DNA from: a virus
Lineage: Duplodnaviria; Caudoviricetes
Length of the DNA: 62,947 nucleotides
IMG/VR virus record: IMGVR_UViG_3300030406_004002
Coordinates: 1-62,947 of that record
Strand: one strand, 5' to 3'
Shown piece by piece: positions 1 through 62,947 of this stretch. Numbering within the stretch: the stretch's first letter is position 1; each line of letters starts with the position of its first letter. Under the pieces are notes generated by a model. The model made no database searches and was not told where the DNA came from. It saw only the letters and a program-made list of their open reading frames with translations. Position numbers and translations under genes: made by a program.

Positions 1-7
1 GTACTGA
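1..7. repeat. 7-nt terminal direct repeat GTACTGA (also 62941..62947); circular assembly overlap
   Basis: Identical at both ends; removing one copy keeps the scaffold ORF in frame (...NDLES-T-EAYQQAVSEP...). Confidence 0.8.
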
Positions 8-686
8 GGCTTACCAGCAAGCGGTTAGTGAGCCTATCAATGAAATACTAGACGCAGCTTCTTCTGTGGCGGATCATTACGATGTTAACCCAGATATATT
101 AATTGATATTTTAGCATTAGAGAATGCTGAAGATCAAGATACTGCTCTGGAGGAATATTTTCCTAACATGTCTACTAGGGATAAAGCTAAAATCTATCGA
201 ATGATAGAAGATATTGACCCTATTTTAAAGCAGAGAGAAGAAATGTTTGAAAACATTGATGTTGCTTTGAATGAGGCAAAAGCTCTTGAAGAAGAGCGTC
301 AGAAAGCTGATTTAGCTGAGAGAGTTCAGTTAAGACAGAACGTGACAAAGAATGTAGTTAACAGAGTTAAAGAAAAACTTCCTTTTCTTAGTGGGTTAGA
401 TGACGTAAATCTGTCTGAAATACAAGAAAAAGCAGCAGAATTAGATCCCACTGTGGTACATCCTGTAGATTTTGCATATGGGGCAGTAGCTGCTGAGTTA
501 CTACCCAAAATAGTACGTCAGTATTTTTCTTCTCAGAAAGAGGTTGAAGCACTAATGGACAAGCTTTCTGAGTATGAGGAGGCGGAACCTACAATGTCAG
601 GGGCTCCTGCTACTGATGGAAGTAATGTTTCAAAGGCAAATGCTGATTTGAGTTTTGAGGATGCTATCGCTGCTGCATTAGGATAG
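1..686 (+). CDS. 3' part of putative capsid scaffolding protein (starts at 62403 across the junction; about 407 aa in total)
   Basis: Frame open from position 1; acidic and coiled-coil-like; lies between portal and MCP; ends in a short helix SFEDAIAAALG. Confidence 0.65.
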   Translation, partial: TEAYQQAVSEPINEILDAASSVADHYDVNPDILIDILALENAEDQDTALEEYFPNMSTRDKAKIYRMIEDIDPILKQREEMFENIDVALNEAKALEEERQKADLAERVQLRQNVTKNVVNRVKEKLPFLSGLDDVNLSEIQEKAAELDPTVVHPVDFAYGAVAAELLPKIVRQYFSSQKEVEALMDKLSEYEEAEPTMSGAPATDGSNVSKANADLSFEDAIAAALG

Positions 687-720
687 TTGCGAAGATTAGA
701 TTCATAGCTTATTTTAGGCT

Positions 721-1335
721 ATGGCTAAACCCAAACTATCATATGAACAAGCTCGTTCTGAAGCTGAACGAGCTAAATTCTTTGGAGAACGGTCACAATC
801 TCCTCCTCCCGTCCTAGGAAATTTAGGTGATTATAGTGCGGTTACTTCAGGGATAGGAAAAAACCGTAGGTATGATGCTGATGCGGAAGAAGAGTTAGAC
901 CGTATTGCTAAAAAACTAGACCAAGCAGCTAATGCTGCCCCTGTTAACGCAGGTGGTCAAGGTCAAGGAGCAGGGGGTAACGCTGGTGGTGATTTAGCTA
1001 ATAAACCAAAAGGTGATGATCCCAATAAAAAAGAAAAACCTGATGGCATTAAAGGAGACGTAGATGATGATGATGGTCAAGTGGGGGCGGTTGGACCCGA
1101 TGGCAAAACATCAGGACCAATTGAAGTTCCTTTAGAAACAATGGAAGGGTATACTATGGGTATCAACCCTATGCAAATTCCTTTAGCTGGCCCTGCTGCA
1201 ATTCCTGGTATTGCGACGGTGTCTAAACTTCTTATGGATCAGTTTAATAAGAGTAAAAAAAATAAAGAAGCTGATGAGCTCATGAAAAAACTGTACCCTA
1301 ACATGGGTCAACCAGATCGATTTAATAATTTATAA
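721..1335 (+). CDS. Hypothetical low-complexity protein, possibly an internal head protein
   Basis: 204-aa ORF, Gly/Asp/Lys-rich, TAATG-coupled to the next gene. Confidence 0.6.
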   Translation: MAKPKLSYEQARSEAERAKFFGERSQSPPPVLGNLGDYSAVTSGIGKNRRYDADAEEELDRIAKKLDQAANAAPVNAGGQGQGAGGNAGGDLANKPKGDDPNKKEKPDGIKGDVDDDDGQVGAVGPDGKTSGPIEVPLETMEGYTMGINPMQIPLAGPAAIPGIATVSKLLMDQFNKSKKNKEADELMKKLYPNMGQPDRFNNL

Positions 1336-1622
1336 TGGCCAAGTTTAAGAGATTACCATCAGGTGGTGTTAGTTACCGAGGAGAAAAGTTTCCCGGCTTT
1401 AATAAACCTAAAAAAGCTCCATCAGGAAGTAAGAAAAAGTTTTTTGTTCTAGCTAAACAAGGGGACAAAATCCGAAAGATTGGGTTTGGTCATCGGGATT
1501 ACCAAGATTTTAGGCAACATAAAGACCCTAAGAGGCGTAAAAACTTTAGGTCTAGGCATAATTGTGCTACTGCAAAAGATAAACTAAGTGCTCGTTACTG
1601 GGCGTGTAAGAAACTTTGGTAA
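1335..1622 (+). CDS. Small basic protein of a widespread viral family (GFG...KDPKRRKNFRSRH.C...SARYWA)
   Basis: Motif recalled from aquatic phages and large DNA viruses (DUF5824/DUF5754-like); very Lys/Arg-rich. Confidence 0.7.
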   Translation: MAKFKRLPSGGVSYRGEKFPGFNKPKKAPSGSKKKFFVLAKQGDKIRKIGFGHRDYQDFRQHKDPKRRKNFRSRHNCATAKDKLSARYWACKKLW

Positions 1623-1798
1623 TGAAAAAGAAATCAAGAGTCAACGAAGCTGGTAATTATACTAAACCAGGAATGCGTAAGCGTTTATTTGAGCGTATAA
1701 AAGCTGGATCTAAAGGCGGTAGGCCAGGTCAGTGGTCTGCTAGAAAAGCTCAACTTCTTGCTAAAGAATATAAGAAAAGAGGTGGAGGTTATAGGTAA
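1622..1798 (+). CDS. Small basic protein, DUF5872-like N-terminal half
   Basis: YTKPGMRKRLF...GGRPGQWSARKAQLLAKEYKKRGGGY; ATG at 1622 overlaps the upstream TAA. Confidence 0.7.
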   Translation: MKKKSRVNEAGNYTKPGMRKRLFERIKAGSKGGRPGQWSARKAQLLAKEYKKRGGGYR

Positions 1799-2064
1799 TG
1801 GCTCTAAAGAAGTCACAGAAGTCCTTAAAAAATTGGACTAAACAGAAGTGGAGAACTAAATCAGGTAAGAAATCTTCTGAGACAGGAGAAAGATATTTAC
1901 CTGAGAAAGCAATAAAGTCTTTAACTGCTGCTCAATACGCTGCTGGAACCCGTAGAAAAAGAAAAGCTACGGCTCAAGGTAAACAAAGAGCTAAGTATAC
2001 AGAAGCTGAGAAGCGAGCTTTTTTAAGAGCTTCAAAGAAAAAGAAAACTAAAAAGAAAAAATGA
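1798..2064 (+). CDS. Small basic protein, DUF5872-like C-terminal half
   Basis: QKSLKNWTKQKWRTKSG...ERYLPEKAIKSL; TAATG coupling. Confidence 0.7.
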   Translation: MALKKSQKSLKNWTKQKWRTKSGKKSSETGERYLPEKAIKSLTAAQYAAGTRRKRKATAQGKQRAKYTEAEKRAFLRASKKKKTKKKK

Positions 2065-2243
2065 AGAAGAAGAAAGATTTCAAACCACATATGATGTATG
2101 ACCCAAAAACTGGAAAGGGCATACAAGCTAAAACATATGAGAAACATCTTGAGTTAAAGAAGAAAGGGTTTGTTCATGATAAACCCCAAAAATCTTTTAC
2201 TGAAGCTGTTGAATCTAGGCTTAAAAAGAAAAGCGGATATTAA
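2061..2243 (+). CDS. Small basic hypothetical protein (FKPHMMYDPKTG motif)
   Basis: 60-aa ORF, ATGA overlap with the upstream gene. Confidence 0.65.
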   Translation: MKKKKDFKPHMMYDPKTGKGIQAKTYEKHLELKKKGFVHDKPQKSFTEAVESRLKKKSGY

Positions 2244-2244
2244 A

Positions 2245-2436
2245 TTAGTCTTCCACTATATCAAGACCTATACAAATTTTAGGGGGTAGTGGTTGTACTT
2301 GGGTTTCAAGATTAACCCTGACCGCTGGATCTGTAAAAGGAATTGGTAAACCTACTTTAGCGTCTGTGGTGTTACATGAAACGCTTGAAGCTGCAATTAA
2401 AAGAAGTCCTGCAAATGCTATAATTTTCTTTTTCAT
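2245..2436 (-). CDS. Small lipoprotein, antisense to the head module
   Basis: MKKK, a hydrophobic stretch and a lipobox-like SVSC; stop codon abuts the stop of the + strand gene. Confidence 0.65.
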   Translation of the reverse strand: MKKKIIAFAGLLLIAASSVSCNTTDAKVGLPIPFTDPAVRVNLETQVQPLPPKICIGLDIVED

Positions 2437-2599
2437 GGGTAACTATACCCTTATTTCAAGAAAAGCAATACTGATAACGTCATAATTATCAACATTATAA
2501 AAACCCATATAGGTATTTCATCTATAGGTAGTTTCATTGAGTAAGGTACTTACAAAATCCCCATTTGCATAAATATATTAATAAGGGTAAATTTAGTGA

Positions 2600-2757
2600 G
2601 TCATACGAAACGGTTGCTCTAGCCATTAAATAGTTCAGTTTTTTATGACGATGTAAACGAATTTTGTAAGGTTGCTCTAGCCTTAAATAGTTCTAGTAAG
2701 CAAGATTCACTTAACTTTGAAACTAGATCGCTTTACCGACCTAATAGGGAGCGGTCT
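2600..2757 (+). ncRNA. Structured 5' leader of the major capsid gene: two copies of a conserved motif, each closed by a stem, plus a third hairpin
   Basis: Core GGTTGCTCTAGCC(A)TTAAATAGTTC at 2612 and 2670; closing stems 2600-2611/2638-2649 and 2659-2667/2700-2708; hairpin AGATCGCTT/GGAGCGGTCT at about 2725-2757. Confidence 0.6.
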
Positions 2758-2793
2758 GCACTTACTTAACTTAACAATTAGAAATTAAATAAC

Positions 2794-4113
2794 ATGGCAT
2801 TTGCACCTCCAGGTACATTAACTACCGATGCAGCAGCAGCGGTAGATGTAGTATTGACTCAAGAGGCTAACAGAATTGGCTCCGATATACATAAGGCGAC
2901 TCTTCATACTAGTCCTTGGATCGACTTAATTAAACAAACAACCTTTCCAGAAGGAATGGGTTATCAGTTGAACACGCTCGTTTATGACCGTGCTCTTCCA
3001 TTGTCACCAGTAAACAAAGACCTTAGTGAGACAGGAACTTCTGTTGGAGTTTCTTGGTCAGCTTTAGGAACCACAGAAGCCTCTGGCTCAAATGGTTTTA
3101 CAGGCGGTCAGCAAGATCAAACTAATGGTATGGGATCTGGTAAAGCTAACGTTAACGTGATTGACTTCACAAAGACTCTTAAGAACTATTCTCTTGAGAG
3201 AGCTGTTGTTGAATCTCCACGTATTAATGTTGAAGATCTTCGTTATGCAGCTCATCGTACTGAGCAGCTTCGTGCAATCATGGACCTCCTTAAAGAGTCT
3301 GTCCGTAATTCATGGGAAGAGCGTTACCGTGATGAGTACGCTAAACTTTGCGACAACGTCGTTATCTGTAAAGCTTCTGGTACTGCACCAGCTACTGGTA
3401 AAGAAGGAAGCACTACTCCAGATTCTGCTGGAGACGTAGACGCTGATAACAACGATTCAGCAGAGTTGATTGCTGCTAACATCTCAAACAAAGTTCTTGA
3501 TGATCTATACTTCAAGCTTGTAAGAGCAGGAGCAGGTTTCAATGCGTACGGCCGTGAAAATGGTCGTCCAGTATTCTCACTTGTTTGCTCATCTGAAGCT
3601 TCTTATCAGATCATGACTGAGAGTGAGTCCATTAAGGATGACATTCGTTACAATAACTCAAGAGTATCAGAGCTCATTGCACCACTTGGTGTAGAGAAGA
3701 GCTTTAGAGGTTATTACCATCTTGTTGATGACCTTGCTCCACGTTATAGTGACACTGTTGACGGATCTGATAAGCTTGTACGTGTACAGCCTTATATTCA
3801 CAACACATCAACAGACAAGGTTGAAATCAACCCTGATTATGATACTGCTCCTATTGAGGAAGCCTTTATCCTTGTTGATAACGTGATGGAGTCATTGATC
3901 CCAGCACCTATTACAGGAGCAAATGGATTAACATTTGATCCTGTGAACTACAAAGGTGAGTTCAAGTGGACAAACATACCTGATCAGACACTTAACCCTG
4001 ATGGTACAATTGGTTTCTTCAGAGGCATCATGGCTTCTGCTTCTAAGCCGATTAAGACTAACTTCGGTTATTCTATCTTGTTCAGACGTACGTCTACAAC
4101 ACTTGCTGCTTAA
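2794..4113 (+). CDS. Major capsid protein (putative)
   Basis: 439 aa; downstream of portal and scaffold; codon usage typical of a highly expressed gene; followed by a strong terminator. Confidence 0.8.
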   Translation: MAFAPPGTLTTDAAAAVDVVLTQEANRIGSDIHKATLHTSPWIDLIKQTTFPEGMGYQLNTLVYDRALPLSPVNKDLSETGTSVGVSWSALGTTEASGSNGFTGGQQDQTNGMGSGKANVNVIDFTKTLKNYSLERAVVESPRINVEDLRYAAHRTEQLRAIMDLLKESVRNSWEERYRDEYAKLCDNVVICKASGTAPATGKEGSTTPDSAGDVDADNNDSAELIAANISNKVLDDLYFKLVRAGAGFNAYGRENGRPVFSLVCSSEASYQIMTESESIKDDIRYNNSRVSELIAPLGVEKSFRGYYHLVDDLAPRYSDTVDGSDKLVRVQPYIHNTSTDKVEINPDYDTAPIEEAFILVDNVMESLIPAPITGANGLTFDPVNYKGEFKWTNIPDQTLNPDGTIGFFRGIMASASKPIKTNFGYSILFRRTSTTLAA

Positions 4114-4130
4114 TTAGCATATATCATAAC

Positions 4131-4179
4131 AATAATCCCCGATCCTCTTGAAAAAGGAGGGGATCGGGGTTATTTTTTT
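4131..4179 (+). terminator. Rho-independent terminator after MCP
   Basis: CCCCGATCCTCTT...GAGGGGATCGGGG stem followed by TTATTTTTTT. Confidence 0.85.
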
Positions 4180-4198
4180 AAAAATAACATTAAAAATT

Positions 4199-4459
4199 AT
4201 GGCTGAAGAAAACGAAGTTGAATCCGAAGAAATGGGTATGGACATGGACAAAAGCAACATGCCCAGTAATGAAATTCTTATAGAGCTTTTTGAGGCAATG
4301 GTGGGGGAAGAGTTAGATGAGTCAAATGATAACCATGCGGTAGCTATGGCAGGAATACAAGAGTTTCTTTCGCAAAACCCTGAGATAGCTGAAGCGTTAT
4401 CTTCTGGAGAGATGACTGTATCTCAACTTGCTTTGAAACTATTTAAAGAATCTAAATAA
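4199..4459 (+). CDS. Acidic hypothetical protein
   Basis: Likely start is ATG 4199 (MAEENEV); the longer ORF call overlaps the terminator. Confidence 0.65.
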   Translation: MAEENEVESEEMGMDMDKSNMPSNEILIELFEAMVGEELDESNDNHAVAMAGIQEFLSQNPEIAEALSSGEMTVSQLALKLFKESK

Positions 4460-4461
4460 TC

Positions 4462-5040
4462 ATGGCTCAATCACTATCAGGAATTTCAGTTACCTCAAAG
4501 GTAATAGGCACGATGGCGGGCCAAGGGACGAATGTTCAGAATGATATACGTATCGGTAGAAATATTGCTAAATCAATTAGTGCTACTGAAGCGGATATTT
4601 TATATTCTGTAAAGTTCACCTCTACGGCTGCTTCTGACCAAATATCTTGGGACTTAGATTTACATAAGTTCAGTGCAGCTTCAGGTGATAGTCCGAATGC
4701 TTTTGACAGGGCTAGTCATACATATACAGGTTACTCATCTAATAATAACACTCCAGGAACGCCTACAGACGCTGTCGGGGATGTACTCCCAACAGCATCT
4801 ACTATAATGGCTATACTTTATGAGACTGATGCTACGAACACAGGCAATGTAGTTATTTCTTCTAGCGATGCTAAGTTTGGAACTGTAACATTAGCGGGAG
4901 GTACGGGCTCTGGGATTACAGGAGCTCATACAAGATCTGCTTTATTTATGCCTAGGGCTGACCCTTCAAATGTTAATGTTACCATAACTTTTGCAGATAA
5001 CTCTAATTCATTGACGGTTTTAGTTTTAGCAAAATCTTAA
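4462..5040 (+). CDS. Putative virion structural protein (beta-rich, Ser/Thr/Gly-rich)
   Basis: 192 aa; position after MCP and composition. Confidence 0.55.
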   Translation: MAQSLSGISVTSKVIGTMAGQGTNVQNDIRIGRNIAKSISATEADILYSVKFTSTAASDQISWDLDLHKFSAASGDSPNAFDRASHTYTGYSSNNNTPGTPTDAVGDVLPTASTIMAILYETDATNTGNVVISSSDAKFGTVTLAGGTGSGITGAHTRSALFMPRADPSNVNVTITFADNSNSLTVLVLAKS

Positions 5041-5044
5041 TTAG

Positions 5045-6535
5045 ATGGCAGTCTCTTCTAATAGAAGGCAGAGAATATTAGAGTATGCTACTCCTAAAGT
5101 AGCTGACTTAGTTGTTATTGAGTTAGTTGATGCTAGCAAGAATCTAGGATCTGCTGATGCTGCTGACAACACTGCTTATGGGACGGCCCACCCTGACTCT
5201 GTAAACTTCCCTAATCATAAACTGTCATTAATTAAAAATGCTGACAGAGAGCAGGGGCAGTTTCAGTTTTGGTATTATGTAGTTGATAGGGATAGCCAAG
5301 ATGATTACAACTGGGAGTTTCAATCGGCTTCTGCTTCAGGGAGAAGATACGATACTGTTGTAAGAACTTATATAACTTTAAGGAGTTCTTTTGATGACTC
5401 TACACCTGCTATCAATTCGGCTATGCCGATATCAACTAGCGATCCTTTTGCTACTACAGATGAGTATGTGCTCTTTGAAAAGAGGCAGGTAAGAGCTGGC
5501 GATGAGTCTTTAGATTCATTGTATGTTATTGAGAGAAGGGTCTTTGTTAAGAAAGTTCCTATTAGGAATATACGAACAGATGATAGTTTCCCTTATGATG
5601 TTACCCCTCATGAGAATACTAGTGATTCTACTGTAGATAGAGGAAACACTGCTGACCCTGCAAAAGGAGCTTTATTAGATAAAGAAACTTTATACTTTAG
5701 AACAGAGCAGATCAAAGCTACTACTGTGTTTGCTTCAACAGGTAATGATACGGCTATATCTGTTGTAGATGGTTCAAATAATCCTGTGACTTCTGAGGAA
5801 GCTTTTCGTGATCCTGATCTTAGTTTTGGCACAAACGTAACTGCTTTAGGGTCTTCAAACTTTTGGGGGACTGATGAGTTAGGGATTGAAAGAGAGGGTA
5901 AGCAGATATCTGAAAATTGGTTCGTGTTGCTAGAAAGACAAGTTGTGCCACCTGTAGATATAACTAACATTTCTGGTAAGAGTAATCCTGGTGAAATAAT
6001 GTTAGCTAAATATACCACTAATGAAACTTTTACATGGCCAGCAGTACTTAATGATATGGACCCTGCGGATGGTAATCAAAACGGGGTTGTTGGGTATTCT
6101 TGGAAAAGAAAAAAAGGTGGTGCTGATACTGTAGTATTTCCTACTTTCAAAAGGGATACATGGACAGGACCAACTAAAACAACTAGAGAAATTATTTGGC
6201 GAAAGAAAAAATGGAGTGAGTCAGAGTTGACTGATCTTCAGCCCATGCAACCACTTCCAATAAACTTTATAACTCCATTAGCAAGGGCAAGTGTTAAACC
6301 CACTCTACACAAAGGGATGCAATTAGGCATGTCTACAGGAAACAATCATCCGATATATAATGATGCCTCAACAGTATTTACCTATGGTAGGACTAATTAT
6401 ACTGATTGGCCTGAAGAGTTAGTTGTATCAGATTCGCAAAAGCCTTTTAGAGGTGGTTATGTTAGAGAAAGAATAACTGTACATGCCCCAACAATAAGTG
6501 CTCAAAATCCTACATATGCACCTGATCCTTTTTAA
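5045..6535 (+). CDS. Putative tail/structural protein
   Basis: 496-aa ORF in the structural operon; no catalytic motif recognised. Confidence 0.55.
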   Translation: MAVSSNRRQRILEYATPKVADLVVIELVDASKNLGSADAADNTAYGTAHPDSVNFPNHKLSLIKNADREQGQFQFWYYVVDRDSQDDYNWEFQSASASGRRYDTVVRTYITLRSSFDDSTPAINSAMPISTSDPFATTDEYVLFEKRQVRAGDESLDSLYVIERRVFVKKVPIRNIRTDDSFPYDVTPHENTSDSTVDRGNTADPAKGALLDKETLYFRTEQIKATTVFASTGNDTAISVVDGSNNPVTSEEAFRDPDLSFGTNVTALGSSNFWGTDELGIEREGKQISENWFVLLERQVVPPVDITNISGKSNPGEIMLAKYTTNETFTWPAVLNDMDPADGNQNGVVGYSWKRKKGGADTVVFPTFKRDTWTGPTKTTREIIWRKKKWSESELTDLQPMQPLPINFITPLARASVKPTLHKGMQLGMSTGNNHPIYNDASTVFTYGRTNYTDWPEELVVSDSQKPFRGGYVRERITVHAPTISAQNPTYAPDPF

Positions 6536-6537
6536 CA

Positions 6538-7749
6538 ATGGCTGATGAGATAGATCCTAATATTAGAAGCAATATTGAGGGCGTAGGCAATATTGAGAAT
6601 TGGCCTTATCCCTTCGGTCCTCATTCTGATTCTCAATTTAAAAACGCATACCCTGGCCAAGGTTTATTAGAGGTTTATCCTCAAGGTAACGAAGGTAATA
6701 AAGATTACCATCCTTATGAGTTAGAGTTTCATGTAGATGATGATAATAACGTAGAGCTCCGTTGTTATTTTGGGGTTGTTTATTATTCCATAACAGGCAT
6801 TCAATTGGAGGCTTTTGATGACAATGATACTAGTAATGCTAACAAAAGATTTGGTATTAAAGGGCAGAGAGTTCTACCAGGAATTGGCAGTATAACCCCT
6901 GCTGGTTTTATTAGTAGAGATGATGGGAGCAACAAAAAATTTTGTGGTCTTGGTAGGGGTAAGTTAGACGCAAGAGGCAATCCTCCTGATAAATGTTTTG
7001 GGACTGTGTATTTAGTTTTTTATGTTGATTCTAATAATAGAACTGTTAGCGAAGCTGAAGTTCAGTTTATAGAGAAAGGAGAAGAGTTAGAAGAAGAGGA
7101 GCCCGTAGGTGAGTTAAAGCGTGTGGGGACAGACAAGTTACTTAGAGATAACCCTAGAAAAGGTAAGTATCACTTAAAGATAGGTTCTTTTAATTCTCCT
7201 AGAGATACACCAATTCCAATAACTCAGTCGATAGAGGACCATGTTTATTATGCTACTACTATAGTAGAAGATAGTGAAGCACCTTCTCCTGGAGATGGTT
7301 CTAGTTTTTCATATACTACTACAGCTACTCCCCCTGCTGGCGAAACTTTTTCAGCAGCGAAAGCCCCTGACCCCGTAGACCCTGACAATCCTTTCATACC
7401 AACAACTGCGGTAGATCAGCCTAATCAACCTAACCCAACAGGAGGGTCTTCAAATCAACCTAATTATAAAGACACTCATGCCGTAGGGGGTCTAGGGATT
7501 GACGCACAACAACCTGACCCTGTTTTTGAAGATGAGACTGATGAGCAACTGACTGTGCCTCCTCAAGACACAGGAGACACTTTTTTCGGTGGTCATGGTG
7601 GGGGTCCAGTAGTAACTACAGATTCTGATGACTATATAGACTCTGGATCAATATCTGGATTAACTGAGATTTACGAAGAACAAATTGAAGATCCTACAGG
7701 AGGAGGCACATCTTCAGCTACCTCTACATCATATTCTAATACTACTTAG
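6538..7749 (+). CDS. Putative structural protein with Pro/Thr/Ser/Asp-rich disordered C-terminus
   Basis: 403 aa; low-complexity last ~150 aa; stop overlaps the start of the glycosyltransferase. Confidence 0.55.
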   Translation: MADEIDPNIRSNIEGVGNIENWPYPFGPHSDSQFKNAYPGQGLLEVYPQGNEGNKDYHPYELEFHVDDDNNVELRCYFGVVYYSITGIQLEAFDDNDTSNANKRFGIKGQRVLPGIGSITPAGFISRDDGSNKKFCGLGRGKLDARGNPPDKCFGTVYLVFYVDSNNRTVSEAEVQFIEKGEELEEEEPVGELKRVGTDKLLRDNPRKGKYHLKIGSFNSPRDTPIPITQSIEDHVYYATTIVEDSEAPSPGDGSSFSYTTTATPPAGETFSAAKAPDPVDPDNPFIPTTAVDQPNQPNPTGGSSNQPNYKDTHAVGGLGIDAQQPDPVFEDETDEQLTVPPQDTGDTFFGGHGGGPVVTTDSDDYIDSGSISGLTEIYEEQIEDPTGGGTSSATSTSYSNTT

Positions 7750-8438
7750 TGAGTTATACAGAGCCAAAAAATCTTACAGACTGGTTTGAACGTGTTTATG
7801 TCATTAACCGACCTGACAGGCCAGAAAGGTTAAAAGCGTTTTATAAGAATATTGAAGATACAAAAGTAGCAGATCCTTCTAAAATCATTGTTTATCCTGC
7901 GGTTATGGGGGATAAAACGGCTTGCCCTAGGTATTTTCTGAGTGGTAATGGGGCTTGGGGATGCCTTAGATCTCATAGTAACATTATAGAAAACCTACTA
8001 TTAGAGCAGATAAACACAGGAATAAGGGTTTATTCAGTTCTTATCTTAGAAGATGACGTTGAGTTTGTACCCAAGCCGTTGTTTAGGTTACACGCATTTA
8101 TGTCTGCGGTTCCTAAAAACTGGGATCAGATCTATTTGGGAGGACAGCATAGGCTTTTACCAAAACCTACAGGGATTAATAGGGTTATGAGGGGTATTTC
8201 AGTAAACAGAACGCATGCCTATGCTTTAAATAGAAAAGTATTTAAATTATTTTACACTCATATTAACAATGCTGAAGAGTATATAGGTAAAAAGAACCAC
8301 CATATAGATCATCAGTTAGAAATAGCTCATCGAAAATTAGCGTGGAATGTGTACTGCCCACCAGTGTGGCTTGCAGGACAAGCTGAAGGAATGAGTGATG
8401 TGTGTAATTCAGAGCTTGAAGCTCGTATTTGGGACTAG
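7749..8438 (+). CDS. Glycosyltransferase family 25-like protein
   Basis: YVINRPDRPERL, GCLRSH, LILEDD, WDQIYLGG, THAYAL and HIDH motifs. Confidence 0.85.
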   Translation: MSYTEPKNLTDWFERVYVINRPDRPERLKAFYKNIEDTKVADPSKIIVYPAVMGDKTACPRYFLSGNGAWGCLRSHSNIIENLLLEQINTGIRVYSVLILEDDVEFVPKPLFRLHAFMSAVPKNWDQIYLGGQHRLLPKPTGINRVMRGISVNRTHAYALNRKVFKLFYTHINNAEEYIGKKNHHIDHQLEIAHRKLAWNVYCPPVWLAGQAEGMSDVCNSELEARIWD

Positions 8439-8482
8439 TTCATAGGTTGAATTGATCTGTAAATCCCTTATATTTATGGACC

Positions 8483-9442
8483 GTGCCAGCTTTAACTACA
8501 CTTGATTTATACGAAACTCATTCAAAGTACCTTGACGCATCAGATAATACTCCTGATGCCTTTAGACAAGCTTTGAATGAAATAATGCCCCGTATCTACA
8601 AACTGGGGTATTGGCGAGAAATGTTGTTAGAACATTCTCAGGATGCTTCTTTAGGATACATATCTTTACCGCAAGATACTGATGCTATAGTAGCAGGTTT
8701 AATAGACAATAACCCAGTACCTACCCGTTCTGTGTGGCATGATTATAAACTTTTTGGAACTAATGATCAAGATGACACAGTTTTATCAGCTTTTATTGAT
8801 GATGGTTATGCTTCTACATACAGGGATATTGAAACGGCTGAACAGTATTATTTTGAGTTACAAGCCATATCAGATGTTAATTCATCCTTACCTTCTAATG
8901 ATTACAGCATAACGATTTCTTATAAAGGGTCGGGCACAGGCGATGGGTTTGATAATATTACTTTAACTAGTTCAGCAACATCTTCTGTTGGAGGAACCCC
9001 GCACCCAAATGTGTCAAGTATTGATAAGATTGTATACAAAAACATTCCCGATGGGCATTCAATAAGAGTTTTAGCTAAACGTTCTGGAGTTGATCCAATA
9101 ACTTTAGCGGATATAAAAGGTGAATCAGGTGTGGTTCGTTATCGAAGATATCGAATTGGTAATGTTAACACTACTTCTACTGCTCACGTTCTTTTAAAAA
9201 GGAGATGGGAAGATGTAGATGGGAATTCTGATTTAGTTTACATGCCTTCTAACGCCATCGTTAAACATGGTTTATTAGGTAAGCTTGCTGAAGATAACGC
9301 AGACATACAGAGAGCAGCGTATCATTGGGGTTTAGTAACTCAACTATTAGAAACAGATACTGATTCATATAGAGGTGCGTCTAAACCGACACTAAAAGTA
9401 GCTCCTAATGGGGTAGGATCTGGAATGACTGGAATGTATTAA
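8483..9442 (+). CDS. Putative tail adaptor / tubular-A-like structural protein
   Basis: Helical N- and C-termini around a beta-rich core (ISLPQD...); located before the fibre. Confidence 0.45.
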   Translation: MPALTTLDLYETHSKYLDASDNTPDAFRQALNEIMPRIYKLGYWREMLLEHSQDASLGYISLPQDTDAIVAGLIDNNPVPTRSVWHDYKLFGTNDQDDTVLSAFIDDGYASTYRDIETAEQYYFELQAISDVNSSLPSNDYSITISYKGSGTGDGFDNITLTSSATSSVGGTPHPNVSSIDKIVYKNIPDGHSIRVLAKRSGVDPITLADIKGESGVVRYRRYRIGNVNTTSTAHVLLKRRWEDVDGNSDLVYMPSNAIVKHGLLGKLAEDNADIQRAAYHWGLVTQLLETDTDSYRGASKPTLKVAPNGVGSGMTGMY

Positions 9443-9447
9443 TTATT

Positions 9448-9906
9448 ATGGCTAACATACAAATCAAAAGAGGACAACAAACTCAAGTTTCAATTAAGTT
9501 TAAGCCTGACGGTATTTCTGCTACAAGAAACTTTTATACTGACGATGCTCAATATACGGCTTCTTTAGTTTTAAGAAAGAAGACAGGTAGTTCCGTTTCA
9601 GGTGAGAAAATAGATACTTTAATTAGTTTAACACCAGCTTCTGATGATCCAGATGCTAGCCCACCTGTAATTCAAAGCACTCATGGGAGAATTAGATTCC
9701 CTCAATTAGGAGCAGATAACAGGACGGATGGGACTGAAGATAATGCTAACATTATTTTAAGGTGGGAGACCGCAGATGCTGTAGCCCTTCCTAATGAAGA
9801 TATTACCATTGTTGGTGATTTAAAAATTACAGACACAGATACTAACCCTGACGAGGTTTTACATTCACTACGACTTACTTTTGATATAGTACCAGAAATT
9901 ATCTAA
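9448..9906 (+). CDS. Structural protein, BppU N-terminal-like
   Basis: IQIKRGQ...GDLKITD pattern; TAATG-coupled to the fibre gene. Confidence 0.45.
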   Translation: MANIQIKRGQQTQVSIKFKPDGISATRNFYTDDAQYTASLVLRKKTGSSVSGEKIDTLISLTPASDDPDASPPVIQSTHGRIRFPQLGADNRTDGTEDNANIILRWETADAVALPNEDITIVGDLKITDTDTNPDEVLHSLRLTFDIVPEII

Positions 9907-12900
9907 TGGCCAATGATACAGCTACTGTTACACAGACAGTTAATACGGTTACTGTCGATTCTACTTCCCAAAATAGCTTAGAGCTAAGTTCTACTTCGGG
10001 GAGCTCGATTACTTTAACTGAGAGTCCCTCAAGTTCGACTACTGTTTCAATAACTCCATCATCATCGAGTTTAAAAATAGATAGTGTTTTTGCTCCAAAG
10101 ATTAGCCCTGTTTTTACAGGAACTCCTATAGCTCCCACTGCTTCTCCTGGTACTAATAGTACTCAGATAGCAACAACGGCTTATGTTGATAGTGCTGTAA
10201 CTTTAGAGAATACGTTGGGAGAAATGAATGATGTCAATGTGACATCTCTTTCTGACAATGAAATACTTCAGTATGATACAGCAAGTTCTAAATGGATTAA
10301 TCAAACTTTAGCCGAAGCAGATATTGCTTCAGCAGCTACACTTAGTTCACATACAGGGAGTACTAGTAACCCACATAATGTTACCGCAGCTCAAGTTAAC
10401 TTAGGTAATGTTACGAATGAGTCTAAGGCTACAATGTTTACAAGTCCTGTATTTACAGGCAACCCAACAGCCCCAACTCAACCATTAGGGAATGATAGCG
10501 TTAGTATTGCTACAACAGCTTTCGTTGACAATGCCATAAACGCATTGATAGCAGCAGCCCCTGATACTTTAGACACTCTCAATGAAATAGCAGAAGCTCT
10601 TAATGACGACGCAGACTTTCATCAAACGATTACAGATTTAGCTAACACTAAGCTCCCCCTCGCAGGAGGGACGATGACTGGTAACTTAAATCTTGGTGAT
10701 GATGTTAAGCTGCAACTAGGTGGGGGTAATGATCTTCAGATCTTCCATGATCAGTCAGATAGCATAATCAAGGATGCAGGTACTGGAAATCTTGAGTTAC
10801 ATGCTACAAATCTGGTTTTTCGTAATCATGCTGACTCTGCTCAATACGCATCATTTATCAATGGTGGAGCTGTTTCCCTCTACCATAATAACGGCTTAAA
10901 GTTTCAGACGGCTGCTGGGGGGATTGATATTACTGGAAACCTTACAGTAGGTGACAGTCACTTTATAGGGGATGACTCTTTTGATAACTTAGCTCTAATT
11001 TCTTCGTCAGGAGAAAATGTAGTAGTTGCTGCTGCTAATGATATCTATCTGAATACAGACGCTTCAGGTGGAGGAACAGGAACCAATAGAGTTCTTATTA
11101 ATGAGAGTGGGACTAGTATATCATCAGGCACACTAAAATTATTAGACGGAACAGCAAGTAGCCCTTCGTTGACTTTCACTAGTGGAACTAATACAGGAAT
11201 TTATTGGAGCAACTATACAACTTCTCCACAAAAAGATCAGTTAAACCTTTCTGTAGATGGAAATACAAAGTTCAAAGCAAATGAAGCAGGTATATGGTCA
11301 GTAAGTGGCAACATATATCTTGCTAATGGTTATCAATTTAGAACTTTCCAAGAGTGGTTAGCTACAACAGGTGGGACAGGATACGGGTTTAAGTTTAGGA
11401 ATACAGCGGATGCTGTTGACTCTATGACAATATCTTCAGCAGGTAATGTGGTTGCTGCTGGAACTATTACAGGTACAAGTTTCCATCAAAGCGATCAACT
11501 CGATAGCACTTTTTATAGTGCGACATTTGATGAAAATGTAGATATAAATGGATATTTAGAAGTTGCTGGTAAAGGTGAGTTTTTAGGAGGCACATTAAAC
11601 GTACATACAGCAGGAAATATTAATTACATATCCTCTCAGGATGCTTCTAAAGATCTTCAGATAAGAAATACAGGAGCGAATAAGGATATTGTAATTAAAA
11701 CAAAAGATTCTTCAGGAGAGAATGAAACTATTAGATTAAGAGGATCAGTAAATCATATAGTAGCAAGTGGTAACATAGAGGCACGATTTGGCACAAACTC
11801 TAGAACTTTTAATCTGTATGAAACATATAGTGATAGTTCTAACTATGAGAGAACATCTTTTAATCATAGTGGTGGGTACTTTAATTTAAGCACACAAGAT
11901 CTTGGTACAGGAACAGCAAGTGGTATAAAGTTTAAAACTGACGATTTAACGGCACTAAGTATAGAAGCTAATGGTCTTGTTACAGTTCTTAGCAGGAACT
12001 CTGCATCAAGCACTAATATATTAAGCGTAGGTGGTTCTAGTAATGGATACATGAGTGTCCGACATATTGAAGGTAAGGCATCAAATTCAAATGCTTATGG
12101 CCCACTCTACATAAACTACCTATCCAACAACAATGTTTTTATAGCCTCTGGAGGAGGTAAAGTAGGCATTGGAACTACAACACCTGCAAGAAAATTAGAG
12201 GTTTCTGAAGGATCATCTTCTATAGTAGCTCAATTCAAAAGCACTTCTGGAACTAGTGCATTTATCACTCTTGCAAACACGACCGCAACAGCGGATCAGA
12301 TAAGAGTTGGGTCGATTGGAAATGATTTAGTTTTATCTACTAATTACGCAGAGAGGATGCGTATTCTTTCTGATGGCAAAGTAGGTATTGGTACTACAAA
12401 CCCTGCTGAATTACTCCATGTGGAGGGTAGCAATGCAACTATTAATGTTCGAGAAAGCGGTGCTGCTACTGTTAAAATGCGAGCAGGATCTGTTGGTAGA
12501 ATAGGAACATATTCAGATAATGATTTCTCTATTGTTAGCAATAGCACGGATCGAGTTCGTATTAAAAGTGATGGTAAGGTTGGCATTGGAACAACTTCTG
12601 TAAATACTGGCATTGGCTTACAGGTGGCTAATGGGCATTTGTATGTTACTAGTGGAGAAGTAAAAGCTGATAATATCAATGCAGGGTATTTCAGTTCGAC
12701 TAGAAATCTAGAATTGCAAGGTGGGTCTGCTGCTGGTGTTAAATTAATGTCAGGTGCGACTACTGTTTTGCAGACTAAATCTGATGGAAAAGTAGGGATA
12801 GGAACTACATCGCCAGACCACACTCTAAGAGTTAACGGAGATGCAAGACTAGGCAATCTACATATAAAAACATCAGATTTTGGGCAAGGCGGTACAGGGA

Positions 12901-15900
12901 AGACTATTTATGCAGACGGAGCAGGTTCAGGAGTTTTAGGTTTTATCTCTAGTACTGCTTTTGATTTTTCCAATGGAGCAACTTCTCGATTACGTATAGA
13001 TAGTTCAGGTAACGTAGGTATAGGAACTACAAGCCCCTCCTACAAGTTAGAGATCGATGGTGGTGATTTTCTTGTTAACACAACAAATGGTGGGTATGTG
13101 CAAGTCGATGAGTCAGATAACTCTTTAAAGCTTTCTGATAATGTTAAGATAAAAGCAGGTACGGGTAATGATCTTTCTTTTTATCATAATTCTTCAAATA
13201 ATATAAGCTTTATAGAGAACAGTCATGCTAATGGTTTACGAATAAAGTCAGATGAGCTGCTAATATTTGCTCATAATGGATCTACATTAAGAGCATCATT
13301 TGATACTGCCGTAAAGCTCCTGTACAACGATGCGTACAAGTTCGAGACAACTGCTGATGGGGCAAAGGTGATTGGGACTTTAGGCATTGGTGATTATGCT
13401 ATGATGAAGTCAACGGCTCAGTATATGGGCATGATTGGTTTCAATAGAAATGGAAACACTGGGGCTATTTATAATAATTCTTATGGAGCCTTTCAGCTTC
13501 AGAATAACAACGGAGTCTTTGAGTTTCAGTGCTATAACTCTTCAGGTGCTGCTCAAGCAATACATAAGTTCACAAGTGATGGTAGGGTAGGTATAAACAC
13601 AGCACCTCATACAAACCAACAATTACACATTGTTGCATCGTCTACAGATACAACAGGACTAGAGTTTTCAGCTTCACAACATTCAAACGAAACTAGAATT
13701 CTTTCTTACGATAGAGCAGTAGGAGGAGGATATAGACCATTAAGACTTCAATCATCTCATTTAAAAGTTGAGATTGCAGGTGTACAAAAATTTGCTGTTG
13801 ATACAAGTGGTAACACAACTCTTGCTGGCAACTTAACTGTCGGGGGCGACCTAACCATCAACGGCACAACGACAACTCTTAATGCAGAAGAGTTAGTAAT
13901 TGAGGATAAGAACATTGTTATAGGCAATGTACCTAGCCCGTCTAGCCCATCTGACACAACCGCTGATGGTGGTGGTATTACTCTCAAAGGTGCTAGTGAT
14001 TATACAATCAACTGGACTAATTCAACTAACTCATGGCACTTTAACCAAGGGATTACAGTTGGGGAGAATGATACAGGATATGATGTAAAGTTTTATGGAG
14101 CGACATCAAATAGATATTTACACTGGAATCAAGCAGAGGACAGGTTAAACCTTAGAGACAATACAAAGTTCTCAATAGGTAATTCAAATGATCTACAGCT
14201 AGAGTTCAATGGCACACATAGCTACATCAAAAATAATGTTGGTGGTAGTTTATATATCCAAACGGCTAATACTATCCAACTAGAAAACTCTTCTGGTCAG
14301 GATATGTTAACTGCTGCGAGTGGTGGTGCAGTAAAATTATTTCATGGGGGTAACTCAACAGCAAAGTTTGAGACTACAACTGCTGGGGCAACTGTCACAG
14401 GTAAGTTGGGTATTGGTGTTACAAGCCCATCAACACCTTTACATGTGAAAGGTAATGTAAGGGCAGAGGCTTCTGGAAGTACAGCATTTGCTGACCTCAA
14501 GAGTTCTCAGATATATGCTTCAGGAACTTATGACCTTATAGTAGGCACAAATAATCCTTTATTTTTTAGAACAAACGATACCAGAAGGATGACCATCTTA
14601 GGTGATGGTAAGGTAGGAATAGGTACTACTAACCCACTTCAAGAGCTACACCTTTCATCACCCTCTCCTGTTATAAGGTTGCAGGATTCAGATGGCACAA
14701 ATCAGTTTACTGAAATTGAACAAGCTGGTCAGTCTTTGTATATCAGTTTAAGAAATAACTCTCAAAACGGACATCTTTTTATTCTAGGTAAAAACGGAAC
14801 AGGGACCGACACGGTGTTCATGAAGATTGCCTCAGATGGCAAGGTAGGTTTAGGAACCCAAACACCTGCAAGAGAACTTAGTGTTGTAAGTCCTACTTCA
14901 AACGCAGTCTTTCAGTTAAGTAACTCAACAGCAGGAGAGTCAGCCGATAGTGGTTTAGAGATTTTTGCATCTGGTGTTGATACAGGAATTGTAAATAGAG
15001 AAAATGGATATCTCCGTTTTGATACTAATAATACTGAACGAGCTAGGTTTTTATCAAGTGGGCAATTTATTGTCGGAGGAACTGACTACTTATATTCAGG
15101 AACAGATTTAACTGTTGGTAATACTAGTGACTCACAAAATGGTTTAAACATTGTTACGTCATCGTCTGGAAACGGATATGTTTTATTTGGAGATGGGGCA
15201 GCAGCAGCTGCTTATGTTGGTCAGATTAGGTATAGCCACACAGATAACTTCATGTCTTTCAATACCAATGGGAGTGAAAGACTAAGGATTAATTCTGAAG
15301 GATGTTTAGGTATTAATACAACTAATCCACTATCTGGAGCAAAACTAGATGTTGCTGGCAAAACTAGAATCTATCAGAACGAGTTTCAAATAACTTCAAG
15401 TGCTGCATATACCACACACTTTAACTACCAAAATGGGGGTAATAACTATATCTCACAAGCTAATGGAGGAGGCACTTTCTTCAGGAATAACGGTGGGACT
15501 TTAATGTTTTTAAATAGTGCAGGAGATTTCGGTGTTGATTCTGACACTTTGTATGTCGATGCATCAACTGATAGAGTAGGTATAGGAACAAATAGCCCTG
15601 CTGCTCCATTATCTTTAGTTGGAGTAAATGGTGGTAATTGGAATGATGGATTAATAATAGATGATCCTTCAGGATGGGCAGCGACTGTATATAAGAGGAA
15701 TAATAGTCCTAAAATGTTTACAGGTCTTTATTCTGGTAATGACAACTACATCTGGATGTCAACAGGGTACAGTAACTCTGGAACTACCATAACTGCACCT
15801 AGAGCGGATGCAGTCCTGATGGCAAGACCAGGTACGGATGATCTTCAAATATATTTAGATACACACTTTGGAGGTAAAGTAGGAATAGGAAACGACAACC

Positions 15901-18900
15901 CCGACGAAAAATTAGACGTTGCAGGAAACGCTGTATTAAAGAATGGCACAACTTCGACATCATTGACGTTATACGAAACTTATACGGATACGTCTAATTT
16001 TGAAAAAACTTTACTCGATCATTCTGGTGGTTATTTTGAGATTGATACGGGAGCTTTAGGATCAGGGAGCCTTAGTGGAATTAAACTTTCTGTAGGTAGT
16101 TATACTAAACTACAAATAGAACCAGAAGGTCATGTCCTAATAAATGGTGCTGATGATAATGGTAACAAGGCAGACTTCTCTGTAGGGGTTGGTACTAGTC
16201 CAAGAGTTTCGTGGCATAACCAACAAGTTCAGATAGGTGGGCTTGACATGAACTACAATGGAAACATTTCTCATACGGGCAGTGTTTTTGGTATGACATC
16301 TTGGTCTAGTTCTATTGAGTTTAGGTGCAATTCATCCTCTGGAGCATCCGCTCGTGATATTTACTTCATGCCTTTCAATGGGACTTCTACTTCAGAAGCC
16401 ATGCGTATTAAGGGTAGTGGTAATGTTGGTATAGCGACTGACGCTCCTGCTACGAAATTACAAATTGATGAGTACACAGTAGGATCTAATGGAAACCAGT
16501 CTGTAACTGGCACTGCGTCTATATTTACGAATAGCGGTAGTGATGGTTTATATCTAGGTGTTAAGAATGCCAGTCACCCAAATAGGGGGTATGCCTTCAA
16601 AGTCACTAGCAATGGCGTTAACTCTGATTTCACAATTAGAGAACATGGTTTAACTGGTGACAGGTTTACGATCCAGACTGGTGGTAGTGTAGGGATAGCA
16701 ACTACTAGTCCTTCTAGTCAGTTCTATAATAATCTGGTTGTTGGTAATAATGACTCTGGTGAAAAAGGAATAACTATTAGATCTAACGCTTCTAATGGAG
16801 GGCATTTGGCTTTCTCTGATACTGATGCTGCAAATGCAGGAAGGTACGCAGGGCGGATATCTTATTTCCACGATACCAATTCTATGCGGTTTTATACTAC
16901 TGCTGGTGATTTCGCAATGGCGATTGATTCATCGCAGAGGGTAGGTATAGGTGTTACAACACCAGATCACAGACTTCATGTAGATGGGACTATTGCAATC
17001 AAGGGGGGTGAACTTGCTGACACAGCTCGCATACACTTCCAAGCATCTGATGAGAGTAATAGATTTACTCTTGAGTCTGACTTTAATTCTACTACAACAA
17101 CTGATTTATTAGGGTTCAGGTCTACAACTGCTGATAATATTCTTGTTCTAAAAGGTAATGGAAATGTTGGCATAGGAACAACTTCAAACGCCCAAAAGCT
17201 ACACATCAAAGGGGATGCTTTACGTATAGAAGAAAGTGTTGGCAATAGACACCTTGATATCATTCCAGCAGTAAGTGGATCAAGCCATAGGTTCACTAGT
17301 ACAACTACAGGTAGTGGATATAACTTTGAGAATAGCAATGGGACTATTGCAACTTTCACTGAAACTCTATCGCAGTTTAATCAAAACGTAAAAATTCAAA
17401 CGTCTAATTTACAGTTAAACTCTGGAAATTATGTGCAGTGGGGAGGGAGTCATTATCGTGTAGAGGGAAGTAATGGAAATTGGTTAAAGTTTTTCACAGC
17501 TAATGTTGAGAGGTTACGTATTACAGCAGCAGGAGTTACCCAAGTAAAAAACTATCTTGATTTAGAACTGTTAAATGACGCAGATTCTACGTCACCTATA
17601 TTGGTTGTTGATGGTACTAGAGTTAAGAAAGCAACTAATCTTCACGTTTATAAAGATACTAACGATAATAGTTACTTGGCAGAAACAGGCTCTGGTGACC
17701 TGTACATAAAAGGTGGTAATGACATCATTATCCAAGACGCAGTAGGCAACACTTTAATTCACGCAAATCAATCTGACAGTGTTGAGTTGCACTATGGAGG
17801 TGTTAAGAGACTAGAAACTAAAACTTATGGGGCAGAACTTACCCATCCTTCTGGATGGGCAGAACTACATTTAAATGGCCCAAGTGGGGGTGAAATAAAA
17901 CTTCAAAAAGCAGGAGCTACACATCTTGATATATATGCATCTGATGCAGGTAGTACTAGTTCTGTTATCAAAGCACAGTCACACTTGAGGTTATCCTCAA
18001 ACAATAGTGTTGCTGCTAATAGATCAATTTACTTAAAGAGCGACGGCTTTGTTGGTATTGGAAATGATGCCCCTTCTCATAGATTACATGTTACAGGAGA
18101 CGCTCGTATTGAAGGTAACTTAACAATCAACGGAACTACTACGATTGTAGATACTGACGTATCTACGACTGAGCAGTTATTGATAACTAACGATGGGACT
18201 GGTCCAGCTATTGTAGCTAATCAAACAGGAACCCAACCTGTTATTGATTTCCAAGATGACAGTACTTCTGTTTTCTACATAGAGAATGGTGGTAATGTTG
18301 GGATTGGGACTGGCTCTAACATAGGGGCTAACGCACATTTAGAAATTTTAAAGGATAACCCTCAAATAGTTTTAACGGACTCTAACGAAGGTACAAATGA
18401 TAAGACTTTTAGATTCATAAATATAAATGAATCATTGAGGATAACCGCAAGAACAGACGGCAATACTGCAAACACGGCTGGTGGGGACATCTTGACCCTT
18501 AAAAGGGATGGTCATGTAGTCATTGGAGGCACAGAACCTACAGTTACAGGAGGTACAGCTAAACTAACAATTAATGTCGGAGCTACTACAAACGTACCTG
18601 TTACCATCGCTAACGGGACTACGGATCAGGTATATTTAAGACGATATACTTCTGGAGGTAAGTATCAAATTCAAACAGTAAATGGGTCATCTAATGAAGG
18701 AGTGTTGTCACTACAGAGTTATGGCGGTGGTGTAGGCATAGGAACAACTGACTCCAGTGGTTTCAAACTTGATGTCCGAACAGCTACTGGAGGTGCAATA
18801 GCAAGATTTAAAGATTCAGATAGTTCTCACGATGGTATAAGAATAGAAGGAGATACGAATGGAGGGATCATTAGTAATGCTAGTGGTGTAAGTAAAGAGG

Positions 18901-21900
18901 CTATTTATTTCCAAAACAGCACTAATGCAATACGTCTATACACCAATGGCAATGAGAGAATACGTATAGCTTCTGATGGCAAGGTGGGAATAGGCACAAC
19001 TTCTCCTGCAATGCCTGTTGAGATTGTTACTGGTAGTGGGGCTACTGTTGATTTACCTAATCAGACAACTGGAGGTATTGCATTTGCGAACAATTCTGGT
19101 TCTAACAATGTGCCAACCATAGTTGGTAAATCTAATAGTAGCATGGGTCTTGAGATTATTGGAGCTGCCAATAATAGTAATATTCATGGAGACTTAGTAT
19201 TTAATTGTAGAGAGAACAATAACTCTACTTTTGCTGATACCGATCAAGCAGGTTTTAAATTCCAACACTACACTACTGACTTAGTCACTATTTACAGAAG
19301 TGGTAAAGTGGGTATTGGTACTAGCAGTCCTGCCGAAACTTTGCATGTTTCAGGTTCAAGTAGCGAGGGTACTGGAAAAGTAAAGATTGATAATGTACCT
19401 ACTGAAAGTACTGAAAAGACTGCTCTTGTTTATAGTAGTGGTAAAATAGTCAGTCAAAGAGAATTAGGTGATAATGCTTTTACTAGCCACCCTTATCTAA
19501 GAACTGATGATACTGGATCGACTCAAACAGTTAATGACCCTGTAACCTTTACAGATTTACTTAAGATTAATGATACAGGAAACGCCATTTTAGATTTAAA
19601 CACGACTGGCACTGGATCTAATACTACAATTAGATTTAGGAACACTGATAGCAATAAAGCGACTATTGGTTATGATGGAGGTAATAGTGGGCTAATCTTA
19701 ACCACTGGAGGATTCACAGCAGGTAATGGTATCTTTATTGATGATAATCAGAAGGTAGGAATAGGCACTAAAACGCCAAATGCTTTATTAAATGTGCAAG
19801 GCGATTCAAACCCAACAATTTTAATAAATGCTGTAACGGGTAATTCAGTAAATAGTGGTAAGTTGGCGTTTGCAGAAACAGACGGTGGTGCTCATCAGGC
19901 GTTTATTAAATATGACGGTTCAGCCAACAGGCTAGAAATCGGAACCGCTGACGTTGCACAGGCTTTAGTGGTTAACAGAACTGACGGCAAGGTAGGCATT
20001 GGAACATCAACCCCATCATCGTTATTAAATTTAAGTGATGCCTCAAACAACCTTTCTCATCAGATAGGATTCTCCTATGTAAGCGGAGGAACTGAGACGG
20101 ACGCATTTACTATTGGCAGAAATAGTTCTACAGGAAACCTAGAGTTTCATTCTGATATAAACAATCATGGTTTCGAGTTCAAGCACAACGCTGCTGGTAC
20201 TCAAGAGTTTAACATTCTAAACTTGAAGGTAGGCATCGGTACTGATGCCCCTAACAGAAACCTTAACGTTGTAGGGCAAATAGGTATAGATAACTCAGCA
20301 TCATCTCCGACTGGAGGTATGTTGATTACTCCTGATGGTAATTCTAATAAGATATATTCAAGGACAGCTAATAATGTTGCTACAGCCCACCCATTAGATT
20401 TCTTTGCAGGTAGTACCCATACTGTAAGAATTGAATCAGATGGGGATGTTGACCTCCAAACAGGTGACTTATACTTTAGCACGAATGGTAAGGGACTTCA
20501 TTTTGATGGTGTTACAGGCTGGGATTGGAAGATCGTATCTGAAGACTCAGGGTCTAGTAATGTACCTCTACTTTTTAAGTCTCAAGAAGGAGGCCCTAAC
20601 CCTTCAGCTCCTTCTGAGAAGTTTAGAATTAACTCAGCAGGGGATGCTATCTTTAAAGATAAACTTACTGTTGAGGTTATACCTTCAGTTCAGCAAGAAG
20701 AAAACACTGTTCTTGTGGTAGAAGGTTCTGATGGCGGTTTATCTTGCATAAAGAAAAGAGAGTTAAATACTGTAAATATTCCTGACTACACAAGTAATAC
20801 CAATGGTATTATAAAGATTGGATCTGATGATGATCTTAATTTGTATCATACTTCTGGCAATAACTTTGTTTCCGCTGCTACAGGAGGCAATTTATTCATT
20901 CAAGGTAATACTGTTGCTCTTAGGTCAGTCTCTCAAAAGAACATGGTTGTTGGTAATGTTAACAGTCATGTAAAACTTTACTACGATAACTCAGAGCGTC
21001 TGTCTACTACAACAGGTGGTATCACTGTCACTGGAAAGATGACCTCTGACACAATTACCACAGCGTTAAGTTTGGAGATGTTTGCATCTAGTGGACATAA
21101 TTACATCTCCTCACAATCTTCAGGTAGTAATTTATACATAAGAAACACAGGAGGAGGTCAGATTCTTATAAGACCTAAAACGGGCGAAGACGGGATAAAA
21201 CTCATACCTGATGGTGCAGTTCAGCTTTATCACGACAACGCAAAGAAGTTCGAGACTACCTCAACAGGAATCCATGTCACTGCTAGTGACCCTATACTAA
21301 AAATAACAGACACAAGTGGTTCGGATAATGGAGCTACATTATGGCTACAAGAAAATGATAATTATGGTGCTAAAGTAAAGTACGATAGTAATTCTAATAC
21401 ATTTTTCAAAGTAAGCACCGTTGATGGAGGAACTGAAACTGACCGCTTTTCTATAAAACGGACTGGTGAAACTGGTATAGGCACTACAAGCCCTGAACAT
21501 GATCTCCATGTTGCTGGAGAAACTCTTTTAGATGCTCCAAATGGGAGTACACATTCTTTAAGGTTAGGTAGAGCAGATAATGCAAACAAATGGTTTTTTA
21601 ACCATGCTGGTAATGATTTAAGAATTTATAACGCTGCTGGATCTGGGTATGACATTATGCTTGGGGTAAACTCAGGTGGAGCTGCTCAAGATAACAAAGT
21701 AGGTATAGGCACAGCAAGCCCTGCCGAAAAGCTAGATGTCAATGGGTATGTAAGAACCAAAAACTCTAAGTATAAAAAATATACTAGTTTGACAGGATCA
21801 TCGAATGATTGGTTCCCTATATATCAGGTCAATGATCATAAGGGTGGGCAGGTTACATTTAATGTAAATACTTATGCTCATAGCTCATGTACTTTTGTTG

Positions 21901-23672
21901 TAAGTGAAGGATATGGTCCTTCAGGACAAAGTGGCAACCCTGCACACATAAATGTTCTAAACTACCTATATCATGCTAATGGGGGTTATGCGAACATCAC
22001 AGGCATAAGAGTCAATCAGATTGGAATGGTTGAAATCAAGCTGACATTCAGCAGTGGACCAACTGTAAATGTTGCAGTTCGTATTGAAAGCAGTGAAGAA
22101 CTTCAGAATAATTTAGCTAGTTCGTTAGCGACAAGTACATCTACTGAATCAATTAGAGATTCAGTAAACTTGAGCAATAAGTATGCTAGGTTTAAGAATT
22201 TGACTCTAGGGGATGATGGATCAGCATCATCACCAGCTCTGAATTTTGGATCAAGTGGCAGTACAGGTCTTTATTATACTTCATCTCAGTTAAATTTTGC
22301 TCTTCATGGGTCAACTAGAATGTACCTAACTTCTGCTGGAATTTTCAGTAGTAGTAATGTTTATAGTGGCACAACAGGACAGTTCCGAAACTTTGGCGGA
22401 ACATGGCAAGCTACTACAGGTACAGGCACTAATGGATTTACGTTTAAAAATACAAACGAGGCTCAAACAGCAGCTACGATAACTTCAAAAGGAACCTTAA
22501 CTCTTAATGGTGGGACAACATCAACAAAGCTTTATTTATATGAAACGTATACTGATGCCTCAAATTATGAGAGAACAACCTTTGATTTCAGTGGTGGTTA
22601 TTTTAATATAGATACTAATAAATCAGGCACAGGACACACCGCTAGCGGAATAAAGTTGGGGGCAAATGGTTATGCGTACCTTCAGCTTGAGCCAGAAGGT
22701 AATGTCCTAATCAATGGTGCTAATGATAATAGTAACAGGGCAGACTTTGCTGTAGGTACTCTTGGTAATCCAAGAGTTTCATGGCATGGCAATCAAGTTC
22801 AGATAGGTGGGACCGACATGAACTACAATGGAAATATCTCATACAATAGTGCTGTTTTCAGGATGCAGAGTTGGCAGAGTAATATTTCTTTTGAGTTAAA
22901 AGGAACTTCTGGAACAGCTAATAAAGACATTATATTCAGACCTTTTAATGGCACTGCGGATACTGAAGCCATGCGTATCAAGGGCAGTGGTGATGTTTGT
23001 ATTGGAACTACCGCTACAATGTCATCAGCTAACGCTAGAAGGTTAGTTGTTGGAGATGGGGCAGGTACAGAAGGAATAACTATTTATTCAGGAAACAATT
23101 CTTCAGGATGGCTTGCATTTGCAGATGGTACATCAGGTGACCAAAGCTATAGAGGAATTGTGCAGTATAGCCATGCTAATGACGCTATGTCGTTTCATAC
23201 TCAAGGAACAACTGAGAGGATGCGACTTAATTCAACTGGATTAGGTATAGGAACTACCAATCCAGCCGAGAAGCTTCACGTTGAAGGAAGAATCAGAATT
23301 GGGACAACCCCCGAAATAGTTTCGCACGATAATATCACTTTAGTTATCGATCAAAATGCGAATAGCGGTTCTAATTATTTAAATATTAAAGGGGGTACAG
23401 TTGAACTTGTAAGGGTGAAGCAAAACGGGAATGTAGGAATAGGAACTACCACTCCAGATGCAAAGCTACAGGTCGAGGGATTAATAAAACAACAAGTAAT
23501 TACAGTAAGTCAATTACCTACTCCAAGTTCTACTATGCAGGGCGTTAGAGCTTTTGTAAGTGATTCTTCGATGACAGCTTCAGGTAACTTTGGAGCCACT
23601 ATACAAGGCTATGGTGGTGGGTCTAATACTGTACCTGTTTGGTGCGATGGAAACTACTGGTATATTGGGTAA
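9906..23672 (+). CDS. Giant modular tail fibre/adhesin, 4588 aa
   Basis: N-terminal fibre repeats (SPVFTGTPIAPT...QIATTAYV; APDTLDTLNEIAEALNDD), about 30 G(K/N)VGIGTTxP-type junctions, ends VPVWCDGNYWYIG. Confidence 0.9.
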   Translation: MANDTATVTQTVNTVTVDSTSQNSLELSSTSGSSITLTESPSSSTTVSITPSSSSLKIDSVFAPKISPVFTGTPIAPTASPGTNSTQIATTAYVDSAVTLENTLGEMNDVNVTSLSDNEILQYDTASSKWINQTLAEADIASAATLSSHTGSTSNPHNVTAAQVNLGNVTNESKATMFTSPVFTGNPTAPTQPLGNDSVSIATTAFVDNAINALIAAAPDTLDTLNEIAEALNDDADFHQTITDLANTKLPLAGGTMTGNLNLGDDVKLQLGGGNDLQIFHDQSDSIIKDAGTGNLELHATNLVFRNHADSAQYASFINGGAVSLYHNNGLKFQTAAGGIDITGNLTVGDSHFIGDDSFDNLALISSSGENVVVAAANDIYLNTDASGGGTGTNRVLINESGTSISSGTLKLLDGTASSPSLTFTSGTNTGIYWSNYTTSPQKDQLNLSVDGNTKFKANEAGIWSVSGNIYLANGYQFRTFQEWLATTGGTGYGFKFRNTADAVDSMTISSAGNVVAAGTITGTSFHQSDQLDSTFYSATFDENVDINGYLEVAGKGEFLGGTLNVHTAGNINYISSQDASKDLQIRNTGANKDIVIKTKDSSGENETIRLRGSVNHIVASGNIEARFGTNSRTFNLYETYSDSSNYERTSFNHSGGYFNLSTQDLGTGTASGIKFKTDDLTALSIEANGLVTVLSRNSASSTNILSVGGSSNGYMSVRHIEGKASNSNAYGPLYINYLSNNNVFIASGGGKVGIGTTTPARKLEVSEGSSSIVAQFKSTSGTSAFITLANTTATADQIRVGSIGNDLVLSTNYAERMRILSDGKVGIGTTNPAELLHVEGSNATINVRESGAATVKMRAGSVGRIGTYSDNDFSIVSNSTDRVRIKSDGKVGIGTTSVNTGIGLQVANGHLYVTSGEVKADNINAGYFSSTRNLELQGGSAAGVKLMSGATTVLQTKSDGKVGIGTTSPDHTLRVNGDARLGNLHIKTSDFGQGGTGKTIYADGAGSGVLGFISSTAFDFSNGATSRLRIDSSGNVGIGTTSPSYKLEIDGGDFLVNTTNGGYVQVDESDNSLKLSDNVKIKAGTGNDLSFYHNSSNNISFIENSHANGLRIKSDELLIFAHNGSTLRASFDTAVKLLYNDAYKFETTADGAKVIGTLGIGDYAMMKSTAQYMGMIGFNRNGNTGAIYNNSYGAFQLQNNNGVFEFQCYNSSGAAQAIHKFTSDGRVGINTAPHTNQQLHIVASSTDTTGLEFSASQHSNETRILSYDRAVGGGYRPLRLQSSHLKVEIAGVQKFAVDTSGNTTLAGNLTVGGDLTINGTTTTLNAEELVIEDKNIVIGNVPSPSSPSDTTADGGGITLKGASDYTINWTNSTNSWHFNQGITVGENDTGYDVKFYGATSNRYLHWNQAEDRLNLRDNTKFSIGNSNDLQLEFNGTHSYIKNNVGGSLYIQTANTIQLENSSGQDMLTAASGGAVKLFHGGNSTAKFETTTAGATVTGKLGIGVTSPSTPLHVKGNVRAEASGSTAFADLKSSQIYASGTYDLIVGTNNPLFFRTNDTRRMTILGDGKVGIGTTNPLQELHLSSPSPVIRLQDSDGTNQFTEIEQAGQSLYISLRNNSQNGHLFILGKNGTGTDTVFMKIASDGKVGLGTQTPARELSVVSPTSNAVFQLSNSTAGESADSGLEIFASGVDTGIVNRENGYLRFDTNNTERARFLSSGQFIVGGTDYLYSGTDLTVGNTSDSQNGLNIVTSSSGNGYVLFGDGAAAAAYVGQIRYSHTDNFMSFNTNGSERLRINSEGCLGINTTNPLSGAKLDVAGKTRIYQNEFQITSSAAYTTHFNYQNGGNNYISQANGGGTFFRNNGGTLMFLNSAGDFGVDSDTLYVDASTDRVGIGTNSPAAPLSLVGVNGGNWNDGLIIDDPSGWAATVYKRNNSPKMFTGLYSGNDNYIWMSTGYSNSGTTITAPRADAVLMARPGTDDLQIYLDTHFGGKVGIGNDNPDEKLDVAGNAVLKNGTTSTSLTLYETYTDTSNFEKTLLDHSGGYFEIDTGALGSGSLSGIKLSVGSYTKLQIEPEGHVLINGADDNGNKADFSVGVGTSPRVSWHNQQVQIGGLDMNYNGNISHTGSVFGMTSWSSSIEFRCNSSSGASARDIYFMPFNGTSTSEAMRIKGSGNVGIATDAPATKLQIDEYTVGSNGNQSVTGTASIFTNSGSDGLYLGVKNASHPNRGYAFKVTSNGVNSDFTIREHGLTGDRFTIQTGGSVGIATTSPSSQFYNNLVVGNNDSGEKGITIRSNASNGGHLAFSDTDAANAGRYAGRISYFHDTNSMRFYTTAGDFAMAIDSSQRVGIGVTTPDHRLHVDGTIAIKGGELADTARIHFQASDESNRFTLESDFNSTTTTDLLGFRSTTADNILVLKGNGNVGIGTTSNAQKLHIKGDALRIEESVGNRHLDIIPAVSGSSHRFTSTTTGSGYNFENSNGTIATFTETLSQFNQNVKIQTSNLQLNSGNYVQWGGSHYRVEGSNGNWLKFFTANVERLRITAAGVTQVKNYLDLELLNDADSTSPILVVDGTRVKKATNLHVYKDTNDNSYLAETGSGDLYIKGGNDIIIQDAVGNTLIHANQSDSVELHYGGVKRLETKTYGAELTHPSGWAELHLNGPSGGEIKLQKAGATHLDIYASDAGSTSSVIKAQSHLRLSSNNSVAANRSIYLKSDGFVGIGNDAPSHRLHVTGDARIEGNLTINGTTTIVDTDVSTTEQLLITNDGTGPAIVANQTGTQPVIDFQDDSTSVFYIENGGNVGIGTGSNIGANAHLEILKDNPQIVLTDSNEGTNDKTFRFININESLRITARTDGNTANTAGGDILTLKRDGHVVIGGTEPTVTGGTAKLTINVGATTNVPVTIANGTTDQVYLRRYTSGGKYQIQTVNGSSNEGVLSLQSYGGGVGIGTTDSSGFKLDVRTATGGAIARFKDSDSSHDGIRIEGDTNGGIISNASGVSKEAIYFQNSTNAIRLYTNGNERIRIASDGKVGIGTTSPAMPVEIVTGSGATVDLPNQTTGGIAFANNSGSNNVPTIVGKSNSSMGLEIIGAANNSNIHGDLVFNCRENNNSTFADTDQAGFKFQHYTTDLVTIYRSGKVGIGTSSPAETLHVSGSSSEGTGKVKIDNVPTESTEKTALVYSSGKIVSQRELGDNAFTSHPYLRTDDTGSTQTVNDPVTFTDLLKINDTGNAILDLNTTGTGSNTTIRFRNTDSNKATIGYDGGNSGLILTTGGFTAGNGIFIDDNQKVGIGTKTPNALLNVQGDSNPTILINAVTGNSVNSGKLAFAETDGGAHQAFIKYDGSANRLEIGTADVAQALVVNRTDGKVGIGTSTPSSLLNLSDASNNLSHQIGFSYVSGGTETDAFTIGRNSSTGNLEFHSDINNHGFEFKHNAAGTQEFNILNLKVGIGTDAPNRNLNVVGQIGIDNSASSPTGGMLITPDGNSNKIYSRTANNVATAHPLDFFAGSTHTVRIESDGDVDLQTGDLYFSTNGKGLHFDGVTGWDWKIVSEDSGSSNVPLLFKSQEGGPNPSAPSEKFRINSAGDAIFKDKLTVEVIPSVQQEENTVLVVEGSDGGLSCIKKRELNTVNIPDYTSNTNGIIKIGSDDDLNLYHTSGNNFVSAATGGNLFIQGNTVALRSVSQKNMVVGNVNSHVKLYYDNSERLSTTTGGITVTGKMTSDTITTALSLEMFASSGHNYISSQSSGSNLYIRNTGGGQILIRPKTGEDGIKLIPDGAVQLYHDNAKKFETTSTGIHVTASDPILKITDTSGSDNGATLWLQENDNYGAKVKYDSNSNTFFKVSTVDGGTETDRFSIKRTGETGIGTTSPEHDLHVAGETLLDAPNGSTHSLRLGRADNANKWFFNHAGNDLRIYNAAGSGYDIMLGVNSGGAAQDNKVGIGTASPAEKLDVNGYVRTKNSKYKKYTSLTGSSNDWFPIYQVNDHKGGQVTFNVNTYAHSSCTFVVSEGYGPSGQSGNPAHINVLNYLYHANGGYANITGIRVNQIGMVEIKLTFSSGPTVNVAVRIESSEELQNNLASSLATSTSTESIRDSVNLSNKYARFKNLTLGDDGSASSPALNFGSSGSTGLYYTSSQLNFALHGSTRMYLTSAGIFSSSNVYSGTTGQFRNFGGTWQATTGTGTNGFTFKNTNEAQTAATITSKGTLTLNGGTTSTKLYLYETYTDASNYERTTFDFSGGYFNIDTNKSGTGHTASGIKLGANGYAYLQLEPEGNVLINGANDNSNRADFAVGTLGNPRVSWHGNQVQIGGTDMNYNGNISYNSAVFRMQSWQSNISFELKGTSGTANKDIIFRPFNGTADTEAMRIKGSGDVCIGTTATMSSANARRLVVGDGAGTEGITIYSGNNSSGWLAFADGTSGDQSYRGIVQYSHANDAMSFHTQGTTERMRLNSTGLGIGTTNPAEKLHVEGRIRIGTTPEIVSHDNITLVIDQNANSGSNYLNIKGGTVELVRVKQNGNVGIGTTTPDAKLQVEGLIKQQVITVSQLPTPSSTMQGVRAFVSDSSMTASGNFGATIQGYGGGSNTVPVWCDGNYWYIG

Positions 23673-23717
23673 CAAAACACTTGATAATACGTATTTACTG
23701 CATATTCTACTAATATT

Positions 23718-23921
23718 ATGGAAGAAAAGACACTTACATTAAGTCAAGATCTCATTCGAGTTAACATCCAAGCTATCGACATTGCTATCAAAGCTGTTGG
23801 TTTGAATGGGGCAGAAGCCCTTGTTGTACTTGCGAAGCAAATTGCAGAGCAAACAGGTGAGACTGTTCAACAACCAGAACAACCAGAAGCTGAAGAAGCT
23901 CCAGCCGAAGTCGTAGAATAA
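23718..23921 (+). CDS. Small fibre-associated protein (possible chaperone)
   Basis: 67 aa directly after the fibre; IDIAIKAVGLNGAEA helix pair. Confidence 0.6.
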   Translation: MEEKTLTLSQDLIRVNIQAIDIAIKAVGLNGAEALVVLAKQIAEQTGETVQQPEQPEAEEAPAEVVE

Positions 23922-24532
23922 TGAGGTTCTACGTAGACATAGAGGATGAGGACCACATAGCTGGGATCACTAAGGCTAGGGAAGCTTATAATGCAGCTCT
24001 ACCTCAGATTGATAACCCTGACTATGTGGAACCTGATCTTAGGGAATGGGTAGAAAACCCTGATTATGAGCCACCACAAGGTGACCCACTAATTGAGAAC
24101 CCTGACCACGTCCCAGCTCAAGAAGCAGTAGGGGAGCCTCTCATAATGAATCCTGATTATGTGGAGGCAGTTGAAGCTGTCGGACAACCACAGATACCTA
24201 ACCCTGATTATAATGAGGAAGATGAGGATTCTGAAGAGATGATCGATAACCCTGATTATGTTCCTGCATCAGATGCTATAGGGGAAGAGATGATGGATAA
24301 CCCAGATTATATAGCAGCTACTGAGGCTGTCGGGGAGCCAATGATTGAAAACCCTGATTATGTAGAAGCTGTTGGTGAGGCTCTTATTGCTAATCCTGAC
24401 TACACAGAAGGGACTCCAGACCTCCCACCCATGATTGATGATGAAGGCTTTACAGAAGATAAAGACTACATGAAGTGGGTTATTGAGAAGGCTGCTGAGA
24501 GCTACGCCAAGGAATTTGGTATTATTGAGTAA
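23921..24532 (+). CDS. Acidic NPDY-repeat protein
   Basis: Nine NPD(Y/H) units between short non-repetitive termini. Confidence 0.8.
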   Translation: MRFYVDIEDEDHIAGITKAREAYNAALPQIDNPDYVEPDLREWVENPDYEPPQGDPLIENPDHVPAQEAVGEPLIMNPDYVEAVEAVGQPQIPNPDYNEEDEDSEEMIDNPDYVPASDAIGEEMMDNPDYIAATEAVGEPMIENPDYVEAVGEALIANPDYTEGTPDLPPMIDDEGFTEDKDYMKWVIEKAAESYAKEFGIIE

Positions 24533-24553
24533 TTATGGTATATTGCTCGCTTT

Positions 24554-24727
24554 ATGAGCAATAGCGAAATAGTAGCTAAAGGTGTTACAGGAGTGACTGG
24601 CTCTCTTATAGCAGTCACGATTCCGTATGCGGAAGTTATCCAATGGGGCATCCAAGTAGTTGGAGGTCTTTTAGGTATCACTGTAGCTATAATAACTTTA
24701 TATAATTTAATTAAGAAAAAGAAATGA
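24554..24727 (+). CDS. Small membrane protein, holin/antiholin-like (57 aa, absent from the ORF track)
   Basis: MSNSEIVAKGVTGVTGSLIAVTIPYAEVIQWGIQVVGGLLGITVAIITLYNLIKKKK: hydrophobic segments with a basic tail. Confidence 0.65.
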   Translation: MSNSEIVAKGVTGVTGSLIAVTIPYAEVIQWGIQVVGGLLGITVAIITLYNLIKKKK

Positions 24728-24888
24728 ACAAAGAATCAATCTTAGGAATAATTCGTCATATCCTTACATTTGGTGGGGGTTTCATGACTCAAAACGGTAT
24801 CGCAACTGATAGTGAGGTCACTACTGGTGTGTCAGCAGCAGTCACTCTTGTGGGCGTTATATGGTCAATCTTATCTAAAAAGAAATAA
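24724..24888 (+). CDS. Putative holin (54 aa, absent from the ORF track)
   Basis: MNKESILGIIRHILTFGGGF...GVSAAVTLVGVIWSILSKKK; two TM segments; ATGA overlap. Confidence 0.75.
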   Translation: MNKESILGIIRHILTFGGGFMTQNGIATDSEVTTGVSAAVTLVGVIWSILSKKK

Positions 24889-24995
24889 TGTACGGAAAAT
24901 CTTACAGCAAATCTTACGGCAAAAAGAAATCAAAGAAAAAGTCTATGTCTAAAAAAGACATACTTAAGTCTGAGAGGAAACGTAAAAAGAAGTGA
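24888..24995 (+). CDS. 35-aa Lys-rich peptide
   Basis: MYGKSYSKSYGKKESKKKSMSKKDILKSERKRKKK; overlaps neighbours at both ends (TAATG, GTGA). Confidence 0.5.
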   Translation: MYGKSYSKSYGKKKSKKKSMSKKDILKSERKRKKK

Positions 24996-25183
24996 CCTTC
25001 TTAAAGCTAATAAAAGCAGCTTTGAGTTCATATGCTGCCTATACAAATTATAAACATAGGAAGCACGTATATGACCTTGAAGATGAAGTTGATCGCCTCG
25101 CTGCTGATGGTTCTCCTGCTGCCAAGTTGCGTCTTGAAAGACTTAGCAGGAGACTCCAAATTGAACGAAAGCAGTCTCTATGA
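24992..25183 (+). CDS. Putative i-spanin-like protein
   Basis: Weakly hydrophobic N-terminus plus helix; overlaps a lipoprotein ORF in another frame, next to holins. Confidence 0.4.
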   Translation: MTFLKLIKAALSSYAAYTNYKHRKHVYDLEDEVDRLAADGSPAAKLRLERLSRRLQIERKQSL

Positions 25184-25313
25184 TCCGCCTACAGTTACCC
25201 TAATAAAAGGGTATGATTACCCGTTTGAAGAGGGCAATCTCATGGGGCGTGGTCAGAAGTTTCATAGTGATTATTCGTATAGACGTGCTATAATTATAGG
25301 TAACCAAAAATAA
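25083..25313 (+). CDS. Lipoprotein, putative o-spanin
   Basis: MKLIASLLMVLLLPSC signal/lipobox beginning inside the upstream ORF (Rz/Rz1-like overlap). Confidence 0.55.
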   Translation: MKLIASLLMVLLLPSCVLKDLAGDSKLNESSLYDPPTVTLIKGYDYPFEEGNLMGRGQKFHSDYSYRRAIIIGNQK

Positions 25314-25317
25314 TTAT

Positions 25318-25833
25318 ATGCCAAATGTATTAGAAGACATTCTAAAAACTTATGAGAGTAATAAAAAGAAAATAGACTATATTAAAGGTCTTTCTCAAAG
25401 CTCTCTAAATAAGCTTAATAAAGAGGCTAGAGAAGATATCTCTAAAAAAATTAAAGAGTTTGATGACATGGAAACATACCTTATTAGGCAGGGTATTGAT
25501 GTCAGTAAAGAAAAGCCTATGTCGGAGGAACCTAAGTCTTTTCAGGAAGCCGTTGAAAGTGGGATAGGTGATATTTCTTTTAAAGGAAAAGGTATGGGAG
25601 GCCAGACAGAGCTTAGTTCTATAAAAGATATTAAAATAAATAAGCCTATGACAAAGAAAGAGGCTTTAGGGCAAGCAAGTAAAAACTTGGGTAAAATGCA
25701 AAAGACTATTAAAGGGGGTATTTCTAAATTGGATAAGCAGGAAAAGGATATTACAGAAGCTATACAAAAAGCCAAAGATATTTTGTCTGAGGAGTTTTCT
25801 ATGTCAGAGCTACAGGAAATGGGCTTCGATTAA
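25318..25833 (+). CDS. Hypothetical coiled-coil protein
   Basis: 171-aa Lys/Glu-rich ORF containing KSFQEAVES. Confidence 0.6.
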   Translation: MPNVLEDILKTYESNKKKIDYIKGLSQSSLNKLNKEAREDISKKIKEFDDMETYLIRQGIDVSKEKPMSEEPKSFQEAVESGIGDISFKGKGMGGQTELSSIKDIKINKPMTKKEALGQASKNLGKMQKTIKGGISKLDKQEKDITEAIQKAKDILSEEFSMSELQEMGFD

Positions 25834-25839
25834 TAAGTA

Positions 25840-26142
25840 ATGCCTAGTAAAAAAGAAATACTTAAAAAGATCCGTAAAATGGACCGCCCCTCTAGGGCAG
25901 AACTTGGTGCAGAAAAAGAAGAAGAAGTACCTGTGGTGAAAATTACATACCCCCGTAGATCCGACTATAAAGGGGATGGGGGTCTTATGAGACTTACAGG
26001 AGGGGTTCTCCCATTTGAATTTTCCCCATATTCTAGGGATATGGACCACAAAAGAGCAGGAGACCCTGTCTCCGAAGCTAAAATGACGGAAGAAGAAAAA
26101 TACCAAGAAAAACTAAGAGAGTTTTTTGAGGACGCAGATTAG
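25840..26142 (+). CDS. Hypothetical protein
   Basis: 100-aa ORF in operon context. Confidence 0.55.
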   Translation: MPSKKEILKKIRKMDRPSRAELGAEKEEEVPVVKITYPRRSDYKGDGGLMRLTGGVLPFEFSPYSRDMDHKRAGDPVSEAKMTEEEKYQEKLREFFEDAD

Positions 26143-26183
26143 CCCCATGATTTCTAGACTAAAATGTGCTATATTTATAGCAT

Positions 26184-26738
26184 ATGATAGCACTTTGCGT
26201 AGGGCACAGTAGACCAAATGATTCAGGAGCTTCTTCAGTAACGGGCGTTACTGAGTGGGATTACAATTCTGAGCTTGCTGAGATGGTTGCTGATAAGCTC
26301 AAAGAAAAAACTAAAGTTTATAGCACTTATAAAGGTAAAGGGTATGTCAGTGCTATGAGGTGGTTAGCTCGAAAGCTTGATGAAGATCGAGTAGACACAG
26401 CCATTGAGTTTCATTTTAACGCTGCTACACCTAAAGCTACAGGCCATGAGTGGTTGTATTGGCATTCTAGTGACCAAGGAAGGCTCTTATCAAGAGCTCT
26501 AAGAGATTCATTTGAAGATTCTTTTCCTCAATTGGCCAGTAGGGGGATTAAGCCTAGGAATAAAGGTAGTCGAGGAGCTATGTTTTTAAGAACGACAAGT
26601 ATGCCAGCTTGCATCATAGAGCCTTTCTTTGGGACAAATAAAGAAGATTGGGATCTAGCAGTAAATCACAAGCCTGGAATAGCTGAAGCTATATCAAGTG
26701 GATTAAAACTCTATAAAGATATTTCAGGAAGGTGGTAA
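26184..26738 (+). CDS. N-acetylmuramoyl-L-alanine amidase (Amidase_3), endolysin
   Basis: Zn ligands and catalytic residues: CVGH, TEW, EFHFNA, IIEPFF. Confidence 0.9.
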   Translation: MIALCVGHSRPNDSGASSVTGVTEWDYNSELAEMVADKLKEKTKVYSTYKGKGYVSAMRWLARKLDEDRVDTAIEFHFNAATPKATGHEWLYWHSSDQGRLLSRALRDSFEDSFPQLASRGIKPRNKGSRGAMFLRTTSMPACIIEPFFGTNKEDWDLAVNHKPGIAEAISSGLKLYKDISGRW

Positions 26739-26739
26739 C

Positions 26740-27039
26740 TTGGAACTTCCAAAAACAATTTCTATTGCTGGCAGAAGAGTAAAGCTTGCCTTAGTCCCCT
26801 TTAATGGTGATAGCCCCGACTATGGATTGTATTTACATGACAAGAAAACCATTGAAATAAATAAAAACCTCAAAGGTAAAGCCCTTATACAGACCATCAG
26901 ACATGAAATGATGGAGGCAAGTTTGCTTTTAAGTGGTGTAGGGTGGCTTGAAAACTACGATCAAGAAGCCGTTGTCCGATGCATGGAAGAAATATTCTTT
27001 CCTGCATGGGAGGCTTTCTTGAAAAAGATAGATCAATGA
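26740..27039 (+). CDS. Small zincin-fold protein with HExxE variant motif
   Basis: YGLY...IEIN...TIRHEMMEA...EAVV pattern. Confidence 0.55.
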   Translation: MELPKTISIAGRRVKLALVPFNGDSPDYGLYLHDKKTIEINKNLKGKALIQTIRHEMMEASLLLSGVGWLENYDQEAVVRCMEEIFFPAWEAFLKKIDQ

Positions 27040-27566
27040 AATCTAAAAAGAAGCAATTTAATACCTCTGATGAGTTTATTAAATTCACTCCCTCTGGCAA
27101 AGATATTTGTTTAGCTCATGAAAGGGCTAAACAAATGGGGGTGCTTCCTAATTCTTACACAAGAGGGTTAGGTAGGATGGCTGGTTGTTTAGGAGAAATA
27201 GCCGTCAATAAATACCTTCCTAGGAGTAAATATGTTGGAGACGTTTCTTACTGTTTTGATTTGATTTACAAAAAGAAAGAAATAGAGATTAAGTCTAAAA
27301 CATGTAGTTCAGTACCTAAACCCGAATATAGTGCTTTTGTTAATTGCAAGAACAACCCCGTACTAAATAATGATGTTTATTTTTTCACTAGGGTTCGCAG
27401 AGATTTAATGCAGGTATGGTTAGTAGGATGGTTACCCACAACTCAGTTACTTAAAAAAGCAAAGTTTGTTAAAAAAGGTGACTCTGATAAAGATGGGTTT
27501 GTATTTAAATCTTCTGGACTACATATACCAATCAAGAAACTTAAATCTCCTAAAGATTTTTTTTAA
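27036..27566 (+). CDS. PD-(D/E)XK restriction-endonuclease-fold protein
   Basis: LGEIAV...FDL...IEIKSK; likely start ATG 27036 (ATGA overlap). Confidence 0.65.
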   Translation: MKSKKKQFNTSDEFIKFTPSGKDICLAHERAKQMGVLPNSYTRGLGRMAGCLGEIAVNKYLPRSKYVGDVSYCFDLIYKKKEIEIKSKTCSSVPKPEYSAFVNCKNNPVLNNDVYFFTRVRRDLMQVWLVGWLPTTQLLKKAKFVKKGDSDKDGFVFKSSGLHIPIKKLKSPKDFF

Positions 27567-27751
27567 GAGTAATTACTAGACGCATTAGAATCTAGCTCTA
27601 TTAAAGCATCTAGTCTTTCTTGAAACTGTTCAGCTTCTTCTAAAAGGCTATCATCATTAGAGTAATTAGCTACTTGATCTAGTTTATCCAAAACTTCTTT
27701 GACTAGATCGATTAACTCATCTCTTTGACGCATAACTTGTTTTGTAGTCAT
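27563..27751 (-). CDS. Hypothetical protein
   Basis: 62-aa helical ORF at the end of the replication operon. Confidence 0.5.
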   Translation of the reverse strand: MTTKQVMRQRDELIDLVKEVLDKLDQVANYSNDDSLLEEAEQFQERLDALIELDSNASSNYS

Positions 27752-27758
27752 GCATAAC

Positions 27759-30002
27759 TCATACCTCTAAAGACTCCTCTGCACTAGTATTTTCTTCACA
27801 AAAGTCATATTTCCTTGATAAGGATATTGAGAACCTAGTACCACTACCTGAACTAATAGATCTTATTGGTCTGATGTCATCATCCATCTTAGATTGTTGA
27901 ACAATATTTTGTAAGCCTTCTTTTATAGAATCAATGTGAGCAGAACATCCGAAGTGAGCATTTCCATTATTTGCTAAAAATTGTTTTTGAAAAGCAGTAA
28001 CAGTACCACTCCACCACTCATTAGAGAAATCTTTGGTAGATGGTTCAGGATAAGTATCACGGATACCCTCAATAAATATATCTACTAACTCTGATACATG
28101 GGCCTTCCTTGAGTTATCGTAGGTGGCTCTAGCAATCTGAGGGTGTATATAAGGTTTAACACCATATCTTTGTGTACCTTTAAGAGATGCAGGAATCACG
28201 TAATCATCAATAAACTTGGCAAAGAAAGGTAACTCTTTTTCCAAAATGTCTTCTAAGTCATCAGGAAAATCTATCGTAGCTTTTTCTGAGACTACTAAAC
28301 CAAGAAGCTTATCAGCCGTAGCTTGGTCAAGATTAGGCACACTGGCCATGCTCGCAGGATCAGTGTTCAAAGTCATAACTAGTTTTGGTGAATATGGAAT
28401 CTTTGAAGGCTCAAAATATTTGGCCTCCCAGTTTAAATACCTATTAGCTATTGAAGCTTTTACAGTTTCGTCCATACGTTTTTGATCTACTTGGCTACCA
28501 GCATTCACATTATCATCTTGTATCCAACACCCATAATGAGCTAGCTCACTATTAAAGGGTGTCTTACCTGAAAGAAACCTTGATGCAGGTGCTGACCCTC
28601 CAAGTAACGGAGATATTATACCCCCTGACGTAAGTGACTTACCTACACCAGGCCCACCAGATATTATTAAGCACAAGCTTTGTATTATCTTCCTATGGTC
28701 TCCTACCATCAAAGATTTTCTAGCAACATGTAACCAAGAAAACAATGCATGCTTTTGGTCAACCTCTGTGTCTTTGTCAAAGAACTGCTTAAAAAAGTTA
28801 TCTATATATGGGAAGTTTTTAGGGGCTCCATTTTCAGCAGCTTTTAAAATATTTAATCTTGAATCATTTAAGATTCTTTTTCCCTCAAAAATAATCATCT
28901 CTTCTTTTGAGAAAATAATTGGAGCAATGCAGTCGATCCTGTTAAGTACATTGATTCTATCAATAGCTATATCGAGTTCTGAAACCCCTGTTGTTCTATC
29001 TTTCCTAGGTCTAAACCCTGCAATTTTAAGTTCTAGTTCTAGCTGTTGCTTATTTATTTTCTCAATAGTCCCTAGGTCATTTCTTTTAAAATACTTCTCC
29101 CCGTTAGTCCAATACTTACGCAATATACCTGTTATCCTATCCTCTTCGTAATTCTTAACAAACTCTCTACCAAACAAATCAGACCAAGAGTAAAAAGCTT
29201 TAGGTGCTCTTGTAGTAAAACAATGAATACCTTCTTCATGTACGACACAACAGCTATCACTTTCTGGCTTAAAAGGATCAACCATAAAGGCAGCCAACCT
29301 AAGTCCTGGACCGAAATCATCCTTTGCCACATCAAGTCTATCAGGGTAGTTCTCTTGAATCTTGTCATAGATAACGTCAAAAGGTATCTCTGGCCCATTG
29401 GTCCTTTCAGGTGTTTCTGCTGAAGCAGCATAAGAAGCTCCAAGTACAACATCATGAGGAATAGGTTCTCCAATCTTTTGCCATTCAGTACCTATCTCAT
29501 AAGTTTGGGAAGCATTTAAACAAGCCTCATCCCACTCAGGGAACATGGTTGTAACCTTCAACTTAACATCTAGCCTCTTATATAAAGCTGCAAAAGTATT
29601 ATCTGTTGTAAGCACAGACTTATCCCAAAGCCAAACTAGCCTAGGGTAACCTGAGAAAGATTTAGATATGTAAGTAGGTCGTAAACCATCACCACAGTTG
29701 ATATCGATGATCTTCATCCAATCATCGTTATCAGGTTTAGCATCATAGTCGGCTATCAACCCATGAACTTCTCTGACAGGATTATCCGCACTTATAGGAA
29801 AGTTTGGGTTATCACCTGTGCATAGAGTTATAAATGCATGGTCAGTAGTTGGTTTTCCACACCACTCTTTAAACTTAGGTTTTAGCTCTACAGTAGGGTT
29901 TGAAAATTCAGGGGGTCTTTTCTTAACTTTAGTTAAAGCTTCTATATCATCACATTTTGTAGCCGTAGTATCTACGAAGTTCTTTTTGTATCTAAATATC
30001 AT
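27759..30002 (-). CDS. Primase-helicase (N-terminal primase-like domain, C-terminal P-loop NTPase)
   Basis: IADYD and SFSGYPRLVW N-terminal motifs; Walker A GGPGVGKS, QDD, EAKY, TLN; ATG 30002 overlaps the polA stop. Confidence 0.75.
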   Translation of the reverse strand: MIFRYKKNFVDTTATKCDDIEALTKVKKRPPEFSNPTVELKPKFKEWCGKPTTDHAFITLCTGDNPNFPISADNPVREVHGLIADYDAKPDNDDWMKIIDINCGDGLRPTYISKSFSGYPRLVWLWDKSVLTTDNTFAALYKRLDVKLKVTTMFPEWDEACLNASQTYEIGTEWQKIGEPIPHDVVLGASYAASAETPERTNGPEIPFDVIYDKIQENYPDRLDVAKDDFGPGLRLAAFMVDPFKPESDSCCVVHEEGIHCFTTRAPKAFYSWSDLFGREFVKNYEEDRITGILRKYWTNGEKYFKRNDLGTIEKINKQQLELELKIAGFRPRKDRTTGVSELDIAIDRINVLNRIDCIAPIIFSKEEMIIFEGKRILNDSRLNILKAAENGAPKNFPYIDNFFKQFFDKDTEVDQKHALFSWLHVARKSLMVGDHRKIIQSLCLIISGGPGVGKSLTSGGIISPLLGGSAPASRFLSGKTPFNSELAHYGCWIQDDNVNAGSQVDQKRMDETVKASIANRYLNWEAKYFEPSKIPYSPKLVMTLNTDPASMASVPNLDQATADKLLGLVVSEKATIDFPDDLEDILEKELPFFAKFIDDYVIPASLKGTQRYGVKPYIHPQIARATYDNSRKAHVSELVDIFIEGIRDTYPEPSTKDFSNEWWSGTVTAFQKQFLANNGNAHFGCSAHIDSIKEGLQNIVQQSKMDDDIRPIRSISSGSGTRFSISLSRKYDFCEENTSAEESLEV

Positions 30003-31825
30003 TTTTGGTATCGGTTTACTATTTTGCCTTCCGCTTCGAGGGGAATGTCTGCGATCCAATCTGGAGCGGTAGACATTATATCAAGCACTTGTTCTAGTGT
30101 TTGCTCTGCTTTCTTTTCTTCCACTTCGATAATAAACTCATCGTGGACATGAAAAATTATTTTTATACCTGCTTCTTCTAGCCTTAACATCATGTCGGAA
30201 AAGATATCCCTAGATAAAGCTTGTGAAGCATTCTCTGTAAGAAGACCTCCCCATGCTCTCATAGGAACTTTCTTGTTATGTTTGAACTGATGCACAACCC
30301 AGTTCTGCCTTTCCTCTCCTTCATCTAGTTTAACATCCCCATAATCCAGAACCCTACCAGAAGGTAGTTTAATTTGAAATACCCTTTGTATATCATCGGT
30401 AGGTCGGTTGTTAGCTTTTTTAATTTCGTTATCTTTAATTCTTTTTACTTCAGCATGCCAAGCAGCAATCATCTTGTGCTGGTATTTTCGCCAAAGACGG
30501 ACTACAGAATCCATATTATTTCTGTATTTCTCAACGTATTCTTGAGCTTGTTCTTCCTCAAACCCTGATATCATGGCAAACTTTTTACCTGATACACCAT
30601 ATCCACATCCTAAGACAATTTGTTTAACTTTATGTCTCAGTTTACCACCCTCCGCTTTTTTAAAACCTTCTTTACCTTCTTCCCAAAAACCTAGTTGTGA
30701 AGCAAACACCTCATAAATATCATCTGATTTTTTTATCTGCTCAAGAACCTTCATATCCCTAGCTAACCAACACAAAGTCCTAACCTCTATTTGTGATAAA
30801 TCAGCTATAATAAACTTATAACCCTTTGGAGCCCTTAACATATGTCTAAGGTTCACTCCAAAATGCTCTGCCCTTGGTAAGTTTTGTAAGTTGAGGTTAC
30901 CTCCACTGCCACTATAACGCCCTGTATGTGCCCCAAAATAAAGACACCCACCGTAATATCTCAAGTCTTCTATCGTAGCGTTCTCAAAACTTTTAATCTT
31001 TTTAAGCAATGCATTTAGTCTTCTGTAATCTCTGACAGCAAGTATGAAGGGATACTTCTCACCATACTTATTAACAAACTCTTCAGCTTCTTCATCTGCA
31101 AGGGCAAGACTAGCAGGAGGCTCGATACCTACTTTTCGACACTCTTCATTGAAGGCAATCCTGGAAAGCGTTGGTTTCTCGCCAAACCAAGGTATACTTT
31201 TCTCAGCGTCAAAAAGTTTGTTAGCCACTACATTCTTATTATCTTCTAGTAGTTGCATATCGATAGGGATACCCCGTTGAACAATCCTTCTATTCGTAGA
31301 GCTAATAGCTCTTTCAAAGTCAGGCCATTTAGGAGATAATTCTTCCCATAGCTTGAGGCAAAGCTCTGAGTCTTTGAGAGCATAGTCATCTACCTCTTTT
31401 TGAAATTCTTCTGACATGTCCTCCCACTTCTTGCCAGACATGTTATCTCGTGTCTCTTTACTGATCTCTAAATTAAAAAGCTCAGTTGTAGATCCTTTAA
31501 GTGATCTAGGCAATCTACAGTAAGCTGCTAGATCCGCAGTGCAGTGCCATTCAGCAAAATCTACTTTAGGCCACCAACCTTTTTCAACGCCCACAAAATA
31601 TAAAGTTTCGTCGAAAGATGCGTTGTGGCTTAGTACTCTATTATCTTTAAGTTTTTCCCATTCAAAATCTTTTGGGTGTCCTACAAACTGTGTACCTTCA
31701 TCGCCCCATATAGAAACTCGGTAGGCATCAAAATCATGGTGGTTAAAATAACCTAATGGACCAAGGACTTGAATAGAACATTCCTTGTCATAATAGGTTT
31801 CAAAATCTAGGGCATAGGTATTCAT
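29999..31825 (-). CDS. polA: DNA polymerase family A with 3'-5' exonuclease
   Basis: ALDFETY, HNASFD, YALKD, TGRYSG, NLQNLPR, ADLSQIEVR, RHKVKQIVLGCGYG, HVHDE. Confidence 0.95.
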   Translation of the reverse strand: MNTYALDFETYYDKECSIQVLGPLGYFNHHDFDAYRVSIWGDEGTQFVGHPKDFEWEKLKDNRVLSHNASFDETLYFVGVEKGWWPKVDFAEWHCTADLAAYCRLPRSLKGSTTELFNLEISKETRDNMSGKKWEDMSEEFQKEVDDYALKDSELCLKLWEELSPKWPDFERAISSTNRRIVQRGIPIDMQLLEDNKNVVANKLFDAEKSIPWFGEKPTLSRIAFNEECRKVGIEPPASLALADEEAEEFVNKYGEKYPFILAVRDYRRLNALLKKIKSFENATIEDLRYYGGCLYFGAHTGRYSGSGGNLNLQNLPRAEHFGVNLRHMLRAPKGYKFIIADLSQIEVRTLCWLARDMKVLEQIKKSDDIYEVFASQLGFWEEGKEGFKKAEGGKLRHKVKQIVLGCGYGVSGKKFAMISGFEEEQAQEYVEKYRNNMDSVVRLWRKYQHKMIAAWHAEVKRIKDNEIKKANNRPTDDIQRVFQIKLPSGRVLDYGDVKLDEGEERQNWVVHQFKHNKKVPMRAWGGLLTENASQALSRDIFSDMMLRLEEAGIKIIFHVHDEFIIEVEEKKAEQTLEQVLDIMSTAPDWIADIPLEAEGKIVNRYQK

Positions 31826-31843
31826 AATGATGGGTGTGTGATG

Positions 31844-31888
31844 GCTCTAGCAGCCTTGGAGAAAGCATAAACCCAAGACCACTAGAGC
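31844..31888 (-). promoter_or_regulatory. 16-bp hairpin in the polA leader
   Basis: GCUCUAGUGGUCUUGG/CCAAGGCUGCUAGAGC pairs fully, with G-U, only on the - strand. Confidence 0.6.
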
Positions 31889-31927
31889 TCCCCTCACATC
31901 AGAAGGCGAACTAACCTACTGAAATTT

Positions 31928-32131
31928 TTATTCTGGTTTTTCAGTACCCGACTCTTCGTTTGACTCTGAATCAGGCTTAGAAAAATGAGTGTTTAAATGC
32001 TCATTAAAAATATTGTGGAGAAAATTCATCCTACCCAAAATTTGTGTAAGATCTTCTAAGTTCTTTCTAACCTCCGCAATACTTGTTTCTACAGTATCAA
32101 TCTCTTTGATTAAGATTTCTCTTTCGGTCAT
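31928..32131 (-). CDS. Hypothetical coiled-coil protein
   Basis: 67 aa; ATGA overlap. Confidence 0.55.
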   Translation of the reverse strand: MTEREILIKEIDTVETSIAEVRKNLEDLTQILGRMNFLHNIFNEHLNTHFSKPDSESNEESGTEKPE

Positions 32132-32799
32132 GAGGTGATATTTTTGTAGTTAGTAGCAAACTCAAGAACATCTTGATCAACTTTGTTTCTGGATATTTTA
32201 AGCATGGGCTCAACCCACTCATTACCCATCCACTCACGATCAACGACTCTCCATGTCCACATTACATTAGCTGGTGAAGCAGCAGGATTAGTAGCGAGGA
32301 AAGTAGCGATTTGCATAAATGTTCCTCTGTATGCCCCTTTGCTTCCCGTATCATAAATACCTAAAGCATAATTAGTGTCTCCTAGTGGATAGTTAAAAGC
32401 ATCTTCATCAGTGCCTTTTCCTTCAGGAATTAGGAAGATTAAGTCGGCAGCAGGTTTGACTTCAAACTCTGTATCACTCTCAATCTCTTCTTTTTCTTGT
32501 TCCGTATAGGCAACACGACCTCTGATCTGTGAACCAAACGGTGCTTGCTCTCTCCACTTCTTCCTAACATCCACAAACACAATGTCTGTTTCACTCGAAG
32601 CAGGGATCACAACGTACTCTTGATCTTTGACCAAGTCACCTGTCTCACCTGCCTTAAATTTAGAACTCGCTTGTCTTAGCGAATATCTTGGGAGTTGAAT
32701 ATCTGAACTATCTACAGTGAATTTAGATTCCTGGGCTAGTTCGTTCTTTTCTACTTCGACAATTTTATTTGTCGCTTCTTTAGCTTTAGTTTTGCTCAT
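32128..32799 (-). CDS. Putative ssDNA-binding/replication accessory protein
   Basis: Sits between the Cas4-like nuclease and PolA; DIQLPRYSLRQ N-terminal motif. Confidence 0.45.
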   Translation of the reverse strand: MSKTKAKEATNKIVEVEKNELAQESKFTVDSSDIQLPRYSLRQASSKFKAGETGDLVKDQEYVVIPASSETDIVFVDVRKKWREQAPFGSQIRGRVAYTEQEKEEIESDTEFEVKPAADLIFLIPEGKGTDEDAFNYPLGDTNYALGIYDTGSKGAYRGTFMQIATFLATNPAASPANVMWTWRVVDREWMGNEWVEPMLKISRNKVDQDVLEFATNYKNITS

Positions 32800-32819
32800 T
32801 TATTTATTTTTAGTTTAAT

Positions 32820-33935
32820 TTAAGTCAATGTGTATCTGGTTTCAGATACATCGACGATTTCTGCCTCACTAACAGCACTCAAAAAGTCCTGCTTCGCTTG
32901 GCCCTTTTCCCCATCTGGGGCTTGTTTACTTACAGCAGTAGCAACTTTTTGCAAAGGGAAAGTTGCTAACGTGAGTAATTCTTCATCCGCCAAGTTGTGT
33001 TCTTTAGCTATTTCCATAAGCTTTTTATTATTATTACACTTCTTAGTGGCTCCCATTGATTTTAATTTTAGGGAGGGAAATTCATGCCCTTCTTTAGCTT
33101 TTGCAACAGCTTTTGCTTTTATTCTAGTAGCCCAATTTGTTACTATTTTAGCAATAGCCCATAGCTGTTCAAGAGTTTCCATGTCTTCAGGATTATCTAT
33201 ATCAGAATCAGGTATTGGATGATCAGCTACTCGTTGAGCAATTTGTATTGCTATAGCCCCTAACGCAGGACACTTACTTTCAAAAGCACAAAACCTACAG
33301 TTTACTGTGGGGTTAACTTCATCAACGGGTGGAGTCCCATACTCCCACTGAGGTCTTATTCTTTCGCCTTCGAGAATAACCCAAGAAAGTTCTTTAGTTA
33401 TTTCTGGCATCTCTTCTCTCTTGAAGACATCGTGCAAGACTTCATTTCTTACAGGCACATAAAATACAAAGGTAATCTCTTTAATATCCTTAAACTTTTG
33501 GAAGGCTCCTAATGTATAAGCTTTAGCTTGCCAGTTATCTCGTGGTGAATCTATATTTGAAATACCTGTTTTATAATCACCCATGATTGCTTTATCACCA
33601 TAAATAATTAGCCTGTCGCAAGTACCCCATGTGCTAGTACCATTCAATTGAACATGGGTTAGCATTTCGTTATGCTCAACATACTCTTCATCCCCAATAA
33701 TCTCTTTCATGAACGCCTCTTCATCTTTACAGATTTGCTCATAGATTTCTAACTCTTCTTCGTTGTGCAAAGCAGAAGGGTCTCTAATTTCTAGTGCCTC
33801 ATGTATGCGAGTTCCTTTTTCAGCAGCTTCATTAGTACCTCCACGACCTTTAAATCCTGGGCAAGAAGCTACATACTTAAGACTTGAGGGCGAAAACTCA
33901 GCGTGTCCTCTGCTACTATGATCTGGATTATCCAT
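32820..33935 (-). CDS. Cas4-like PD-(D/E)XK exonuclease (DUF2800-like)
   Basis: HAEFSPSS..CPG, GTRIH, GTCD, DYKTG, Q..AY, CRFC.....CP (four Cys for an Fe-S cluster). Confidence 0.85.
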   Translation of the reverse strand: MDNPDHSSRGHAEFSPSSLKYVASCPGFKGRGGTNEAAEKGTRIHEALEIRDPSALHNEEELEIYEQICKDEEAFMKEIIGDEEYVEHNEMLTHVQLNGTSTWGTCDRLIIYGDKAIMGDYKTGISNIDSPRDNWQAKAYTLGAFQKFKDIKEITFVFYVPVRNEVLHDVFKREEMPEITKELSWVILEGERIRPQWEYGTPPVDEVNPTVNCRFCAFESKCPALGAIAIQIAQRVADHPIPDSDIDNPEDMETLEQLWAIAKIVTNWATRIKAKAVAKAKEGHEFPSLKLKSMGATKKCNNNKKLMEIAKEHNLADEELLTLATFPLQKVATAVSKQAPDGEKGQAKQDFLSAVSEAEIVDVSETRYTLT

Positions 33936-35220
33936 GTAAAGTTTTAAGGTTTTTAATTTTCTTCTCTATAGACTGCATGACTTTTTCTTCTACAGAATTA
34001 GCAGCCACTAAAATCTTTTGAAGGGCATCTGATTTTGCACCATTCCTGTGTATCCTACCTAAAACTTGTAGGTGGTTCTTTGCAGAGAATGATGGGCTAA
34101 TTAGACTAACCCTAGGGTGTTTACCTTGTGTATCATGCAGAGACAGTCCTGTACCCCCTGCCATTATATTCACAGCTAAAACTCTTGTTTTATCACTTTG
34201 AAAATGGTCAATCACTAGCTGTCGTTCAGCAGTAGTTTGTCCTCCCTCTATAGATCCACAATCAATCTTGGCACAAAAAGCATCAATACTATCTTTATAG
34301 TTTAAAAATACAACAACTGAATAGCCTTGGGACACATAGTCCTTTGCCATATCAACAAGATCTAAAACCTTGTAGCTTTCTGCTAACATTCTAGCTTTGA
34401 TTATATTGACTATATTAAAGTCTGAATCTTCAACAGTCCCTTTATCAATAAACTCTTCAACAATATCAGGGGTGATCCCTAAATCATCATATGCTTTTAT
34501 AATTTTTTTAGGTGCACTAAACTCTATTGGCTCTACAAAGACTCTGTTATTTCTAAAAGAATCAGGGAAGTCTTCGATAGTAAGTTTATAAGTTGTTTCA
34601 CTGTATAGCTTTTCTCTAAGTGGTTTGAGCTTCTTACGGCTCATGATCTTCCATGTCTTCCACTGATCTTGCATACACCCATTGGATAGCATCCAAGAAT
34701 ACCAGCTTCGTTTACCCCCTTCAGATTTATTTAAACTATGTAACCCTAGCATATAGCCAATGGCTCTCATTTCAGTTGGGTCTTCGCAAGCAGTTGCACT
34801 CATGCCATGCACTTGAAACCCTTGGCATATTAAAGATATAAGTAGTTGAGCGTTTTGTGTATATGGACCTTTGGCTTTATGAATCTCGTCCATCAAGATT
34901 AAAGTATTCTCAGGTAACTCCCACTTCATTATCTTCTTACCTTTCTTAGATAAGAATTTTGTATTACCTGTACGGATTTTTTCGTAGTTTATTATGAATA
35001 AAGGAGTTACACCAAATTCTTCTAGCTCTCTTTCCCATGCAGGTATAACGGCTTTAGGACAAACTACAGCTACTGGCCTAGCTAATTCTTTAGCTATGTA
35101 ACTAGCAACTACAGTTTTACCTGTCCCTACACTCGAAGTGTCCATAGTAGACTTTCCTTGACCTAAGACATCAATAAAAAAGTCGGCAGCGGTACGCTGT
35201 TTTGGGAACAATGCTTTCAT
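33928..35220 (-). CDS. Superfamily 2 (SNF2-like) helicase
   Basis: GTGKT, DEIH, SAT, GTGLSL, QVLGRIHR. Confidence 0.9.
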   Translation of the reverse strand: MKALFPKQRTAADFFIDVLGQGKSTMDTSSVGTGKTVVASYIAKELARPVAVVCPKAVIPAWERELEEFGVTPLFIINYEKIRTGNTKFLSKKGKKIMKWELPENTLILMDEIHKAKGPYTQNAQLLISLICQGFQVHGMSATACEDPTEMRAIGYMLGLHSLNKSEGGKRSWYSWMLSNGCMQDQWKTWKIMSRKKLKPLREKLYSETTYKLTIEDFPDSFRNNRVFVEPIEFSAPKKIIKAYDDLGITPDIVEEFIDKGTVEDSDFNIVNIIKARMLAESYKVLDLVDMAKDYVSQGYSVVVFLNYKDSIDAFCAKIDCGSIEGGQTTAERQLVIDHFQSDKTRVLAVNIMAGGTGLSLHDTQGKHPRVSLISPSFSAKNHLQVLGRIHRNGAKSDALQKILVAANSVEEKVMQSIEKKIKNLKTLHG

Positions 35221-35261
35221 TCAGATCCTTAAATACCATTGATAATTAAATTCGTCTAGAA

Positions 35262-35747
35262 TTATTTTCCTCGAATGTAACGAGCAATCAAAAAAGCATC
35301 TATCATTCCATCGTGTGCTTTACTAGCTCTTTTGCTTTTTACCCAACATTCGTCAGGAGCTAAACACTCAGCCTTCCAAGCTGCTGCCTCTTTAGTCATA
35401 CCTTTAGGGACATGCCCTAACATTTTCTTCTGCCATTTATGGACGGAAACACAACAGTGTTCCCATCCTTTTATTTCACATAATCCTTTTATTTTACCAA
35501 AAGACATAGCCATTGATCTTACGGCTTGTGAAGATTTCGCATGATGTAAAGGCTCTTCTATTGCGATTACAAAATTGCTTGGCATTTCATCCAAACCTAA
35601 TATCCATTGATATAATTTATAAGCATCCACTTCTCTCTTGTTCCCACGCTTAAGAGTTGGCATTACTGTTTTATTTATTAATGCTCCTGTTGTTTTAGAA
35701 ATAGCAGCTAACCCACCATCAAGACCGTTATCAATTCCTATTATCAT
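35262..35747 (-). CDS. RuvC-like Holliday junction resolvase
   Basis: IIGIDNG, IAIEE, WQK, HDGMIDAFLIA. Confidence 0.8.
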   Translation of the reverse strand: MIIGIDNGLDGGLAAISKTTGALINKTVMPTLKRGNKREVDAYKLYQWILGLDEMPSNFVIAIEEPLHHAKSSQAVRSMAMSFGKIKGLCEIKGWEHCCVSVHKWQKKMLGHVPKGMTKEAAAWKAECLAPDECWVKSKRASKAHDGMIDAFLIARYIRGK

Positions 35748-36010
35748 TAATCTGGATGTACATGAAGCCGATCAACCACTTTGCAGGATAGTATGAGCCC
35801 ATCACCTTCTGACGGGATCATAACATCTATGTTCTTGACTAGCATTTGTATATAAAAAATTTCTTTAGCAGTTCGTGGGATAACACGATAAAAAGACCCT
35901 ACCCTTTTTTCAGCCTTAAACTGAAAGTCTTTATTAGGCAGATCATACCTAATCATGACTATAGGGTTATTTACCCTTGATCTCTCCTGAAACATTTGGT
36001 GGATCATCAT
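35747..36010 (-). CDS. Hypothetical protein
   Basis: 87-aa ORF coupled to the resolvase. Confidence 0.5.
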   Translation of the reverse strand: MMIHQMFQERSRVNNPIVMIRYDLPNKDFQFKAEKRVGSFYRVIPRTAKEIFYIQMLVKNIDVMIPSEGDGLILSCKVVDRLHVHPD

Positions 36011-36242
36011 TTAGAAAACAGGGGGTTGCATCTCCGTGATTACTAAGTAAAAGCTCAAAGGCATACCTGTCTCTAGCTTCTTTTTCTGTTAAGTCATAGT
36101 TTTCTACTAGGACTGAAATAACCATTCGCTTACTATAACAAGCGATAGGGGGCTGACCTACTCTTTCAATGCTACCAATGAAAGCATCTTGTAGACCATC
36201 GTATAATAACAGGGCGGTATCACCATCTTCTTTTGTTGACAT
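35967..36242 (-). CDS. Conserved phage hypothetical protein (DGLQDAFIG...TPCF)
   Basis: Motif pattern common in aquatic phages. Confidence 0.6.
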   Translation of the reverse strand: MSTKEDGDTALLLYDGLQDAFIGSIERVGQPPIACYSKRMVISVLVENYDLTEKEARDRYAFELLLSNHGDATPCFLNDDPPNVSGEIKGK

Positions 36243-36746
36243 TTATTCTTCTGGTTCTTCTTGGATTTCAGCGTCTACTACATCTTGATTTGCTCCCCAA
36301 TTCTTTTTTAGCAAACTAACATTTATGTTAAGACTGCCGTTAGAATCTCTACCCCTATCTAATCCAGATAAAGCTTTAAGAATATCTATGTTGGATTTGA
36401 TAGCGGTAGAGTGTTTTGGGTTCCTAGGGTCAGCGTTTTGAATTCCTTCATCTACATTTTCAGCAGCTTTTGAAAGTGTTCGAGGAGATAAAAGATTTAG
36501 TAGGGGGTTACTTTGTTTGTTTGTAAACATCTCCACATTATCCCTAATAATTTCTGTGTTCTCTTTAGCTTCATCTTGTTTTTTGACAACTAAATCTTTT
36601 TTCCAAACATCGTTAGCCTTAAGCCATCTCCTGACTGTTTCAGGATTAACATCTAACTTTTTAGCAATAAGTGATACCCCAAGATTGCTCTTGGTATACA
36701 TATCAATAGCATCTTGTATTAGTCTTTTCCTAGTGTCTTTATCCAA
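36243..36746 (-). CDS. HTH protein, probable terminase small subunit
   Basis: IAKKLDVNPETVRRWL HTH, helical core, LNINV strand and VVDAE acidic tail; head-to-head with TerL. Confidence 0.55.
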   Translation of the reverse strand: MDKDTRKRLIQDAIDMYTKSNLGVSLIAKKLDVNPETVRRWLKANDVWKKDLVVKKQDEAKENTEIIRDNVEMFTNKQSNPLLNLLSPRTLSKAAENVDEGIQNADPRNPKHSTAIKSNIDILKALSGLDRGRDSNGSLNINVSLLKKNWGANQDVVDAEIQEEPEE

Positions 36747-36791
36747 ACTATGTAGTATATACTACTATAACTAGACAAATTCAAGTATACG

Positions 36792-38573
36792 ATGGACACA
36801 GAACTAATAACTAGGTATGAACCAAAGTTTGATAAGAAGACAGGTTTATACAAAATTGGAGACAGTTTAAAAAATATACCTGAAGATAATACCCTCAATC
36901 ATCACTTAATTGGTTTCTACCACAGCCCTTCTTTAAAAGAAAAAGAGTATTACTTCTGGAGAATATGCGACATGCTTTGGAACCACGATGGTGTTGCCGA
37001 ACCTTTAATGGTGAGACATCCTTGGGCTGAAGAGATTATACAAGCAGCTCTGAAAAATAAATACGTAGCGATTGGGGGTGCTGCGTCTAGTGGTAAATCA
37101 CATACTATGGCTGCATGGGGAATTGTAAACTGGTTAGCTAGACCTGATGAAACTTTGATCCTGTTAACCTCGACTACTTTACGGGAGGCCAGGAAAAGAA
37201 TATGGGGATCAGTAATTAGTTTACTAAGTGTAATGAGAGGAGCCCCATTTAAAATTAGAGACTCTATCGGTAATGTTGCTTATATAGATGAGAATGGAAC
37301 TCTCTTTGAGAGAGCTGGATTATCTTTGATCGCTGCTGAAAAGTCAAAGACACGAGAAGCAGTTGGTAAATTCATTGGTATCAAACAAAAGAGAGTGTTC
37401 TTAATTGCTGACGAGCTTAGTGAATTGAGTGAAGCTATCTTACAGGCCGGTCTTTCCAACTTATCTAAGAACCCTTACTTCTCACTAGTAGGTATGAGTA
37501 ACCCTTCTAGTAGGTTTGATGCGTTTGGTGTGTGGAGTACTCCTCAAGACACATGGGAAAAAATTAACACTGAAGTAGATGATACTTGGGAAACAAAGTG
37601 GGGAGGAACTTATATAAGACTCGATGGAGAAAGATCTCCTAATATTATAGCTGGCGAAAATAAATACCCTTGGTTACCTACGCTTGAAAAAGTAGAGGAG
37701 GATGCAGAACTCCTTGGTGCTAAGAGTAGAGGGTACATGCGAATGGTTCGTGCAGTATTCTTTGATAGTGATGAGTCTGAAACAGTGTACACTGAATCAG
37801 AACTCATAGACTCTGGTTCAATGTCCACGGTTCAATGGTCAACTAAACCTGTTAATATTGCAGGATTTGACCCTGCTTTTACTACAGATGGAGATAGGTC
37901 TATCTTGTACTTTGGTAAAGTAGGTATGGATGATAGTGGTCAATTTGTTTGTGAGCTAACTAAACCTGTGCAGATTAACGACGATGCCACCAACAAAGCG
38001 GTCCCACGCTCTTATCAGATAGCTCGTTTAGTGAAGGAGGAGTGCGACAAACGAGAGGTTGTTGCATCGAACCTTGCGATTGACGCAACGGGAGCTGGTC
38101 AACCTCTTGCAGATGTTCTTGCTCAAGAGTTTGGTGGAGATATTCTTCGGGTTTCTTTTGGAGGAAAGGCATCAGATAAAAGGGTAAGTGTCCGTAGTAA
38201 AAATATAGGTCACGAAATATATGTAAACAGGGTAAGCGAGCTTTGGTTTATTGGCAAAGAACTTTGTAGGACACGTCAATTATTTGGTATCTCCGCTGAT
38301 TTAGTGAAAGAAATAACTAACAGGAATTATGATATAGTGAAGACAGGATCAAACTTACGGATGAAGTTAGAGTCTAAAGTAGAGTATAAAGCGAGGTTTG
38401 GGCAGTCTCCTGACTTAGCAGACGCTGCGTTTTTGTGTATTGATTTAGCCAGACAACGTCATGGACTCGTTGCAGTTGACCCACCAAAGAAAAATAAAGA
38501 TGGTTCTTTTCAAAAAAGAAAAACTTTAAAGGGTTTAACACAGATTTTGAAAACTGACTCGCTAATGGATTGA
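36792..38573 (+). CDS. terL: Terminase large subunit
   Basis: Walker A GAASSGKS, Walker B LIADE, MSNP, nuclease GFDPA, AIDATGAG, SPDLADA. Confidence 0.9.
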   Translation: MDTELITRYEPKFDKKTGLYKIGDSLKNIPEDNTLNHHLIGFYHSPSLKEKEYYFWRICDMLWNHDGVAEPLMVRHPWAEEIIQAALKNKYVAIGGAASSGKSHTMAAWGIVNWLARPDETLILLTSTTLREARKRIWGSVISLLSVMRGAPFKIRDSIGNVAYIDENGTLFERAGLSLIAAEKSKTREAVGKFIGIKQKRVFLIADELSELSEAILQAGLSNLSKNPYFSLVGMSNPSSRFDAFGVWSTPQDTWEKINTEVDDTWETKWGGTYIRLDGERSPNIIAGENKYPWLPTLEKVEEDAELLGAKSRGYMRMVRAVFFDSDESETVYTESELIDSGSMSTVQWSTKPVNIAGFDPAFTTDGDRSILYFGKVGMDDSGQFVCELTKPVQINDDATNKAVPRSYQIARLVKEECDKREVVASNLAIDATGAGQPLADVLAQEFGGDILRVSFGGKASDKRVSVRSKNIGHEIYVNRVSELWFIGKELCRTRQLFGISADLVKEITNRNYDIVKTGSNLRMKLESKVEYKARFGQSPDLADAAFLCIDLARQRHGLVAVDPPKKNKDGSFQKRKTLKGLTQILKTDSLMD

Positions 38574-38718
38574 CATCTCTTAAATATAAGTTAAGCAATT
38601 TACAGCAAATAGAAATAAAAGGCTTAAGTGATCTTGTGAGATTTAGGTGGTGAGTTGACTTAATTAGAATAAACCTTAAATTTAAGGAATCTTTTTTATC
38701 AATTACAAACTTATTCTT

Positions 38719-40293
38719 ATGGCATCAAACAAATTCTGGAGCTTAGTAGACAATTTACAGATCGGTCTTGACTGGGCAGGTACTGCACCTAAAGTTGGGG
38801 CTATCCCTGACATAGTTAACACTGCTATTTCTTTAGTAAGAGGAGATTGGGACGCTGCTGGTAGTAGAGCTTTACAAATAATTCCTGGGGCACAACTAAC
38901 TAAACTAGGTAAATTACGTAAGGGCACAAAAACTACTGATAAAGCCCCAATTACTAAATCTAAAGTAGTTGAAGGAGAAGTTATACCTCCTAAAACTAAA
39001 ACTAGCACGGTTACATCCCGTCAACAACAAGACCCAACTATAAATCGTAGGATTGATGGACCTATGGATGTAGCCAAAACTAATAAGTTGAGTCAGCCGA
39101 CTAAGTTTGAAGTTGGTGGTGTCCGTCCTCAAGCAGGAGGTCGTAATATAAGAGATGTTGAAGGCAGGACATTACCTAACCAAAAACCTCCTACAACAAA
39201 ACCACCTAAAAAATCTAAGCAGATTGTTAATAGGGTTATAAGTGGACTACTTACAGGAACTGATGAGGAAGAGATGGAGATGGAGTCACCTGCTGAAGCT
39301 TTAGGTACTGGTAGTGGTAGTGGTACAGATAAGCTTGGTGCTTTAGATAAGTCAGGAAATTTGGTTGAGGATGACAGAGTGACTTTTGCAAAAAACACTG
39401 AGCAAGGGGCTAGTGGAAAGGTTAAAGAACTACCCCTTAATGAACAAAGAGCTAGACTTCTTGACGAGATTAATGCTTTGAGACCTAAAGCTGCAGAAGC
39501 TGCTAAGTCTGAGGTCAGGAGAAATATTGATACTAGAAGAGTTTTAGGAGAGCGTATTAGAGATCGTCTTTTACAAGAGGGTCCAGACTATTGGCGTAAA
39601 CCTGAAAACCAAAAAGAAAAGAATGAGATTATAGCTGCTGGTAGAAAGCTAGGTAATTTTTCTTTTGGTGCTGAAGACTTTTCTAAGATCGTAAATAAGT
39701 ATATGGATGAGGCTGTATATAATAAAGAATCAAAAGAAGCACTTATGTTCCCTCAAGGGAAGATCGCTGCTGATAATATATCTATGGCTAATAGGTTAGG
39801 TAACACACCTAACCCTATCGATCTAAAAACTTATCAGGAGATACTAAGACCAAAGCAGACACGGAAAAAAGTAGATGCTGAAGGTAATTTATTAGATCCT
39901 GTGAACATCCCTAAGATTGACACACAAGCGGTTGCTGATTTAGAGCAAAGAGAAAGAGCTCTTAAAGGACTTGATAGGATGATTGCAGATGAAGAAAAAA
40001 CCAAAAGGGCAGATGAACTTATTAAAGGAATTGAGGACAAGGTCAAACGAAATAAAAAGAAAGAAGAAGGTTTTAAAGCTCAAGGGTTTGATGAAACAGG
40101 TATAGTAGAAAACATGGGTGGCTATGGAATACCCTCTCCTTCGGACAGTTCAAAGACTGACTTTCAAAACCAAGAAGATCAAAGATTATTAGCTGAGACT
40201 CAAAAGAAAATAGCTGAAGAAGAAGAGAAAAAGCGTAAGGCTCTTGAGGCAATGAAAAAGAATGAGAACGTCAGTGCTTTATTGAATCAGTAG
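38719..40293 (+). CDS. Putative internal virion/ejection protein with pre-toxin-TG-like N-terminus
   Basis: First of three large helical ORFs; N-terminal LDWAGTAPKVGAIPDIVNTAISLVRGDWDAA...IIPG. Confidence 0.5.
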   Translation: MASNKFWSLVDNLQIGLDWAGTAPKVGAIPDIVNTAISLVRGDWDAAGSRALQIIPGAQLTKLGKLRKGTKTTDKAPITKSKVVEGEVIPPKTKTSTVTSRQQQDPTINRRIDGPMDVAKTNKLSQPTKFEVGGVRPQAGGRNIRDVEGRTLPNQKPPTTKPPKKSKQIVNRVISGLLTGTDEEEMEMESPAEALGTGSGSGTDKLGALDKSGNLVEDDRVTFAKNTEQGASGKVKELPLNEQRARLLDEINALRPKAAEAAKSEVRRNIDTRRVLGERIRDRLLQEGPDYWRKPENQKEKNEIIAAGRKLGNFSFGAEDFSKIVNKYMDEAVYNKESKEALMFPQGKIAADNISMANRLGNTPNPIDLKTYQEILRPKQTRKKVDAEGNLLDPVNIPKIDTQAVADLEQRERALKGLDRMIADEEKTKRADELIKGIEDKVKRNKKKEEGFKAQGFDETGIVENMGGYGIPSPSDSSKTDFQNQEDQRLLAETQKKIAEEEEKKRKALEAMKKNENVSALLNQ

Positions 40294-40294
40294 T

Positions 40295-41416
40295 ATGGAA
40301 CCTTATCGAAATAAGTTGAGTCCTAGGGAAAAAAGATCCTATGATTCTGTAGATCAAACAGCCCAGTTCTTAGTTGCAAATGCACAGACACAAGCAGCCG
40401 ACCCTGCTGTTGATTTTACAACGCAAGATATACAAGCGTTAAAAAGTAATATATTTTCATTAGCATCTACTTCCCCGATGCATGGAGAAGTTATTCGTAG
40501 AAAGTATATACCTACTTTAGATAAACTAGAACGTGCAAAGACTAGTCAAGCTAACGCTGCTATGGCCAGAGCTAAAAGTCTTATGGAGTTTGAGACTCAA
40601 AAGTTAGACTTTGCCCAGAGAGCTAGGGCTGATAAGAATGAAAGAGATAATTTACTAAAGCTCCAAGAGTTTTCTGAATTCTTTAGTGAGAATATGAATG
40701 ATCCTTCTAAAAGTATTGAGGATAAATACACAGCAGGATACTCATTCTTTTTTGATAACCCTAAGTTTATGGTATCTGATGTTGGTAAGCAAGCCCTTAC
40801 AAACTTCAACGATGCTACAATGAAGTCTATTAATCCTGAGATCCCTAAAGTAGCTAGTAAGGTACTAACAGAAGCCCTTGAGTCAGGCTCTACTGAAGCT
40901 GTTGATGAAGCTTTGAAATATTATGGGGCTACACCAGAACAACTGAAGCCTCTTAAGGAGTCAGCTAAACAAGCTATGAGAATAAAATCTCAAAAAGAAG
41001 CTGCTAAACAATCCAGTCAAAATATGACTGACAGGATATCAGGATTTAAGAGCTACCTAACTCCTTTAAATAGTACTACTGCTACAGATGATGATATTAA
41101 AACCAGAGCTCAAGTGATTCTTAATGGGGTTAAAGATTTAGGTCTGGGTAATAATCCTAAGATACTTTCTATAATGCAACGAATTGAGAAAAACATTAAA
41201 GATATGGGTAGTGTTGTTCCAAAGGAAAGTGGGAATACTGTTGGATCTAAAGTATCAAAAGCTGGTAGTTCTACTCGTTCAACTCTTGGTGAGCTAATGC
41301 TTGAGCTAGGTAACGTCAACTCTACTATCCCTGGGGCTATGCAGTTTAACAGGTATGACCCTAGTATTCGTAGAAGACCGAGCACTTTAAATAGTTTAGG
41401 AATACCCTCAAGATAA
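40295..41416 (+). CDS. Putative internal virion protein
   Basis: 373 aa, helical, Ala/Gln/Lys-rich. Confidence 0.5.
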   Translation: MEPYRNKLSPREKRSYDSVDQTAQFLVANAQTQAADPAVDFTTQDIQALKSNIFSLASTSPMHGEVIRRKYIPTLDKLERAKTSQANAAMARAKSLMEFETQKLDFAQRARADKNERDNLLKLQEFSEFFSENMNDPSKSIEDKYTAGYSFFFDNPKFMVSDVGKQALTNFNDATMKSINPEIPKVASKVLTEALESGSTEAVDEALKYYGATPEQLKPLKESAKQAMRIKSQKEAAKQSSQNMTDRISGFKSYLTPLNSTTATDDDIKTRAQVILNGVKDLGLGNNPKILSIMQRIEKNIKDMGSVVPKESGNTVGSKVSKAGSSTRSTLGELMLELGNVNSTIPGAMQFNRYDPSIRRRPSTLNSLGIPSR

Positions 41417-41438
41417 TTTAAAATACTAAAACTTTGTT

Positions 41439-44400
41439 GTGGCTACAGACAGTTCTACTTTATTACAACCTGAAAAATCAGAGCCTAGTCAATTAGGTTC
41501 AATACTTACTTATCCTGAATGGAAAGAGTCTTATAGCAATATTTCAAATACTGTTGAGGATGACTTACCTAATTACTTAGATTACTACAGAGGAGAATCT
41601 TTTAAGAGAGGTGAGTTAACTAGAGATAAAGAAGCTGAAATACAATCATACTATGTAGATTGGTTTACGGGAGGAGATCAAGTTAGTGACGATGAGTTCT
41701 TTGATATAGCTAGTAACTCAACAGCACTTAAGCAAGGTACTCAAAGGCAAGCTAACTTTGTATCACAAGTATTTCCATCCATTGATTGGGCTAGTCTTGA
41801 CCCACAAGCTCAACAAGATTATCTAAATAGATCTAAAAAAGCTTTGGTTAATTCAGGTCAGTTACCTTTTGCTTCTATAGAAGAGCAAGGTAGAGGTAGT
41901 GTTTATGCAGGTAACTTTGATTCTTCAGGTACTTCAGAATCGCAGAAGGTAAAGTCTTCTGCCGATGCTTTGAAAGCTATGTACGCTGGAGCTATAGATC
42001 CTAGGGATCTTTGGCAAGTAACAGAGGGTCTTGGAGAATCACCAATAACTGGGCGTAATAGATTCCAAGCAATGTCTGATTCAGAAGATATTGCTTTAGT
42101 AAGGGATCTGTTAGGACAGCAAGGGTCAGAGATATCTAAAGCAATAAACGATGCTATCACAAGCACTATAGATTTAGAATCATACAGAGATGAAGGCTCT
42201 TTGATTGATCAAATTTTTGCTGACAGGCCAGAAGATATTGATCAGATAATTCTTAAAGAGTTCCCTGAGAAATTAAAAAACCTCCAACCTTTGATTGTTA
42301 AAGAGATTGCTAAAAGGAAAGGTTTAGGTGATGTCGAAGGGGCAGGATTAAATACAGAGGGTTATTACAAGTCAGCTAATAAAAGAGCCTTTGAGATAAT
42401 AAGAGATCTCGCTATAACCCATGCTAATAACCAAGGTGCTTTTAAATACGAAGAAGAGGATCTCTCTAAAAATATTAGAGTAACTCCTTTAGGGATTGCT
42501 GTTGCTCACCCTGAACTCATGAAGTTGCCTAACTTTAATGAGATAGTAAATGAAGATAAGCGACTAAGTGATGGTCAAAAGGAAGCACTCAAAAACACCA
42601 GAGAAAATTTTATTATTGGTACACACATCCCAACAATGGATGTGATATTCAATACCATAGGGGATACGGTAGGTAAAAAGTGGGTTGATGCTAAGACAGA
42701 AAATCCTAGCGAATATAAAAATAACCCTATTGCTTTCTATGAGAATTTTGTTAAGGACAAAAGCAACTATTCTAAAAGTAAGAACTTTTGGTATGGTATA
42801 AATGAAAGCCTATTCAACGCTGTGCCTAGCATAGGATATAGCGTTGGTGCTTTATTAGGTAATGAAGCTTCAGCTAAAAAGCTAACTGATTTTCAAAACA
42901 AACAAGCTGCTAGAAAAAGAGTAGCCTCATTGTTTGGCGATGACTTTGGGTTTGGCTATGACCTAGCTACCGCAGTACCTCAAGTCTTTTCTGACTTAGC
43001 AGCTTCTGCTTTGACAATAAAAGGAGCTACTACAATAGCATCCAAATTACCTGATTTAGGAGCAGTCAACTTCCTTGATTTCCAAAAAGGTTTTGTTAAT
43101 GATGCTCTGACTTCTAAACCTAAAACTAATTTTGAATCAGCTAGTCAGAAAAGAATCAAAGAACTTATTAAAGAGTCATCAAAAGATTCAACCAAAGTCA
43201 AAGCAGCCATTAGCAAAAACAATGAGTACATAGCTACTAAGCTAGCCGTACCCGTTTCTTTATTTGCAACATCCGCTGCTAGATCTGGTGGGTCTACTTA
43301 TGCTACAATCTATAGTTCTCTACCTGATGATATGTCTCATGAGGAGAAGCATGATAAAGCTTTGGGTGGTGGCCTCCTATCTGGTGCGATTACTGGTGGA
43401 CTTACAGTAGGTTTTAGTAAACTCAATATGGGAGGTGTTGAGGATATTGTTTCTAAATACTCTTTCAGAAGATTTAAAAACGGTGTTAATAATATTAAAG
43501 GAGCATCGTGGGCTAATGATAATACCACAAAGAAACTCGTTAAGAGTACATTGGCTACTCAGTTTAAAGAACAAGCAAAGATCTTCGCTACTAAAACAAG
43601 AACAGGAGCTATCTTCAAATCAGGTATTTTTGAGGGCATCGAAGAAGGAACTGATGAATTTATTAACTCATTCGTAGAGAGTAGTTATCTAAATGAGTTT
43701 GTCCCAATGGGAGAGAGGATTAATAATGCTCTCTATGCAGGAAAGCTAGGTGCTTTTATCGGTGGACCTGTTGGCTTCTTTACTTATAGAGGACCAGACG
43801 TAGACATTTTCGAGGAGCTAGAAACTCCTGCACAAAGTACCAATGTAGATCCACAAAAGGTTCTTAAGATAGGAGCCTTAGAAGATTCAGCAGAAGGTCT
43901 TCAAGAGAATAATTCTCCTGAATCAGCACAAGTGGTTCAAGAAGAAGCTGCTAAGTTAGGAATGGTTAATGATCCACAGGATCAAGGATCACAGGTTCAA
44001 GATATAAAGATAGAGGAACCCCTCTTTGAAGAAGGGGAGAATGTATTTAATCCAGACTTTGATAACTTATCAGAGTTCGATGAAGAACTTATTAGGAAGT
44101 ATATCCAAGGTTGGGCTCCTTCTAAAGAAGGTCAGCAAGAGATTCAATTAGAGTTCTTGCAGTTGGAAGAGGGTAGACCTATGCGAGTAGGTATTGCTAA
44201 AGGCAGTAACCCTAATGATCCAAAGATTGTTTGGCAGATTGACTCTGCTGCTATTGCTCAACAACTCAATGCTTTAGAGCCAACTAAAGAAAGCTACTTA
44301 AAGAAAGAAGTTTTAGATAACCTGATTGCTCATGAGTTAATTCACGTATCAGAGAACAATTATCTCAAAGGTATTTGGAGACAGAGTGAACAAGGTTTAG

Positions 44401-47400
44401 AAGCAGGGACCGACTTTGTTGACTTCGCTAAATCATATCTTGGTAACATGTATCTAGACTTAGTAGGTACGAAGGCAGGTAAGAAGTTAGCTGTTGAATC
44501 AGTAGCTAGACACTTAGGTATTAAGACCAACGAGGTAGTGCTCCCAACAGCAGAGACATTAGGTTCCTCTGGTATGACTATGGATGAAGTAGTTTCTGAG
44601 ATGACACGACAGTTTGTTGAGTTATCAAAAGGATCTAACTCTTCTAAATCAGTAGCTGATTTCTTCAAAGGCATACCTGAAAGTTTCTTAAGATTTATAC
44701 AAGGCGTTGTCGCCAAGGTCCGTGTGTTTACAAAGCCTGAGAATGTAGCTTTCCCTAAAGATGTAAAAGAAATATACAAATCCTTAGATAGCCAATTAGT
44801 TTCACACCTTAATTCAGTAGAGGATTCTTACGTAGAAATTTTAAAGAGATCTTTACAAGGCAGGAGATTAATTTTTGAGACGGCTTCAAATGAAAACCTT
44901 GAGACCACACCTCAAGAAACCCCTGTTGAAGCAGGAGCTTTAGGTGATTCTTGGAGCCAAGCCTTATCAGAATATGAGCAAGCTACTTCATGGAGTAATG
45001 ACTTGTTTGCAGAGAATCAGATAGAGCAGTCTCTAAGTAACGTTGCTAGAGCACACATACTAGCTAATCCTTTATACAATATAAATGAAGCTCAACTAGA
45101 TTTGATTGCCAGTTGGTACAATTCAAATGTATTAGGTAAGAAATTAAAGAACTTAAGGAATGTTAAGTTTGATTTTGAAATAGACATTGAGGTACAGAAT
45201 GAAGATGGTACTACCACCACCCGTAAACAACTAGTTAAAGATATCTCTTCTGCTGATTCAGATTTGAAGATAGATCGAAGGGTCAGGGACTTACTTAAAA
45301 GTGCTTATTCAAATGCTAAAAAGTCTGAGGACTATTTACCTACGCTGTCTGACTTCTTGATTCAATTAGATGCGGACATCAATGGAGTGGATTTCTCCAC
45401 AAGGAAAGAGTTTGTACTTAACAATAACCCCAGTGAGTCTTACAGTAGAAGACCCGTACCCACTTCTTCAAAAAAACTTCAGAGAGAATACCCTGATGAA
45501 GACATCAATGAGATAAATCAATTTGTGTTAGACACTACTGAGTTCTTTGATTCTTTACCAGAACTCCAGGGTAGAGTAGTTAATTTAAATTATGAGTCTA
45601 CTTCAGGTAATGATCCTATTATGGTATCTGATGGTGAGATAACTTTAAATGTTTATGCCTTACCTAACCTAGTAAAAGTTCCTAAAAATGAATGGGTATC
45701 TCAAGTTAATATTAAACTTGCAGAAGATAAGTTTTTAAATGAAGTCTCAAGTGAAGAACTACAATCAGCTTATAACGAATTAGGTCCAAGCATTCTAGCT
45801 TTCTTAAGTAGTGAACTGAACACTTCAATAGGTACGGAGACTAAGAGTGAGGCTGATATTGTAGATGATAATGGGGATATCATTCCTGAAGTTGCAGAAG
45901 AAATAGTTAAGAACTTAGTAAGGAAGTACACATCGGATGTATTATCGGATAGTGATATAGAAGATATCTTTTCAATCATAAGTTCTTATTCAGGATTGAG
46001 AGGACTTGCTATCAAATCTATTGATAGTATCAACAATAGTTTCTTAGAGAGCTCAGATGATTTTGATCTTGTTAATAATGAGATGCTTGAGGAAGCAGCT
46101 TCAAACCTAAAAGCTAATAAGATCTTTGATAGTAATGATGAGCTTGAAGTTCCTTTTGATGATTCAGATACTACTAGCTCTTTAGATTTTATCAGGAATG
46201 TTATTGTTAATAAGTCATCTCCTAGTTTACGAACTAGGTTAGAAGTACCTATAGGTATATTAAAAGGAGGGTATCAAAAGCCTAAAATCTTCGAGTCATT
46301 AGAGAAGTTTAACTTTGATAATCGGCTACAAAAATTTTGGAACTTTCTTGCGGGTTATGCTGATCCAAGATGGAGAAGAGAACAGGAGAGACGGCAGTCT
46401 TTTTATGCAGCCATTAAAGTTGAAGGGGAGATGTTTGTTAAAAATATAGATAAGGTAGTTAAAAGAGATTACAAGAATGGCTGGGATGATGCATCGGATT
46501 TAGTTTCAGTAGCTTCAGGGACTACTGAGGGGGCTAACCCTTCAGAAGAGTTTAGAACTAAGGTCGCTTCTAGGAGAGACGCTGCAATAGATAGGGCAAA
46601 AAAGAATTTTAACGGTGATGTTGATTTACTAAAAGAAAAAATAAAAGAAGCCAGAGCTAACGAGAGGGAAAGACTTAGTATTGAGAAAGAAAGAATTAGG
46701 AAAGCTATCCTAAGAGATATAGAAAGAGCTCATAAAGATATACAAAAAACTTCTCCTGAACTTAGTAGACTAATTCGTGAGGCCAGGAAAAGATTAACTG
46801 AAGCAGCTAACATCATTGCTGAAGACCTTGGTATAGTTAACCCAAGTAAATATGGAAGTTTAAAACTTAAGTTCTCCAAGAACGAAGGGTTCTATTTAAC
46901 CAGAAGTTATTTAGCATTTAAAGATGCTAAGTATAGGAATAAAATAGAGAACAGTAAGAGTGAGAAGTATCGAGTACTTAGAGTACAGGCTGGTAAAAGA
47001 ATTAAGAGACAACAAATTGATAGGGATATAAATAGTAAGCTTTTAGCTAAAGATAAAGAAGCTTACAAGAATGGAGACACAGATTGGCTTTTAAAATCTG
47101 AGGCTCTTAAAAGAGAACTGGTTGAAAGGCAAGTCAAAGAAGCTGAAAAGTTTATCCCAGATACTGAATATGAAAAAGAAGCGTTAAGGTTTTTAGAAAA
47201 ACTTGGGGATGATCCAGAGACAGATGTTCTGATGAGGAAGAATGAACTTCTTTCTTCTGAAGTTAGGGACTTCTTAGGAGAGATACAAGACCCAAGGTTT
47301 AATTTAGTTAACTCATTAGCTACTGTAAAAGCCCAAGTCAATCAGATCTATGATGGTATAAATTTGATGAGGCTGTCCCGTGTTGAAGGGGATAAAGATG

Positions 47401-49607
47401 AGTCTAACTGGTGGGCTGTAACTACAGAAGAATACCAGTCTATGCAAGAAGAAGATCCTGCTAGATTTGAAGAGCTTGGTTGGGCTAACTTTAAACCTGT
47501 TCTTGATAAAGAAAACAACAAGTCTTCTATCTTCCCATCTAGATTCCAGAAACCTTTTAACCCATTTATGGATGCATCTAAAGGTTGGTTTATACACCCT
47601 GATTTAGTTGATTTTTATAACGTGAAAAATAAACAAGAGGCTAGAGCTCATCATGGTCCTATAGACAAAGTTTTTAGGTGGGGTGTTTTCTTTTCTCTTG
47701 GTACGAAAACTTTGGGTAGTTCTACATATTTTACACGTAACATAGCAGGTGCTCTTACTTATTTCCCTGCTATGCAAGGAACCCCTATTGCTCGTGATGG
47801 AGATAACCCAAGAAAAATTATGGGGGTATCTCTTCCAAGAACTAACTTCAAAGAGCTAATGTCTGAACTCAGTGAAGTGGGAGTGCCCCAAGTTCTAGGT
47901 GATATTATGGGAGCGGAAGGACCGCTCGCCCAAAAGACGGGTATACAAAACACAGTGAACGACCTCAGAATATATTTGTTTGAGATAGGTTTATTAGAAC
48001 CTGAGATTACAACAGCTTTGATACAAGATATGTTATCTAGCGACATCACAGAAGCTAGACTAGAGCAGGACTTCTTTGATGTTATAAACAAAATCTACGA
48101 AGAAAATGGTTTACCTTCTCTTAAAAAGAAAGGAGCCGTAGAAGAGCTTAGTTTAGAAGTTATGGGAAAGATAGCTACTAAGCTAGGTAAAAAAGGTGTA
48201 CGGATAAGCCAAGAGAGCGTAAGAACTTTACAGAGACTTTCTCTTGCTACCGATGCTTTTTATAAGATAAGACAATTTGCTATTGAAAGGAATTACTTAG
48301 AGAGAGCAAGGCAATGGGATCAAGATAATCTTAGAGACACAGGGTATGCTAGTTTAACTAATGAAGCTATAGATATGGAGGCTGTTAACAAGATTAAACA
48401 AACAGCTCAGTATTATTCTCAATCCCCTAAGATATACAATGATTGGAAAGACTCTATTGCAGGGGGTGTCTTTGGTTCTTTCTTACGGTTTAGATTAGAA
48501 ACCTGGAGAATAACAACTAACTCATTTATGCTAGCGAAAAAAGAAAGAGCTAGTGAAAACCCCATTATAAAAAGTAGAGGCACTCTCAGATTAAAAGGGG
48601 CTGCTACAACGTCTGCTATCATGTCTTTATCAGACATAATGATGGAAAGAATATTTTATCTAGGAGTATTAGCCCCTATCGGACATACCCTTGTAGATGG
48701 ACTTGAAGATGATGAGAGGAGTGCTTTGCAATTGGCAGTCCCTTCTTTCTTACGGGACCATACTTTCTTATACTCAAAAGATAAAGAAGGGAAGCTGCAC
48801 TCGTGGGATTTAACTTATGTGAATCCGTTTTCTCCTGTATTTGATGTACCATCAGCAATGGTTAAAGCTTATAAAGCGGATGAAAACATCGCTGTTTCTG
48901 GAGCAGAAGCTTTCTTAAAACAATTTGTTGCTCCTTTTGTGGACCCTCAAATTGCAGTTAATGCTTATATGGGAGCCTTTATTAATAATGAAGACTCTAG
49001 AGGGAATAAGATAGCTTTCAACAATGACAGTGTACTTACTAGGATCAGGAAACAAGCAGAGGTTTTTCTTAAAGAAGCTTATACACCACCTACTCTTTTG
49101 AGAAAGAGCGAAAACTTTATGGAGGGTGGGGAGTTTAACTTTAAAACTTTCTTAAAAAACTATGTCTCACCAATTAAACCTTATGTTATTGACCCTGATA
49201 ATTCAGCGAGGACTTTCCATAAAGGTATTAAACAAGACTTAGAACTTGCTCAATTTAAATTAAACAGGGCTATCCTGAATGATAACTACACTGAGGAGGA
49301 TGTCATTAAAGCTGCTAAAGACTCAGTAGAACAAGGGAAGATCGCAGCTAAACTAATGAACAAATATAGAAAGGCTTTCACAGGGAAAGCAATCGGGGCT
49401 AATGTTGATGTCTTTGATGAGACAGGTAAGAGATCATTTACCAAAGGTAAATATGATGAAGTAATTAATAGAGGTCGTTGGTTTTCTGGAGATCTAAGTG
49501 ATAAAAGAAAAGAAACATTAGATTCAAAAAGCTTGGAGAAATACGAAGTGTTTTTAAAGGAGGTTCAAAAAATTGCAGATGAAGATGGGTTCTTTATTAA
49601 TGACTAA
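41439..49607 (+). CDS. Large internal virion / polyvalent-like protein, 2722 aa
   Basis: Gly/Ala hydrophobic segments, FEGIEEGTDE, HExxH (AHELIH), C-terminal FGSFLRFRLE...DLTYVNPF region typical of ejected proteins. Confidence 0.7.
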   Translation: MATDSSTLLQPEKSEPSQLGSILTYPEWKESYSNISNTVEDDLPNYLDYYRGESFKRGELTRDKEAEIQSYYVDWFTGGDQVSDDEFFDIASNSTALKQGTQRQANFVSQVFPSIDWASLDPQAQQDYLNRSKKALVNSGQLPFASIEEQGRGSVYAGNFDSSGTSESQKVKSSADALKAMYAGAIDPRDLWQVTEGLGESPITGRNRFQAMSDSEDIALVRDLLGQQGSEISKAINDAITSTIDLESYRDEGSLIDQIFADRPEDIDQIILKEFPEKLKNLQPLIVKEIAKRKGLGDVEGAGLNTEGYYKSANKRAFEIIRDLAITHANNQGAFKYEEEDLSKNIRVTPLGIAVAHPELMKLPNFNEIVNEDKRLSDGQKEALKNTRENFIIGTHIPTMDVIFNTIGDTVGKKWVDAKTENPSEYKNNPIAFYENFVKDKSNYSKSKNFWYGINESLFNAVPSIGYSVGALLGNEASAKKLTDFQNKQAARKRVASLFGDDFGFGYDLATAVPQVFSDLAASALTIKGATTIASKLPDLGAVNFLDFQKGFVNDALTSKPKTNFESASQKRIKELIKESSKDSTKVKAAISKNNEYIATKLAVPVSLFATSAARSGGSTYATIYSSLPDDMSHEEKHDKALGGGLLSGAITGGLTVGFSKLNMGGVEDIVSKYSFRRFKNGVNNIKGASWANDNTTKKLVKSTLATQFKEQAKIFATKTRTGAIFKSGIFEGIEEGTDEFINSFVESSYLNEFVPMGERINNALYAGKLGAFIGGPVGFFTYRGPDVDIFEELETPAQSTNVDPQKVLKIGALEDSAEGLQENNSPESAQVVQEEAAKLGMVNDPQDQGSQVQDIKIEEPLFEEGENVFNPDFDNLSEFDEELIRKYIQGWAPSKEGQQEIQLEFLQLEEGRPMRVGIAKGSNPNDPKIVWQIDSAAIAQQLNALEPTKESYLKKEVLDNLIAHELIHVSENNYLKGIWRQSEQGLEAGTDFVDFAKSYLGNMYLDLVGTKAGKKLAVESVARHLGIKTNEVVLPTAETLGSSGMTMDEVVSEMTRQFVELSKGSNSSKSVADFFKGIPESFLRFIQGVVAKVRVFTKPENVAFPKDVKEIYKSLDSQLVSHLNSVEDSYVEILKRSLQGRRLIFETASNENLETTPQETPVEAGALGDSWSQALSEYEQATSWSNDLFAENQIEQSLSNVARAHILANPLYNINEAQLDLIASWYNSNVLGKKLKNLRNVKFDFEIDIEVQNEDGTTTTRKQLVKDISSADSDLKIDRRVRDLLKSAYSNAKKSEDYLPTLSDFLIQLDADINGVDFSTRKEFVLNNNPSESYSRRPVPTSSKKLQREYPDEDINEINQFVLDTTEFFDSLPELQGRVVNLNYESTSGNDPIMVSDGEITLNVYALPNLVKVPKNEWVSQVNIKLAEDKFLNEVSSEELQSAYNELGPSILAFLSSELNTSIGTETKSEADIVDDNGDIIPEVAEEIVKNLVRKYTSDVLSDSDIEDIFSIISSYSGLRGLAIKSIDSINNSFLESSDDFDLVNNEMLEEAASNLKANKIFDSNDELEVPFDDSDTTSSLDFIRNVIVNKSSPSLRTRLEVPIGILKGGYQKPKIFESLEKFNFDNRLQKFWNFLAGYADPRWRREQERRQSFYAAIKVEGEMFVKNIDKVVKRDYKNGWDDASDLVSVASGTTEGANPSEEFRTKVASRRDAAIDRAKKNFNGDVDLLKEKIKEARANERERLSIEKERIRKAILRDIERAHKDIQKTSPELSRLIREARKRLTEAANIIAEDLGIVNPSKYGSLKLKFSKNEGFYLTRSYLAFKDAKYRNKIENSKSEKYRVLRVQAGKRIKRQQIDRDINSKLLAKDKEAYKNGDTDWLLKSEALKRELVERQVKEAEKFIPDTEYEKEALRFLEKLGDDPETDVLMRKNELLSSEVRDFLGEIQDPRFNLVNSLATVKAQVNQIYDGINLMRLSRVEGDKDESNWWAVTTEEYQSMQEEDPARFEELGWANFKPVLDKENNKSSIFPSRFQKPFNPFMDASKGWFIHPDLVDFYNVKNKQEARAHHGPIDKVFRWGVFFSLGTKTLGSSTYFTRNIAGALTYFPAMQGTPIARDGDNPRKIMGVSLPRTNFKELMSELSEVGVPQVLGDIMGAEGPLAQKTGIQNTVNDLRIYLFEIGLLEPEITTALIQDMLSSDITEARLEQDFFDVINKIYEENGLPSLKKKGAVEELSLEVMGKIATKLGKKGVRISQESVRTLQRLSLATDAFYKIRQFAIERNYLERARQWDQDNLRDTGYASLTNEAIDMEAVNKIKQTAQYYSQSPKIYNDWKDSIAGGVFGSFLRFRLETWRITTNSFMLAKKERASENPIIKSRGTLRLKGAATTSAIMSLSDIMMERIFYLGVLAPIGHTLVDGLEDDERSALQLAVPSFLRDHTFLYSKDKEGKLHSWDLTYVNPFSPVFDVPSAMVKAYKADENIAVSGAEAFLKQFVAPFVDPQIAVNAYMGAFINNEDSRGNKIAFNNDSVLTRIRKQAEVFLKEAYTPPTLLRKSENFMEGGEFNFKTFLKNYVSPIKPYVIDPDNSARTFHKGIKQDLELAQFKLNRAILNDNYTEEDVIKAAKDSVEQGKIAAKLMNKYRKAFTGKAIGANVDVFDETGKRSFTKGKYDEVINRGRWFSGDLSDKRKETLDSKSLEKYEVFLKEVQKIADEDGFFIND

Positions 49608-49909
49608 TCTTCTTTAGTAATTATTTCTTGAGCCTCTTCTAACAAAGCTACAGAAAACAAGCAGTCTTTTAAAGTTTTGTCGTTGTTGATAAATACATAG
49701 CTTTCATCTAATTCCATACGCTCATCTTCATAGGTGCTCACATTTATTTGATAAGGATTCTCATACCATACGGTCCAGTAACCATCTTTTGTTTTACAAA
49801 AGTTAGGTAAACTTTTAGCGGATGGGACTCTACTGTCTTGAACGATGTAGTTATTTTCAAATGTATCCATCACTTCATACAGTCCTCTGTTTATTTTTCT
49901 TAGTAACAT
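49604..49909 (-). CDS. Hypothetical protein
   Basis: 101-aa ORF convergent with the large protein. Confidence 0.55.
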   Translation of the reverse strand: MLLRKINRGLYEVMDTFENNYIVQDSRVPSAKSLPNFCKTKDGYWTVWYENPYQINVSTYEDERMELDESYVFINNDKTLKDCLFSVALLEEAQEIITKED

Positions 49910-49921
49910 AATATATAAATT

Positions 49922-49963
49922 AAAAACCCCGCCACCTGTAAAACCTAGAAACAGATGACGGGG
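49922..49963 (-). terminator. Rho-independent terminator, - strand
   Basis: CCCCGUCAUCUGU/ACAGGUGGCGGGG 13-bp stem with G-U pairs, then UUUUU. Confidence 0.75.
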
Positions 49964-49990
49964 AATGTTTTGCTAATACCACTCGGCAAA

Positions 49991-50173
49991 TTATTGGTCT
50001 TTTAAATATACGGTCTTTACAATTTTATAGTTTAGTAGTTTGGCTAATGTCTTAGCCGTTTGAATGTTTGGTATATCTTTTATAGGATTAGGTGCATCGT
50101 CTGCTCTAAAGAGTTTCCAAAGACCATCCTTCTGTTCAAACAACCAGCTTATTTTTCTGATAGTTTTACCCAT
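49991..50173 (-). CDS. Hypothetical protein
   Basis: 60-aa ORF after the methyltransferase. Confidence 0.5.
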   Translation of the reverse strand: MGKTIRKISWLFEQKDGLWKLFRADDAPNPIKDIPNIQTAKTLAKLLNYKIVKTVYLKDQ

Positions 50174-50176
50174 AGA

Positions 50177-51226
50177 CTATACCATTCTTTTATGTAGTTC
50201 AAGAAATGCTTTAGCAGCAACTTGAGGTAGCACCCCATTGCCTAGCATTCTTAGTCGGTCCACTCGGTTGGCAGTTGGGTCCATCCCACTTCGAGCCCCA
50301 TCAGTTGCTCCACCCACGATGGGTTCAGCCTGTTCGGATTGCTCACCTGTTTCGTGATCCGCTTCTGCTTGCTGTTCTTTCCTGGGTGTCCCTTGTAGTC
50401 GCTCGCTGATGGCGTTCCCCACTGTTCGGGGTTCTTCCCAGTCGTACTGCTGTTGGTTCTGACAGGCTGGCCAGAGTGTATCTCGGTAGCATAGTCTAGC
50501 CTCCCGTTCGATCTGTCCTTCCCATCCTTCCGTATCACTGTCGGTCCTGAACCCTTGTGATCGCTCGTCGTAGGAGTCGGCCAGTTCTGCATCATCACAG
50601 CCGTCTCCAATGGGTGTCCTGCGTGTTGTTTCCTCGACTTTGATTTTGACTTGCTGTTCGGAGGAAGTCCTCCCCCTGATTTGACTGTCATCGTTGGCCA
50701 AGATGAACACTCTTTTCCTTTGATGAGGAGCTCCGACTTCAGACGCTGAGAAAACTCCTGCCGTTGCCCGATAACCCACTGCTTCCAAACTTTGGAGGAC
50801 ATACTTGAGAACAGATTCTCCATCGGCTGTTTTACTGCTGATGATTCCCTCAACATTTTCGAGAAACACAACTGCTGGTCTGCACTGTTTGATGCCTTCG
50901 AGTATGTAGGGGAAGAGGTGTCTTGGGTCTTCCGTTCCTCTCTTCTTTCCTGCTGCGGAGAAAGGCTGACAAGGGAACCCTCCTGACATGATGTCCACGC
51001 ATCCACGAAACTTTCCGAATGGGAATTCTTTAAGGTTCGTGAACACAGGTGCTGGATGAATTTGATTCGCTTCCATCTTCGCAACCAAGTTCGCCACAGC
51101 GAAGGCTTCGATTTCAACATGAGCGACTTCTCGCACATTTGGGAGAACTCTTCTGAGTCCAAGCCCAATCCCTTCGTATCCGCTACAGAGGGACAAGTGT
51201 CTGATATATTTTTTGGTATTATCCAC
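50177..51226 (-). CDS. C5 cytosine DNA methyltransferase, catalytic (alpha) chain lacking motif IX
   Basis: Motif I SLCSGYEG, IV GGFPCQPFS, VI FLENVEG, VIII PHQRKRVF, X LGNGV; GTG start. Confidence 0.9.
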   Translation of the reverse strand: MDNTKKYIRHLSLCSGYEGIGLGLRRVLPNVREVAHVEIEAFAVANLVAKMEANQIHPAPVFTNLKEFPFGKFRGCVDIMSGGFPCQPFSAAGKKRGTEDPRHLFPYILEGIKQCRPAVVFLENVEGIISSKTADGESVLKYVLQSLEAVGYRATAGVFSASEVGAPHQRKRVFILANDDSQIRGRTSSEQQVKIKVEETTRRTPIGDGCDDAELADSYDERSQGFRTDSDTEGWEGQIEREARLCYRDTLWPACQNQQQYDWEEPRTVGNAISERLQGTPRKEQQAEADHETGEQSEQAEPIVGGATDGARSGMDPTANRVDRLRMLGNGVLPQVAAKAFLELHKRMV

Positions 51227-51228
51227 AT
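50251..51228 (-). CDS. Overlapping alternate-frame ORF: putative methyltransferase beta chain (TRD-like repeats plus motif IX)
   Basis: 325 codons open inside the MTase gene; WPTMT, WPTPTTSDHKG and WGTPSASDYKG repeats; RLNPSWVEQLMGLEVGWT. Confidence 0.75.
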   Translation of the reverse strand: MWIIPKNISDTCPSVADTKGLGLDSEEFSQMCEKSLMLKSKPSLWRTWLRRWKRIKFIQHLCSRTLKNSHSESFVDAWTSCQEGSLVSLSPQQERREERKTQDTSSPTYSKASNSADQQLCFSKMLRESSAVKQPMENLFSSMSSKVWKQWVIGQRQEFSQRLKSELLIKGKECSSWPTMTVKSGGGLPPNSKSKSKSRKQHAGHPLETAVMMQNWPTPTTSDHKGSGPTVIRKDGKDRSNGRLDYATEIHSGQPVRTNSSTTGKNPEQWGTPSASDYKGHPGKNSKQKRITKQVSNPNRLNPSWVEQLMGLEVGWTQLPTEWTD

Positions 51229-51251
51229 TATTTGCTTTCTATTGTTTAGGT

Positions 51252-51464
51252 TTATTGGTTGTCGTTTTCGAGGATTATCTGATAGAACTTCTTTGCAGTC
51301 CCTTCAGCACCCTCAAAAAGAATTGTGTTCATTTGTTTCTCTCTAATCCCTACGACTCTCCAGACATCCTGATCTCCATTGTACAGGATGGCTACAGTTT
51401 TATAAGGATAGAACTCAACTTCTTTTTGACTTACTATCGTTAACATTTTTCTTTTTAATATCAC
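51252..51464 (-). CDS. Hypothetical protein
   Basis: ORF in the early gene array. Confidence 0.45.
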   Translation of the reverse strand: MILKRKMLTIVSQKEVEFYPYKTVAILYNGDQDVWRVVGIREKQMNTILFEGAEGTAKKFYQIILENDNQ

Positions 51465-51524
51465 TATTCATCCCCATAAATCGGCAGATAAATAAAAGGA
51501 TTAACATGTATAAAAAGATAGCGA

Positions 51525-51815
51525 TTACCCACATTGCTCTGCTCTTTCTAAGATCTTGTTTAGATGAGGCGTATACCTTTCTATGTTAGCATCTATCTTT
51601 TTGATTGCTGCATGAACGGCTCCATACTTTCTCCCGTAATGAGAAGCAGCACTTTGTGCAGTCTCCCCTTCTTTACTGATTAAGTACATAGCCATCGCTG
51701 CCCAAGGCGTAACGTTATGGTTACGGTTATACTCTAGCTCGGCCTGACTGTATGATGATATATCAGACACAGCTTTCTTTATGTTTTCTACTCTTGTTTT
51801 GTCTACTATTCTCAC
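51525..51815 (-). CDS. Small DNA-binding protein, DnaA-C/HTH-like
   Basis: AMAMYL...SAASHYGRKYGAVHAAIKKI resembles the DnaA domain IV pattern. Confidence 0.45.
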   Translation of the reverse strand: MRIVDKTRVENIKKAVSDISSYSQAELEYNRNHNVTPWAAMAMYLISKEGETAQSAASHYGRKYGAVHAAIKKIDANIERYTPHLNKILERAEQCG

Positions 51816-51846
51816 AATTAATTTATATATTTATTTTAATATTTTG

Positions 51847-52137
51847 TCAATTACTGGAAGACTCCAGTTTGTCTTTAAGAGATTGCAGTATTTTCCTAGC
51901 TAGGTCTACATCTTTGGTAGCCTCAAGGAACTGCGGTTCTCCTGTTATAAACCCCGTTAGTAATATGATTACCTCACCTAAAGTGCTGCTAATCATCTTC
52001 TTTGTTGGGTCTGGTTTTTCCAATTCCTCATCTAGCTTTACTAGAAGGGCGGTGACATCCTCGTATGTCTCACCTTCTTGGGGGAAGGCTTGGACGAAAT
52101 CATCAAGGATCTGTTTTAGGTTGCGTCTTTTTTCCAT
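51847..52137 (-). CDS. Hypothetical protein
   Basis: 96-aa helical ORF. Confidence 0.55.
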   Translation of the reverse strand: MEKRRNLKQILDDFVQAFPQEGETYEDVTALLVKLDEELEKPDPTKKMISSTLGEVIILLTGFITGEPQFLEATKDVDLARKILQSLKDKLESSSN

Positions 52138-52463
52138 GCTTTTTGAGTTATGAATTTGTTCACAAGACGGGAGGCTTTGTTCAGCTTGCCTATCTCAGTT
52201 ATGGTATCCGCACACTGGTCTTCTCTGCATTCTAAATCAGAGAGTCTCCCATCAATAAGAAGTAATACATGATCCATTGCGGAATCAGGTGTCACCTCTT
52301 CAATCTGTGAGTTCTCTATTCTTCGAGCTAAGTGTTGAGCATAGAGTATTTCATCCATGATCTCCCGTCTCTTTTCCTTATCGTAGGAACTTATTTGTAA
52401 GAATTGCACGTCAGAGTAAATGTTTCCTAGGTGCTTTAACAGGTCCATAGTTTCTGCTTTCAT
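52116..52463 (-). CDS. Hypothetical protein
   Basis: 115-aa ORF. Confidence 0.55.
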   Translation of the reverse strand: MKAETMDLLKHLGNIYSDVQFLQISSYDKEKRREIMDEILYAQHLARRIENSQIEEVTPDSAMDHVLLLIDGRLSDLECREDQCADTITEIGKLNKASRLVNKFITQKAWKKDAT

Positions 52464-52483
52464 TTTATTTTTGGGTTTGTTGT

Positions 52484-53317
52484 TTAGTGTATGCCAATAG
52501 CTATTGGCACGTTGTTAAATGATTCTAATCCACACGCATGACCTTTCGGTGTGCATGTGTCGCACGTTCCTGGGCAAACAAACACTCGCTTACCTACTGC
52601 TTCTCGCACGGCTCTCGTGTACTCTTTTGTCTTGTACCCTGCTTTTGCAGCTAGCTTGCTAATGGTTACGGCAAGATAATCACCTCTCGAACAAGGTAAC
52701 TTCATCATCCTGTCACGCTTACGTTTGCTATACTTACTACCACTAGAAAGGTTGAGCCTGTAGTTCTTTGGAAAGGATTGACCTGAATCAAACCAATCTA
52801 GAAATAAATCCCAACTCTTACTGTAACCATAAGCTAGGATATCTGGACGTTGCTCCAACATCTTGAACCAAAAGGCTAGAACTTTTGTGTTGTGAATGTC
52901 CCCGTCAACGTACAGCCTTACCACAATGTTTTGGGGTAGTCTCATCCACTCCTGTTCAATGGTACAGAGATCATGGTTCAAGAGCCATAAGTTTTGTGCC
53001 TGTCGGAAGAACGCAGCAGGGTAACGCCATGCTTTTAATGAGTAGCAGAATTCTCCACACTCACCTTTGCCGGGACAAGTGACTAGTGGAAGCACTGACC
53101 ATGTTGTGAAGGATAACTTCTTATTACCATTTGCAAAAACAGAGAATTCTGGTTTGCCTGTATCTAAAAAACGTTGAAACTTGTGAGCGTGATAGGCCCA
53201 CGTTCCAACCTTTGTGATGTCCCCAAGGACGTTTTCGTCTAGCCATTGTTGTAACGACCATACTTTCTTTTCAGTCTGCATCATCTGTGCAAACTGCATT
53301 AGTTGCTTTCTTTTCAT
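52484..53317 (-). CDS. Gp88-like Cys-rich (radical-SAM-related) protein
   Basis: GNKKL, TCPGKGECGEFCY, VRLYVDGDI, YGYSK, NLSS, CPGTCDTC...AC, GIH. Confidence 0.7.
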   Translation of the reverse strand: MKRKQLMQFAQMMQTEKKVWSLQQWLDENVLGDITKVGTWAYHAHKFQRFLDTGKPEFSVFANGNKKLSFTTWSVLPLVTCPGKGECGEFCYSLKAWRYPAAFFRQAQNLWLLNHDLCTIEQEWMRLPQNIVVRLYVDGDIHNTKVLAFWFKMLEQRPDILAYGYSKSWDLFLDWFDSGQSFPKNYRLNLSSGSKYSKRKRDRMMKLPCSRGDYLAVTISKLAAKAGYKTKEYTRAVREAVGKRVFVCPGTCDTCTPKGHACGLESFNNVPIAIGIH

Positions 53318-53321
53318 AAGA

Positions 53322-53504
53322 TTATTCTAGTAAAACAGGAACTCCATCAGCGAGTTCCTCTTCTATTTTATATATTAAATCTTCAATGACATCCCCAATG
53401 GTAAATCCAGACCCGTCATTGTCCTTTGGTTCATCCATCAACTTACGTAGTTCTAAGAACCGTTTGATGTCATGCAAATCAAATAATGTTTCTGATATAT
53501 TCAT
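53322..53504 (-). CDS. Hypothetical protein
   Basis: 60 aa; ATGA overlap. Confidence 0.5.
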   Translation of the reverse strand: MNISETLFDLHDIKRFLELRKLMDEPKDNDGSGFTIGDVIEDLIYKIEEELADGVPVLLE

Positions 53505-54055
53505 TCCGCTACCTCCTCATAAGTCCAATCTAAATTCCTATTCAATTCAGTCTTTACAAACTCATGAACATAATCCTCTAGGTCATCTTCATGACATCGG
53601 AACTGTACCCCAGGCAGTGAAAGAGAAATGTGTGTGCTGAATAGTTTTTCACACTCTCTTTCTTTCTCCAGCTCTCTATCCCTCTTTACATCAGGCCAGT
53701 GACCATCACTCTTTACCCGTATCAAATCACCGAAGTGTTTTTCTGCAAGTATCAGAACGTCAACCACATACTTATCATATGGTTTGTGTGCAGTCTTACA
53801 ACAGTCAAAGCTCTCGCCATCAGACTCCCGTCGTCCACGATTTCTAGACATGGAGAAAGTCTCGTGTCCTTTGTTACCTATACCGTCAAAGGTACAGTAC
53901 TCATCTGTAATGTAAGGGAAGATCTTATCTTCTCTACTCCAGACCACACCTTCAGCATCATCAGAATCCAATAACTCTCTACAGTCATCGGTGAATGCTT
54001 TCCACTTATTAGTAGGTATCTCTTTTCTGGTATACCAGTAGTGTGTATATCCCAT
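53501..54055 (-). CDS. Conserved phage early protein (MGYTHYW...CKTAHKPYD...SDG)
   Basis: Recognisable motif pattern; function unknown. Confidence 0.65.
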   Translation of the reverse strand: MGYTHYWYTRKEIPTNKWKAFTDDCRELLDSDDAEGVVWSREDKIFPYITDEYCTFDGIGNKGHETFSMSRNRGRRESDGESFDCCKTAHKPYDKYVVDVLILAEKHFGDLIRVKSDGHWPDVKRDRELEKERECEKLFSTHISLSLPGVQFRCHEDDLEDYVHEFVKTELNRNLDWTYEEVAE

Positions 54056-54240
54056 TACTTGCCCCCTTTCTTTTTGATTTCAAATGCCTCAACTTCTATA
54101 TCACGAACGATTGTAAGTGAATCACAATAACAGATAACTTCAGCTACCTCTTCTATAAGTTGCTTCTTTGTCTTCTTATCTTTATTATAGATACTCTCAC
54201 AAGCGTAGAATGAGAACTTGTATACTTTAGGCTTACTCAT
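54055..54240 (-). CDS. Hypothetical protein
   Basis: 61 aa; TAATG coupling on both sides. Confidence 0.55.
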   Translation of the reverse strand: MSKPKVYKFSFYACESIYNKDKKTKKQLIEEVAEVICYCDSLTIVRDIEVEAFEIKKKGGK

Positions 54241-54617
54241 TACTTATCCCCTTTCTTTTTTGTAATGAAGTCAATGGTCTTGTCTTCATTGAATTCTGCA
54301 ACTAGTGCAACGGCTTCTGGATCTTCGATCATATCTTTGATGCCTCTGACGGGTACGTTAGCACCTCCATCATCACCACCCCATGTGTTTCTTTTGACAT
54401 ACCACCAATCGTCAAACTCCATAGTCTTGGGGTTACACTCTTCAGCGTATACGATAGGTGACCTAGCTGTTTCACCAGCACGTCTGACACGTTTCGGCAT
54501 AAAGTATACACCTTCATCACCGACGAAACGGATATGAGTAGGTTCCCCAGTTTCCATGTGGGTCTCTTCAAACTCTATTAGTTTCTTTAGTTCTTCTATA
54601 TTAAACGTTAGTTTCAT
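54240..54617 (-). CDS. DUF3085-like protein
   Basis: FVGDEGVYFM, VYAEECNP, WGGDD; likely start MKLTF at 54617 after AGAAAG. Confidence 0.75.
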   Translation of the reverse strand: MKLTFNIEELKKLIEFEETHMETGEPTHIRFVGDEGVYFMPKRVRRAGETARSPIVYAEECNPKTMEFDDWWYVKRNTWGGDDGGANVPVRGIKDMIEDPEAVALVAEFNEDKTIDFITKKKGDK

Positions 54618-54689
54618 TTGCTTTCTTTCTAATAAGTGAAGCCACACCAACCAAGGCTGCGTGGCGGTGTGGCTTCGTTGTTTCTTTTG

Positions 54690-55805
54690 TTATGCAGCCA
54701 ATGCGATAAGCTTGTCGAACTCATCTTTTGTTTTACTGACAATCTCCCCACCAATGCGATCAACTTGATCCCTCAAGTCAAAGCATGGTTGCTTTTGTGC
54801 TGCTGATGTAAAGGCAGCTTGCAACCCGTAAGCATGACGCTCACGCCTGTCGAAGTCTTCCACTGCTTGGGTTATCAAATCCTCTGACAGTTTGTAATGC
54901 TTACCAACTGCTTCAATGATCAACTGATCTTTCTCCACATCACTCTCGAAGGTCTTCTCGAATGAGCCGATGACCATGTCCTCAAGTCTTTGCATATTCC
55001 AATCAGAGATCATCCACTCAACTGATCTAGCAATCTTGTAGTCCAGGCCATACACATGTTCCTTACTTAGGATTCCTGTGTCCCCTACGTAGTTCTTGCC
55101 ACTGTGTTTCATTCTGATTGACTCAATATCTTCTGAATTGAAGACCATACCATTGTCGCAATAGCCATCACAAACGAATAGCTCTAGCTCAAAGTATCCT
55201 TCTCCAATCTCTGAATTAGTCCACTGAAAACCAAAGTATAGTTTGCGGTTACCCATGATGATAGGATCGACTGTTACGTATCTGACATAGGTACGTCTTG
55301 CCGAACTACCACCACCCAAGCATTTGAAATGCGTATTCTTATCCATGATCTTACTAACAAGGTCATGAATAGTGTCATCATTAATCCGCTTGTACTTTGT
55401 GGATAACAACGCTCTCATGGTTGTGTTACCATCTCGACCAATCAATCCCCGTAGCATGAAGTGCTTTGCTTTCCTACTCAACTGCTCATTGACGTTCTTC
55501 TCAAGTAGTCCTATCTGTCTGGTATCTGTCAGATAAGTTGCATACTTAGCGAAGCCCGATCCACCGATCTCTCTGTACATGTTATCCAAGAACAGAGGCG
55601 TACCTTCAAACCTCATGCGGTGTCTGCCATCACTGACGGGTACGGTTATATCAAACAAGAACTTGCTTGATTCATCATTACATTTCGGTGATCGCCCGAA
55701 ACGTACGTTGTCCAACGACTCAATGATATCGACTCGCTGGCCTTTATCAATAACTGAACTGATTTGTTCATGCTTTGACTGCTTACTTTCAATTAATGTT
55801 TCCAT
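54690..55805 (-). CDS. DUF932-like protein
   Basis: RALLSTKYKRIND, NSEIGEG, CDNGMV. Confidence 0.7.
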   Translation of the reverse strand: METLIESKQSKHEQISSVIDKGQRVDIIESLDNVRFGRSPKCNDESSKFLFDITVPVSDGRHRMRFEGTPLFLDNMYREIGGSGFAKYATYLTDTRQIGLLEKNVNEQLSRKAKHFMLRGLIGRDGNTTMRALLSTKYKRINDDTIHDLVSKIMDKNTHFKCLGGGSSARRTYVRYVTVDPIIMGNRKLYFGFQWTNSEIGEGYFELELFVCDGYCDNGMVFNSEDIESIRMKHSGKNYVGDTGILSKEHVYGLDYKIARSVEWMISDWNMQRLEDMVIGSFEKTFESDVEKDQLIIEAVGKHYKLSEDLITQAVEDFDRRERHAYGLQAAFTSAAQKQPCFDLRDQVDRIGGEIVSKTKDEFDKLIALAA

Positions 55806-55896
55806 TTTTTATTTTTTCTAGGTTTAGTTTTGCTTTCTTCTGATGCCGAATTGCACCAGGGAAATTGTTATTTAATTATTAATAATTGTCTAGGAA

Positions 55897-56334
55897 TTAT
55901 TTATTATTTTTTCTTCTTTCTATCTCTCTCAAGATCTCCACCCGATTATCGTCGTTCTCTACAACTTCAGGGTCAAAGTTGCCAGCAATCTCGGCTAGCT
56001 CATTGATAGCTTCATCATAGATGTATTCGTTTATCTCCCGTTGTGATGGTCGTAATACCTCTGACAGTTCAGTAGTCTCCCAGTGATCAACAAAATCATC
56101 TACCGATCTCACAACGTTCTGTTTTGCTATGATCCTCCGCTTGTCGTTCTCTTCATCAATGAGGTTAGGTAAACCTATCCCCTCACGGAATACTGCAACT
56201 GCATACTTTGCATCGTCTAAGATCTGTTCATCTTCTTTAGAGAACTTTGATTCATCATCTCCATGCTTCTCATGCAGTAGTTCTTGGCATCGGTGAATCA
56301 CTTCATACATTTCTTCTATTCTTTGCTTGTCCAT
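55897..56334 (-). CDS. Hypothetical acidic protein
   Basis: Likely start ATG 56334 after AGAAAGGA. Confidence 0.6.
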   Translation of the reverse strand: MDKQRIEEMYEVIHRCQELLHEKHGDDESKFSKEDEQILDDAKYAVAVFREGIGLPNLIDEENDKRRIIAKQNVVRSVDDFVDHWETTELSEVLRPSQREINEYIYDEAINELAEIAGNFDPEVVENDDNRVEILREIERRKNNK

Positions 56335-56423
56335 TTTTATTTCCTTTCTGTAAATGAAACAAGGCAACCCGTCCATGATTCATAGTTCATGGATCAGGTT
56401 GCCTTGTTATGGTTTAGTTTAGT

Positions 56424-56582
56424 TTAATCTTTGTACAGGTTACCGTTGCCTGTAGTCAACTTTAGATATCTCTTACCTTTCTTTTTGTAGAGATTACCTT
56501 CAAGATATTCCCGATGAAGTATCTCTTTGACACTCTCTAAATGATCGGCCTCTTCATCTGATTCTGAATAGTATCCACTCAT
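56424..56582 (-). CDS. Hypothetical 52-aa protein (absent from the ORF track)
   Basis: MSGYYSESDEEADHLESVKEILHREYLEGNLYKKKGKRYLKLTTGNGNLYKD; ATGA overlap. Confidence 0.5.
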   Translation of the reverse strand: MSGYYSESDEEADHLESVKEILHREYLEGNLYKKKGKRYLKLTTGNGNLYKD

Positions 56583-56806
56583 TTCTTACTCCTTGTTTTC
56601 ATATTCAATTGCTTCACCTCAGTTTCAACCAGCTTGGCTATATGCTTATCCGCTAGCTCCTTCAGCTTGCCAATATAATTAGGGCTAGCATAGGCATAGT
56701 CCCCATTATCCGCTTTCCTTTTAGCAACTTTGTACAGTTGCTTGATGTCCTTGATGGACGTTGCTTTTTTAATCTGGGAGCGTGTCCCTTCATTTGCTTT
56801 CTTCAT
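56579..56806 (-). CDS. Hypothetical basic protein
   Basis: 75-aa ORF. Confidence 0.55.
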   Translation of the reverse strand: MKKANEGTRSQIKKATSIKDIKQLYKVAKRKADNGDYAYASPNYIGKLKELADKHIAKLVETEVKQLNMKTRSKK

Positions 56807-56839
56807 ATATAGAATGCCCCTTTCGGGGTCTTGGTATGG

Positions 56840-57025
56840 TTAACTCTTATCTTCTTTTTGTAGATTGTTTTTGTACCACTCACGACGGTGGTGCAACTTC
56901 CAATGATCTCTCGCACGAGTTAGTCTGATATGATTCTTTACGAACCAAACCAGTGCGAGGGTTTGTAATAGCAGAATGGCCAAGATAAATGGCTCGGCTG
57001 CCAGCTCTATTTGAATTGTTTCCAT
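56840..57025 (-). CDS. Small single-pass membrane protein
   Basis: FILAILLLQTLALVWFV segment; GGAAAG upstream. Confidence 0.55.
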   Translation of the reverse strand: METIQIELAAEPFILAILLLQTLALVWFVKNHIRLTRARDHWKLHHRREWYKNNLQKEDKS

Positions 57026-57193
57026 ATTACTTTCCTATTAAGTCTAATGCTTTACTGAATGAATTGAATCTATCTTGGCGGTCATCGTCATGATAGGTTT
57101 CACTTATTTGTTCCCGACTAAAATACTTGTATGGGCCTGTCACTTTTTTGCCTCCTATTGTTCTAGTCACTACTTTGTTTTGGTTTACTTTCT

Positions 57194-57442
57194 TCATGAT
57201 GTAAATCTGTCTACTTCACTCTCAATTCTTGCGAGGGCATTTCTTACTACCCTGATATGATCCCGTATGAAATCGGTATTATTAGAATACGGTGTTGAAG
57301 CATAACGCTTCTTAATTACTTCAAGGCTTGTTGTGATTTGCTCACAAGCAAACTCTACAGTTGCAACATTACTGTCGTGTGCAGGATCAGGCCGTTTAGA
57401 CGTGGCTGATTCCCATACAACAGTCTCTTTTTTATTATCCAT
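57194..57442 (-). CDS. Hypothetical protein
   Basis: 82-aa ORF. Confidence 0.5.
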   Translation of the reverse strand: MDNKKETVVWESATSKRPDPAHDSNVATVEFACEQITTSLEVIKKRYASTPYSNNTDFIRDHIRVVRNALARIESEVDRFTS

Positions 57443-57612
57443 TTGTTTATGGGTTAAGGTTAAATAGAGCCGTTTTTAAGGCTCCCACAATGCAATAGAC
57501 AGTACCATAGCCTTGGCCAGGCCTGTCTATCGCACTGTCAGAGAGTTAAAAACTAGTGAATTGGATGATTTCTTCACCTTCTCCTATATCTAATAAGTCT
57601 GATGCTTTCATA

Positions 57613-57807
57613 TTATATTCTAGATAGTTTGTCGTTAGTAATTTGACATATCTCCCGTAAGGTATTGATGTCATTGTATGGTTCTGTTTTGCGTAAGGTA
57701 GACTTATCTACCCGTGAAAGTTTGCGGATATGACTCGCATACTTGTGATTAACTGTGATGGGTCTAAGTTTGTGAGCAGTCGGATGCTCGTCGTGTCTTG
57801 CTTTCAT
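57613..57807 (-). CDS. Hypothetical protein
   Basis: 64-aa ORF. Confidence 0.4.
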   Translation of the reverse strand: MKARHDEHPTAHKLRPITVNHKYASHIRKLSRVDKSTLRKTEPYNDINTLREICQITNDKLSRI

Positions 57808-58454
57808 AATTTAGTCATTACTGTATATACTCCAATCAATTGATGGCATGGCATTGCTAGTATATACAGGCACGATTAAATTATATTGTCCTGTTTTCTC
57901 ATGATGATTACATCATACATTATAAGGTCGTATATTATGCGATATGTCCATAGACAATGATTCACTAGTTCATGAATCATGGATCATATTTAATGGCACA
58001 TATTCCCTTTACCAAGTTTACTTGTCTATTATATCCAAACAATAAACGTTCGTTGTTCAAATCGTAGACTTTTCCTCTATTTACTGAATCGCACAAAATG
58101 GCGGAGGATATAGCATAAAATCATAATTAAAGTAATTACAACTCACTTGATCAAGTGAGGAATTCCCCTAATCGGCTATTGATCTGATAGTAAATCGGCT
58201 AGTTACTAAATGAATAAAAAACTAGTAAAGAATAAGAAAGCAAAGCCTCAAAAAAAGTTGCGTATACACGCCCGTCCAATAAATAACGAGCCTTTTTTCT
58301 TGCGTAATCCGTTAAACTTTCCACCCCTTGCAAAGCGAATAAACCCCTTGCAAGCAATGTTAAACCCTCACCAATAGAACACCCTAAGCAAGGCGAAATA
58401 ATCCCCTTACTAGCGTTATTCGTATGAAGTATTAAAAGCATAATCTTTACACCC

Positions 58455-58485
58455 AAAAACCCCTTGAGAACTAGCCTCAAGGGGT
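58455..58485 (-). terminator. Rho-independent terminator after the first early gene
   Basis: ACCCCUUGAG-gcuaguu-CUCAAGGGG followed by UUUUUG. Confidence 0.7.
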
Positions 58486-58510
58486 GATGGGTTTTAATAT
58501 GGGTTAAGGG

Positions 58511-58864
58511 TTATTTAGTAGTTATAAAAGGCTTAAATTCCTCAAGAGAATTAGCTAGTTTATTAATCGCATAATATACCTTGCTAGCTTTCTCAACCTT
58601 AGTTGACCAAGTAGCTTTGCAACTTGCTTTTGTCTCCTTTCCTACTAAGAGCCTATCTTGCGTTCCGAATGTTTCCGCAAGTTTTGTTTTATTGTTTGGA
58701 TCTTCCAAAACATCGCAAGCGATAGAATGGAAATCATCATATTGTTTTTGCAATGAGACATCAATAAAGGGGCATGGAATAGCCTTTCCTTTTTGAGTTC
58801 TTACTACAAAGGTTTTAACACTAGTTTTAGCGTTCTTATCTGTGGTATTAGCTGATTTCGCCAT
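58511..58864 (-). CDS. First early gene, hypothetical basic protein
   Basis: 117 aa; TTGAAA-N17-TTTAGT-like promoter just upstream and its own terminator. Confidence 0.65.
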   Translation of the reverse strand: MAKSANTTDKNAKTSVKTFVVRTQKGKAIPCPFIDVSLQKQYDDFHSIACDVLEDPNNKTKLAETFGTQDRLLVGKETKASCKATWSTKVEKASKVYYAINKLANSLEEFKPFITTK

Positions 58865-59172
58865 AATGATATACTAAAAACTATTTCCATTATTATTTCA
58901 ACTAAATTCTAATATTTTTTTAATTCTCTAAATTAGCCTTTTAAAATACAGTGTATCAAAATGGATTCTCTAAATTTAACAAATCTTAACTTTACCACAT
59001 TTTGAAAATTAATAATGAATCATTAATAATTAATATTGATTAATGAACCATGGAAAACGGATCACCGCTTCAGGCCTGGTGACCACCCGTACCCCCACTA
59101 TTTTTTTTCTCAACAGGCCATACATATATATACATGCGTAGAAAAAAATTAATGACATTTTATCCCCCTGAG

Positions 59173-59264
59173 AAATGTGGCGTAAATGTGGGAAATGTGT
59201 GGGTAAGTTAACTTTTTTCTTAAAATGTGGTTTTTCTGAAGAAAATGTGGGTGCAAAAATGTGG
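59173..59264 (+). repeat. AAATGTGG iteron cluster
   Basis: Copies at 59173, 59184, 59193 (variant), 59223, 59243, 59257; an inverted copy at 58995. Confidence 0.8.
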
Positions 59265-59367
59265 GTTTACAAAGAAAGCTCTTGACCAATTCCTAAAACT
59301 CTCTACTACTACTTTAGCATATTACAGCATTATGTTGTAAATTACTTAACCTATATCTAAGAGTTTT

Positions 59368-59874
59368 ATGAATGAAATTAAAGAAAGTGAAATCGAAACT
59401 AAAAACCTTTACGGAGCTTCGGCTTATGCCGTCGATGAAGAAGGTAATGTCTACCGCAAAACCCACAGAGGTGTCCTGCGGAAACTTAAAACTAGAGAAG
59501 TTTGCTCTAAGACTTATGTCACTATCAGAAATGACCACGGCCGATCTTGGTCTTTTGATACTAAACGAATAGCTCAAGCTTTATTCAAACAACCTATCCA
59601 AAAATACACAAAGCAAGACATCCTTGAGTTATTCGATGTAAAGATGATACCTGATTGGGCTAGGTATGTAATCACCCCATATGGGGCGGTATATTGTATT
59701 GACCCACCCAAAAGAGGGCGTAATGCAGGTGGGGCATACATGCTTCGAGAGTTTTTGATGGGGGGACACCCTTATGTCACTCTTTACCATTCGGACGGAA
59801 CCCGAAGGAACAAGCGAGTCCGTACATTGGTTGAGGAGACCTGGGGAGAGGATTCAGCCTTGCCTGATGCTTAA
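59368..59874 (+). CDS. Protein with two NUMOD4-like DNA-binding repeats
   Basis: YAVDEEGNVYR...YVTI and YVITPYGAVY...YVTL...VRTLVEETW; no HNH residues seen. Confidence 0.55.
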   Translation: MNEIKESEIETKNLYGASAYAVDEEGNVYRKTHRGVLRKLKTREVCSKTYVTIRNDHGRSWSFDTKRIAQALFKQPIQKYTKQDILELFDVKMIPDWARYVITPYGAVYCIDPPKRGRNAGGAYMLREFLMGGHPYVTLYHSDGTRRNKRVRTLVEETWGEDSALPDA

Positions 59875-59896
59875 AAAGGCTTAAATTTACAAATAC

Positions 59897-62122
59897 ATGT
59901 CCACCGAAAAATATTCTATTGATGCTCTTGAAGGTTTAGGCAGTCTTGATGACAAAGGCAAACCTGTAGAAGCCCGTATTAAAGATGTAAAGAGTGCCAT
60001 AGGTATTTATGAAGCTTTACGTAAAGCCGATGAAAAATCGTCGGTAAACCGTGCTCGTGTTGACGCAATGTTCGATGGGGCTAACCCCTATAGTCAGGGA
60101 CAGCTAAATCAAAGTGGTCAAGGACTTAAGACTAACCTAAATTTTGGGGAAGCCCAGAGGTTACTAGATATCGCTTTGTCTGCTTATGTGGACTTGTATT
60201 CCTCCTTAGAAACACTAGTTGAGGTACGTGGAACAGAGGGTCAGAGATCCGAGATCAAGGTTCAAGAGGACATTGTCTCAGAAGAGATCACTCATATGTT
60301 GAGATGCTGGCCTGAATTTCACAGTAGTTACCTACGACTTTGTACTACATTCGTCAAGCACGGCACGGGCGTTGCATATTTTGACACCCCCGATGACTGG
60401 AAGTTTAGGGTGGGTAGTTTTGCGGATATTTTGATACCACGTCAAACACCTGCTAATGAAGGGGCTATTGATGTTGCGGTTGGTCGTAGACAATACCACT
60501 TGCATGAATTATTTGCGTTCATCAAAAACCCAAAAGCTGCTGCTCGTGTAGGTTGGGATGTTGAAGAGGTGAAACGCATTATTATGCACAACGCCACGAC
60601 TAGAGGGCGGAACACAGGTAGGAACTACACTGATTGGGAGACTCTTCAGCAGGAGATGAAGAACAATGATATTTATGAGAGTTACCAGAATCCGACTGTA
60701 GCCGTGCTTCATTTTTGGGTACGTGAGATGGATGGGTCTGTGTCTCATTTTATTACGGCTGAAGAAAGACCTAAGAAGTTTATGTACCGCAAGGTTTCTC
60801 GTTATGAAAAGCCTGAACAAGCCTATGTGATGTTTACATATGGAGTTGGATCAAATGGTACTTACCATTCTATTCGTGGGTTGGGGCATAGAATCTTTAA
60901 CCACATACAGACGAGCAACCGATTACGTTGTCAGATGATTGATGGGGCTATGTTAGGATCAGCCGTTATGATTCAGCCTGAAAACCAAAGGGCGTTGGAT
61001 GAGCTTAGTTTCACTTATTATGGTGCGTATGCGGTATTATCTCCGAACATTAACATTGTACCTAAAGCCGTACCTAATTTAAGCACCGCAGTGACTCCTG
61101 CACTTGAGGATATCTCGAACCAGTTAGCCTTGAACACTGATACGGTGAGCACTTACGGACCGCAGCAGAGTTCACCGTACAGGAATCAGATGCAGGTGGT
61201 AGCTGACATGGATGTTAGCACTAGATTATCTGGAGCGAGTTTGAACTTGTTCTATGCATCGTGGACTCGTTTACTTAGAGAGATTGTTCGTAGGGTGGTG
61301 GTCAATAAGAAGCGTGATGGTATGGTGCAGGATTTTTATAATCGTTGTGCTGCGAGAGGGGTTCAAGAATCATTTATCAAGAGTTTAGATGTTGCCCGTA
61401 CTAAGGCGGTTAGGTCCATAGGTAACGGATCATATGCCAATAGGTTGGTAGCGTTGAGAGAGTTACAAGCGATTTCTGGTTCATTTGATGAGGTGGGTCG
61501 TAAGAATTTGACTAGGGATATAGTGGCGACTCGTGTGGGGCATGATTTAGCTGACAGGTATATACCGCAGATGGAGCAGGAGAGACCTACAGTGGATACG
61601 AAGATAGCTTTCTTTGAGAATCAAGATTTGATGGAGGGTAAGATGGTCCCTGTTGTGGCGAATGAGTTACATGCGACGCATTTATCTGTGCATTTACCTG
61701 CATTACAGCAGTTATTGGAGCAATTGAACATGGGTCAATCTGATCCTGTGCAGTCTTTAGCTACGGTACAGGCGTTTTATCAGCATGTGAGTCAGACAGC
61801 ACAACTTTTGGCAGGAGACCCGTCTCAAGAGAGTTTAGTTAAGCAGACTAAGCAGGTTTTACAGTTTGCTGAAGAGATGATTTACAACACATCTAAGCAA
61901 GTAGAGAAGCTTCAACGTGAGCAGATGGAGGCACAACCTGTTCAGGAGGGTCAGCCACAAGCAGATCCTGAGTTAGAAGCTAAAATTAGGGAGAGTGAGC
62001 TAAAAAATCAGATAACAATGGAGAAAGCAAAGCTTGACATGGAGATAAAACAAGCCAAGTTTGAGCAAGATCAAGCAATTAAGGACGCAGAGAATGCGAT
62101 GAAGTTGCGTGAAAAATCATAA
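59897..62122 (+). CDS. Portal protein (putative)
   Basis: 741 aa, first gene of the head module; FVKHGTGVAY, IRGLG, Gln-rich coiled C-terminus typical of podoviral portals. Confidence 0.75.
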   Translation: MSTEKYSIDALEGLGSLDDKGKPVEARIKDVKSAIGIYEALRKADEKSSVNRARVDAMFDGANPYSQGQLNQSGQGLKTNLNFGEAQRLLDIALSAYVDLYSSLETLVEVRGTEGQRSEIKVQEDIVSEEITHMLRCWPEFHSSYLRLCTTFVKHGTGVAYFDTPDDWKFRVGSFADILIPRQTPANEGAIDVAVGRRQYHLHELFAFIKNPKAAARVGWDVEEVKRIIMHNATTRGRNTGRNYTDWETLQQEMKNNDIYESYQNPTVAVLHFWVREMDGSVSHFITAEERPKKFMYRKVSRYEKPEQAYVMFTYGVGSNGTYHSIRGLGHRIFNHIQTSNRLRCQMIDGAMLGSAVMIQPENQRALDELSFTYYGAYAVLSPNINIVPKAVPNLSTAVTPALEDISNQLALNTDTVSTYGPQQSSPYRNQMQVVADMDVSTRLSGASLNLFYASWTRLLREIVRRVVVNKKRDGMVQDFYNRCAARGVQESFIKSLDVARTKAVRSIGNGSYANRLVALRELQAISGSFDEVGRKNLTRDIVATRVGHDLADRYIPQMEQERPTVDTKIAFFENQDLMEGKMVPVVANELHATHLSVHLPALQQLLEQLNMGQSDPVQSLATVQAFYQHVSQTAQLLAGDPSQESLVKQTKQVLQFAEEMIYNTSKQVEKLQREQMEAQPVQEGQPQADPELEAKIRESELKNQITMEKAKLDMEIKQAKFEQDQAIKDAENAMKLREKS

Positions 62123-62124
62123 GT

Positions 62125-62433
62125 ATGCCAAAAAAGATACCGTTACCTATTCCGTTGGATAGGTGGTTTAAGGATGTTAAGAAAGTTGAAGAGCTGCGAA
62201 ATATCTTGGAGTCTGAGACTTTCCAGGAAGCCTCCGCAACTCTTAAAGAGTCAGCAGGACCGAGCTATGGATCAATTGCCACAGATCAAGGAACTAACAG
62301 CACACGTCATGCATGGTACGCAGGATATCGTGATGCTTTCAGTGATTTACATAAACTAACTAAGTTACAAAACACAAATAACACCCAACCCACAGCCGAA
62401 GAATGGATGCACATACAGAAACCGCAACAGTAG
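62125..62433 (+). CDS. Small portal-adjacent protein
   Basis: 102 aa with HAWYAGYRDAF, between portal and scaffold. Confidence 0.6.
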   Translation: MPKKIPLPIPLDRWFKDVKKVEELRNILESETFQEASATLKESAGPSYGSIATDQGTNSTRHAWYAGYRDAFSDLHKLTKLQNTNNTQPTAEEWMHIQKPQQ

Positions 62434-62947
62434 AAGCCCCTGAAGCCGAGGTTTCAAACCCTGTAGATTCTATACCAGAGGAGTCATCATCAACTGATGT
62501 ATCTTTTTTGGATGCTATAGACCAAGCTTTTGATAGTATTGGTAAACCAACAGAGGAGGCTCAAGAACCCGTAGCGGAGGAACCCGCGAAAACCGAGGAG
62601 GAAGTGGCCGAAGCAGTTACCGAGGAGCCAAAAGTTGAAGAGGCTAAAGAGGAACCTAAAGAAGAGGCTAAAGAAGAGTCACAAGAGGAGGTAGACTCTC
62701 TTGAGAGTTTAACAGAGTCTATTGGAGACGATTGGACCCCTAAAGCAGCTAATAGATTTAAAGAGCTCAAGTCTGAATTGAAGACTAGCCGTTCAGAATT
62801 GGATGAACTTAGGCAGTTAACGAAGGAGCAGACCTCTAAATTGGAGGAAATGTCTGCTATGGTGGAGAACAAAGACATTGAAGCTTTGCAAGAGAAGTTA
62901 GCTTCCTATGAGCAAGACCGAGCTTTCAATGATTTAGAGAGTACTGA
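62403..62947 (+). CDS. 5' part of putative scaffolding protein (continues into 1..686; absent from the ORF track)
   Basis: MDAHTETATVEAPEAE...SFLDAIDQAF...EEPK repeats...AANRFKELKSELK; no stop before the window end. Confidence 0.75.
   Translation, partial: MDAHTETATVEAPEAEVSNPVDSIPEESSSTDVSFLDAIDQAFDSIGKPTEEAQEPVAEEPAKTEEEVAEAVTEEPKVEEAKEEPKEEAKEESQEEVDSLESLTESIGDDWTPKAANRFKELKSELKTSRSELDELRQLTKEQTSKLEEMSAMVENKDIEALQEKLASYEQDRAFNDLEST

Follow-up and report, generated by a model that had tools for sequence, protein, structure and literature searches.

Two hairpins built on the same RNA motif precede the major capsid protein gene of an uncultured marine N4-like phage, and the region that holds them is best explained as the 5' untranslated leader (~195 nt from a putative start) of a self-contained capsid unit. 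The motif (~47 nt) comprises a variable outer stem (P1), an invariant asymmetric junction (GGUUGCU / UUC(U)A), a short inner stem (P2) and an A/U-rich loop starting with GCC. It is an RNA structure of the sense strand, kept by strong purifying selection, at the head of the capsid unit. As judged from aligned leaders, it is a new structured 5'-UTR RNA family (with a predicted start position) and, as such, a new family within a known kind, the structured phage mRNA leaders.

The window (the whole stretch of DNA analysed, 62,947 bases) contains an intergenic gap of 357 nt (2437-2793) between a minus-strand ORF (2245-2436) and a plus-strand ORF encoding 439 amino acids. The features of the capsid unit were as follows:

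2565-2593, plus strand: putative sigma-70-type promoter (TTGCAT 2565-2570, 17-nt spacer, TAAATT 2588-2593).
2600-2649, plus strand: hairpin 1, motif copy 1, constrained fold (MFE -10.2 kcal/mol, z -1.65); P1 2600-2611/2638-2649, P2 2619-2621/2631-2633, loop 2622-2630; junction 5' strand GGUUGCU 2612-2618, 3' strand UUCA 2634-2637.
2659-2708, plus strand: hairpin 2, motif copy 2, constrained fold (MFE -11.6 kcal/mol, z -1.83); P1 2659-2667/2700-2708, P2 2677-2679/2688-2690, loop 2680-2687; junction 5' strand 2670-2676, 3' strand UUCUA 2691-2695 plus four unpaired bases 2696-2699.
2726-2756, plus strand: hairpin 3, stem 2726-2732/2750-2756 (GAUCGCU/AGCGGUC), apical CC/GG (MFE -13.7 kcal/mol, z -2.64).
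2757-2793, plus strand: translation initiation region, poor in G and unstructured; UUAACUU repeats present, Shine-Dalgarno-like run absent.
2794-4113, plus strand: major capsid protein gene, 439 aa, HK97 fold, N4-like (AF2, Foldseek).
4137-4179, plus strand: intrinsic terminator, stem 4137-4169 (13 bp with 8 G-C pairs), then TTATTTTTTT.

The 439-aa protein had no sequence match in Pfam, PHROG, NCBIfam or PDB. Against cultured phages, tblastn with the protein gave no match, and blastn with the intergenic region gave chance matches only (8-11% coverage). Its designation as the major capsid protein in an earlier reading of the DNA, made from the sequence only, was borne out by AF2 and Foldseek. 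The AF2 model reached a pLDDT of 84.1 with a 101-sequence alignment (50.3 with a shallow alignment). The top Foldseek matches in the PDB were the capsid proteins of DEV, Pan3 and N4 (E 3e-10 to 1e-9, probability 1.00), and the top 10 rows were capsid chains of DEV, Pan3, N4, B2 and Moo19. Language-model look-alikes of the protein carry Phage_capsid_3/4, and its relatives in a profile search fell into 552 clusters. The capsid gene is trailed by seven ORFs, with a 4588-aa ORF beyond them, an order which we take to resemble the N4 layout; the 4588-aa ORF presumably occupies the place that the virion RNA polymerase gene has in N4, downstream of the capsid gene. This giant ORF (9906-23672, plus strand) and a second one (41439-49607, plus strand, 2722 aa) were poorly conserved, with relatives at 22-36% where these were detected.

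The earlier reading had described a core occurring twice, 58 nt apart, each copy enclosed by a stem of different sequence that still pairs. Exact string search confirmed the repeat: the 13-mer GGTTGCTCTAGCC has two copies 58 nt apart, at 2612-2624 and 2670-2682, and no third one in the 62,947 bases of the window, where the sole further match with up to two mismatches was at position 28122. TTAAATAGTTC followed each GGTTGCTCTAGCC copy exactly (at 2626 and 2683), in agreement with the repeat search. Constrained folds likewise upheld the divergent enclosing stems at 2600-2611/2638-2649, with 11 of 12 positions paired (one G-U among them), and at 2659-2667/2700-2708, with 9 bp (two being G-U). The third hairpin described before the capsid start was also present (2726-2756). 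At its place the relatives have stem-loops of differing sequence (by eye), and this structurally conserved part of the leader folded better than shuffles in the relatives, with a mean z of -1.85 (z < -2 in 21/37). Hairpin stability was poorer on the reverse strand (z about -0.9 to -1.0), and the fold of the whole region 2590-2800 gave z -0.30. The folding energies of hairpin 1, hairpin 2 and the whole region are not significant; therefore, the case for more than chance rests on comparative data.

IMG/VR searches for related loci yielded 64 loci (capsid 47-100% identical) and then 80, many of them the same contigs. They collapsed to 90 distinct leaders, two of which were truncated, so that 88 could be evaluated, with capsids 52-100% identical in the first search; these leaders are kin to one another and do not represent independent events. 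One locus (L001) belongs to the same or a near-identical phage. Two copies of the motif were present in 53 of the 88 leaders (52 by covariance model; in L043 the second copy was recognised only by pattern and by eye), a single clear copy accompanied by a 13.8-bit trace in one (L266), and a single longer version in 26 (L059 is doubtful, without P1). The remaining eight had no copy (L016, L017, L019, L020, L022, L023, L025 and L042). The tandem arrangement is thus typical of the clade, but it is not obligatory. The 13-mer core was letter-perfect at only 52-72% capsid identity while the flanks differed almost everywhere, and the spacing between the two copies varied from 52 to 89 nt. Locus searches starting from two distant representatives returned 2 and 0 loci.

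The longer version (long form) reads GGYYNGCU(C/U), P2, an internal loop (AGCC-like versus GAAUA-like), a further stem P3 capped mostly by GNRA loops, and (G/A)UUCUA. The covariance models detect short-form copies well but barely see this one (16.3 bits). The kinship of both forms is argued from three points: they occupy the same position, they have junction strings in common, and the second copy in the L040 clade is intermediate between them (36.8-40.7 bits with the short-form model).

A plain MAFFT alignment of the copies gave no consistent P1 register, and P1 was therefore tested by constrained folding and partner permutation. In 98 distinct short-form copies the cognate P1 strands had a mean energy of -7.28 kcal/mol, versus -2.45 kcal/mol for permuted partners (sd 0.23; 0/1000 permutations reached the cognate value). 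The same test had reached z -14.7 on 47 copies collected earlier, and in 21 long-form copies the cognate energy was -6.00 versus -3.53 (0/1000 permutations). All four Watson-Crick pair types were found at inner P1 positions 1-6 and 8, and three at position 7. RNAalifold on a MAFFT whole-leader alignment paired core 1 with core 2; this fold was rejected (no covariation, misaligned stems).

The earlier reading had proposed a covariance model of homologous capsid upstream regions. Across the copies compared, both P1 and P2 covaried. The model was built from nine copies of one geometry and aligned 60 copies. In the resulting alignment (A5, 47 distinct rows), 88.7% of the cells were paired (62.0% shuffled), there were 151 compensatory cells (47.7 in shuffles) and the covariation score was 0.561 versus 0.160 (0/500 shuffles; slid controls 0.055-0.101), counts that the model fit biases toward structure, a bias from which the permutation test is free. 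Approximately 10% of the paired cells (45 cells) were G-U or U-G. These would be A-C on the opposite strand, so they fit the sense strand only.

P2 is formed in the window by C2619-G2633, U2620-A2632 and A2621-U2631, and by the same pairs in copy 2. Among 64 distinct copies, the closing pair was C-G in 57 and U-A in 5 (GCUC...GUUC versus GCUU...AUUC), the next pair U-A in 53 and C-G in 8, and the third A-U in 49 and G-C in 13. The mini-hairpin GGUU-GCUCU-AGCC, which had been placed inside the core, was compatible only with single changes, whereas the competing P2 has compensatory changes; hence, P2 is favoured over the mini-hairpin. Within the core, G1-G2 may pair with the loop CC (those bases never vary), and stacking of the invariant junction strands GGUUGCU and UUC(U)A is conceivable, with G:C between pyrimidine mismatches.

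Three further elements were observed in the leaders of relatives. Between copies 1 and 2, many short-form leaders (L002, L007, L008, L011, L012, L014, L038, L044, L048, L050 and others; not the window) have, by eye, an optional mini-hairpin with covarying 3-4-bp stems (UGG/CCA, GAG/CUC, GGA/UCC) and the loop GCUNNGNU. Approximately 60-110 nt before the capsid ATG, long-form leaders (L015, L018, L024, L027, L030, L032, L033, L035, L039 and L045) share another conserved element, a GAAGC-like string which, by eye, is complementary to the loop of the next hairpin (GUCGCC-GCUUC-GCGAC); string and hairpin look like an H-type pseudoknot. Seven leaders without the motif (L016, L017, L019, L020, L022, L023 and L025) share another conserved arrangement, a hairpin GACCUGCCAGUAGGUC and a UGCGCUA element, which may be a functional replacement of the motif.

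The motif was closely tied to the capsid gene. A covariance model (R1) matched hairpin 1 at 2603-2646 (34.7 bits, E 7.4e-7) and hairpin 2 at 2661-2706 (44.6 bits, E 1.5e-9); with filters off, a scan of the whole window returned these two copies only, the next best match scoring 12.2 bits. Another 19 relatives and five MAG contigs had exactly two matches each. Ten genomes (IMG/VR completeness 97-100%, 620,691 bases in all) were then fetched and searched. The three short-form genomes had two matches each, both upstream of the capsid gene and none elsewhere; the two long-form genomes had 16-bit matches only (at the capsid leader in L306, elsewhere in L303); and the five motif-less genomes had no match to the model. 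The motif was found on the capsid sense strand only.

An IMG/VR pattern scan returned at least 120 stretches, with 36 strict-motif loci among the matches listed. A capsid homologue lay 90-261 nt downstream in 32 of these 36 listed loci; the other four were two chance-like single matches and two loci ending just after the motif. Many of the at least 120 pattern matches were rejected as coincidences with coding sequence in small contigs. In L066, L068, L070, L072-L075 and many IMG/VR contigs of 4-15 kb, a conserved stretch of approximately 32 nt starts with the first 10 letters of the core; its variation pattern and open frame suggest that it is coding on the other strand. A scan of 185,579 species genomes found the motif in five MAG contigs only (L268-L272, 3-29 kb), all with tandem copies, in bins named Acidimicrobiaceae, Opitutae, Blastopirellula and Verrucomicrobiales. 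These contigs are probably mis-binned phage, and no host is assignable from them. DNA runs labelled as marine metagenomes hold the stretch.

The capsid gene appears to have a transcription unit of its own. The promoter boxes of the window lie below the threshold of a consensus scan and were read from the sequence. In the short-type leaders of relatives, a -35 box (TTGACA/TTGCAT) is conserved 42-50 nt before the first core, and the TTGCAT of the window aligns with it. From these boxes, transcription would start at approximately 2599-2601, the first bases of hairpin 1. The case of a start downstream of the repeats had been raised; the putative start instead precedes both, given the conserved position of the -35 before core 1. 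Contigs from RNA libraries (four runs) came from relatives only and covered parts of the capsid gene plus, in one 156-nt contig, copy 2 of one leader; such contigs cannot show transcript starts or ends. No terminator-like site was found between 2600 and 2793 in the window scan. The last 45 nt before the ATG contained 8% G, versus 21% in the rest of the upstream region (87 leaders), and 2749-2808 in the window folded worse than shuffles (z +1.15). The UUAACUU-type repeats before the capsid ATG, in the window and in relatives, presumably resemble the translational enhancer strings of T7 gene 10. At the 3' end, a -35-like TTGAAA of the next unit sits in the terminator loop, and a strong hairpin followed the capsid stop codon in 23/23 related loci (region MFE -25 to -34 kcal/mol). 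Promoter, structured leader, open ribosome-loading region, gene and terminator together indicate that the capsid gene is its own insulated unit. A terminator loop carrying the -35 of the next unit (TTGAAA/TTGACA) also recurs upstream of the capsid gene in L040, L051, L052 and L015-type loci; an example of this composite in relatives is GGGGG-TTGACA...-CCCCC-TTTTTT.

The motif could not be assigned to a known family, in line with the earlier reading. A scan of 2200-3100 of the window against Rfam 15 (E <= 10) gave only a chance match to a miRNA model at 2481-2556, outside the motif, and nine related loci (E <= 1) gave only two unrelated weak matches. The motif is undescribed in the parts of the literature searched. 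The 2023 IMG/VR catalogue (Comput Struct Biotechnol J, PMC10690425), as far as its accessible text goes, lists 8,495 unnamed candidate structured RNAs mined from IMG/VR, some of them upstream of capsid genes; it shares data source and kind of object with the present motif and may include it unnamed. The cis-regulatory screen described in that text covered the 25 nt next to the start codon, whereas the capsid-leader motif lies at least 86 nt upstream.

How the leader works is a matter of graded likelihood. We tentatively prefer, at slightly less than an even chance, a function in capping the 5' end combined with docking sites for a trans-acting factor that sets the stability or translation of the capsid mRNA or the behaviour of the polymerase. 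Host sigma-70 RNA polymerase would start at approximately 2599-2601, and with that start hairpin 1 would form from the first transcribed bases and cap the 5' end, which might shield the capsid message from decay that depends on the 5' end. The factor would dock at the invariant junction, which the leader presents twice; a phage-encoded RNA-binding protein seems the most likely candidate. The target of this factor could be the completed mRNA or, as with TAR/boxB, the RNA still being transcribed, and the factor would tune stability, translation or late-promoter output for the protein needed in the largest amount. The spacing of 52-89 nt and the relatives with one longer copy suggest that the two hairpins act as independent modules.

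Stabilisers of the ompA type offer a close parallel to the capping part: the capsid hairpin also starts no more than a few bases from the putative 5' end of a message with very high expression, and the unit is bracketed by a strong hairpin after the gene. 5'-terminal stabiliser stem-loops of the ompA 5' UTR type need only a stem, whereas the capsid-leader motif has ~20 invariant junction/loop bases and is duplicated. Several observations speak against capping and docking. A distance of 86-180 nt separates the motif from the start codon, whereas most translational operators lie over it, and ~20 invariant bases in the junction and loop exceed the needs of most protein sites and would equally fit an aptamer or ribozyme. 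The single-sequence folding energies, which are not significant, and the promoter boxes of the window, which fall below the scan threshold, also count against it. So does the search for the partner, which compared the window ORFs across five motif-bearing and five motif-less genomes and gave no convincing RNA binder. The sole clean presence/absence pattern was that of a 195-aa ORF (detectable in 5/5 motif-bearing and 0/5 motif-less genomes), a neighbour of the endolysin and probably a lysis gene; a 168-aa HNH-like ORF had a partial pattern. The lysis cassette (26184-27566, plus strand) consists of an Amidase_3 endolysin (26184-26738), a 99-aa ORF and then this 195-aa ORF, the distribution of which may reflect different hosts.

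A bolder conjecture, which we consider unlikely though worth stating, is that the junction, rather than being a passive protein site, defines a new small functional RNA class specific to N4-like marine phages, either a tether for a late activator (TAR/boxB-like) or a self-contained fold. As a tether, the nascent capsid leader would recruit a late-transcription activator to the polymerase. Like lambda N-boxB/nut and HIV Tat-TAR, the leader has a promoter-proximal hairpin with a covarying stem and fixed bulge/loop bases; TAR starts at +1 and is duplicated in HIV-2. Unlike boxB and TAR, the capsid leader has no boxA, its transcription unit ends at a strong terminator, and the motif shows no sequence similarity to either and no Rfam match. 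No N-like or Tat-like protein was identified. As a self-contained fold, an aptamer, ribozyme or nuclease-blocking structure would sense or resist something in the infected cell.

Endoribonuclease processing, in which host RNase III or a phage nuclease cuts the hairpins (~18-20 pairs) and trims the leader to a stable 5' end, is less probable again. RNase III sites of the T7 early and late mRNAs leave defined, stable 5' ends. The capsid-leader motif appears to share with their hairpins an irregular shape, with an internal loop between helices, the presence of several copies in a genome and a link to mRNA stability. The helix of the motif (P1 with a mean of 9.9 pairs, a possibly stacked junction whose pairs never vary and the three P2 pairs) may approach the two turns or so of such a site, with an internal loop between covarying stems; the element is repeated inside one leader, and stable hairpins stand at the 3' end of the unit too. 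Unlike the T7 sites, the core is invariant across distant relatives and belongs to one gene only. RNase III has little sequence specificity, so processing would leave the invariant 13-mer across diverged phages unexplained.

Considered on its own, a tandem small-molecule aptamer (of the guanidine-II or NAD+-I type) or a small self-cleaving ribozyme is a somewhat poorer candidate than processing. Its attraction lies in the ~20 invariant bases in junction and loop between covarying helices, a typical pattern, in the tandem arrangement and in the GNRA-capped P3 of the long versions; guanidine-II/mini-ykkC and NAD+-I/nadA also consist of two small, similar hairpins whose non-helical bases are conserved, joined by a variable linker. 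Unlike these riboswitches, the leader lacks an expression platform (the hairpins are followed by no terminator, and the start codon lies in an open G-poor region at least 86 nt off) and exists in single-copy versions. No Rfam riboswitch or ribozyme matched the window (E <= 10) or the nine relatives (E <= 1), and a ribozyme would have no evident purpose in cutting one leader twice.

An RNA like HK022 put, in which nascent hairpins bind RNA polymerase and make it pause- or termination-resistant, is improbable. The arrangement recalls put in having two cis-acting, phage-encoded tandem stem-loops directly after a putative host-type promoter, at a fixed distance, and a universally conserved partner, RNA polymerase for example, could account for the invariance. 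Unlike those of put, the capsid-leader hairpins are copies of one motif spaced 52-89 nt apart, and no other late unit in the window has them. The very strong terminator with a new -35 in its loop directly after the capsid gene, and the presence of the 3' hairpin at all 23 related loci examined, argue against read-through; with terminator and promoter boxes after a single gene, the unit looks built to stop.

A trans-acting or packaging RNA released from the leader is very improbable: it has nothing in its favour beyond the structure itself, there is no terminator or conserved 3' end after hairpin 3, and the motif invariably comes joined to the capsid gene, so that the packaging role suggested earlier gained nothing. 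Least probable of all are tandem DNA operators or promoters at which a phage regulator or polymerase would act; an invariant repeat near a promoter in a divergent intergenic region would suit them, but duplex binding leaves the covarying flanks and inner stem, the G-U pairs and the strict strand polarity unexplained, and the motif occurs at no other transcription unit of the window or the ten genomes. The earlier view of an RNA-level element rather than a DNA operator therefore stands, on covarying stems, invariant loops, G-U pairs and restriction to the sense strand.

The capsid protein is the most heavily produced phage protein, and to our knowledge RNA-level control of tailed-phage capsid genes is little documented. 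The motif ranks among the better-supported RNA candidates proposed from sequence only, by virtue of a core that does not vary, two helices that covary, a fixed distance to the promoter, a strict link to one gene and a copy number that stays constant. The motif is the mark of a large clade of uncultured marine N4-like phages and offers a tag by which their sequences can be recognised in metagenomes and mis-binned MAGs. Its ~47 nt provide a handle toward a new RNA-binding regulator or a new RNA fold. Should the tether or the self-contained fold prove true, the leader would be a new RNA-based control point of the capsid in widespread ocean phages.

On the other side of the intergenic gap, the 63-aa ORF (2245-2436, minus strand) diverges from the capsid leader. 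Its N-terminus (MKKKIIAFAGLLLIAASSVSC) is signal-peptide- and lipoprotein-like, it has a promoter-like site of its own (2521-2494), and homologues were detected in only 2/10 related genomes; it may be an inserted accessory gene.
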